NCBI RefSeq assembly: GCF_000020025.1
Contig: NC_010628.1
Coordinates: 2,310,001-2,342,000 of the forward strand
Direction of reading: 5' to 3'
Length of the DNA stretch: 32,000 nt
Source of the DNA: Nostoc punctiforme PCC 73102
GTDB taxonomy: Bacteria > Cyanobacteriota > Cyanobacteriia > Cyanobacteriales > Nostocaceae
In this document: positions 1 through 32,000 of the stretch, piece after piece
Numbering within the stretch: position 1 is the first letter of the stretch
Layout: each line of letters starts with the position of its first letter
The notes under the pieces: generated by a model
Told to the model about the DNA's origin: nothing
Databases searched by the model: none
The model's input: the letters and a program-made list of their open reading frames with translations, nothing else
Made by a program: the position numbers and the translations under genes

Positions 1-347
1 CCCTGCATATCTGCATCATTAATCACCCGTACAGGCTTGTTTAAGTGTTTTAATAACGCTGTTTCCAAATCAAATCCAATCCAATCTGGATGTAAGTTTA
101 CCGCCGTTTCCGTGACTCCACATCGAACCACACCAGGAAAACCCACCGAAACGCGATGAAATTCACCTTGAGCCGCAGCTAACACAACAATTGCATTAAT
201 TACAACCCCCGGTGTAGCAGGTTGAGGTGTATCTAAACGCGCTCTTTCTGTTACAGGACTTCCCGTAATATCTAAAACCATAGCCTTAACGCCACTACCA
301 CCAATATCAACCGATAGGGTACGAATCGATCCATTTTCTTCAACCAT
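1..347 (-). CDS. ROK-family sugar kinase, polyphosphate-glucokinase-like; 5' part only (gene continues past window start)
   Basis: Hand translation of the reverse strand from ATG at 345-347 gives MVEENGSIRTLSVDIGGSGVKAMVLDITGSPVTERARLDTPQPATPGVV...VRVINDADMQG, open to position 1. DIGGSG(V/I)K is the N-terminal phosphate-binding motif of ROK/PPGK kinases. It is missing from the ORF track because it is truncated. Confidence 0.65.
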   Translation of the reverse strand, partial: MVEENGSIRTLSVDIGGSGVKAMVLDITGSPVTERARLDTPQPATPGVVINAIVVLAAAQGEFHRVSVGFPGVVRCGVTETAVNLHPDWIGFDLETALLKHLNKPVRVINDADMQ

Positions 348-746
348 TGAGTTACATCCTTGTTAATGCTTGTTCTTTCGATATTATGCTCTGCTGCATC
401 CGATCGAATTCGGATGTTTGGAGAGTCTTTATATTGAGGGGAAAGTAGAGGAGATGAGTTCTCTACTCAACTTAGCGCCAGCAAGGTTTGAGCAACTCAT
501 GTTTTAAGATTAAAGAATCTTCGTGGCTACCCTGCTCCTCACAGAGACCCTCCAGCCTGGAGAGTGCCAAGCCTATCGACAATCACAGTTTAGTAGTCCT
601 GAGTCCTGAGTAGTATATCAACACATTAGACGCACGACAACATCCAGATTTGCTAATGTAGAGATAATGGAAATAGTACTGGCGTAGCTGCTTAAAATCT
701 ATCGGGCAGCAAATTTCTATTAAAAGTAATAATAAGAGAAAGAATT

Positions 747-1250
747 ATGACGGCGTTTGAACCTCAAAGCATCCGCTCTTATAGCCAAGAAGATGTCCAA
801 CAAATTCTACACTTAGCGATCGCTCGTCAAGCTAATGACAAAAATACAGAATTTTCTTATGAGCAGATACTAGAAATTGCTGCTGAGTTAGAAATCTCAC
901 CTGATTCTTTAAAATTAGCCGAGCGCGATTGGTTAGTACAACAAGGTCAAGTCCAACAGCGAAAGGCTTTTGACGCTTACCGTGTTAGAAGATTTCAGAA
1001 GCGTCTAGGAAATTATGCAATTTTTAATGGCTTTTTTATACTGTCAAATTTACTAACTGGTGGCGGAATTTCTTGGTCGCTGTACATTTTGCTATTCTGC
1101 GGATTACCTGTAGGGCTAGATGTATGGAATACTTTTCAAATCAAAGGCGAAGAGTATGAAATAGCATTCCAGAAGTGGAGCCGTAATCATCAGATTAAGA
1201 AAACCATCAGCACAGTTTTGAATAAATGGTTTAAGGCATTACAGGTTTAG
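747..1250 (+). CDS. 2TM-domain membrane protein (conserved cyanobacterial hypothetical)
   Basis: 167-aa ORF with a soluble N-terminal half and two adjacent hydrophobic helices (NYAIFNGFFILSNLLTGGGISWSLYILLFCGLPVGL). A hairpin follows the stop codon. Confidence 0.65.
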   Translation: MTAFEPQSIRSYSQEDVQQILHLAIARQANDKNTEFSYEQILEIAAELEISPDSLKLAERDWLVQQGQVQQRKAFDAYRVRRFQKRLGNYAIFNGFFILSNLLTGGGISWSLYILLFCGLPVGLDVWNTFQIKGEEYEIAFQKWSRNHQIKKTISTVLNKWFKALQV

Positions 1251-1304
1251 TAGATTTGCTTAGGTAAGGTAACTGTTTGTAGGCATCAGTAACTCAAATA
1301 AAAA

Positions 1305-1329
1305 CCCCGCAGGAGAAACGGGGTAATAT
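1305..1329 (+). terminator. Possible intrinsic terminator after 747-1250
   Basis: CCCCG (1305-1309) pairs with CGGGG (1319-1323) and is followed by TAATATTTT. The stem is short, so this is tentative. Confidence 0.35.
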
Positions 1330-1639
1330 TTTCCGCTACCTACATTTGTTGTGTAACATCACTTAAATAAAATTTTAAGAAACACAGCAATTATTAGGAT
1401 TAAAATTGATATTATCTGATTGGCTGAAAGTATTATTTCTATCTTTATACTGATATGAGTATCTATCAATAGTCTGAAAAATGATTTTATCTACAGTGGG
1501 TTTCAAAAAATATAGGACTCGTATTTGATTTTTAAACAAGACTCAGTATCGATCTATCCCTTCTTTCTTATTTCTTATTCCCTCTTCTCTGCCGATGCGA
1601 GTAAATATGGCTACGCCACGCTGCGCGAACAGAAATCAA

Positions 1640-3290
1640 ACCGGATTGCTATATCCCTCTTTCAAGAAACACTTGACGTAAAGCTTATATAGAAAGGGTT
1701 TGATAAAATGAAGCTTCCTCCTTATCTTGGGATTTGGGGACAAGTTGAAGACCAAAAGCTTGCGCTTTCTTCTGGAGATTTTTGAGGATCAAATCCTGGT
1801 ATTTTTGCTCATAGTATTCCATACCAGGATCAGAATATCGTCCAGCAGTTGTCCAAATTTGGTAGAACAAACGAGCCAGGTTGTGTGCAGTAGCAGTTAT
1901 TGCTTTGGGTGCGCCCAAGCGAGAACGTAACCGACGATAAAATGCACCTAGAGCAGAACGGCTGTGAGTCAGAGAAAAAGCCGTTATGCGAAAAGCATTT
2001 GCAGCACGATTGACAACAGTACGAGTTTGAGAGCTTTTGACCTTACCGCCAGTCACTTTTTGACCAGGACATAAACCCAACCAAGAGGTGAAGTGTTTAA
2101 CGCTGGGAAAACGTTTCGGGTTTAATCCCACCTCAGATAAAATAGTCTGAACAGTTAAAGCATCAAGACCATCAATCAGTGTAAAATCTACTCCTGCCAT
2201 CCGAAAAAGATATTTATGCAAATCAAAATCGGGGTGATTTGCAGTCGGTTTTTTTCTGCATTTTCTTCCTGTTGTTGGCGGTTCATCTAAAGTTTTAGGT
2301 TCATGCATATGCTAAACATTTTTCAATTTCAGCGTCAACAGCAATAATCTGTTGTTGATAAATCTCATACAGTGTTAATTCTTGCTGGAGGACAAATAAA
2401 TGTTCACGACGGTAATCACCAGTTAAAGATGCAGCAATATCTGCTGTGCTGCTTTTAATATGTGGGTCTTTGAGGGATGCTAAAACTTGTGGGTCTTGTT
2501 CACCAGCAACGATTGCTTTTATAATCTTCATTCCGGTCAAACCAGTCACATCGCTGATGACTTTGTGGAGATGTAAATTCATCTGGATGAGTGCCTTTTG
2601 CATCCGTTGTATATGGGCACTAGCACTCTTGATTAAGGTATCTCGTTGACGAATATAACTGCGTAGCACACAAACTTGGTCTTCTGGGCGAAAAGAACCA
2701 GACAGTAGTCCATATGTATGTAACTTTTGTAACCACTGGCAATCTAACACATCTGTTTTGCGCCCAGGGACTGTTTTAACGTGATGAGCATTGACTAATT
2801 TGACCTCAAAACCCTTGGCTTCTAATACCTGAAACACTGGAATCCAATAAACTCCTGTGGCTTCCATTGCCACGGTATTTATTCGGCATTCCTTTAACCA
2901 ATCGGCCATTGCAATTAAATCAGGGGTAAAACACCCAAATCGGCGAACATTTTTATCTGCCCTATCAGGAGGGACACAAACCCAATGTTCTCCACTACCA
3001 AGGTCTATTCCGGCTGCGTTCTGGTTAATTTCTTCTAAAGTGGATGAAGGTTTTACCACAGGTACAGGCTGGTTCTTCTCTTGATTTGCTGGCAATTTCA
3101 TTGCTGCAACCCTGTTGTAGTTATTATGGATAGTCCTGACGAAAGGGATGTACTCATAGATAATCTTTCAAACGGGATAGGAAACTTTATCCTTCACCAA
3201 TGTCATAGGCATAATGCCCCAGAACCATGCTCCTAATCAGGCTCAACACACTATTGTGGGTTCGGTTTTAACTGTCAGGATAATTATTAA
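1640..3290 (-). mobile_element. IS110-family insertion sequence (boundaries approximate)
   Basis: Contains a DEDD-type transposase N-terminal domain and a Transposase_20-type C-terminal domain on the minus strand, plus about 190 nt of non-coding leader (3102-3290). IS110 elements lack classical terminal inverted repeats, so the ends cannot be fixed from a single copy. Confidence 0.6.
1685..3101 (-). pseudogene. IS110-family transposase split by a frameshift into ORFs 2301-3101 (N-terminal DEDD domain) and 1685-2308 (C-terminal Transposase_20/HhH domain)
   Basis: The N-terminal ORF reads AGIDLGSGEHWVCV...VAMEATGVYWIPVFQ...NAHHVK, as in the IS110 DEDD domain. The C-terminal ORF reads DFDLHKYLFRMAGVDFTLIDGLDALTVQTILSEVG...LGLCPGQKVTGGKV, as in Transposase_20. 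The two frames overlap in GCATATGCATGA at 2301-2312. Intact family members are a single ORF. Confidence 0.75.
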
Positions 3291-3377
3291 TATACCTGTT
3301 GATTAGTCGCCTCAAAATAGTTTCTTTCATTCATAGCGGGTGGCAGTGCCGCCTGTGCGGTTGCTCCTAAGAAACAA

Positions 3378-3405
3378 GGCAGGAGGCAGGAGGCAGAAGG
3401 CAGAA
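3378..3405. repeat. STRR-like heptamer run (GGCAGGA/GGCAGAA x4)
   Basis: Direct reading gives ggcagga ggcagga ggcagaa ggcagaa. Confidence 0.8.
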
Positions 3406-3700
3406 GGGAAGAGGATTTGACTTGTTTCTTCCATCCATAACGGAAGCCAGCGCGTCCGTAAACAGCTTCTGTCACTTGTCGGAATAAGAAAGTAATAAAT
3501 AAACTAAACTATCCAGAAGCATAAGAGGGTTTAAATTGATTCATTGCACTAATTAAATGATTAAATCCCAGGAATAAATGGGAATTAGGAAAAATATCTC
3601 TGGGTCAGAACTTAAGTAAGTCGGCAGGAAAATTTACAAGTATGTAACGAAAATTTCACCAATTCAATCTGACTCTTTTTAGCACCCATCTTAACCCAAT

Positions 3701-3789
3701 ACTTGTCGGGTTTTGGGGAAAAGGGAAAGAGGAAAGGGGAAAGAAAAAACCTTTAACCTTTAACCTTTTCCCCAAACCCAATGCCGAGT
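3701..3789. repeat. Hairpin-forming short dispersed repeat (ACTTGTCGGGTTTTGGGGAAAAGG...CCTTTTCCCCAAACCCA)
   Basis: The arms TTGGGGAAAAGG and CCTTTTCCCCAA are complementary. A second copy of the left arm sits at 24362-24409. Confidence 0.75.
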
Positions 3790-3847
3790 TAAAAATGGTT
3801 AACCGAGCAGTATTGCATATTAACCTGTCGGGACTTAATTTAATAGA

Positions 3848-3874
3848 GCGATGCCTGCGGCGGGCTACGCCTAC
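3848..3874 (-). repeat. Short dispersed repeat family GCGTAGGCGTAGCCCGCC-N-AGGCATCGC (reverse copy)
   Basis: gcgatgcctgcggcgggctacgcctac is the reverse complement of the copies at 4674-4702 and 11552-11580. Confidence 0.8.
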
Positions 3875-4673
3875 AGTTCGCTTTCTGTGGTAAGTAAGTT
3901 GGTAGAAATAAACCAAATTATGTTACGAAACGTAAATAGTCTTAAAGTCCTACTAATAAACAATGACAAAGGACAAATGACAGTCCTTGCCAGTTAGCTT
4001 TAATTGCGCCAATCTACTTATCCCTCATTTGTCACTTTTACCAGAGAATAATCTAGGAGGCTTACAGCATAAGGCTTTTACCAAAAAAGCTTGATTTTGG
4101 TCATTCTATTAGAAAATCAACGCTCAAACGCTTGTTATATATAAAGTTGAAAATTTGCCTCAGATTTTTCTTTTCTCAGAGTGACAGAACAGGGTTAATA
4201 GCCATAACAAATGACAGCCTTTTCCTGTCGGAGACGCTACGCGAACGCCAGTTACCTTTAATTGCGCTGACCTACTTACTTGGAGTCATGGCCTTTAAGT
4301 TGATAATTCAGCGCTTGTGGGTTGATAATAAGGAGGCTTTGACAATCAAAGTTAAGTTCATGGGAGATAAGACAATTGCAATTTTTACCTTAATCGATAC
4401 CTTAAAATCTACTGTTTACGATCTAGATATCGCTATTTTAGAGGAAGCTTTACGCTGTAGCCGTGAAATAAATCAATCTCAAGTTGGGGCTTGGTTATTG
4501 AGCCAGTTTCAGCAACAGGATGATTATTAATTTTTATTAAATTACTTTTGTGTTGGTAGATACTGCTTACTGAGCAGTATTACTTAATGATAAAGATGAT
4601 TTACATAGTAAAACCGTACAACTTTCCCAAGCTGTACAGCCTGCTTAAATTGTTATAAATGAAATGGGACTTT

Positions 4674-4702
4674 GCGTAGGCGTAGCCCGCCGTAGGCATC
4701 GC
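4674..4702 (+). repeat. Short dispersed repeat family GCGTAGGCGTAGCCCGCCGTAGGCATCGC
   Basis: Near-identical to 11552-11580. A degenerate copy lies at 31416-31444. Confidence 0.8.
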
Positions 4703-4954
4703 ATCTACGTCGTTATGAAAGAAAAGTTACCGTTTTTGATTGGTTTTAGTTCCAATGAGCCAAAGCTTTACCCAAGATGGGAGTCAAGCATTTGTTAAAA
4801 AAATGTTAGAAGTGGAGAGGTTAGAGAGAATGACGTAGAAGGTAAGTGCATTAAAGTACTCCTGAAAGCCAGTCCTTGTTCAATAAGTTTTGTGTAGAAT
4901 TTGGTAGTGAGGTCATTTACTTGATTCTCAATTGCAACAATCCAGGTTTGATTT

Positions 4955-7531
4955 ATGAGTCAGTCTTTTTCTCAAAACCAAGGAAGGCGAAATCGTCAAC
5001 AAAAGCTGTGGCCACAAAAATGGAGTTTAAAGACTAAAGCAATAGTTTGGGCACTAAGCATCAGTGTACTTCCTGTGTTTGCAATTGGGATAGCTACTTA
5101 CTTCTATGGGATTAATTTAAGTACTAAACAAATACCGCAAGTCAGACAGGAGAGGGCGAAAAGTTCAACAGAAACTGAAGCTCTACAGAGCCAACTGTCA
5201 CTCTTGTTAACTGGTATGGGGGTAACGGCAATCTTAGCAGGTGCGATCGCTGTTTTTGTGACTAATCGAGCTATTAGTCGAGTTAGCAACGTTGCTGCAA
5301 CTTCTAATGATATCAAAAATCGGCTACGTCCAGACAGTGAGTTTACTCAAACTTTCATTGCTAACGAAGATGAATTAGTGATGTTAGAGAGAAACATCAG
5401 CTTATTCACAGAACTGCTTTCAGTTTTGGTACAAGAGAAAGAAACCGAAGCTGATTATTCTCAACTATTAACGAAAATTACCCGTTGGGTTAGAGAATCA
5501 TTTAATCAAGAAGATGTTCTCAAAACCACCTCAGAAGAGATTCGTAAAGCTTTAAGCATTGACCGTGTAGCTATCTTCTGCTTCAATTCCCACTCTAATG
5601 GAACCTTTATAGTCGAATCAGTAGCACCTGGTTTACCGAAAATACTAGGGGTTACAGTCTCCGATCCTGGCTTCGAGGTAGGGTATATAGAAAAATACCG
5701 GAATGGTTGCACTCGTGCTATTGATGATATCTATCAAGCCGATCTCAGTGATGATGATATTGAGTTACTCCAGCAATTTGCTGTCAAATCTAATTTAGTA
5801 GCACCTATTTTCAAAGGCAAACAGCTATTCGGTTTATTGGTTGCACATCAGTGTTCTAGAGTTCGCTTTTGGCAGCAATCTGAGATTGATTTATTCGCTC
5901 AGATAGCTATGCAGGTGGAATTTGCCCTTGACTACGCCAAGCTTTTAGAAGAGGTAGACACCAAAGCAGATAAAGCTCAGATATTTATAGAAATTACCCG
6001 CAGTATTCGCGAATCGCTCAACGAAGAGGATGTCCTGAAAACCACTGTAGAAGAGGTTCGTAAAGTACTTAGTACAGATCGAGTAATGGTTTATACCTTT
6101 AATGCTAATTGGTCTGGAACTGTGATTGCCGAATCAGTGATTCCAGGTTATCCAAAAGTTTTGCGGTCTGAAATCCAAGACCCATGTTTCGGTCAGGGTT
6201 ATGTAGAAAAGTATCAGTCTGGTCGTGTTGCAACCACAAACAACATTTACCAAGCTGGTTTGGCTGATTGTCACATTAGCCTGCTCGAATCCTTTGGTGT
6301 GAAAGCAAATTTGGTTGCACCCATTCTCAAAGATGAACAGCTATTTGGCTTATTAATTGCCCATCAATGCTCCAGACCGCGTGATTGGCAACAGCCTGAA
6401 ATTGATTTATTTGCTCAGATAGCTATACAAATAGGATTTGCTCTTGACCATGCAAGGCTCCTGCAACGCATTGAGGCTGAAGGTATGCAAAGTCAGTTGC
6501 TGGCGGATACTATCGGCAGCATACGTCAATCGCTCAACGAAGAAGATGTCCTGAAAACCACTGTCGAAGAGGTTCGCAAAGTACTTAGTACAGATCGAGT
6601 GATGATTTATAGCTTTAATGCTAATTGGTCTGGAACTGTAATTGCCGAATCAGTTGTTCTCACGTATCCAAAAGTTTTGCGGGCTGAAATTGAAGATCCA
6701 TGTTTTGGTCAAGGCTATGTAAAAGAGTATCAGTCTGGTCGCGTTCTGGCAATAAATAACATTTACGAAGTCGGTTTAGCTGATTGTCACATTAACTTAC
6801 TCGAATCCTTTGGTGTGAAAGCAAATTTGGTAGCTCCCATTCTCAAGGATGAGCAGTTGTTTGGTTTATTAATTGCACATCAATGCTCCAGACCTCGTGA
6901 CTGGAAACAATCTGAGATCGATTTATTTGCCCAGATAGCAATGCAAGTAGGATTTGCTCTCGACCATGCAAGACTCCTGCAACGAATCGAGGCTGAAGCT
7001 ATGCGAAGTCAATTATTGGTGGATATTACGCGCAGCATTCACCAATCGCTCAAAGAAGAGGATGTCCTGAAAACCACTGTGGAAGAGGTTCGGAAGGCAT
7101 TGAGTACTGACCGAGTACTAGTTTATAGCTTTTATGCTAATTGGTTCGGAATTATCATTGCCGAATCAGTGGTTCCAGGTTATCCCAAAGTTTTGCGGTC
7201 TAAAATCCACGATTCCTGTTTTACTCAAGGCTATATAGAAAAGTACCAGTCTGGTCGTGTTGTCGCAATCAACAATATTTATGAGTCAGGTTTGGCTGAT
7301 TGTCACATTAAATTGCTCGAATCCTTTGCTGTGAAGGCAAATTTAGTCGCACCCATTATTAAAGATGATCAGTTATTTGGCTTGTTAATTGCACATCAGT
7401 GTTCTGGACCCCGTGATTGGCAACAGCCAGAGATTGATTTATTTACCCAAATAGCTATGCAAGTAGGATTTACTCTCGATTATGCTAGGCTCCTGCAAGC
7501 GTATCAAGCTACTGAAGCTAGCTCTAATTAA
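4955..7531 (+). CDS. Membrane-anchored multi-GAF photosensor: 2 TM helices plus linker, one degenerate GAF and three DXCF-type cyanobacteriochrome GAF domains; no recognisable output domain
   Basis: 858-aa ORF with two N-terminal hydrophobic helices (AIVWALSISVLPVFAIGIATYFYGI and LLLTGMGVTAILAGAIAVFV). GAF2-4 each carry D(P/S)CF, and exactly 28 residues later the canonical bilin Cys in LADCHI..LLESF.VKANLVAPI. That spacing is the same as I recall for the TePixJ-type DXCF CBCRs. The ORF stops about 15 aa after the last GAF. Confidence 0.85.
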   Translation: MSQSFSQNQGRRNRQQKLWPQKWSLKTKAIVWALSISVLPVFAIGIATYFYGINLSTKQIPQVRQERAKSSTETEALQSQLSLLLTGMGVTAILAGAIAVFVTNRAISRVSNVAATSNDIKNRLRPDSEFTQTFIANEDELVMLERNISLFTELLSVLVQEKETEADYSQLLTKITRWVRESFNQEDVLKTTSEEIRKALSIDRVAIFCFNSHSNGTFIVESVAPGLPKILGVTVSDPGFEVGYIEKYRNGCTRAIDDIYQADLSDDDIELLQQFAVKSNLVAPIFKGKQLFGLLVAHQCSRVRFWQQSEIDLFAQIAMQVEFALDYAKLLEEVDTKADKAQIFIEITRSIRESLNEEDVLKTTVEEVRKVLSTDRVMVYTFNANWSGTVIAESVIPGYPKVLRSEIQDPCFGQGYVEKYQSGRVATTNNIYQAGLADCHISLLESFGVKANLVAPILKDEQLFGLLIAHQCSRPRDWQQPEIDLFAQIAIQIGFALDHARLLQRIEAEGMQSQLLADTIGSIRQSLNEEDVLKTTVEEVRKVLSTDRVMIYSFNANWSGTVIAESVVLTYPKVLRAEIEDPCFGQGYVKEYQSGRVLAINNIYEVGLADCHINLLESFGVKANLVAPILKDEQLFGLLIAHQCSRPRDWKQSEIDLFAQIAMQVGFALDHARLLQRIEAEAMRSQLLVDITRSIHQSLKEEDVLKTTVEEVRKALSTDRVLVYSFYANWFGIIIAESVVPGYPKVLRSKIHDSCFTQGYIEKYQSGRVVAINNIYESGLADCHIKLLESFAVKANLVAPIIKDDQLFGLLIAHQCSGPRDWQQPEIDLFTQIAMQVGFTLDYARLLQAYQATEASSN
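5477..7531 (+). repeat. Four tandem 516-bp coding units (one GAF domain each); units 2-4 are highly similar at the DNA level
   Basis: The anchor string ATC(G/A)...GAAGA(G/A)GATGT recurs at 5497, 6013, 6529 and 7045, an exact 516-nt period. I estimate units 2-4 at about 80-90% identical by eye (not computed). Confidence 0.85.
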
Positions 7532-7589
7532 TAGTGAAAAGAAAGATTTTCTTCTTAAGGCAATTCATGTAGACGCATACTCTTAGGTC

Positions 7590-7658
7590 GAAGCAAGCTA
7601 CGCGGAGCGTATCGTACAGAAGCAGCTACTTTATAAGAAACGCTCCGCGTATAGTAGC
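7590..7658. repeat. Hairpin short dispersed repeat (GAAGCAAGCTACGCGGAGCGT.TCGTA.AGAAG), probably acting as a bidirectional terminator
   Basis: CTACGCGGAGCGT (7598-7610) pairs with ACGCTCCGCGTA (7640-7651). The same 33-mer family occurs at 26640-26672. It lies between two convergent genes. Confidence 0.7.
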
Positions 7659-8468
7659 CTATTTATGAATAGTCTCGCGCTCTTTATTAGCAGGTTCCTT
7701 CTCTTTGAATAAGTCAGCTGCTGTTAGAAGTAACTCCCTTAAGGTTTGTTTGATTTGGCGCTCTTTTCTGGCCAGAGATGTACCAGCTTCACCTAGTTTG
7801 TCTTCTAGCTGCGATCGCTTTTGTTCTACCTGTATAGCTACAGACTCTGCTTGGGGACGAGCCTTATCATACCAGTGTTTAGCCTCATCTAGATAATCTT
7901 GAACCTCCATAGAACGTCCGCCATAGCGTGCAGCCATATTAGCTCTGACAATAGCTAGCTGTGCTTGCAATTGCGCGTAACGTTTCTTTAATAACCCGAC
8001 TTCTTCACTATCTTTAATGGCATTGACAGCAGAATCAATTGCAGTTTTGGTACTAGCTGGTTTTTCTTTACCCGTCTCTTCAATCTCTGCCAAAATTACA
8101 TCAACCTCTTGCTGGAGTTGTTCTTCTTCACCATCTAGTTGAGCTTGGAGCCGCTTTATATCTGTCTGAGTTTTAGCAATAGATTCGTGTCTTTGAGTAT
8201 TAATTCCTTCTAGCGCTCCTTCAATAGAAGCTGTCACTTCATCTTTAAGTTCGCTACCTTTTTCTTGAAAGTTTTCAATGACAGCAGAAACAGCATCTCT
8301 AACCAGGCTACGAAGTTCACTAGAACCTTGTTTAAACTCAGAGCCTACTTGAGAAACTGCGGATTTAACAATTTCTCGAATCCGATCGGTTCTTAATTGT
8401 CCTGTTTCTTTAGCTTGTTGCAAGTCTGCTTGAATTTTTTCTTTGATATTGTTGTTAGGCATTTTCAA
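7659..8468 (-). CDS. Coiled-coil / amphipathic-helix protein (conserved hypothetical)
   Basis: 269-aa ORF that is Glu/Lys/Gln-rich with heptad-like periodicity and no hydrophobic segments. No competing ORF of comparable length. Confidence 0.6.
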   Translation of the reverse strand: MKMPNNNIKEKIQADLQQAKETGQLRTDRIREIVKSAVSQVGSEFKQGSSELRSLVRDAVSAVIENFQEKGSELKDEVTASIEGALEGINTQRHESIAKTQTDIKRLQAQLDGEEEQLQQEVDVILAEIEETGKEKPASTKTAIDSAVNAIKDSEEVGLLKKRYAQLQAQLAIVRANMAARYGGRSMEVQDYLDEAKHWYDKARPQAESVAIQVEQKRSQLEDKLGEAGTSLARKERQIKQTLRELLLTAADLFKEKEPANKERETIHK

Positions 8469-8786
8469 CTCTTAGAATTTAACTAATTGGGATAAAACTT
8501 TTTAGAAATGTTCTTACATCCACATTATGGCGTAGCCAGATCGGGCTTGGTACTTCCTTTAGATAGAAAATTCAAGTTCTAAAGAGGTGAACTGTCAATA
8601 CTGCTCGGTTAAGAATATTTGCACGAACTGAAGCCCAACAAACCCTACAAAAGATTGGGTTTAGTTCCTCAATCCAACCTCCAAATTTTTATTTGTAGAA
8701 AAAACCTACGCAGTATTGAGTGAGCTGTAACATAGCGCCAATTTGTGAGATGATTAATATTTGTTGGTAGTAATTGATAGTGAAAT

Positions 8787-9011
8787 ATGTGGCGAGTAAA
8801 TATTACTTGTTCAAGTGATGCCTGGAAGCTCTATGGTACTGATTTTAAAGCGATCGCCCAGAAGTATCAAGGGGAATTAATTGGTTCCAAAAAAATGCCA
8901 GATGGTACGCGCATCATGTCTTATAAAATTGAGGATGTTAGCGATGCAGAAGCCTTTCAAGAAGATTGTGCAAATTTTGCAGGGTTTTCAACTGACTTTG
9001 AATCCCTGTAG
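8787..9011 (+). CDS. Small hypothetical protein (74 aa)
   Basis: Clean ATG ORF in an otherwise empty intergenic space, with non-repetitive, protein-like composition. Confidence 0.45.
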   Translation: MWRVNITCSSDAWKLYGTDFKAIAQKYQGELIGSKKMPDGTRIMSYKIEDVSDAEAFQEDCANFAGFSTDFESL

Positions 9012-9056
9012 TAATTGATTCTAATACAACCAGTATTCAAAATCAGGAGACGTTGA

Positions 9057-9392
9057 TTGAAAAAACTACTCACATTAGTATTAGTAACATTTCTGCTATT
9101 GTTCAGCGCTTTTACTATGCCTGCTATGGCAGCAGATATAGTTAACGGTGAACAAATATTTAGTCTTCATTGTGCTGGTTGTCATATTAACGGCAGCAAC
9201 ATAGTTAGGCGGGGTAAAAATCTCAAAAAGCAAGCACTGAAAAAGTATGGTATGGATTCAATAGAGGCAGTTACATCTATAGTTACCAATGGTAAAAATA
9301 ATATGTCAGCCTACAAAGATCGCCTTACTGAACAGCAAATTACAGATGTTGCTGCTTACGTTCTCGAACAAGCTGAAAAAGACTGGCGTTAG
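9057..9392 (+). CDS. petJ: Cytochrome c6-like mono-haem c-type cytochrome (c6B/c6C-like group)
   Basis: Signal peptide ending AMA|ADI, haem motif CAGCH, and distal Met in NGKNNMSAY. The overall pattern ADxxxGxxIFxxxCAxCHxxGxNxxxxxKxLxKxAL...NGKxxMxA...VAAYVLxQA matches cytochrome c6. TTG start at 9057 with AGGAGA 8 nt upstream. Confidence 0.8.
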   Translation: MKKLLTLVLVTFLLLFSAFTMPAMAADIVNGEQIFSLHCAGCHINGSNIVRRGKNLKKQALKKYGMDSIEAVTSIVTNGKNNMSAYKDRLTEQQITDVAAYVLEQAEKDWR

Positions 9393-9400
9393 AAAGTTAC

Positions 9401-9446
9401 GAGTTAGGAGAGACGCGATTAATCGCGTCTTTACAAGAGTTAGGAG
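9401..9446. repeat. Perfect 20-nt palindrome AGACGCGATTAATCGCGTCT flanked by direct GAGTTAGGAG repeats
   Basis: The palindrome is at 9411-9430 and the direct decamers are at 9401-9410 and 9437-9446. The repeat starts 9 nt after the cytochrome stop, so it may act as a terminator, but no clear T-tract follows. Confidence 0.7.
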
Positions 9447-9573
9447 TTTTAACTCTAGTCGTCATAAATCATTCATAATAAAGTAGAAAAGTTAAAAAGC
9501 TGTAAAAAACCGCTTTTCAACTCACTAATTATTAAATCTGCTCACTTCCAACTTCTAACTCCAAAAATCGAAA

Positions 9574-10593
9574 ATGAACTTACCCACAGCGAGCCGTCTC
9601 CAATTCACTCCTGATTTGAACATCTGTCGCATATTAAATGGTATGTGGCAAGTCTCCGGCGCACACGGACGGATCAATCCCCAAGCTGCCATTGAGACTA
9701 TGTTCAAATATTTAGATGCAGGCTTTACCACTTGGGATTTAGCAGATCATTATGGCCCTGCTGAGGACTTTATTGGTGAGTTTCGCTGTCAACTAATTGA
9801 TACTCGTGGTAAAGATGCTTTATCTAAGGTGCAAGCGTTTACAAAATGGGTGCCTCGTCCAGGTAAAATGACGAAGAAATTGGTCGAGGAAAACATTGAT
9901 ATTTCCCTGAGAAGAATGAATGTGGAATCGTTAGATTTGATGCAATTCCACTGGTGGGAATATCAGGATAAAAATTACTTAGATGCCCTAAAATATATGG
10001 CAGAACTCCAGACTGAGGGTAAAATTAAGCATCTAGGTTTAACTAATTTTGACACGGAAAATTTGAAGCTGATTACTGAAGCAGGTATCAAAATTGTTTC
10101 TAATCAAGTGCAATTTTCCCTTATTGACCGCCGTCCCGAAGTTAATATGGCAGAATTTTGTCAGCAGCATGACATCAAGCTTTTTACTTACGGTACACTG
10201 TGCGGCAGCTTGTTATCAGAAAACTATTTGGGTAAACCGGAACCGCGAGGATCTGATCTGTCCACTGCTAGTTTGAAAAAATATAAAAATATGATTGATG
10301 CTTGGGGTGGTTGGCAATTATTTCAAGAATTGCTAGCTATTTTGAAGGAAATTGCTAATAAGCATAAAGTAAGTATCTCAAACGTAGCAGTGCGTTACAT
10401 TTTAGATCAGCCAACCGTGGGTGGTGTGATAGTTGGTGCCAGACTTGGTGTATCTGAACATATAGAAGATAACGCCAAAGTATTTAGTTTTAGTTTAGAT
10501 GCTGACGATCGCGATCGCATCAGTGCCGTATCTCGACAGTCACGAGATTTGTATCAGCTAATCGGCGATTGTGGCGACGAGTATCGGCGATAA
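9574..10593 (+). CDS. Aldo/keto reductase family oxidoreductase
   Basis: 339-aa ORF with the (alpha/beta)8 AKR pattern: FTTWDLADHYGPAE (catalytic Asp/Tyr region), ...IKHLGLTNF, ...NQVQFSLIDRRPE. Confidence 0.8.
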   Translation: MNLPTASRLQFTPDLNICRILNGMWQVSGAHGRINPQAAIETMFKYLDAGFTTWDLADHYGPAEDFIGEFRCQLIDTRGKDALSKVQAFTKWVPRPGKMTKKLVEENIDISLRRMNVESLDLMQFHWWEYQDKNYLDALKYMAELQTEGKIKHLGLTNFDTENLKLITEAGIKIVSNQVQFSLIDRRPEVNMAEFCQQHDIKLFTYGTLCGSLLSENYLGKPEPRGSDLSTASLKKYKNMIDAWGGWQLFQELLAILKEIANKHKVSISNVAVRYILDQPTVGGVIVGARLGVSEHIEDNAKVFSFSLDADDRDRISAVSRQSRDLYQLIGDCGDEYRR

Positions 10594-10647
10594 TTATCGG
10601 GAAACAGGTAATAATAGTATCTTCATGCTGATGAATTAAAGAAGATC

Positions 10648-11622
10648 GTGACCACTACACTGCACTGGCAAGAACGGGTTGGGAATCAAAGAGATTGGGT
10701 TTGGCGGGGCTGGCAAACCCGCTATACTTACATTCGCCCTAGCCAAAATAACCACAAAACACAACCTCTGATTCTGTTACATGGCTTTGGCGCTTCCATT
10801 GGTCATTGGCGACATAATCTAGAAGTGTTGGCTGAACATCACACAGTTTACGCCATTGATATGCTGGGTTTTGGCGCTTCTGAAAAAGCCGCAGCTAATT
10901 ACAGCATTGACTTGTGGGTTGAGCAGGTTTACGATTTTTGGAAAACTTTTATCCGTCAACCGGCAATTTTAGTAGGCAATTCCAACGGTTCACTGATTTC
11001 CATGGCCGCCGCCGCCGCTCATCCCGACATGGTGCTGGGTATAGTGATGATGAGTTTACCCGACCCTTCCCTAGAACAAGAAGCCATTCCTCCCATGCTG
11101 CGGCCCCTTGTCAGAGCAATTAAAAATGTGGTCGCTTCGCCATTAGTTCTTAAACCTGTGTTTAACTTCGTGCGCCGTCCAGGGGTGCTGCGTCGCTGGG
11201 CTAGTCTTGCCTACGCTAACCCAGAGGCGATTACCGATGAACTGATAGAAATTTTAGCTGGGCCTCCCCAAGACAGAGGTTCAGCGAGGGCTTTTAGTGC
11301 TTTGTTCAAAGCTGCGATCGGAATTAACTTTAGTCCCAGCGTTAAGACAGTATTACCAACCTTAACAATTCCGATGTTATTAATTTGGGGACAAAAGGAT
11401 CGGTTTGTTCCCCCAGCCCTTGCTAACCGATTTGCCCAATACAACCAAAAATTGGAAGTACTGAATTTAGCAGACGTGGGCCATTGTCCCCATGATGAAT
11501 GTCCTGAGCAAGTCAACCAAGCTATTGTAGATTGGATTGAGAGATGGGTTAGCGTAGGCGTAGCCCGCCACAGGCATCGCCAACCCCCTTACACTTTCCC
11601 AGCTTTGCCGGAAATTGTCTAA
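10648..11622 (+). CDS. Alpha/beta-fold hydrolase
   Basis: LILLHGFGASIGHWRHN (oxyanion region), nucleophile elbow GNSNGS, C-terminal VGHCPHDE (catalytic His). GTG start. The last ~24 codons run through a dispersed repeat. Confidence 0.8.
   Translation: MTTTLHWQERVGNQRDWVWRGWQTRYTYIRPSQNNHKTQPLILLHGFGASIGHWRHNLEVLAEHHTVYAIDMLGFGASEKAAANYSIDLWVEQVYDFWKTFIRQPAILVGNSNGSLISMAAAAAHPDMVLGIVMMSLPDPSLEQEAIPPMLRPLVRAIKNVVASPLVLKPVFNFVRRPGVLRRWASLAYANPEAITDELIEILAGPPQDRGSARAFSALFKAAIGINFSPSVKTVLPTLTIPMLLIWGQKDRFVPPALANRFAQYNQKLEVLNLADVGHCPHDECPEQVNQAIVDWIERWVSVGVARHRHRQPPYTFPALPEIV
11552..11580 (+). repeat. Short dispersed repeat GCGTAGGCGTAGCCCGCCACAGGCATCGC embedded in the 3' end of the hydrolase ORF
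   Basis: Same family as 4674-4702 and 3848-3874. Here it is translated as VGVARHRHR. Confidence 0.8.
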
Positions 11623-11767
11623 GAGGGCCTTTGTTTATACCACGCATTCATCAGCTAGCGTTGTTGGCGACTCTTTGAAGAGATAGATATGAGGCTTTTG
11701 TTATGCAATGGGAGCGATCGCGCCAGCCAATACCTTTGCGACCATTGAATTAGGAATTACTTAACAC

Positions 11768-12136
11768 CTAGCCAATCGTGGCTTGGTTAGTGTCAACATC
11801 TGTAGTGCCATTCACAGAACGAGCTACAGAAATCATCTTATTAAGAATTTCTTGACTGGGAACTTTGCCTTTCAATACAACAGTGCTACCCGTTTGAGCA
11901 ACCCAAAGGGTATTAACATCATCAAGTTGGGGATCTTCATCAAATGCCAAAGCAACCCGCTTTGCCAACCCACTTTGGTCATATTCACCACTTAATCCCA
12001 AACGTTCTGGGGGTATGGATTGAGTAGCAGTAGGAGCAGCATTAGTACTAGGAGTTTGTGCTATTGACTGCGGAGTAGGATTTACTTCTGCATTTTGAGG
12101 TTTTTCCATTCCAAATAGTCTTTGTAACCAACCCAT
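11768..12136 (-). CDS. BON-domain protein
   Basis: 122-aa ORF with a low-complexity N-terminal half, then ...VAQTGSTVVLKGKVPSQEILNKMISVARSVNGTTDVD, which fits the BON pattern (V.L.G.V.s......a...a....GV..V.n). Confidence 0.65.
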   Translation of the reverse strand: MGWLQRLFGMEKPQNAEVNPTPQSIAQTPSTNAAPTATQSIPPERLGLSGEYDQSGLAKRVALAFDEDPQLDDVNTLWVAQTGSTVVLKGKVPSQEILNKMISVARSVNGTTDVDTNQATIG

Positions 12137-12485
12137 AAAAATTTTTCTCCTGAATTAGAGGCTTACTGAGTGGAGTATAAAAGCTTTACGAAAATGCCGC
12201 ATCTACCAATGAAAAGATATCCATTCCATAAAATTCCTCCTTGCAGGATAATTTCTGTCCAATTTTTTATTTCTAGAGAATGCAATGAGTGCAGCTATTG
12301 AGTTTACAATAAAAGGTTGCACTGATAATTAGTGCAGTAGTGCGCTACAACAGAAATCAACATACATTTGACAAAATGTCAAGAGTTTGTAACTCAATGA
12401 ATTTTGACTTTTGAATGAGTGAATTCTGCAAAGCGGTACTAGTTTCTGCGTTCCTCAAATCCTGTTCTAGCCTCTGTTGGCGAAG

Positions 12486-13004
12486 ATGAAACATACCCTT
12501 TCAGTTCTCGTAGAAGATGAGGCGGGTGTTCTTTCCCGCATTTCTGGTTTATTCGCCCGTCGTGGTTTTAATATTGAAAGCCTTGCTGTTGGTCCTGCTG
12601 AACAGGGAGGAGTCTCCCGAATTACAATGGTTGTACCTGGTGACGATCGCGTGATCGAGCAACTCACCAAGCAACTATACAAGTTAGTTAATGTCCTCAA
12701 GGTACAGGATATTACCGAAACTCCTTGCGTCGAACGAGAATTGATGCTTTTGAAGGTGAATGCTAGTAGCAGCAATCGCTCAGAAGTGATTGAACTGTCT
12801 CAGATTTTCCGGGCGCGAGTCGTGGATGTCGCAGAAGATTCTCTCACCTTAGAAGTTGTGGGAGATCCAGGTAAAATGGTAGCGATCGTGCAGGTGTTGC
12901 AAAAATTTGGTTTAAGAGAAATCGCCCGCACTGGCAAAATTGCCCTGACTCGTGAGTCAGGCGTGAATACCGAGTTACTCAAATCTTTGGAAGCAAAAGT
13001 TTAG
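12486..13004 (+). CDS. ilvH: Acetolactate synthase small (regulatory) subunit
   Basis: [50 protein letters not shown] is the ACT domain typical of IlvH/IlvN, followed by the C-terminal AHAS small-subunit domain. I prefer the ATG at 12486 to the track's TTG at 12477. Confidence 0.9.
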
Positions 13005-13042
13005 TTAGGAATTTAATCAGCATATAAATCAAAGACAGCAGA

Positions 13043-13075
13043 AGTCATAGTGGCAATTGTTACTATGACTTTTGC
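13043..13075 (+). terminator. Intrinsic terminator of ilvH
   Basis: AGTCATAGT (13043-13051) and ACTATGACT (13062-13070) form a 9-bp perfect stem followed by TTTT. Confidence 0.7.
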
Positions 13076-13381
13076 ACTTTAAAATATTCTTAACCGAGTA
13101 GTATTGCAATATTTACTTAATCAAATTCTCAAATGAATTTTGGGACAATAATTTCTCAATCTTTTCATATATCTAATTTCAGACTTATAAATTTATTTAA
13201 ATTGAATTTTCTCGTTTAAATTTGCACTTTTATTTTGAAAATATGGAGATTGAATTCGTTAATTATTAATCTTGATTGCAATTTAGATAGATACCTTTAC
13301 TTTGCTCTCAAGAAGTATTGATATTGAAGTTTTCTACACTTAGTGCAATGCTATCTAAGTACAAATTTATACTATAAAAAT

Positions 13382-13501
13382 CTAAGTAGCTTGGCACAAT
13401 CAAATAAAACTATGTAAAGAAAAATGAACTAGCCTAAAACCCTTGTATCTATTGCCTGTTGCCTGATCCCAACAACAATTATTTACGCCCACTTACTTAT
13501 G
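13382..13501 (+). repeat. MITE-like ~120-bp element with terminal inverted repeats (CTAAGTA.CTTGG ... CCACTTACTTA)
   Basis: A second copy in the same orientation lies at 30158-30275. The shared core is AAACTAG.CTAAAACCCTT.TA.CTATTG.CT.TTGCCT.ATCCCAAC.ACAATTATTTACGC.CACTTACTT. Confidence 0.75.
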
Positions 13502-13790
13502 CAGGCTGAGGCAATGCGAACGAAAGAACAATGGAAAATCGAGTTTTTTTGACTGGTATACACTTTAGCCGATACATCAGGGAGATAATTTAACTTGTGT
13601 GTACACCGTAGTCAGAGCAGGAAGAGGATGGAAGCGGGGTTTTGCAGATAAGAATGAAAAATCGGCTTCTCCATAAGTAGCTTGCGAAATTCATCATTAC
13701 TTTGGCTAAAGATTGGATGTTTTCCTATATATTCAAGTAGATGTAATTTTTTACGTATAAATGTAATTTATACTTATTAGTACCTCTGTT

Positions 13791-14459
13791 GTGGATATAG
13801 TATCAAAATTAACATCAAATCAAAATTTAGTTTCCCAAGGAATTAACAATATGAACTCACCTGAAGAATACATCAATAATAATTCATCAAATATAGAAAA
13901 ACAGAGTCCGAATGCAAACATAAATGAGTTGCAATTTAGTAGTAACAGCATGAGCGAAGGTAGAAACTTAGATAAAGTTAGAGAAATTCTTTTTGGCAAT
14001 CAAACACGGGATACAGAAAGAAAGTTTAGCCGTCTAGAAGAACGTCTAATTAAAGAATTGGGCAACGTGCGAGATGAAACAAGAAAACGTCTAGATGCTT
14101 TAGAAATTTATATTAAACAAGAAATTGATTCTTTAACGCAGCGCCTAAAAAATGAGCAATTAGATCGTGACTCTCAGGTAAAAGCAGTTGCTGAAGAAAG
14201 TAAAAGCATAATTATATCTTTAGAAAAAAAGATTACTCAATTTGATGAACAAGCGACTAATAGTCAACGAGAGTTGCGCGAGCAGATTCTCAACCAATCT
14301 AAAAGCTTACAAGATGAGATACAACAAAAATCTCAGGAAATAGTAGCTTTAATAGAACGGGAAGCTCAAGAACTTCGTAGAGACAAAACGGATCGTTCAA
14401 ATCTGGCTGCTATGTTTACAGAGTTAGCTAGCCGGCTGAATACAGAAAATAAGTCTTGA
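13791..14459 (+). CDS. Coiled-coil protein (first gene of the GTPase locus)
   Basis: 222-aa ORF with a GTG start (in-frame ATG alternative at 13851). N-terminal Asn/Ser-rich region, then LDKVREILFGNQTRDTERKFSRLEERL and about 140 aa of heptad-rich E/K/Q/L sequence. Confidence 0.6.
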   Translation: MDIVSKLTSNQNLVSQGINNMNSPEEYINNNSSNIEKQSPNANINELQFSSNSMSEGRNLDKVREILFGNQTRDTERKFSRLEERLIKELGNVRDETRKRLDALEIYIKQEIDSLTQRLKNEQLDRDSQVKAVAEESKSIIISLEKKITQFDEQATNSQRELREQILNQSKSLQDEIQQKSQEIVALIEREAQELRRDKTDRSNLAAMFTELASRLNTENKS

Positions 14460-14688
14460 GCTAAAGAATTGTTTGAAAATTTATCACTATTAATTTTGGC
14501 ACTCTTATATTCTCTATACCCCTATTAAAAAGGAGAACTTAAAATAATTTAAAAGTTTTAAGACAAGAATACTTTCAAAATATCCTCTACTCTAAGGTTA
14601 AAAGATTTTTACCTATCGGCGCATCTCTCCTGCTTACAACAGAATGCTTGCTACTTGATGATAAATTGTGAATTGGGGAATTTTGGTA

Positions 14689-16473
14689 ATGAGTGACTAT
14701 TCAAATAATCCAATACCGAAAGCATCCTCTGAAGGTTTGAACAGCAACAACCAAACCTTCGAATTTAATGATGAACTAACTATACTCCGTAGTTTGCTTC
14801 TGGATATTGAGCCGACTAAACTCAAAACACTTTATGAGCGATTAGAAAACCCTCAAATTTTACCAGAAGATATTAGCAAGATGCTTCCAGAAGCTGTAAT
14901 CTTGCGGTCAAAACAAGATAAACAACTTGGCGAAGTAATGGTATCAACTGTGGAAAATGCCATAGAAGTTTCTGTTAAACAAGACCACAATGTGCTTGCA
15001 GATGCATTATTTCCAGTTATTGGGCCAGCTACTCGCAAGGCGATTTCCACGGCTCTTGAGGAAATGATGCAATCGATGAATCAAACTCTGGAACATAGTT
15101 TGTCTCCACAGAGCTTTAAATGGAGACTAGAAGCGCAACGCACAGGAAAATCATTTGCGGAAATTGTGCTGTTACGGACGCTAGTTTATCGAGTAGAACA
15201 AATATTTTTGATTCATAAAAAATCGGGATTATTGCTGCAACATTTAGTAACAACGCAGGTAACAGTTCAAGATCCAGATTTAGTAGCTGCGATGTTGACA
15301 GCTATCCAAGATTTTGTCAAAGATTCCTTTAGGGTACAAAAAGTAGATGGACTAAAAAGTTTACGCTTTGGAGAAGTAATGATTTGGATTGAAGAGGGGC
15401 CACAAGCTTTAGTAGCAGCGATGATTCGAGGGAATCCTCCCCAAGAATTAAGGTTAGTTTTGCAAGAAGCGATAGAAAAAATTCACCTGAAGCTAGGTAG
15501 AGAAATTCAAAATTTTACAGGGGAAACAGCAGCATTTCAGTCCAGCCTGCCTTATTTAGAAGCTTGTCTGGTAGTTCAGTATAAATCTGCTGCTAAAAAA
15601 AATTATACCTATGCCTGGGCTTTCTTGGGTGCGATCGCGATCGCTTGTGGGACTTGGGGCTTTTTTACTATTAGAGAACAACTCCGTTGGCAAGCATATC
15701 TCCAAAAACTCAACTCTCTGCCAGGAATTGTTGTGATTAACACCAAGCAAGCTTTTGGCAAATATTTTATTTCGGGAATGCGCGATCCCTTAGCAGTAGA
15801 TCCTAATACACTAATACAACAAACAAATCTTAATCCCAAAATAGTAATTAGCCAGTGGCAACCTTATCTGTCTTTGGAGCCACAATTTGCTGCCAAAAGA
15901 GTTGAAAAGTTGTTGCATCCTCCCCAAACTGTATCATTAATGGTTGATAACAACGGTATTCTTAATGTAACTGGTTATGCACCCCGTAAATGGATTTTAG
16001 AAGCACGGAAATTATGGACATTTATTCCTGGTATTACCCAATTTCAAGACCAAAAACTCGTAGAAATAGAACTTAGCGAGTTACGGTTATCTAAAATAAA
16101 GATAGAAAAAGAAATATTTTTTTTTACAGAAGGAACAACTGAGTTGATGCCTGGTGAAATTGACAAATTGCCTAATTTGTTTTTATCAATCCGCAAATGT
16201 TTGAATATTGCCAAGTATTTAGGTAAAAATGTGCAAATTCAAATAATTGGACATACTAATAGTACTGGAACAGAACGAAGAAATAGACCACTCAGTCAAG
16301 CGCGCGCTAATAAAATTCTATCTTATTTAATATCCCAAGGAATCAAGATAAACCAATTTCAAGCACTAACTGTAAGTTCTAGCCTAACTTCCCAGCCAGA
16401 ATTAACATCAGAATCTAAAGAATTTAATCGGAGAGTCTCTTTCAAAGTATTAATAAATAATATCTCTAAATAA
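14689..16473 (+). CDS. Single-pass membrane protein with a cytoplasmic Roadblock/LC7-like segment and a C-terminal OmpA/MotB-type peptidoglycan-binding domain
   Basis: ATG at 14689 (the track's GTG at 14668 is an alternative). TM helix YTYAWAFLGAIAIACGTWGFFTI. OmpA-like motifs VQIQIIGHTNSTGTERRNRPLSQARANKILSYLISQGI and FNRRVSFKV. The cytoplasmic part contains VYRVEQIFLIHKKSGLLLQHL...DPDLVAAMLTAIQDFVKDSF...FGEVMIWIEEGPQALVAAMIRG. Confidence 0.8.
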   Translation: MSDYSNNPIPKASSEGLNSNNQTFEFNDELTILRSLLLDIEPTKLKTLYERLENPQILPEDISKMLPEAVILRSKQDKQLGEVMVSTVENAIEVSVKQDHNVLADALFPVIGPATRKAISTALEEMMQSMNQTLEHSLSPQSFKWRLEAQRTGKSFAEIVLLRTLVYRVEQIFLIHKKSGLLLQHLVTTQVTVQDPDLVAAMLTAIQDFVKDSFRVQKVDGLKSLRFGEVMIWIEEGPQALVAAMIRGNPPQELRLVLQEAIEKIHLKLGREIQNFTGETAAFQSSLPYLEACLVVQYKSAAKKNYTYAWAFLGAIAIACGTWGFFTIREQLRWQAYLQKLNSLPGIVVINTKQAFGKYFISGMRDPLAVDPNTLIQQTNLNPKIVISQWQPYLSLEPQFAAKRVEKLLHPPQTVSLMVDNNGILNVTGYAPRKWILEARKLWTFIPGITQFQDQKLVEIELSELRLSKIKIEKEIFFFTEGTTELMPGEIDKLPNLFLSIRKCLNIAKYLGKNVQIQIIGHTNSTGTERRNRPLSQARANKILSYLISQGIKINQFQALTVSSSLTSQPELTSESKEFNRRVSFKVLINNISK

Positions 16474-16487
16474 AATTAGATCAATTT

Positions 16488-16988
16488 ATGGTTATCCAGA
16501 AGAAAATTTGTATGATAGGTGCATTTGCTACAGGTAAAACTAGTTTAGTAGCAATGTTTGTCCACAGCATTTTTTCTGAGAAATATCATACTACTGTGGG
16601 TGTAAAAATTGATAAAAAAGCTATAGAGATTCAAGATAAAAAAATAAACCTTATCCTTTGGGATATCTATGGAGAAGATGAGTTTCAAGAATTACAAATG
16701 TCTTATTTACGAGGTTCTGCTGGTTATTTATTAGTTGTAGATGGTACCAGACATAATACTTTACAAAAAGCTTTTGACTTACAAATAAAAATAGAAGATG
16801 CTATTGGTCAAGTTCCCTTTATTTTAGTCATAAATAAATTGGATATAACGGATGAATGGGAAATTGAATCTGCTGAGATAGATGATGTTACACAAAATGG
16901 TTGGACTGTGATTAAAACAAGTGCCAAACATAGTATTGGTGTAGAAGAAGCTTTTCAAACTCTCGCTAAAAAAATATTGGATTGCTAA
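16488..16988 (+). CDS. Ras/Rab-like small GTPase
   Basis: All five G motifs are present in order: G1 GAFATGKTS, G2 YHTTVGV, G3 WDIYGED, G4 NKLD, G5 TSAK followed by GVEEAF. It starts 14 nt after the upstream stop, and its TAA abuts the next ATG. Confidence 0.85.
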   Translation: MVIQKKICMIGAFATGKTSLVAMFVHSIFSEKYHTTVGVKIDKKAIEIQDKKINLILWDIYGEDEFQELQMSYLRGSAGYLLVVDGTRHNTLQKAFDLQIKIEDAIGQVPFILVINKLDITDEWEIESAEIDDVTQNGWTVIKTSAKHSIGVEEAFQTLAKKILDC

Positions 16989-17390
16989 ATGTTGGATGTC
17001 CCTGTTTTTGTAATTGCCTATATTCTAAATTTGTTAACAGCAGAGTCTTCTCTTGGCTATCTGTTGGTTAATAAAGATGGTAGCCTCTTGACTTGGGGTG
17101 GGAAATTGGCAGCTTATGGAATTACAAACCTCCGTAAAGGCAAAAATGCAAAAGAGCAAGTTGTCTTTCTAGAAGGGTTACTACCATTAGATGATACTTC
17201 CATATTTTTACCATTCATCCAAACAGAGTGTGGCAGTTGTGTAGATGTTCATATATTACCGACGAAAGAAGCAGATTGGGTATTGCTGTTAGATAGTAGC
17301 TGTGATAGAGATTACCTCTTTCCTATTCAGCAAAAAGCAAATGATTTCAGATTATTATACGAAAAATTAAATAGAAAGTTAAATTACTAA
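16989..17390 (+). CDS. Small protein paralogous to the N-terminal sensor domain of the adjacent histidine kinase
   Basis: 133-aa ORF whose ATG directly follows the GTPase stop. By-eye alignment to residues ~1-140 of the kinase: SLGYLLVNKDGSLLTWGG vs ALNILVLEKIDAGLFKIIG, VVFLEGLL vs FSFLNNFL, DWVLLLDSS..QQKANDFRLLYEKL vs KFLLIEALE..LQKAREYKLIYQQL. Confidence 0.6.
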   Translation: MLDVPVFVIAYILNLLTAESSLGYLLVNKDGSLLTWGGKLAAYGITNLRKGKNAKEQVVFLEGLLPLDDTSIFLPFIQTECGSCVDVHILPTKEADWVLLLDSSCDRDYLFPIQQKANDFRLLYEKLNRKLNY

Positions 17391-17429
17391 CCTAAAGTCA
17401 AAATTAATTGATTGTATCAGGTTTAACTC

Positions 17430-18554
17430 ATGAATACATCGATCGCGAATGATATGCTCACGGCTTTGAACATTCTGGTGTTAGAAAAAATTGATGCAGG
17501 TTTATTTAAAATTATTGGTAATATACCTGATTGGTTAAATCAATTTTCTTGTAAAAATTTAGCATCAGGAATGAATATATCAATACCACATGAAGAGTTT
17601 TCTTTTTTAAATAATTTTTTAGTTGATGCCGAAAAATTTTGGACTAACAATAATACTAAAAAACTCAGTTCAGGTTTATGGACTGAAATAGATGCAACTG
17701 GACAAGAATATCAATTTAAAGCTTATGCCATTTGTGTAGATAATAGGAAATTTTTATTGATTGAGGCGTTGGAAGATTCTTATCAAGAACAGCAGTATAT
17801 TCTCCAAAAAGCTAGAGAATATAAATTGATTTATCAGCAATTACTTAAGGATAATCAAAAAAAAGATGTTCTAGTTCATTGTCTTATCCATGATATAGCA
17901 GTGGAATTGAGTGCTATTAACTGCTGTTTTGCACTACTAGAATTTGAAAACTTAACGCCTAAAGGAAAAGAATATTTAGAAACTGGTATAAAGCAATGTC
18001 TAAAACAAGAGATGCTGATTAAAGATATTTTAGACGCTTTTTCTACTGAAGCGATGTTAACAGAAAATTCTCATATCGATATTGAAAAAGCACCTAATAT
18101 CTTAAGTTCTATACAAGAGGTAATTGAGTTTTCAAAACTGAACTTTGCCCTTAATAATATCCAATTACAGCTTGCTAGCAATATTGATATGACAACAGAC
18201 TGGAAAGTTATGGGAGAGAAATCTCGTTTAGATAGAGTGATTTCTAATTTAGTAGAAAATGCTTATAGATATAGTAACCCAGATTCTATTGTGACTATTG
18301 GTCTACAGTTGGATGGGCAATATGTTTTAGTTACTATAGATGATTGTGGTTTGGGTGTACCGCCAGAAATGGAAAAGAATTTATTTCAAAAGTTTTCTCA
18401 AGGCAAAGGTAAATCAGGGAGAGTTGGTTTAGGTCTTTATTTTTGTAGAATCACACTTGAACGCTGGGGAGGTATGATTGGTTATTTGCCTCGTATTGAA
18501 GGTGGTTCTAGATTTTGGTTCCGCTTGCCAAGACTACCATCAGTGATGAGTTAA
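17430..18554 (+). CDS. Soluble sensor histidine kinase (unknown N-terminal domain + HisKA + HATPase_c)
   Basis: H box LIHDIAVELSAI, N box ISNLVENAYRYS, G1 DDCGLGVP, F box LFQKFSQG, G2 GLGLYFC. No hydrophobic helices and no receiver domain. Confidence 0.85.
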   Translation: MNTSIANDMLTALNILVLEKIDAGLFKIIGNIPDWLNQFSCKNLASGMNISIPHEEFSFLNNFLVDAEKFWTNNNTKKLSSGLWTEIDATGQEYQFKAYAICVDNRKFLLIEALEDSYQEQQYILQKAREYKLIYQQLLKDNQKKDVLVHCLIHDIAVELSAINCCFALLEFENLTPKGKEYLETGIKQCLKQEMLIKDILDAFSTEAMLTENSHIDIEKAPNILSSIQEVIEFSKLNFALNNIQLQLASNIDMTTDWKVMGEKSRLDRVISNLVENAYRYSNPDSIVTIGLQLDGQYVLVTIDDCGLGVPPEMEKNLFQKFSQGKGKSGRVGLGLYFCRITLERWGGMIGYLPRIEGGSRFWFRLPRLPSVMS

Positions 18555-18600
18555 GAAGTGTCCCGCTTAATAAATTCATTACCGCTAATTGCGTGGCAAG

Positions 18601-19380
18601 CTACTTCAGATAAATTAGCAAATTTAATCCCGGAATTGTGCGAGAAAGAGTCCACAAAACAAGAGTAATGTAAATTACACCTAAACTCCATTCATACCAA
18701 GCAAGTGCAGAGATGATGCCTGGTAAGTGTTCGTCTCGCAGGCGAATGTCGTTAAATCCTAATTTCACTAAGTTGTTGAGACTAAAATCATAGTAGTTGA
18801 GCCAGTTCCAACGGCGATCGCTCAGTAGAGGCATATATCGTTCACGAAATGTCTGATTCCTTGGTATCACTGGTAAACGCCCAATCAACAATCGTAACTG
18901 GCGAAATGTGCCATCTTCGGTGAAGTAAGAAACGTTCATTAAATCGTGATAACGACCTTGTTGGTAAAGTCGGATCAATAATGCCAGTGGTACGGGGACA
19001 AGAATTATGAAAAGACACCCCAATGTCAGCCAAGGTTGTTGAGCATTGCGAAAGATGGCTAGTAAGCTCAAGAATTCTAAAACGCTAAAACTGACTAATA
19101 TCGCAATGGTTTCGTAGGATGTGGGAATAATTGGTACAGGATGCAGGCGGCGATAGCGATCCACTAGCCAAAATAGTAAGCCAAAATAGGCGATCGCAAC
19201 TCCTCCCACGCCAAACACTAACCAAAAATTCGTCCCATAGCCACTCAACAACAGCAGTACACTCAATCCCAACCAACTCCAAGCTTGCAGTAACCAGCCA
19301 CTAATAGAAAGGGATTCGCCAACAATTAAGCGATCGCTCAGTTGTGTGTATTTTTCTAAATCGATGTCTGCTAAGGTCAA
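18601..19380 (-). CDS. Polytopic membrane domain; probably the C-terminal part of the upstream pentapeptide-repeat gene (frameshift)
   Basis: 259-aa ORF with a TTG start and several hydrophobic helices. Its frame stays open for another ~25 codons upstream (LGFSATQAAAIAQRRLIKSFRNSSELL) with no start codon in that stretch. Confidence 0.6.
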   Translation of the reverse strand: MTLADIDLEKYTQLSDRLIVGESLSISGWLLQAWSWLGLSVLLLLSGYGTNFWLVFGVGGVAIAYFGLLFWLVDRYRRLHPVPIIPTSYETIAILVSFSVLEFLSLLAIFRNAQQPWLTLGCLFIILVPVPLALLIRLYQQGRYHDLMNVSYFTEDGTFRQLRLLIGRLPVIPRNQTFRERYMPLLSDRRWNWLNYYDFSLNNLVKLGFNDIRLRDEHLPGIISALAWYEWSLGVIYITLVLWTLSRTIPGLNLLIYLK

Positions 19381-19409
19381 TAACTCACTACTGTTGCGGA
19401 AGGATTTTA

Positions 19410-20822
19410 TCAGACGACGCTGGGCGATCGCTGCGGCTTGAGTTGCGGAAAAACCCAGTTAATCAAACTTGCAACACTTGCACTATTAATATTTGTAGCT
19501 GTCAAATGGCGGCTCATTTCTACTAATCGCAGCTGTTGTTTTGTGTATTCCAGTTCATTAGCATCAGCAACTTGTTGTTGCTGACGGAAATTTTGCCCCA
19601 AATTTCGCAAAATATTTTGATTACCTTGCAATGTAGGAATGCAGAACATTTTACCAATCTGACCGGGATTACCTAAAATTTTTGCTTGGTTAGAGTTAAA
19701 AGTTAAACCAGGTACGCTTAGACAAGCTTCTGGAGAAAACCTGGCATCGCTAAAATCTGCTTGATTGAGAATGCTTGCACCTTGTAAATTAACTGATTGA
19801 TTAAACTCCACTTCTCGAAATATGAGAGCTTGCTCAAAAGTCGCATCTGTTAAAAAGAGAAACTGATTAAAATTTGCTTTAGTAAACTGGGCTTGATTGG
19901 CAAAGCGGACATCAGAAAAATCAGCATTTTCTTGCCATTTCACACTACTGAATTTAGCCAATTGCTTAAAAGTTGCTTGGTTGAAGTTAGCAATCTTTTC
20001 AAAGATACTCCCGTGAAAATCAGCGAATTCCTGAAATTGGGTTTGTTTAAAATTAGCTTTTTCAAAAAAAATACTGCCCTGAAAATTGCTTGGTTGCTTA
20101 AATTTAGTACCACTAAAGCTGACGGGACGACCAAATCGGGTTTCAGCCCAATTCGTGGATTGCAGAAAAGTTGCACCTTGGGCATCCACAGACTGAAGAA
20201 AGAATGTATTAGAGAACTTCATTTCGCCATTGAAGCGAGTTTGCACGAGTTTCAAGACACCACGAAAGACGGCAATTTCACTGGATGAGGTTGGCTCTCT
20301 TCCCAAAAGCGATCGACAATCTTTGGAGTTGGCTAGTGATTCTAGACAAATAAAGCGCAAACGCTCTAGTTCTTCTTTTTCAGTAGCTGTGAAAATCGGA
20401 GCAATAGCTTGGGCGTATAAGGAGGTTCTTAAACCCAAATCGCTGCCCACAAAATCCCCTAAAATCAGGGCATAGCTGAGGTCTAAACCCAGAGGTTTTG
20501 TACCTAGCTCTTTTCGCAGTAGTTGGTAAAAAGCATCACGAAAGCTAGCGTTTTCGAGGCGCAAATCAATCACCATCTTCTGCAAATCTACCGTAAAATT
20601 TCCTTCGCGGAGTGTTGGTGTGCGTAGACGTTCTTGTAATAATTCCAGAGTTAGGGGTGTACGTTCTGGTTGCGTCTGTGCTGCTGAAGTAGGTAGGGGG
20701 AGGAGGAGAAGTAAAACGCAAAGGAACGCAAAGGGAAGCGCAGAGGTACGCAGAGAAAGCTTTCTGGGTATCTTTGCGTTTAACCTCTGGGTGCATCTAT
20801 GTTTAAAAAATAAATTATGCAA
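19410..20822 (-). CDS. Pentapeptide-repeat protein with N-terminal signal peptide
   Basis: Long run of A(D/N)LXX-type pentapeptides (ANFKQTQFQEFADFHGSIFEKIANFNQATFKQLAKFSSVKWQENADFSDVRFANQAQFTKANF...). Hydrophobic leader LPFAFLCVLLLLLPLPTSAA. Confidence 0.8.
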   Translation of the reverse strand: MHNLFFKHRCTQRLNAKIPRKLSLRTSALPFAFLCVLLLLLPLPTSAAQTQPERTPLTLELLQERLRTPTLREGNFTVDLQKMVIDLRLENASFRDAFYQLLRKELGTKPLGLDLSYALILGDFVGSDLGLRTSLYAQAIAPIFTATEKEELERLRFICLESLANSKDCRSLLGREPTSSSEIAVFRGVLKLVQTRFNGEMKFSNTFFLQSVDAQGATFLQSTNWAETRFGRPVSFSGTKFKQPSNFQGSIFFEKANFKQTQFQEFADFHGSIFEKIANFNQATFKQLAKFSSVKWQENADFSDVRFANQAQFTKANFNQFLFLTDATFEQALIFREVEFNQSVNLQGASILNQADFSDARFSPEACLSVPGLTFNSNQAKILGNPGQIGKMFCIPTLQGNQNILRNLGQNFRQQQQVADANELEYTKQQLRLVEMSRHLTATNINSASVASLINWVFPQLKPQRSPSVV

Positions 20823-20831
20823 ATTGTTCGA

Positions 20832-21839
20832 TCATTTGTCGCTAATGAGTAGAACAATTTTACCCGTCACAGAACCGCTTTCAATTAGTTGGTGCGCCTT
20901 AGCCGCTTCTTTTAAAGGAAACTCGTGACTAACATGAATTTTTAACTTTCCTTCATCGATCCAGGTGGCACATTGTTCGAGAATTTCTGCATGATGCTGG
21001 AGGATGTCTTCCAATCCTAGCAACGCTGGTGTCAGCATTAATTCTAAACCAATGCGTAAATTGCGTAGTCTAGCAGTTTTCCAAACAGTATTGGCATCTG
21101 GTTCGAGAATCGTCACAATATCACCATATACTCGCACTGCGGGGAAAGTTTTGTGAAAGGTTTCGCCGCCTACGGTATCAAAAGCCAAGTCTACGCCTTC
21201 GCCGCCAGTCCAATCTAATACCGCTTGCACAAAGTCGGTTTGTTTGTAAAAAATTACATGGTCTGCACCAAGTTCTTTGACGAAATTAGCCTTTTCCTCA
21301 GAACTGACTGTGGTCGCAACAGTAGCACCTTTGAGTTTCGCCAATTGAATTGCTACATGACCGACACCACCAGCACCAGCATGAATGAAAACCCGTTCCC
21401 CAGGTAACAATCGTCCCCGTTCGTATAAAGCTTCCCAGGCGGTGATTAATACTAAAGGTGCTGCGGCTGCTTCTGTAAAGGAGATAGAGGCAGGTTTACG
21501 TGCCACAAAGCGCTCATCCACAACGCTATATTCAGCATAATTGCCTTGGTGTGCGCCCAACCCGCCGTAGCAAAAGTATACTTCGTCGCCTGGGCGAAAA
21601 CGCTGAACACCAGCCCCCGCAGCCTCAACTACACCAGCACCATCACATCCTAAGATTGTCGGCGTGCGATCGGGGTAGAAAGTGCCTCGGCTACGAAGTT
21701 TAGTGTCAATGGGGTTAATGCCAGCCGCCACCAAACGCACTAAAAGTTCAGTATTCCCTACGGGAACCGCAGGGTTTGGCACTTCCTGTACTTGCAGAAC
21801 TTCAGGACTGCCAGCTGCTGTCATCAAGACTGCTTTCAC
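20832..21839 (-). CDS. Zinc-type alcohol dehydrogenase / quinone oxidoreductase (MDR superfamily)
   Basis: MKAVLMTAAGSPEVLQVQEVPNP..., GCDGAGVVEAAG, and the Rossmann motif IHAGAGGVGHVAIQLAKLKGA are the typical MDR/QOR pattern. Confidence 0.85.
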   Translation of the reverse strand: MKAVLMTAAGSPEVLQVQEVPNPAVPVGNTELLVRLVAAGINPIDTKLRSRGTFYPDRTPTILGCDGAGVVEAAGAGVQRFRPGDEVYFCYGGLGAHQGNYAEYSVVDERFVARKPASISFTEAAAAPLVLITAWEALYERGRLLPGERVFIHAGAGGVGHVAIQLAKLKGATVATTVSSEEKANFVKELGADHVIFYKQTDFVQAVLDWTGGEGVDLAFDTVGGETFHKTFPAVRVYGDIVTILEPDANTVWKTARLRNLRIGLELMLTPALLGLEDILQHHAEILEQCATWIDEGKLKIHVSHEFPLKEAAKAHQLIESGSVTGKIVLLISDK

Positions 21840-22022
21840 TATTCTTTCCTCCTGGCTTTAGATGCACGTTCTTATGCAACTTTAGCGCAAGGGGTAGACA
21901 CAAAATTCTGTCTGAAGAAAAACTGCTGTATAGCCCAGGTTCAGTTAAGCAAATTTATCTGTTAAGGCAGGCAGGGGAGACAGGGGGAGCAGGGGAAGAA
22001 TCCGTAACTCCTAACTCAGCAC

Positions 22023-22048
22023 GGGCTAAACGCCCCGCTACCGCTAAC
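22023..22048 (+). repeat. Short dispersed repeat GGGCTAAACGCCCCGCTACCGCTAAC
   Basis: A reverse-complement copy lies at 26692-26717. It is preceded by a G-rich STRR-like run (21968-22000). Confidence 0.8.
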
Positions 22049-22434
22049 GAAACTGTATTGCTGTATAGCCAGCAATTAAATGACATCGAGACAAATTCAT
22101 GTCATCAACCAAGCTTGTCTACTGCACACTTATAAACCTTGGTGTTAATTCCACCTGTAAGTATAAGAGTGTGGACTCTAGGGTAGAGGACGTAAATTCA
22201 CACGAATAAATCTTAATACTCAGGTGAAAGATAGAATGGTAGGTTTTTTACAGTTTATCTATCGATAGGTACTGGATAAAAATTTCCAAGTAGTCTTACT
22301 TCCTCCTTCCAAAGATGAGGAAGAGTTTCCCGTCGCAATACTTCTTACGCTAGAAAGCTTTCTATTCTTTTTCCTCTCATTCTTTCCTCATTTCTCCTCT
22401 CCCTTGCGTCCATCGCTTTTCACTCCTTTGAGTA

Positions 22435-24357
22435 ATGATAAAGACTCTACGCTCCCTTCTTTCCTACGCAGCTTTAACTACTATTGCTTTGGTAGCTGTA
22501 GTCACAACCCAGTTAGGTACTATGCAGAAAACTCCTGCGATCGCTAACATTACACCTACCGTTATTCATTCGTTTAATAGCAGTAATAAGTCCGATGGTT
22601 CGACTTCAGAGGCAGAATCTGTACAAAACAGCGATGGTAAGCTTTACGGTACGAGGTACGGGGGAGGCGCAAATGATAAAGACCTGATTTTTAGGGTTCC
22701 TCCTAATGATAGTAATTTCAACCTTTTCTATTTGTTTAGGGAGAAGTATGGTCAAAGGACTAATCCTAAAATTGCGGCTACCCAATCTACCACGAGCTTG
22801 TACGTCTACGTATCTCCCACAGGAAGCGACACCGGAGGCGATGGGTCGCTAGGCAAGCCGTTGAGGACGTTGGCCTATGCAGCAAAACGAGTTCAACCGA
22901 ATCAAAACTACACGATTTACCTGAACGCAGGTGTCTATAGGGAAACGGAAGCGACGGTACTTCCGCCAGGTGTGAATATCGAGGGAGCAGGTGAATCAAG
23001 CGTGACTATCACTAGCAACAGTGCAATTCCTGCTCCAGGAATAAACACAGGTAGTACCGACTGGAGTCTTTTGCATTATGGAAGCATTATTCAGCTTGTC
23101 TCGCCTAGCTACTCCGGCTCAAGCCCTAGGTACGGGGCTCCTTCTGAAATGGTTGAGGCGACAGACGGCAATCAGACCTTAAGCGGCTTCACCATAGACG
23201 GGAACGGCAAGACCATCAAAGCCGGTGTCTGGGTAGAAAATCGTAATAACGTGACTATGCATAATGTCACGTTCAAAGATTTCCAGCACAGTGGTGCAGT
23301 TTTTACCCGTGGCAATATGTGGTGGTTCGTCCCGCTTCCAGAGGGAAAGTGGATGAAGAACACAACGATATATGATTGCACGTTTATCAACTCCGCAGCG
23401 GATGGAGTATCGGGAGGATCTACCGGGAACCTGAGACTTGGAGGGTTGGATGGCGCTGCCATCTACAACATTACTATCCGAGAAAATAAAGGATACGGCA
23501 TCAAGTTCATGCATGTAGGTCATCTGCGTAACGTGAAGATTCACGATTGCGACATCCAGGTTCCGGAAGTCGATTCACAGTGGAGCGAGGATGCTTCCAT
23601 TGAACTTTGGAATTTGAGTTATGGAAACGAAATCTACAACGTTACCTCTAATACGTGGTTATCGATGGTTAATCATGCAGTAATGAATGATTACCAGCCG
23701 ACAGCTACACACCCAAGCAATCTCAAGATGCGAAACGTAAGAATAAAAGATATTGACGGACAGAGTGTTAAGGAGTCAATCGAGGTTGCCTTGAGTGGAG
23801 TTGAGATATCCAACTCCTACTTTCAGGATAAGGGCTTCGGTATTGCGATCTGGGGAGGGAAAGCATGGGGCGGAAGTATAGAAAATCACAACATCAACAT
23901 CCACAATAATATTTTCGCAAATGTTGCTCGTAAAGTTCAATTTGGTTTCGGGAACAGTGCTGCCGTCTTCATTCCCGATTCAGCTTCCAACATCAAGATT
24001 CACAACAATGTGTTCGATACCTTAGGGAATAGTCTACAGCTCGACTCCGCAGACAAGATATCGATCAAAAATAATGTGTTCTTGAACTCTCAAGGAGACG
24101 ATGTGCAAGGAGGTAACAACATTGCTTTCACTAATAATCTCCGCAGGAATACGAACCCAGCAAAACCAACTTGGCAGATCCGATTCGCGGCTAATGCGAC
24201 AAACATCCAGGGCGATCCAAGATTTACAGGTACAGGCGACCGTTGGAACACTTACTACAAGGCGGCTTCGTCACGCAGTCTTGTGGTGGATAGAGGAACT
24301 AATGTAGGACTTCCTTACTCCGGTTCGGCACCTGACATCGGTCGATGGGAGTGGTAA
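22435..24357 (+). CDS. Secreted or anchored right-handed parallel beta-helix (pectin-lyase-fold) protein
   Basis: N-terminal hydrophobic segment, then YVSPTGSDTGGDGSLGKPLRTLAYAAKRV (a DUF1565-like beta-helix cap), then many repeats of the form N.T..N..F / I.I.NN.F (IHNNIFANV, IHNNVFDTL, IKNNVFLNS). Confidence 0.75.
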   Translation: MIKTLRSLLSYAALTTIALVAVVTTQLGTMQKTPAIANITPTVIHSFNSSNKSDGSTSEAESVQNSDGKLYGTRYGGGANDKDLIFRVPPNDSNFNLFYLFREKYGQRTNPKIAATQSTTSLYVYVSPTGSDTGGDGSLGKPLRTLAYAAKRVQPNQNYTIYLNAGVYRETEATVLPPGVNIEGAGESSVTITSNSAIPAPGINTGSTDWSLLHYGSIIQLVSPSYSGSSPRYGAPSEMVEATDGNQTLSGFTIDGNGKTIKAGVWVENRNNVTMHNVTFKDFQHSGAVFTRGNMWWFVPLPEGKWMKNTTIYDCTFINSAADGVSGGSTGNLRLGGLDGAAIYNITIRENKGYGIKFMHVGHLRNVKIHDCDIQVPEVDSQWSEDASIELWNLSYGNEIYNVTSNTWLSMVNHAVMNDYQPTATHPSNLKMRNVRIKDIDGQSVKESIEVALSGVEISNSYFQDKGFGIAIWGGKAWGGSIENHNINIHNNIFANVARKVQFGFGNSAAVFIPDSASNIKIHNNVFDTLGNSLQLDSADKISIKNNVFLNSQGDDVQGGNNIAFTNNLRRNTNPAKPTWQIRFAANATNIQGDPRFTGTGDRWNTYYKAASSRSLVVDRGTNVGLPYSGSAPDIGRWEW

Positions 24358-24361
24358 CAAT

Positions 24362-24409
24362 ACTTGTCGGGTTTTGGGGGAAAGGGAAAAGGTTAAAAGG
24401 GAAAAAACC
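24362..24409 (+). repeat. Second copy of the ACTTGTCGGGTTTTGGGG(G)AAAGGGAAA repeat
   Basis: Matches 3701-3730 and starts 5 nt after the beta-helix gene stop. Confidence 0.75.
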
Positions 24410-24435
24410 GCGAAACATTGTGTTTCACGGTTTTC
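24406..24435. terminator. Hairpin plus T-tract between convergent genes
   Basis: AACCGCGAAACA ttg TGTTTCACGGTT followed by TTTC. The stem is imperfect (two mismatches). Confidence 0.45.
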
Positions 24436-24532
24436 AGTGTGGTGTAAGGAGCTTAACTAAATCTCATCATAAAGTAACAGCCCAACAACAACGCACTGGT
24501 AACAATTTTGGTAACAGACTTTTTTAGAGGCC

Positions 24533-25522
24533 TTAGAGCAAAGCACCACCACAACTAGAACCACACCCAGCAGTACAACCATAGCAATAAGCAGCAGTTT
24601 GGATCTCACTAATCAGGTCTAGACTGCCAGCTTCTAGCAATTTGCTAACTGTTAAGGTTGCAGAATTGTCAGTTTTTGCAGGCAAATTCATCATCTGGTT
24701 AAAGTCACAATCATATACATTTCCTAGATAATCAATTGAAAGTTGATCGAGGCACATCAAATGTTCAACTGTGCCAGGATTAAAATTTGACTCTAAAAAC
24801 TGCAAATAGCTACTGTACAGTTTTCTCCGTTCTAAATGTATTTTAGTTCTACCAACTGGTAGGTTAGTAATGGTGAAGAGGTTATTAAATAGAATATTAA
24901 AATGTTCTTGTAAGAACATTTTATAATCTTGTTCTAGGTTAGTCTGTTCGGGAGCTAAGGAAAATTTTTCAGTAATGGGTAACTGAGGATTAAATACCAA
25001 GTCCAAAATTAAATTTTCCTCTTTACCATAGCCGAGCTGGTTAAGCCATTGCAAAGCTTTGACTGAACTATCAAAAACGCCAAAACCACGCATTTTTTCA
25101 ACATTATCTGCTAAATAGCATGGTAAGGAAGCTACAACTCTTATTTGGTGTCGAGCAAAATATTCTGGTAAATCAGCAAATCCCTCTTCAAAATAAATAG
25201 TCAAATTAGACCGGACAATCACCTGCTTACCGGTTGCTCTTGCTGCTTCTACTAATGGCTTAAATCCATAATTCATTTCTGGTGCGCCACCAGTCAAATC
25301 CACAATTTGAATTTCGGGAAATTTATGGATTAGCGAAATCAATTGTTCGCAAACTTCAGGAGAAAGTTCTTCTGTACGTTTTGGACCAGCTTCGACATGA
25401 CAGTGTGTACAGGCAAGGTTACAACGCTTACCTAGATTAATTTGTAAAACAGAGATCCCCTTTTTTGCCAAAGGGGAATTTAGTTTATTTTTAAATAGTG
25501 TAATTTTTGATTGAGTTTGCAT
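24533..25522 (-). CDS. arsS: Arsenosugar-biosynthesis radical SAM protein ArsS (radical SAM / Cys-rich C-terminus family)
   Basis: Radical-SAM cluster motif CNLACTHC and LTGGAPEM. The C-terminal Cys-rich tail CYGCTAGCGSSCGGALL is characteristic of the ArsS family as I remember it. It lies in the same cluster as an ArsM-like methyltransferase. Confidence 0.75.
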   Translation of the reverse strand: MQTQSKITLFKNKLNSPLAKKGISVLQINLGKRCNLACTHCHVEAGPKRTEELSPEVCEQLISLIHKFPEIQIVDLTGGAPEMNYGFKPLVEAARATGKQVIVRSNLTIYFEEGFADLPEYFARHQIRVVASLPCYLADNVEKMRGFGVFDSSVKALQWLNQLGYGKEENLILDLVFNPQLPITEKFSLAPEQTNLEQDYKMFLQEHFNILFNNLFTITNLPVGRTKIHLERRKLYSSYLQFLESNFNPGTVEHLMCLDQLSIDYLGNVYDCDFNQMMNLPAKTDNSATLTVSKLLEAGSLDLISEIQTAAYCYGCTAGCGSSCGGALL

Positions 25523-25565
25523 TAGCTACTATTCCTTAAATATGACAAAAAATTATTCAATTTCT

Positions 25566-26525
25566 CTAACCTTGTAATAATCGGTAAATTATTCCACTAA
25601 TAATTGCAGCAGTGGGTAAAGTTAAAATCCACGATAATAGTATCTGATAAAACACACCCATATTGGCTTTTTTGCCAGTCAAACCGACTCCAAAAATAGA
25701 ACCAACTGAAACATGAGTGGTGGAAACAGGAAGTCCAAACAGACTAGCTGCAATCACTAGAATTCCAGTTACTATATTTGCTGATAAGCCTTGAGGAGGA
25801 TTCAATGAGGTAATCTTTTCACTCATGGTGACAGCAACTTTTTGGGAGTTGAGTAAACCGCCAAGTGCCATTGCGATCGCAATTGTGATCATTCCCCCCT
25901 GAACCGAAAAATACTCAATAACTAGAATAAGTGAGGAAATTTTGGGAGTATCATTTAATCCTCTAGCAAAACTCACAACTCCGGCGCTGAGAAAATGGCA
26001 AGTATCAATCATTTTTTGATTGACTGGTAGGTGCCATTTGGAATTGATATAGCCAGATAAGCTGTAAATTGCTGCTCCGAAGGGAATAGCCACGATCGGA
26101 CTGAGAAATAAAGGCAAAACAAAGGAAGTTCCCAAAACGGCAAAATTAACTTTGAGTCCGATCGCAACTAATCCAGCGCCAACCAGCGCACCTATTAAAC
26201 TGTGAGTTGTGGAAATGGGAAACCCCATAAGGGTGGCTATCAGTACAGTTAGACCAGTTGCGATCGCAACTGCGAGATGAAACTCTGGTAAATTAGCGAT
26301 CGCATCAGGCACTAATCCTTTACCAGAGAAGTTTTTAATTAGTGTACTTGCCAAAAAAGTTGCAGTTGCTGCACCACCTAAAGTTGTGAAAGTTGCCCAC
26401 AAAATTGCTGTTTGATAGCTACTAGTTCGGCTACCAAACAACGTTGCTACCCCTTTAAAGTTGTCATTGGCACCATTAGAATATGCTAAAAAAAGCGTAG
26501 CGATAAATAAACTAATTAACAACAT
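25566..26525 (-). CDS. PiT/PHO4-family inorganic anion (phosphate-type) transporter
   Basis: Polytopic 319-aa ORF with the duplicated family signature GANDNFKGVAT (N-terminal half) and ARGLNDTPK (C-terminal half), plus STTH motifs in both halves. Confidence 0.75.
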   Translation of the reverse strand: MLLISLFIATLFLAYSNGANDNFKGVATLFGSRTSSYQTAILWATFTTLGGAATATFLASTLIKNFSGKGLVPDAIANLPEFHLAVAIATGLTVLIATLMGFPISTTHSLIGALVGAGLVAIGLKVNFAVLGTSFVLPLFLSPIVAIPFGAAIYSLSGYINSKWHLPVNQKMIDTCHFLSAGVVSFARGLNDTPKISSLILVIEYFSVQGGMITIAIAMALGGLLNSQKVAVTMSEKITSLNPPQGLSANIVTGILVIAASLFGLPVSTTHVSVGSIFGVGLTGKKANMGVFYQILLSWILTLPTAAIISGIIYRLLQG

Positions 26526-26639
26526 TTTGGAGTTTATAAATAAGAAGTCAGAATCCAGAATTAAGAATGCAATTTGTAAAATATTTCAATTATACATTCA
26601 TACCCCAGCGATGCACTGAGCTTGTCGTACCCCTCCGGG

Positions 26640-26717
26640 GAAGCAAGCTACGCGGAGCGTCTCGTAGAGAAGTGTCGTACAGAATAATTCTGTTAGCGGT
26701 AGCGGGGCGTTTAGCCC
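26640..26717. repeat. Two abutting dispersed repeats in the arsM-PiT spacer
   Basis: 26640-26672 (GAAGCAAGCTACGCGGAGCGTCTCGTAGAGAAG) belongs to the same family as 7590-7622. 26692-26717 is the reverse complement of 22023-22048. Confidence 0.8.
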
Positions 26718-26754
26718 ATTCTGACTCCTGACACCTGAATTCCTTTTTCCAAAA

Positions 26755-27723
26755 TTAACAGCAACCACCACCGATATAGTGCCAGGTCGAGTTAGTAACA
26801 ATTATTTCTGCTGGCTTGATAGCCGCAAGTTTAGCAGCAGTTTTATCACATACTGCTGCGGGAATACCTCGCTGGAGTAAATGTCCGGCTGAGTCATCGA
26901 AGAAGGGTTCCGAGCCAGCATAAATTGCTGTTTTTCCCGTGAAAATGCAAGCACCATCTTCTGGAATATCAACTTTAAAGGAGACAGAATCCAGGCTTTC
27001 TAAAAGTAGGTGTTCGTCTAAATTATAAGTCTGGGAATCTAGTAGACGATAAGGACGACGGGCGCGAATTTCAACTTGACCAAAGCCAGCATTTGTAATC
27101 CGTTCAGTATACTCTTGATATGTGAGTGCGCCTGATAAACACATGGCTCTGAGTCGTTCATCTTGTTGAAGATGTGCTGGAATTTGGCTAGTGGCAATTG
27201 GATCGCTCATCTGCAAACGTCCGCCTGGTTTTAATACCCGATAGGCTTCTTTTAAAGCACGGTTTAAATCTTCTGGCTCAAAGATGTTGAAAAGACAATT
27301 CTGCGCCACGATATCGACGCTAGCATCAGCAACAGGTAAGTTAAAAGCATCACCTTCGCGGATTTCTACAAAACTCGTGTCAAACCACGGGTCTTCTTGA
27401 GCAGCAATTTCCAGATTGCGTGCGGCTGCTTCCCGCATGGCCCCAACCGGTTCAACGGCAATTACAGCACCTGCATAGCGGGAAAAATAAGCGAATTGCA
27501 ACGCTTCTAAGCCGCCACCAACGCCGACATAAAGCACAGTAGGCTGATTTCCTAGTTCGGTGGAGTGAACGGTAGTGCCACAACCATAGTTCATTTCCTG
27601 CATAGCCAAAGGAATTTTCAACCCTGGTAGTTGCAGGGGTGTACTTTGCACACAACAAAGTCCAACTTGTGGGGTTTCGGCAACTTCGCGGTAGAATTGC
27701 GCTGCTGTTTCTAGATAAGTCAT
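26755..27723 (-). CDS. arsM: ArsM-like SAM-dependent (arsenite) methyltransferase
   Basis: Class I SAM fold (VLYVGVGGGLEAL). Conserved Cys positions follow the ArsM layout: GLCCV, NYGCGT, QNCLFN, AMCLSGA. The C-terminus ends GGGCC. It lies in the same cluster as arsS. Confidence 0.6.
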   Translation of the reverse strand: MTYLETAAQFYREVAETPQVGLCCVQSTPLQLPGLKIPLAMQEMNYGCGTTVHSTELGNQPTVLYVGVGGGLEALQFAYFSRYAGAVIAVEPVGAMREAAARNLEIAAQEDPWFDTSFVEIREGDAFNLPVADASVDIVAQNCLFNIFEPEDLNRALKEAYRVLKPGGRLQMSDPIATSQIPAHLQQDERLRAMCLSGALTYQEYTERITNAGFGQVEIRARRPYRLLDSQTYNLDEHLLLESLDSVSFKVDIPEDGACIFTGKTAIYAGSEPFFDDSAGHLLQRGIPAAVCDKTAAKLAAIKPAEIIVTNSTWHYIGGGCC

Positions 27724-27912
27724 GCAGTTTTAGATTTTTATGATGATGACAGCTTTGTGCATCCTAATATAATTAACCCTGAGTTGGATGAGTTATTGCT
27801 CAGATTGCCAAAAACCCCAAATCTTCCTAGAACAGAAAACTTTGAGGTTTTATCGTTATTTCACACTGGATAGGGGATAAGGGAGATGAGGGACAAGAAT
27901 TAATAACCAATG

Positions 27913-27940
27913 CCCAATTCCCCATTCCCCATTCCCCATC
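27913..27940. repeat. STRR-like heptamer run (CCCAATT CCCCATT CCCCATT CCCCATC)
   Basis: Direct reading. It ends 7 nt downstream of the response-regulator stop, and a partially complementary G-rich run lies at 27871-27895. Confidence 0.8.
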
Positions 27941-27946
27941 TCAAAT

Positions 27947-28621
27947 TCAATCATGCAATGTGTAGCCGACACCACTCACAGTTTGAATGAGACACTTTTC
28001 GTTATTGGCTTCAAGTTTCAGACGCAGGTAGCGTATATGAAGTTCGATGATGTTGGCATCGCTTATGAAGTCGTAAGCCCAAACTTCTTGTAAAATGCGA
28101 TCGCAGGTAATTAGCTGTCGTGGATGGGCCAGTAAATATTCGAGTAAATCAAATTCCTTAGCAGTTAACTCAATTAACCTTTGATCTCGGTACACTTGGC
28201 GCGTGCGACGATTTAAACTCAGGTCTTCAAATTCTAAAACATCTGCGCTGTCTACTTGCCAACTTCTTCGCAGGTGAGCGCCAACTCTGGTTAATAATTC
28301 ATCAACACTGAAGGGCTTAACGAGGTAATCATCAGCACCAGCGTCTAAGCCTACAATGCGATCGCTTACTTCATCTTTGACGGTTAATAATATTATCGGC
28401 AATTTATCACTAATATTTCGCAGGTGGCGGCAAATTTCTGACCCCGATAAGCCAGGCAACACCCAGTCTAAAATTACTAAATCTAGATGTAACTCACGCG
28501 CTGCGGTGAGTGCAGTTAATCCATCGTAGGCAATACTGACTTGATAGCCTTCATAATTTAATTCTAATTCGACAAATCGCGCCAGTTTGACTTCATCTTC
28601 AACCAGTAAGATGTGCGTCAT
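27947..28621 (-). CDS. OmpR/PhoB-family response regulator
   Basis: Receiver domain (ILLVEDE, LVILDW acceptor Asp, KPF) and winged-helix domain (LTAKEFDLLEYLLAHPRQ...IQTVSGVGYTL). Confidence 0.9.
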   Translation of the reverse strand: MTHILLVEDEVKLARFVELELNYEGYQVSIAYDGLTALTAARELHLDLVILDWVLPGLSGSEICRHLRNISDKLPIILLTVKDEVSDRIVGLDAGADDYLVKPFSVDELLTRVGAHLRRSWQVDSADVLEFEDLSLNRRTRQVYRDQRLIELTAKEFDLLEYLLAHPRQLITCDRILQEVWAYDFISDANIIELHIRYLRLKLEANNEKCLIQTVSGVGYTLHD

Positions 28622-28814
28622 GATGATATTAATGATTTCAGCAGGGTACGGTAAGCAACAATACGGTCTGGAAACACTTTAGCGAGGTGCCAGCTACTTA
28701 CATAGCCAAACATCTAAATTAGGTGTACGTTAGCTTAGTATAAACCTGAGTAAGTAACAACAGTATATTTGCAAATACCAATGGCTGCTTAATCAAAGAA
28801 CATCAAACTGACTA

Positions 28815-29102
28815 TTAGCAATAGCTTGTGACATCTTCACCACATTTATCGGCAAGATAACAGAGCGCTTTAAAACGCAAACCAACCACTTCCTCATATA
28901 GGGGATTTAATTTACACATCGGGGGAATATGAAATAGCTTCCGACCAAACAGTATGATATCTTGCTCAAAGGGACACTGAGCAGGAATAGCTTTGCATAA
29001 GAAATGAGCCAATTTAGAGTTATGAATTTCTATCTTTTCCAACCACTCGCGCACTGGGTGTAGTAAATCATTGTGTGACCGTACTTGAATAAAGCTTGTC
29101 AT
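28815..29102 (-). CDS. Mo-dependent nitrogenase C-terminal domain (Mo-nitro_C) family small protein
   Basis: 95 aa. The sequence LCKAIPAQCPFEQDIILFGRKLFHIPPMCKLNPLYEEVVGLRFKALCYLADKCG fits my recollection of the Cys pattern of this cyanobacterial family. Confidence 0.65.
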   Translation of the reverse strand: MTSFIQVRSHNDLLHPVREWLEKIEIHNSKLAHFLCKAIPAQCPFEQDIILFGRKLFHIPPMCKLNPLYEEVVGLRFKALCYLADKCGEDVTSYC

Positions 29103-29476
29103 AATTTTTCACCTTAATAATTTCAAACTAGATTGAGTTTGTTCTATTTGAACCTCTATAAATACATACACTTAGGTTCTATAGTTTTATGCACTGATTC
29201 CTAGTTCGTTCGTTCTCTACAAAGATAGAATGAATCTCTAGGTACACTGTAAACTACACATTCAAGGATCAAAATTCCTGATGATTTATCCCATTTCCAA
29301 AAACTTTTGCAAGAAATAAATCGGCTAAAGCTGTAACTCACTGGGTCGAGAACCGTTATATTGTGCCAAACGCTAGGCTAGATATTGCCGGACTGCAAAA
29401 CTATAACCAAATTCTGGGAGGCGCAGCTAAACTTAGCCTAAAAAAGCATCAAGCTTTAAGAAAGCTGCGAAAACTT

Positions 29477-30100
29477 ATGACTGATAACTTGTTCACTAAC
29501 AAAAAGTTACTTTTTGACCGATGGGCACCAAGTTATGACTGGCTCTTTCCTTCAGTGTTTTATCGAGCCATTCACAAACGCTTGCTGGAGTACGTCGATT
29601 TACCAAAGCCAGCAAATGTACTTGATATCGGTTGTGGTACTGGCCGCTTACTTGAGCGCCTTGCTACTCAGTTTCCCGACCTGCGGGGTACTGGATTGGA
29701 TTTCTCTGCTAATATGTTGCGGTTAGCAAGACAGAGCAACCACCACCGTCCACGTTTAATTTATATTGAGGGCAAAGCTGAGTCTCTTCCCTTTGCTGAT
29801 GGTCAATTTGATGCTGTTTTCAGCACTATCAGCTTCTTGCACTATTTGGAACCGAAACAGGTGCTTAGTGAAATAGCACGGGTACTTTCTCCCGGTGGAC
29901 GCTTCTACTTAGTTGACATTAACATTACTTCTAAAAAAGAGGCAGAACCTCAATTATTGCCACTCACTCCCCGTGGAATTAGACTCTACAGTCCTAATCA
30001 ACGTCAACTTCTTGGCTCTTCTGCTGGGCTATTGTGTTTGAATCACCACTATTTATTAGGGCCAGTCTTACTAACAATTTTTGCTAAACCTCCGATTTGA
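29477..30100 (+). CDS. Class I SAM-dependent methyltransferase
   Basis: Motif I VLDIGCGTGRLLERL and post-I/II motifs DAVFSTISFLHY and LSPGGRFYLVD. I prefer the ATG at 29477 (MTDNLF...) to the non-ATG start at 29363 in the track. Confidence 0.8.
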   Translation: MTDNLFTNKKLLFDRWAPSYDWLFPSVFYRAIHKRLLEYVDLPKPANVLDIGCGTGRLLERLATQFPDLRGTGLDFSANMLRLARQSNHHRPRLIYIEGKAESLPFADGQFDAVFSTISFLHYLEPKQVLSEIARVLSPGGRFYLVDINITSKKEAEPQLLPLTPRGIRLYSPNQRQLLGSSAGLLCLNHHYLLGPVLLTIFAKPPI

Positions 30101-30157
30101 AAATAGGAAATGGGAGGGAGTAAAAGATTGGAAACAGCTTGTATCAGTCATTCTTCT

Positions 30158-30275
30158 CTAAGTAAGTTGGCACAATAAAATCAAAATATGTAAAGAAAAA
30201 TAAACTAGTCTAAAACCCTTATACCTATTGTCTATTGCCTTATCCCAACGACAATTATTTACGCTCACTTACTTG
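30158..30275 (+). repeat. Second copy of the ~120-bp MITE-like element
   Basis: See 13382-13501. The terminal inverted repeats are CTAAGTAAGTTGG and CTCACTTACTTG. Confidence 0.75.
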
Positions 30276-30290
30276 TATCTTAATTACGAA

Positions 30291-30788
30291 TTACGAATTA
30301 GTATGACCTCGATATTCCATAAATACCACAGGAACTTTGAGCAGCTTTTTAGCTAATTGCGACAATCTAAATTTATCGTTGAGCGTAGACAAGCCTGTTG
30401 TTCTGGGAAATTGTGGCAAGTCTTCAAAAGATATTGGTACAAAATTAAACCGACTGTAAAACTGTGCCAATCGTTCACCTAAACATTCAAGATAAAGTGG
30501 TTGCGTTGCTGTATTAATCAAATGCTGCGTTAGCAAAGTACCCAAACCGCGACCTCTCCAAGCTGATGCAACGACCAAACTACCAAGTTCTTGTGCCCCT
30601 GAAAAATTACGTAACTGTCCGCAAGCTACGAGATTATCACCGCATTCAATTACCCAAAATTGCTGCCAGTTTAATTGGGTTGGGTCGAGTTTCGCTGAGA
30701 ATACCAGCAATCGAATTGACCACTTATCCCCAGAGGTTGCCTTGCGAAGCATACACCCAGATGGTAACGATAGATTACTCTGGTTCAT
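30291..30788 (-). CDS. GNAT-family N-acetyltransferase
   Basis: Acetyl-CoA motif A in LVVASAWRGRGLGTLLTQHLI. The 165-aa size is typical. Confidence 0.8.
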   Translation of the reverse strand: MNQSNLSLPSGCMLRKATSGDKWSIRLLVFSAKLDPTQLNWQQFWVIECGDNLVACGQLRNFSGAQELGSLVVASAWRGRGLGTLLTQHLINTATQPLYLECLGERLAQFYSRFNFVPISFEDLPQFPRTTGLSTLNDKFRLSQLAKKLLKVPVVFMEYRGHTNS

Positions 30789-31082
30789 TAATTACACTTT
30801 GATAGTTTGGATCGTAATCATCACATCATATTATTCACCTAGCCAGGCTCAGATGCAAAAGCATCTTAGACATAAAACCGATTCCAAGTTCTCCCTTAAC
30901 CATAGGAAGCGTTGTAAGGTTAAAGAACTCTACATTTCTGGATTTTTTCAGTATACATGAGTAGTACTAAACAATACTTCCGATAGAGGTAGAAATCAGC
31001 CATAACTATATCTGGATAGATGCACTCACACCCCTAACCTTTTTAGGATAATACCAACAATAAGATTATTAGGAATGTAATA

Positions 31083-31274
31083 ATGACTGAACCACAAAAA
31101 GCTGGTAGCCAAGAAAATACACCCAGTTCTGGTAATTACGAAACCACTCTTGACGAAAGTAAGCGCAAAACTGGCGATGATGAAAAGAGCGATGCTAAAC
31201 CCACTGCTACACCAGAAGCACCAGAAAATGATTCTGTAGCAGGTAGCCCCAATCAGGGAACTGAGTCACGTTAA
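31083..31274 (+). CDS. Small acidic, low-complexity hypothetical protein (63 aa)
   Basis: ATG ORF in an otherwise empty region. The composition looks disordered (S/T/E/P/K-rich) and the SD is weak, so this is uncertain. Confidence 0.3.
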   Translation: MTEPQKAGSQENTPSSGNYETTLDESKRKTGDDEKSDAKPTATPEAPENDSVAGSPNQGTESR

Positions 31275-31514
31275 TTGGTTTGAAGTTTGCCAAGTTTCAA
31301 TAATCTACTTGGGTTTTTCTAGTAAACCCAATTTACTAAACTTTGAGTGGATGGTTGTGGTTTATATCACGATTATTCACTCATTTTTGTTGTGTGAGAA
31401 CGTGGTGCGGTAAGTTCGTAGGCGCAGCCCAATCTAGGCATAGCTTTTGTATTCTGGCATTGTTATGTATTTTATTTTACTTCGTACTAAAAAAATGATT
31501 TTCCTTGCGCTTAG

Positions 31515-31650
31515 TTAGGGCTTACACAAAACTATACGCGCTCAGGGGCAATAATTCCGTTGGAGAACTTGTAGAGTAAGCGCTTCGTGCCTACAGAAAT
31601 TGCCCCTACGGTAAATCAAGGCTTTCGCTGCTGTTTTGCGTAAGTCCTAA
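31515..31650. repeat. MITE-like long hairpin element
   Basis: Terminal inverted repeats are TTAGGGCTTACACAAAAC (31515-31532) and GTTTTGCGTAAGTCCTAA (31633-31650), with 16 of 18 positions complementary. Inner arms are AGGGGCAATAATT and GAAATTGCCCCT. Confidence 0.65.
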
Positions 31651-31849
31651 TTAATATTTTTGAATATGATGTCTGAAGTTTGTCAGCACAGTGCTAAGGG
31701 AAAATCACCTATCCCTGAAAATCTGCTCAACTTCATGATTCTTAATCATGCCAGCTTCTTCTAGTGGCTGACAGAAGTCCCACAATCCAATAGGCTGATC
31801 TTAAAGTGGTGATTTTTCACTGAGTCGTTAAGAACTACCTATACAGAAA

Positions 31850-32000
31850 ATGTCTCTTAAAATAGTCCAGAACTTTGATGGCAGCTTCACTCTTGAAGCA
31901 CAAGCCCAAGAAACTTTGTTCAACTTATTGACAAGCGATGCTTTCTTAAATCAAATTCGTCAACAATTGCAGTGTGAACAAATTAAATTTACAGAATTAA
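31850..32000 (+). CDS. Hypothetical protein, 5' part only (runs off window end)
   Basis: Hand translation from ATG at 31850 gives MSLKIVQNFDGSFTLEAQAQETLFNLLTSDAFLNQIRQQLQCEQIKFTEL, open to the window end. Confidence 0.4.
   Translation, partial: MSLKIVQNFDGSFTLEAQAQETLFNLLTSDAFLNQIRQQLQCEQIKFTEL

Follow-up and report, generated by a model that had tools for sequence, protein, structure and literature searches.

Cyanobacteriochromes are almost always treated as inputs fused to kinases, c-di-GMP enzymes or MCP domains. What, then, is the role of a protein in which such sensors are fused to nothing? This question is raised by an open reading frame (ORF) in a 32-kb window (the whole stretch of DNA analysed here), which encodes a membrane-anchored array of GAF domains with no output domain. 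A preliminary description of the locus saw in it either a phototaxis receptor that has been truncated or a light sensor that truly lacks an output, and we compared the ORF with its orthologs, its MCP-bearing relatives and known photoreceptors.

Layout of the protein

The ORF opens with an ATG on the plus strand and its product has 858 residues. Pfam recognizes four GAF domains in this product (E = 4e-84) and no other family above threshold, and ahead of them lie two hydrophobic segments and a helical linker (Table 1). Cluster look-ups give the protein only generic names, either 'GAF domain-containing protein' or 'PixJ'. In 2012 Rockwell, Martin and Lagarias reportedly examined the DXCF domains of NpF1883, a four-GAF protein of N. 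punctiforme. Our ORF may be NpF1883, a tentative identity to which we give no weight as evidence. Searches of literature of limited coverage gave no matches to NpF1883, its g2-g4 domain names or Npun_F1883 to F1887; the isolated GAF domains may already have been characterized by spectroscopy.

Table 1. Features of the ORF and of the spacer downstream of it (window coordinates)
Feature	Position	Strand	Evidence
Complete CDS, membrane-anchored four-GAF protein without output domain	4955..7531	+	ORF listing, Pfam, orthologs, dN/dS
N-terminal basic segment, aa 1-27, presumed cytoplasmic	4955..5035	+	R/K-rich; positive-inside rule
Predicted transmembrane segment 1, aa 28-50	5036..5104	+	Kyte-Doolittle 19-residue windows up to 2.3
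Predicted transmembrane segment 2, aa 82-104	5198..5266	+	Kyte-Doolittle windows up to 2.2
Helical linker, aa 105-175, at HAMP position	5267..5479	+	AF2 helices H94-123, H138-180
GAF1, aa 176-345, no bilin-binding Cys (DPGF, DDD at aligned positions)	5480..5989	+	Alignment
GAF2, aa 346-517, DXCF-type; DPCF Cys411 (codon 6185-6187); CH Cys439-His440 (Cys codon 6269-6271)	5990..6505	+	Gapless TePixJ alignment
GAF3, aa 518-689, DXCF-type; DPCF Cys583 (codon 6701-6703); CH Cys611-His612 (Cys codon 6785-6787)	6506..7021	+	Motifs, TePixJ alignment
GAF4, aa 690-848, DXCF-type; DSCF Cys755 (codon 7217-7219); CH Cys783-His784 (Cys codon 7301-7303)	7022..7498	+	Motifs, TePixJ alignment
C-terminal stub, aa 849-858 (AYQATEASSN), and stops	7499..7537	+	Alignment to start of GAF-to-MCP connector
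Hairpin in 127-nt convergent spacer, part of short dispersed repeat	7599..7651	.	18-nt arms, 89% complementary

The basic N-terminal segment is well conserved, with a mean majority-residue frequency of 0.92 across 68 orthologs, and its presumed cytoplasmic location follows from the positive-inside rule. Both transmembrane segments are hydropathy predictions only, as the AF2 model is unreliable over aa 1-160. Because the loop between them (aa 51-81) spans only about 30 residues, the protein would have no periplasmic sensor domain. The term 'linker' used in the preliminary description for the region that follows proved apt: neither Pfam at E ≤ 5 nor a profile of the orthologs run against the PDB detected a HAMP domain in it. 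A HAMP-like motif, 'RAIRPIL...G.DEL..L..NI', can be picked out by eye in MCP-bearing relatives, and its proline is gone in the Nostoc clade. Heptad periodicity was informative only for linker helix 138-180 and not for the helices between GAF domains. A uORF-like 'MSQSF' at position 4755, considered as a duplicated start, aligned weakly to the true start and was treated as a chance resemblance.

GAF domains and their cysteines

By homology and by both of their Cys motifs, GAF2, GAF3 and GAF4 classify as DXCF (two-Cys) cyanobacteriochrome GAF domains. The preliminary description had placed three such domains here, and its Cys codons and the 28-residue spacing between the DXCF and CH cysteines of each domain are correct to the base. 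All three align without gaps to the GAF domain of TePixJ at 44-45% identity (45% for GAF2): the Asp-Xaa-Cys-Phe cysteine falls on the DPCF motif of TePixJ and the canonical Cys-His is in register with its 'ECH', whereas GAF1 has DPGF at the first site and lacks the second feature. A phmmer search of the PDB matched TePixJ with E = 4e-42, and Foldseek aligned the AF2 model to 4GLQ with a TM score of 0.92 and an rmsd of 1.3 Å. By these alignments, GAF2, GAF3 and GAF4 are closely homologous to TePixJ, a sensor of blue/green light. At the DNA level they form in-register 516-nt units that are 78-86% identical with zero indels, and their periodicity therefore reflects tandem duplication, not chance. 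The AF2 model joins the GAF domains by continuous helices (H308-353, H480-525 and H652-696) and ends in a C-terminal helix (H824-857).

The fate of the cysteines differs between domains among the 68 orthologs. Both Cys residues and the His are invariant in GAF2 and again in GAF4 (68/68 each), with a dN/dS of 0.07-0.14 for GAF4. In GAF3, Cys583 is present in 46/68 orthologs and Cys611 in 45/68, the substitutes being Y or S; the losses fall in two separate clades, so that both Cys and the His have gone at least twice. This repeated loss suggests that not every sensor is indispensable. The aligned positions of GAF1 are never Cys (0/68) and its dN/dS is 0.10-0.22; in the outgroup protein P0102, GAF1 retains both DPCF and CH.

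Loss of the MCP domain in the Nostoc/Desmonostoc clade

The ORF ends 10 residues past the conserved end of GAF4, close to the tail of about 15 residues noted previously, and is closed by three successive in-frame stops (TAA TAG TGA, 7529-7537). Beyond it, the roughly 130 nt with a hairpin reported before a convergent gene measure 127 nt, and the convergent gene encodes 269 aa (7659-8468, minus strand). The hairpin has a predicted RNA fold of -34 kcal/mol (z = -1.96), and a second copy of its arm and flank lies at 26636-26670. It is possibly a bidirectional terminator; it showed no T-run terminator in a simple scan, and Rfam elements had no matches in the window. The preliminary description saw no remnant of an MCP, kinase or GGDEF domain, and we likewise found no such domain or remnant in the ORF, the spacer or the window: Pfam reports GAF only, and tblastn of the window with three MCP signalling domains from relatives gave a best match of only E about 1. 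The neighbouring genes are an IS110 remnant, a coiled-coil protein, petJ, an aldo-keto reductase and a hydrolase. The IS110 element, 1.9 kb upstream, is strain-specific and frameshifted, and no che, pix or ptx gene is adjacent to the ORF.

The same truncated form recurs throughout the clade. We identified 68 full-length Nostoc/Desmonostoc orthologs of 852-872 aa with the same architecture, from independent assemblies that include complete genomes, and all of them stop 6-15 residues past an 'ARLLQA' motif without frameshifts or internal stops. Whole-gene dN/dS is 0.14-0.19 (0.07-0.24 per GAF) at dS values of up to 0.57; in the tail it rises to about 0.5-1, and the sequence past 'AYQ..E' is variable. 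By these measures, purifying selection has preserved the 858-aa protein intact across at least 68 species. Arrays are shorter at two loci from draft genomes or MAGs (L071, 735 aa; L074, 681 aa). When 1.84 billion proteins clustered at 50% were searched, the only end-to-end match was to one representative, that of a Nostoc cluster.

Synteny is not conserved, as the neighbours of the window recur in only 5/80 loci, those of the five closest genomes, and the other ortholog loci have varied housekeeping-type neighbours. The commonest of these is a convergent 223-aa ORF, which we take from its sequence motifs to be a purN-type formyltransferase. Clustering all flanking ORFs revealed no recurrent signalling gene beside the Nostoc orthologs, and gene neighbourhood indicated no interaction partner across the loci compared. 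Likewise, tblastn detected no MCP remnant within 6 kb downstream of any Nostoc-clade ortholog.

Despite this, the end of the protein carries the mark of an MCP-bearing ancestor. Its final stretch, 'LLQAYQATEA', matches the sequence 'LL.Q..QAYQTAEAA' at the GAF-to-MCP junction of PF00015-bearing relatives to which it is 59-63% identical over the full length; the junction alignment took in P0100, P0102, P0109 and P0098. Over the TM, linker and GAF region, identity to the closest MCP-bearing relatives is 57-63%. The closest of these relatives are P0100, P0102 and P0109 (968-1139 aa) and the L079 protein of Nostoc sp. 106C (990 aa). They share the DXCF GAF arrays and the junction motif 'QAYQ.AEA', but keep the PF00015 MCPsignal domain, which Pfam finds in P0102 and the L079 protein; the latter has three GAFs, and an Hpt-CheW-REC gene follows downstream. 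A neighbour-joining tree of aa 1-345 places the truncated proteins in a monophyletic clade with Desmonostoc vinosum as its sister, followed by the full MCP proteins. The D. vinosum HA7617-LM4 protein (P0098, 968 aa, from a MAG) is 72% identical and has the same four-GAF array with three DXCF GAFs, but of the MCP domain it retains only the N-terminal part, about 110 residues past the junction. With the C-terminal part of P0102 as query, tblastn aligns 139 residues there in frame, and no further MCP remnant was found downstream of the P0098 stop. P0098 may represent an intermediate or an independent truncation.

Taken together, these sequence comparisons demonstrate common descent with MCP-bearing PixJ-like GAF-array receptors and loss of the MCP domain along the branch leading to the Nostoc/Desmonostoc clade. 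The MA domain, for which the preliminary description proposed comparing orthologs, is absent from all 68 and present in the MCP-bearing relatives. The shared stop region, the low dN/dS and the partial MCP domain of D. vinosum therefore point to an old, retained truncation. Both earlier readings are supported in sequence: the protein is a truncated phototaxis receptor by its junction homology and its nesting among PF00015-bearing relatives, and an output-less sensor by its 68 orthologs of like architecture under purifying selection.

Characterized receptors illustrate how far it has diverged. TePixJ and SyPixJ1 (PixJ1) have in common with it two TM segments, a linker and a GAF without Cys that precedes the bilin-binding ones. 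They end in an MCP signalling domain, however, whereas the 858-aa protein has neither an MCP domain nor nearby taxis genes, and PixJ carries a single DXCF GAF in place of three in tandem. PixJ proteins are encoded in pix taxis operons. PtxD (NpF2164) is a multi-GAF CBCR-MCP needed for hormogonium phototaxis in Nostoc punctiforme (Campbell et al. 2015, as cited in PMC7332365). PtxD, probably from the same organism as our ORF, is also a membrane-anchored array of several CBCR GAFs, part of them photoactive and part not, but it has its own MCP domain and a ptx che-like locus. Its GAFs are mostly of other CBCR lineages. Among the features of a PixJ/PtxD-type receptor, the 858-aa protein thus has the common descent and lacks both the MCP domain (PF00015) and a location in a che-like (pix/ptx) cluster.

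Proposed signalling by a sensor-only array

On balance, we favour the reading that the gene encodes a functional, membrane-anchored photosensor built of sensory modules only. Each competent GAF would carry phycocyanobilin covalently bound at its CH cysteine, and the DXCF cysteine would add reversibly to C10, so that the dark state would absorb violet/blue and the photoproduct green/teal light. The change driven by light would run through the long GAF-to-GAF helices toward the C-terminus, with GAF1 and the Cys-less forms of GAF3 serving as structural or relay modules. Since the protein has no enzymatic or MCP output, it would signal by protein-protein contacts, for which the TM and juxtamembrane helices, the GAF spine and the conserved C-terminal helix stub are candidate surfaces. 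The likeliest target would be another membrane photoreceptor or a taxis complex of the hormogonium motility system, whose activity the protein would then modulate in a light-dependent manner instead of transmitting a signal of its own. More tentatively, it could exemplify a sensor-only CBCR with a new signalling route, through light-colour-dependent regulation of other photoreceptor or taxis complexes or through some other partner that engages the conserved helix stub and juxtamembrane region.

Effector-less sensors have precedents. The BLUF protein PixD (Slr1694), with PixE, and short LOV proteins signal by light-dependent protein-protein association. The analogy is functional only: they are likewise sensor-only, but their folds and chromophores are unrelated and they are small and soluble. 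A phrase search of the literature for output-less CBCRs returned nothing relevant.

A specific sub-case of the sensor-only reading is a light-gated dominant-negative or decoy subunit, which would join PtxD- or PixJ-like full-length CBCR-MCP receptors in heterodimers or mixed assemblies. Pairing through its TM, linker and GAF helices, it would remove receptors from the taxis array or retune them. The protein derives from such a receptor, retains the whole dimer-forming N-terminal and GAF spine, is truncated exactly at the GAF-to-MCP connector and has no enzymatic output, all of which would suit a decoy. Nevertheless, a non-exhaustive search with aa 1-180 gave only ortholog fragments and no close TM + linker paralogue, the MCP-bearing proteins closest to it are those of other species, and no co-localized receptor gene was seen. 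We consider a decoy role rather unlikely.

Another possibility is that the protein works independently of light, as a membrane scaffold or as a binder of bilins or other small molecules (for example in bilin buffering or sensing), and that its photochemistry is incidental. GAF1 is constrained without any Cys, and dN/dS is still 0.13 in the lineages in which GAF3 has lost its Cys and His, so the fold appears to be selected there for something besides photochemistry. However, the invariance of both Cys and the His in GAF2 and GAF4 at a dS of up to about 0.57 is hard to explain unless two-Cys chemistry matters, and we regard a light-independent role as improbable.

It is very doubtful that the protein is half of a two-piece PixJ-like receptor, in which an MCP domain encoded elsewhere docks on the C-terminal helix stub. 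Stand-alone MCP-domain ORFs related to the sister lineage do exist (P0136, 312 aa; P0137, 178 aa). However, they lie in decaying copies of the MCP-bearing sister locus, each beside a CheW-REC gene, one after a 2.8-kb stretch without a called gene and the other amid gene fragments, and not in genomes shown to carry the truncated gene. The lack of MCP-like sequence in the window and within 6 kb of the Nostoc-clade orthologs argues against a split receptor as well, as does the variable tail. Finally, a pseudogene relic is excluded, and so is a collapse of the 516-nt repeats during assembly that would hide the true 3' end (which the preliminary description had raised as grounds for rejecting its own account): despite the similarity of the repeats, the shortened L071 and L074 arrays and the frameshifted IS110 upstream, 68 independent assemblies agree in length and stop region, selection has kept the frame intact, and three in-frame stops precede a convergent gene.

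Although the protein belongs to a well-known photoreceptor family, of which it is a variant, and comes from a genome that has been studied intensively, it is a PixJ-type receptor without an output that is nonetheless under clear purifying selection across the sampled Nostoc clade (68 species), with two of its sensors frozen and one inactivated repeatedly. If the sensor-only reading is true, it would represent a mode of CBCR signalling new to description, in which multi-GAF arrays act as integrators without catalytic output. N. punctiforme is genetically tractable, and such a host would allow a direct test of whether CBCR arrays can signal purely via protein contacts and of which GAFs matter.

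Architecture and sensor motifs of the array

The GAF gene, which starts at the earliest possible start codon downstream of the preceding in-frame stop, encodes a protein in which the only above-threshold Pfam matches are to GAF, in four stretches (E = 4e-84). Only ~30 residues separate the two predicted transmembrane-like segments, and the strongly basic N-terminus fits an N-in topology that would place all GAFs in the cytoplasm. GAF2, GAF3 and GAF4 repeat in register every 516 nt (172 aa), with 78-86% DNA identity and zero indels, a periodicity that reflects tandem duplication and not coincidence; GAF1 shares ~63% DNA identity with these units. At the two Cys positions GAF1 reads DPGF and DDD, and it therefore carries neither bilin-binding Cys. 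The preliminary description had listed six Cys codons in GAF2-4, a 28-residue spacing between DXCF Cys and CH Cys, and a spacer of ~130 nt with a hairpin before a convergent gene. All six codons matched, the spacing is 28 residues in each of the three units, and the hairpin (18-nt arms) lies in a spacer that measures 127 nt to the convergent gene's stop. The GAF gene itself closes with three in-frame stops in a row, TAA TAG TGA.

The closest solved structures are cyanobacteriochrome (CBCR) GAFs, with TePixJ (3VV4, 4GLQ, 2M7U) at ~4e-42 in a sequence search of the PDB. Pairwise identity to the TePixJ GAF is 45%, 44% and 44% for GAF2, GAF3 and GAF4 over 145-152 gapless residues, with DPCF and CH exactly in register, and 37% for GAF1. 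An AlphaFold2 model (37 sequences; mean pLDDT 71, GAFs 75-90, aa 1-160 unreliable) has four GAF folds, long connecting helices (H308-353, H480-525, H652-696) and a final helix (H824-857) that reaches the C-terminus. By Foldseek against the PDB, a model GAF superposes on 4GLQ with TM 0.92 and rmsd 1.3 Å, and the tandem arrangement is similar to GAF-PHY pairs (TM ~0.65). By sequence and modelled fold, GAF2-4 are typical DXCF CBCR domains and are predicted to bind bilin and photoconvert.

A protein search returned >90 Nostoc and Desmonostoc clusters at 81-100% identity, all of 852-862 aa with GAF domains only, and matches at 41-63% identity from other cyanobacteria, of 1000-1400 aa and nearly all with the methyl-accepting signalling (MCP) domain PF00015. 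The preliminary description had looked to orthologs for such a domain: it is missing throughout the former group and nearly universal in the latter. An intact full-length ORF (852-872 aa) is present at 68 of 80 genomic loci. In GAF2 and GAF4 the DXCF Cys, the CH Cys and the His after it never vary among these orthologs (68/68). In GAF3, both Cys are gone in 22 of the 68 species and a single Cys in 1 more; the replacement pairs are mostly Y/Y or S/S, and the His is often Q or E. The losses fall in two separate gene-tree clades, one monophyletic with Y/Y (n = 17) and one basal with S/S, Y/S and C/S (n = 6), and therefore represent at least two independent inactivations. GAF3 nevertheless remains under purifying selection, with dN/dS of 0.13 in Cys-less lineages versus 0.11 in others. 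The GAF1 Cys, found in GAF1 of the MCP-bearing outgroup P0102, are never present in the truncated clade. These patterns suggest that GAF2 and GAF4 are the indispensable photosensors, GAF3 an optional sensor (intact in the window) and GAF1 a permanent relay or structural GAF. The absolute conservation of both two-Cys motif sets in GAF2 and GAF4 disfavors a light-independent scaffold or ligand binder.

Loss of the MCP domain

That the output domain is missing, as first described, holds for the protein, where Pfam finds GAFs only, and for the 32-kb window, where tblastn with the MCP domains of three relatives gave noise only (top match E ~1). The C-terminus, '...DYARLLQAYQATEASSN' followed by the stop, aligns with '...DHARLL(D/N)Q(V/I)(E/D)QAYQ(T/A)AEA...' of the MCP-bearing relatives P0100, P0102 and P0109, a segment that a Pfam run on P0102 places as the connector between the last GAF and the MCP domain. 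A neighbor-joining tree built on aa 1-345, which lie outside the repeats, recovers the truncated Nostoc clade as monophyletic, with P0098 (968 aa) of Desmonostoc vinosum as its sister. Next outside branches the 990-aa L079 protein from Nostoc sp. 106C (three GAFs and MCPsignal), with P0100, P0109 and P0102 outermost. Of the MCP domain P0098 has only the beginning, an in-frame stretch of ~110 residues past the junction that ends in a stop; tblastn aligned 139 residues of the P0102 C-terminal query at its locus and found no further recognizable MCP sequence downstream of the stop. The junction homology, the tree order and this partial MCP domain thus establish, at the level of sequence, descent from a PixJ-like receptor. 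P0098, which comes from a MAG, may be an intermediate in output-domain loss, which was either stepwise or two separate events. None of the Nostoc-clade orthologs has a detectable MCP remnant downstream. An MCP domain at the end defines the PixJ/PtxD receptors, whereas this protein has none; the name PixJ, though given by some automatic annotations, is therefore unsuitable.

Behind the MCP-bearing gene of L079, and in its orientation, lies a CheA-like gene for Hpt, ~190 unassigned residues, CheW and REC, in which no HATPase domain could be detected. The truncated genes have no Hpt-CheW-REC neighbor. In two other genomes the sister locus is fragmented or has lost the GAF array, and the MCP-bearing sister system therefore seems to decay too. 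Stand-alone MCP-domain ORFs in the sister lineage, P0136 (312 aa) and P0137 (178 aa), would fit a split receptor in which a separately encoded MCP domain pairs with the GAF protein. However, their loci are visibly decaying (fragments of genes, 2.8 kb in which no gene is called, an adjacent CheW-REC gene), and they lie neither beside nor demonstrably in company of a truncated gene.

In all 68 intact loci the ORF stops 6-15 residues (mode 10) past the conserved 'ARLLQA'. Whole-gene dN/dS (Nei-Gojobori) between the window and orthologs is 0.14-0.18 at dS 0.10-0.57, with group means of 0.18-0.19; by region it is 0.07-0.24 for each GAF, 0.25-0.39 for the transmembrane segments and linker, and ~0.5-1 for the final 10 residues. 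These values and the shared stop region mark the protein as functional and its architecture as old. The like-ended orthologs and dN/dS therefore exclude a recent nonsense mutation in PCC 73102 and the assembly collapse hiding an output domain that the preliminary description had raised. Together with the window's lack of an MCP match, they contradict a pseudogene or assembly artefact. Two loci have shortened arrays, L071 (draft isolate assembly, 735 aa) and L074 (MAG, 681 aa), which may reflect either genuine unequal recombination or repeats collapsed in assembly. When 1.84 billion proteins are clustered at 50%, the only whole-length match is the representative of the Nostoc cluster itself; the sensor-only four-GAF architecture is one lineage-specific orthogroup. 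The two initial readings, truncated receptor and output-less sensor, both stand: the evidence supports a receptor truncated long ago and since established as a true sensor with no output.

Genomic surroundings

The gene's neighbors are an IS110 transposase, a 269-aa coiled-coil protein, a 74-aa ORF, cytochrome c6 (petJ), an aldo-keto reductase and an alpha/beta hydrolase, with no che, pix or ptx genes among them. Synteny is not conserved among the ortholog loci and indicates no partner. The most frequent neighbor elsewhere is a convergent 223-aa ORF, which from its own sequence we take to be a putative purN-type formyltransferase. The 269-aa gene adjoins the GAF gene in only the 5 closest genomes; its product is helical with apolipoprotein-like repeats (weak Pfam match, below threshold).

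The transposase is split into two overlapping ORFs, so a frameshift is probable, and the insertion, upstream of the GAF gene, is absent from 80/80 related loci and so strain-specific. The 1.85 kb upstream of the GAF ORF holds no convincing gene. A 132-aa TTG ORF there is 73% conserved in 5 syntenic genomes, versus 95-99% identity for neighboring genes, so it is probably non-coding; a short ORF opens with MSQSF, as does the main gene. A dispersed repeat of ~35 nt ('GAAGCAAGCTACGCGGAGCGT.TCGTA.AGAAG') makes up one arm of the 3' hairpin and recurs 19 kb away, with zero chance matches expected; it probably belongs among the small mobile repeats that Nostoc genomes carry. A low-GC island (0.30-0.35 versus ~0.41 elsewhere) may be a horizontally acquired signaling cassette; it contains genes for an OmpA-like protein of 601 aa, a small GTPase of 166 aa and a histidine kinase of 374 aa, as well as a 133-aa ORF.

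Coordinates of features in the window and at related loci
Feature	Position	Strand	Remark
IS110-family transposase, frameshift probable	1685-3101 (ORFs 1685-2308, 2301-3101)	-	neighbor of GAF gene
Stretch with no convincing gene	3101-4955
Heptamer repeat AAGGCAG x4.6	3376-3407
132-aa TTG ORF	4132-4530
Short MSQSF ORF	4755
GAF gene ORF, 858 aa	4955..7531	+	ORF listing
Predicted transmembrane-like segment 1	aa 28-50	+	hydropathy
Predicted transmembrane-like segment 2	aa 82-104	+	hydropathy
DXCF Cys411, Cys583, Cys755	codons from 6185, 6701, 7217	+	sequence read
CH Cys439, Cys611, Cys783	codons from 6269, 6785, 7301	+	sequence read
Dispersed repeat	7590-7625 and 26636-26670
Hairpin	7599-7651		in spacer
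Convergent 269-aa coiled-coil gene	7659-8468	-	ORF listing
Low-GC island	~13000-18600
ORF strongly matching arsenosugar biosynthesis radical SAM protein ArsS	24533-25522	-	E = 3.5e-125, above curated cut-off
GAF3 Cys loss	aa 583 and 611 (window-equivalent)		loci L015-L075
P0098 gene, D. vinosum MAG	L082 (= L069) 10001-12907		partial-MCP ortholog
CheA-like gene	L079 9007-10725	+	sister locus
Sister-locus entry	L087 8776-10400
Sister-locus entry	L086 9019-9975

Proposed mode of action

The protein is a conserved membrane-anchored array of two or three two-Cys CBCR GAFs with continuous joining helices, no output domain and MCP descent. By analogy with DXCF CBCRs such as TePixJ and SyPixJ1, phycocyanobilin would be held covalently at the CH Cys and the DXCF Cys would add reversibly at C10, so that the dark state would absorb violet/blue and the photoproduct green/teal. 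The mechanism beyond photosensing we infer: with no output domain, signaling would by elimination run through protein contacts, and on balance we lean slightly towards such an output-less photosensor as the overall explanation. We prefer a version in which it modulates other membrane photoreceptor or taxis complexes, because all dimer-forming parts of the MCP ancestor are retained; a specific decoy or dominant-negative role would be a sub-case. Purely by analogy, it may work like effector-less short photoreceptors. A non-exhaustive paralogue search with the N-terminal module (aa 1-180) yielded ortholog fragments only.

A literature search, with the main N. punctiforme CBCR papers beyond its reach, found no paper on this protein or its evolution. 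Spectroscopic work on single DXCF GAFs from a four-GAF protein of N. punctiforme may reportedly already exist. What is notable here is that a taxis receptor's sensor-only descendant has demonstrably been kept, alongside a sister protein with a partial MCP domain and a GAF whose two Cys were lost together more than once.

Follow-up and report, generated by a model that had tools for sequence, protein, structure and literature searches.

The closest described counterpart of the locus considered here is the Group 1 Rup neighborhood, which Wuichet and Søgaard-Andersen (2014, Genome Biol Evol; PMC4316618) described computationally from a data set that included cyanobacteria, Nostoc punctiforme among them. 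In their description, the neighborhood comprises a coiled-coil protein, a DUF-TM-OmpA protein (the DUF being of "unknown function"), a Ras-like GTPase in which the G3 glutamine is missing, and an output protein with an invariant glutamine in its N-terminal region; they proposed that the latter region possibly supplies the missing glutamine in trans. The same study found the Rup GTPases to be monophyletic by taxon, with 0 of 121 Rup-family GTPases coupled to MglB. Our literature search found no experimental study, biochemical or genetic, of any member. A second relevant system is the actinobacterial conservon (CvnA-D/MfpB-E), an operon in which a small GTPase and a Roadblock-fold protein are encoded together with a histidine kinase, the products of which have been proposed to form a membrane-associated G-protein-like signaling complex (PMC4316618; PMC13015309).

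The locus that we analyzed lies in a window of 32,000 nucleotides (the whole stretch of DNA under study) from N. punctiforme PCC 73102. All four described components of the Group 1 Rup neighborhood are present, with a histidine kinase as the output protein, and the locus is a Nostoc member of this small-GTPase signaling system; we believe, with moderate confidence, that it operates by the mechanism proposed below. An initial inspection of the DNA letters (here, the sequence-only reading) did not recognize this gene combination; in fact, it had already been published as the Group 1 Rup neighborhood, albeit as an experimentally uncharacterized one. Our analysis extends the published description in several ways. 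Structural models predict a longin/Roadblock fold for the cytoplasmic DUF of the membrane protein. A 133-aa gene that was not part of the description encodes, on its own, a domain that outside Nostocales occurs in fusion with class III cyclase, PAS, or kinase domains. Fusions to class III cyclase and PAS are likewise absent from that description, as is a motif common to the first two proteins, and the conservation of gene order from Nostocales to Acidobacteriota is also new. The conservon shares with our locus the operonic combination of histidine kinase, Roadblock-fold protein, and small GTPase. The two differ in that the conservon has an MglA-family GTPase, a membrane-bound kinase, and a small, soluble Roadblock protein; in our locus, the membrane component is the one with the Roadblock-like module, and the kinase is soluble.

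The five genes lie on the forward strand: O1 (13791-14459; 222 aa), which occupies the conserved first position in the Group 1 Rup neighborhood; O2 (14668-16473; 601 aa), a predicted bitopic inner-membrane protein; O3 (16488-16988; 166 aa), a Ras/Rab-like small GTPase of the Group 1 Rup type; O4 (16989-17390; 133 aa), a stand-alone "Rup-associated N-terminal domain"; and O5 (17430-18554; 374 aa), an N-terminal domain followed by a histidine-kinase core. The co-directional arrangement and tight packing noted in the sequence-only reading were confirmed in the Nostoc genome; a gap of 208 nt separates O1 from O2, and gaps of 14, 0, and 39 nt follow, with the O4 start codon abutting the O3 stop codon (gat tgc TAA ATG ttg). 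A promoter/terminator scan of the locus revealed no terminator between O2 and O5.

To what extent this arrangement is shared was assessed in 80 loci from Nostocales, other cyanobacteria, Sericytochromatia, and Acidobacteriota, counting only loci with room. O1 precedes O2 in 71 of 74 loci, the GTPase gene immediately follows O2 in 73 of 75, and the gene after the GTPase opens with an O4-type (58 loci) or O5N-type (12 loci) domain in 70 of 72. The distance from the GTPase stop codon to the next start is 0 nt in 32 of 58 loci, and nearly all others fall within about 8 nt. Gene order is thus strongly conserved across phyla, from Nostocales to Acidobacteriota, and O1 to O5 constitute a strongly conserved five-gene operon around a bacterial Ras/Rab-like GTPase. 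The flanking genes, in contrast, are not conserved among loci, and we therefore regard the five genes as a functional unit. The system looks to be near-universal in Nostocales and vertically inherited.

O3 belongs to the Ras family (Pfam PF00071; E = 5e-33), and its best match in the PDB is Rab23 (1.7e-23); it is not an MglA-type GTPase. All five G motifs had been reported in the sequence-only reading. Four of these (G1, GAFATGKT; G2; G4, NKLD; and G5, SAK) are indeed canonical, but G3 (WDIYGE, or WDxxGE) has a Glu in place of the glutamine equivalent to Ras Q61. This feature is general: none of 75 aligned GTPases has the G3 glutamine, and 67 of the 75 have Glu. O3 also has Phe at the position of Ras G12, and we found no lipidation motif in the protein.

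In O2, a cytoplasmic helical region is followed by the longin/Roadblock-like module and the TM helix, after which come BON-like modules and an OmpA-like domain (full-length AF2 model, mean pLDDT 84.4). The family defined by residues 1 to 310 is very large, with 4493 50%-cluster representatives. The α/β module (residues 163 to 300; 15154..15567) has the predicted secondary structure α-β-β-α-β-β-β-α-α, in which the two C-terminal helices are arranged longin style; the stretch quoted in the sequence-only reading corresponds to the β-β-α-β-β-β portion. When a model of residues 158 to 300 (pLDDT 82, pTM 0.75) was compared with the PDB using Foldseek, all of the 50 best-ranked matches belonged to the longin/Roadblock superfamily (E = 5.9e-5 to 4.5e-3), with moderate TM scores (0.4 to 0.63). 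These included MglB, MglC, Rag C-terminal domains, LAMTOR, Mon1-Ccz1, TRAPP, and AP sigma subunits, and longin proteins ranked above MglB. Pfam Robl_LC7 similarity, on the other hand, was found in neither O2 nor any of 72 family members. The earlier guess of a Roadblock domain is thus supported at the level of predicted fold, with a leaning toward longin, but not at the level of sequence. Since O3 is not of the MglA type and the Robl_LC7 signal is lacking, the analogy with MglA-MglB of Myxococcus and Thermus extends to fold and logic but not to family. Both systems couple a Ras-superfamily GTPase genomically to a Roadblock-type α/β protein. However, the GTPase here is Rup/Ras-like (DxxG, then Glu), the Roadblock-like module forms part of a 601-aa membrane protein and has two C-terminal helices, and a separate glutamine-bearing domain would be a better GAP candidate.

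The best structural matches to O2 are instead the eukaryotic longin/Roadblock platforms (Mon1-Ccz1, TRAPP, Ragulator/LAMTOR, FLCN-FNIP, AP sigma, and zeta-COP). Such proteins serve as platforms, GEFs, or GAPs for membrane Rab, Rag, or Arf GTPases, and the partner GTPase in our locus is itself closest to the Rabs. The predicted O2 fold, then, is one by which eukaryotes control Rab and Rag GTPases. O2 differs in being bacterial, with its own TM helix and a presumed tie to the cell wall, and the likeness lies in predicted fold, no sequence homology having been detected.

The remainder of O2 would face the envelope. As the sequence-only reading had noted, there is one TM helix (about residues 314 to 338; 15607..15681) and a C-terminal OmpA domain; hydropathy peaks at residue 317, within a single long membrane helix in the AF2 model (residues 314 to 350). 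Because the OmpA domain would be periplasmic, the topology is presumably N-in. Between the two lie BON-like α/β modules (residues 354 to 466; 15727..16065), assigned from AF2 secondary structure; Pfam BON matches are present in other family members, and an alignment of the full-length model with 2l26 (Rv0899 of M. tuberculosis, a BON plus OmpA-like protein) spans 271 columns at a poor rmsd (19.4). The OmpA-like (MotB/Pal-type) domain (16117..16461; Pfam OmpA E = 5e-11, with OmpA-like matches in the PDB) carries the motif GHTN...R546, in which the peptidoglycan-binding Asp of the canonical GHTD is replaced by Asn in Nostocales. The label "peptidoglycan anchored" is a prediction from the type of domain, and this substitution speaks against it.

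O1 is a cytoplasmic, putative coiled-coil protein, corresponding to the "coiled-coil cytoplasmic protein" of PMC4316618. It matches no Pfam family, giving only weak apolipoprotein-like or ZorA-tail matches. An opening motif common to O1 and O2 had been proposed from the sequence, and this receives modest support from profile comparison (hhalign E = 4.5e-4 to 3.3e-3 over 28 to 29 columns) but none from pairwise BLASTP. The motif spans residues 55 to 87 of O1 (13953..14051; consensus nLdKVRDILFG.Q...RLEERL) and about residues 32 to 60 of O2 (14761..14847; consensus L..LR.LL.GPE...L..L..RLD.P).

Nothing in Pfam or other family searches matched O4, and its description as a sensor domain is unsupported. 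Q114-Q115 is present in 62 of 62 O4-type sequences. Outside Nostocales, O4-type domains have a class III cyclase, PAS, or HK domain as their fusion partner. The N-terminal domain of O5 (residues 1 to 145; 17430..17864) represents a second type of Rup-associated N-terminal domain, with Q126 in 58 of 58 sequences and a near-invariant R129; its fusion partners in other loci are HK, hybrid HK-REC-Hpt, and GGDEF-EAL. The two types show weak collinear similarity (hhalign E = 0.018 to 0.028; HMM cross-matches, E = 0.4 to 10), which weakly suggests that they are homologous. The proposal that O4 and the kinase N-domain face the GTPase fits their gene position and fusion partners.

The histidine-kinase core of O5 (17865..18554; HATPase_c E = 4e-21) has an invariant H-box (H154-D155) and conserved N, G1, F, and G2 boxes, and it looks catalytically competent. 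Consistent with the sequence-only reading, the protein contains no convincing TM segment and the O1-O5 locus encodes no receiver domain; the sole receiver in the window belongs to an OmpR-type regulator (27947-28621, minus strand) 9.4 kb away. No cognate response regulator of O5 was identified.

From gene linkage, we infer contacts among the five proteins, and most likely the envelope-anchored longin/Roadblock protein O2 recruits or regulates the O3 GTPase. O2 would span the inner membrane, its OmpA/BON part lying in the periplasm and its probably dimeric longin/Roadblock platform in the cytoplasm. This platform would bring the Rup GTPase to the envelope and set its nucleotide state, acting either like a GEF (as in Mon1-Ccz1, TRAPP, and Ragulator) or like a GAP (as in MglB), and O1, which has a short N-terminal motif in common with O2, would modulate this step. 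GTP-bound Rup would then engage the N-terminal domains of O4 and O5, which would serve as effector and GAP modules and possibly give the GTPase its missing glutamine in trans. Binding would switch the O5 kinase, leading to phosphorylation of a response regulator whose gene lies elsewhere. The O4 of Nostocales would have lost the cyclase output of its relatives; it probably tunes the switch as a competitor or GAP with no output of its own.

Alternatively, the wiring may be reversed: O4 and the O5 N-domain would respond to a signal in the cytoplasm by loading or unloading the GTPase, and O2 would serve as output instead of input. GTP-bound GTPase would bind the O2 platform as its effector and, by way of the BON/OmpA part, alter some property of the envelope (such as peptidoglycan tethering, outer-membrane contacts, or machine positioning). 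Longin/Roadblock proteins do also act as passive GTPase-binding platforms or effectors (AP and COPI small subunits, Rag C-terminal domains), O2 is the most conserved and widespread component, and PAS domains on output proteins in several loci are potential sensors. We nevertheless think this arrangement unlikely, given that the proteins after the GTPase bear classical output enzymes (cyclase, GGDEF-EAL, and kinase), consistent with a downstream role, and that an invariant N-domain glutamine opposite a GTPase without its own suggests a GAP or effector function.

Another alternative, along the lines of the sequence-only reading, is a polarity or motility switch of the MglA/MglB type, in which the O2 Roadblock would be an MglB-like GAP acting in motility, hormogonia, or polarity. 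We find this quite improbable. MglB and MglC are among the structural matches (3t12, 3t1r, 1j3w, and 7ct3), and the system occurs in gliding filamentous cyanobacteria, but Acidobacteriota also carry it, and its outputs are second-messenger enzymes and kinases rather than motility proteins. The Ras/Rab-like GTPase, the missing Robl_LC7 signal, the higher fold ranking of longin proteins, and the lack of any MglB coupling in the Rup family (PMC4316618) argue in the same direction. Highly improbable, in our view, is a Zorya- or MotAB-like antiphage (conflict) system, in which a peptidoglycan-anchored membrane complex would sense perturbation of the envelope by phage and gate a response through the GTPase. 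The weak PADLOC matches that point this way (O2 to ZorB, E = 1e-9; O1 to the ZorA tail, E = 1e-3) are undercut by the ZorB matches spanning only the generic OmpA/MotB domain and by the absence from O1 of a MotA-like TM domain. The locus is AT rich relative to its variable flanks, yet it contains no nuclease or other killing effector, and apparent vertical inheritance and near-universality in Nostocales, together with monophyly by taxon (PMC4316618), speak against a defense role.

The AT richness remarked on in the sequence-only reading is moderate: GC content is 30 to 35% across most of the locus and ~40% in the 15- to 16-kb block, versus 40 to 48% in the flanks. Promoter and terminator signals were not enriched at the locus in our scan. 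Finally, the true start of O2 is probably Met8 (14689), as homologues are 594 to 595 aa in length and this residue is nearly invariant among them.

The locus comprises five co-directional ORFs on the forward strand of the window, encoding a putative coiled-coil protein (O1, 13791-14459, 222 aa), a membrane protein with an OmpA-like domain (O2, 14668-16473, 601 aa), a Ras/Rab-like GTPase (O3, 16488-16988, 166 aa), a small protein of 133 aa (O4, 16989-17390), and a histidine kinase (O5, 17430-18554, 374 aa). The sequence-only reading had described this layout exactly, and the junctions, read directly, give spacers of 208, 14, 0, and 39 nt. GC content is 30 to 35% over most of the locus, compared with 40 to 48% in the flanks; a simple promoter/terminator scan, uninformative overall, found no terminator between O2 and O5. 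That reading had also presented the gene combination as unrecognized, which was overstated: it has already been described (Wuichet and Søgaard-Andersen, 2014; PMC4316618) as the neighborhood of the Group 1 Rup GTPases, which among prokaryotic proteins resemble eukaryotic Rab, Ras, Rho, and Ran most closely. In this description, Group 1 Rup GTPases are Ras-like proteins that have eukaryote-type G motifs and lack the G3 glutamine, and their neighborhoods hold three other conserved genes. One encodes a coiled-coil cytoplasmic protein; another encodes a conserved unknown domain followed by an inner-membrane helix and a C-terminal OmpA domain; and the third encodes a histidine kinase or GGDEF/EAL output protein with an invariant Gln in its N-terminal region, proposed to be a GAP residue given in trans (PMC4316618). 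The same paper noted transcription of a Nostoc punctiforme member and stated that no Group 1 Rup member had been characterized (PMC4316618). All of the defining features of the system are present here, and the locus is a real, strongly conserved member of it; our literature search found no later experimental work on the system. The testable content added by the present analysis lies in the predicted longin/Roadblock assignment of O2, the modular N-domains of the output proteins, and the coupling of the genes across phyla.

Synteny was assessed in 80 homologous loci from Nostocales, other cyanobacteria, Sericytochromatia, and Acidobacteriota (Blastocatellia/Pyrinomonadaceae), and conservation of the neighborhood, left as a check by the sequence-only reading, was strong. 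The GTPase lies directly downstream of O2 in 73 of 75 loci, an O1 homologue lies upstream of O2 in 71 of the 74 loci with room for one, and the gene after the GTPase opens with one of two kinds of Rup-associated N-terminal domain in 70 of 72 loci (O4-type in 58, O5N-type, named after the O5 N-terminal domain, in 12). The genes around the locus are unrelated housekeeping or mobile genes, and these flanks are kept in the nearest relative only; therefore, the unit consists of the five genes. The cytoplasmic part of O2 (residues 1 to 310) defines a very large family without a Pfam model; clustering at 50% identity gives 4493 representatives at an E value of ≤1e-3 and 1562 at ≤1e-30.

O3 is a Ras-superfamily GTPase (PF00071, E value of 5e-33) of well under 240 aa, with eukaryote-like G1 to G5 motifs, and its nearest solved relatives are Rab23, Rab10, Rab7, and Rab21. 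No variation occurs in G1 (GAFATGKT), the G2 Thr, NKxD, or SAK across 76 orthologues, and the position of Ras G12 is taken by Phe. The residue after the G3 glycine (WDxxG-E) is Glu in 67 of 75 GTPases and Gln in none. A C-terminal Cys of O3 was considered as a lipidation site and rejected; this Cys is not conserved, and therefore no lipid anchor is indicated. The GTPase stop codon abuts the next start directly in 32 of 58 loci and lies within about 8 nt of it in nearly all of the rest, Acidobacteriota included, which indicates conserved translational coupling. In the window, the abutment is at 16986-16991 (...tgc TAA ATG ttg...; loci examined, L001 to L079). In Nostocales loci checked by hand, the GTPase and the next gene are also in one reading frame, 501 nt apart.

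Homologues of O2 are 594 to 595 aa long, and Met8 is conserved almost without exception in the aligned family; the true start is probably this Met8 (ATG at 14689) and not the GTG at 14668. The protein is 95% identical to one from Nostoc sp. C110. In a full-length AlphaFold2 model (102-sequence alignment, mean pLDDT of 84.4), residues 1 to 48 have very low confidence (pLDDT of <50) and are probably disordered. The model predicts a helical region (residues 36 to 171), a compact beta-beta-alpha-beta-beta-beta-alpha module (172 to 281) with a further helix (288 to 298), a long membrane helix (314 to 350), two small alpha/beta modules (354 to 466), and the OmpA-like domain (484 to 598). O2 thus has the same parts as its Group 1 Rup counterpart: a conserved domain, a helix in the inner membrane, and an OmpA domain at the C terminus. 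When the whole model was compared with the PDB by Foldseek, only OmpA-type matches were returned, together with Rv0899 of M. tuberculosis, a BON plus OmpA-like protein; the search was silent on the cytoplasmic part. Because the list was swamped by OmpA-domain matches, residues 158 to 300 were modelled alone (pLDDT of 82, pTM of 0.75), giving a predicted topology of H-E-E-H-E-E-E-H-H. The best 50 PDB matches to this segment all belong to the longin/Roadblock superfamily, with E values down to 5.9e-5 and TM scores up to 0.63. Those listed include the AP-1/2/3 sigma subunits (5.9e-5), Mon1-Ccz1 (2.5e-4), zeta-COP, TRAPP Bet5/Trs23, Sec22b (TM score of 0.63), FLCN-FNIP, the RagA/C C-terminal domains, Ego3/LAMTOR, MglB (1.3e-3), MglC, and CPLANE. 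As judged from predicted structure only, the cytoplasmic module therefore has the superposable, helix-flanked beta-beta-alpha-beta-beta-beta core of a longin/Roadblock fold. The earlier guess of a Roadblock-like fold thus appears right at the level of the model, and a Roadblock signal is absent at the level of sequence: a Pfam scan of O2 and 72 family members gave no match to Robl_LC7 (PF03259) at an E value of ≤1, and one of the 72 matched Fuz_longin_1 at the noise level (E value of 0.078). Near-invariant polar residues in the module (E177, Q178, H183, R254, and G255; window about 15196-15432) could be catalytic or interface residues. Dimerization of the module and its binding of a small GTPase are putative, on the basis of gene adjacency only.

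The C-terminal domain of O2 matches the Pfam OmpA family (E value of 5e-11; 43.2 bits against a cutoff of 27.2), and its structural matches are Pal, OmpA, MotB, and TagL. In OmpA and Pal structures, the conserved Asp and Arg of the GHTD...LSxxRA motif contact diaminopimelate. The Arg is conserved in 99 of 102 family members (R546 in O2). The Asp is found in 77 of 102; it is replaced by Asn in O2 (N531, window 16258-16260) and in the four remaining Nostocales-type sequences that were aligned, so peptidoglycan binding by O2 is not to be assumed and may be altered in the Nostocales lineage.

O1 matched no family and has no TM segment. Its coiled-coil character, which agrees with the cytoplasmic coiled-coil protein of Group 1 Rup neighborhoods, is inferred from composition and from weak apolipoprotein-like matches. 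An opening motif common to O1 (nLdKVRDILFG.Q...RLEERL) and the O2 N terminus (L.eLR.LLlGpEq..L..L..RL), as the sequence-only reading had proposed, received modest support (hhalign E values of 4.5e-4 to 3e-3), which suggests a common binding partner for the two.

The proteins encoded after the GTPase appear to be modular. A large database holds 173 homologues of O4; those with source names are from Nostocales, and all of those listed are unannotated proteins of 107 to 175 aa, most of 123 to 139 aa. Outside Nostocales (in other cyanobacteria, Sericytochromatia, and Acidobacteriota), the O4 domain is the N terminus of larger proteins, either histidine kinases or proteins of 290 to 347 aa with a class III nucleotidyl cyclase or PAS domain at the C terminus. 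Thus, O4 of Nostocales would be a conserved, output-less remnant. Examples of the adenylate/guanylate cyclase and PAS fusions are at 9212-10225 in L044, 2121-3143 in L050, 9343-10386 in L073, and 9275-10153 in L054, and O4 is missing from some Nostocales loci (L007, L008, L023, L025, L028, and L029). The O5 N-terminal domain (O5N, residues 1 to 145) is of a second type, fused to a histidine kinase, a hybrid HK-REC-Hpt protein, or GGDEF-EAL, the last in Acaryochloris; a large homology search with it returned 4 fragments only. Both types occupy the same genomic slot and carry an invariant Gln within a C-terminal helix-like segment (Q114-Q115 in 62 of 62 O4-type sequences; Q126 in 58 of 58 O5N-type sequences, with R129 nearly invariant), in line with the Gln-bearing output proteins described for Group 1 Rup. 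Homology between the two types is a hypothesis for which the data are suggestive only: BLASTP gave an E value of 0.005 over 44 aa, hhalign gave 0.018 and 0.028, and HMM cross-searches gave 0.4 to 10, in which nearly all of the next-best matches fell at the corresponding position of O5-type proteins, and the consensus sequences are collinear by eye. Neither domain matched a Pfam family or a PDB sequence in Pfam scans of members and PDB profile searches, and neither resembles the O2 longin module. A Coleofasciculaceae contig (L051) carries two tandem modules, O2-GTPase-(O4-type cyclase) and O1-O2-GTPase-(O5-type kinase), at 1603-4672 and 6193-10579; therefore, the two output types may belong to separable modules.

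O5 has the hallmarks of a histidine kinase, namely, a phospho-acceptor His in an H-box that is invariant in 49 of 49 sequences (H154-D155) and a complete HATPase_c domain (E value of 4e-21) with conserved N, G1, F, and G2 boxes. The Pfam HisKA match is below threshold in O5 (12.5 bits) and significant in related kinases. No receiver domain lies within 13791-18554, as the sequence-only reading had it; hybrid HK-REC-Hpt proteins occur only among the acidobacterial versions, and in some of these. The sole REC domain in the window belongs to an orphan OmpR-type regulator (27947-28621, reverse strand), 9.4 kb from the kinase. In Nostoc sp. C117, a homologue with 71% identity (L003, 13199-13885) follows the kinase at a distance of only 2.2 kb, and in L041 the regulator comes after another 479-aa ORF. 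Since this linkage is not consistent among loci, the regulator was set aside as a partner of O5 and is a weak lead.

How might these components be wired? We propose that O2 is an N-in bitopic protein whose periplasmic BON/OmpA part would contact the wall and whose cytoplasmic longin/Roadblock platform would recruit and regulate the Rup GTPase. Facing the GTPase, the N-domains of O4 and O5 would be effector/GAP modules, and the O5 kinase would relay to an unlinked regulator. We favor this arrangement because the GTPase lacks a catalytic Gln of its own, Gln-bearing domains are always encoded directly after it, and the outputs on those domains are interchangeable. The reverse wiring, in which O2 is itself an effector, is rather unlikely. 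A true MglA/MglB-type motility switch, toward which the structural match to MglB would point, is more doubtful still: O3 is not of the MglA family (its best matches are Ras/Rab, and its G3 is DxxG, as in Rup), and O2 has no PF03259 match. Published work likewise placed O3-type GTPases in a separate Rup clade apart from MglA and found no coupling to MglB homologues among 121 Rup GTPases (PMC4316618). We give very little credence to a Zorya-like defence system, a reading that draws on generic OmpA and coiled-coil matches only. In Zorya, ZorA resembles MotA, with multiple TM segments and a long tail, and ZorB is MotB-like, whereas O1 lacks a TM segment and has a weak match to the tail region (E value of 1e-3), and the matches of O2 cover the OmpA domain only.

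The proposed wiring has a bolder extension, which we offer tentatively and regard as less probable than not. Group 1 Rup GTPases, the closest bacterial relatives of eukaryotic Rab and Ras, may be paired in a fixed manner, across phyla, with a longin/Roadblock GEF or GAP anchored in the membrane, with O4/O5N as a new type of GAP that gives Gln in trans. In that case, the combination of a small GTPase and a longin/Roadblock regulator at a membrane, as in eukaryotic trafficking and mTOR signalling, would have pre-existed in bacteria as an envelope-to-second-messenger switch, and it may have common ancestry with the eukaryotic Rab-longin-GEF pairing. The published view has Group 1 Rup without Roadblock (MglB-type) partners. 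If the predicted O2 module is real, a very widespread system (with thousands of members in the O2 family alone) gains a concrete, testable regulator-GTPase pair, and the use of platforms for GTPases, as in eukaryotic membrane traffic, would extend to a bacterial envelope-signalling switch. The occurrence of the N-terminal domains on cyclase, PAS, GGDEF-EAL, and kinase outputs points to a general adaptor through which the state of the GTPase would be turned into a second-messenger or phosphorelay signal. For annotation, a system-level assignment replaces "OmpA family protein" and "hypothetical protein."

Several neighbors of the locus deserve mention. A 470-aa pentapeptide-repeat protein (19410-20822, reverse strand), two genes from the kinase, was considered as an MfpA analogue and rejected, as it adjoins the system in the closest relative (L004) only; its likeness to MfpA of the mycobacterial mfp conservon is probably coincidental. 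A 122-aa protein (11768-12136, reverse strand) directly upstream of ilvH has a near-threshold BON match (26.5 bits against a cutoff of 27) and appears unrelated to the Rup system, though O2 too has BON-like periplasmic modules. An 858-aa protein (4955-7531, forward strand) has four GAF domains without a recognized output domain. An IS110-family transposase (1685-3101, reverse strand) is split between a 266-aa ORF (DEDD_Tnp_IS110) and an overlapping 207-aa ORF (Transposase_20) and may be frameshifted or decayed.
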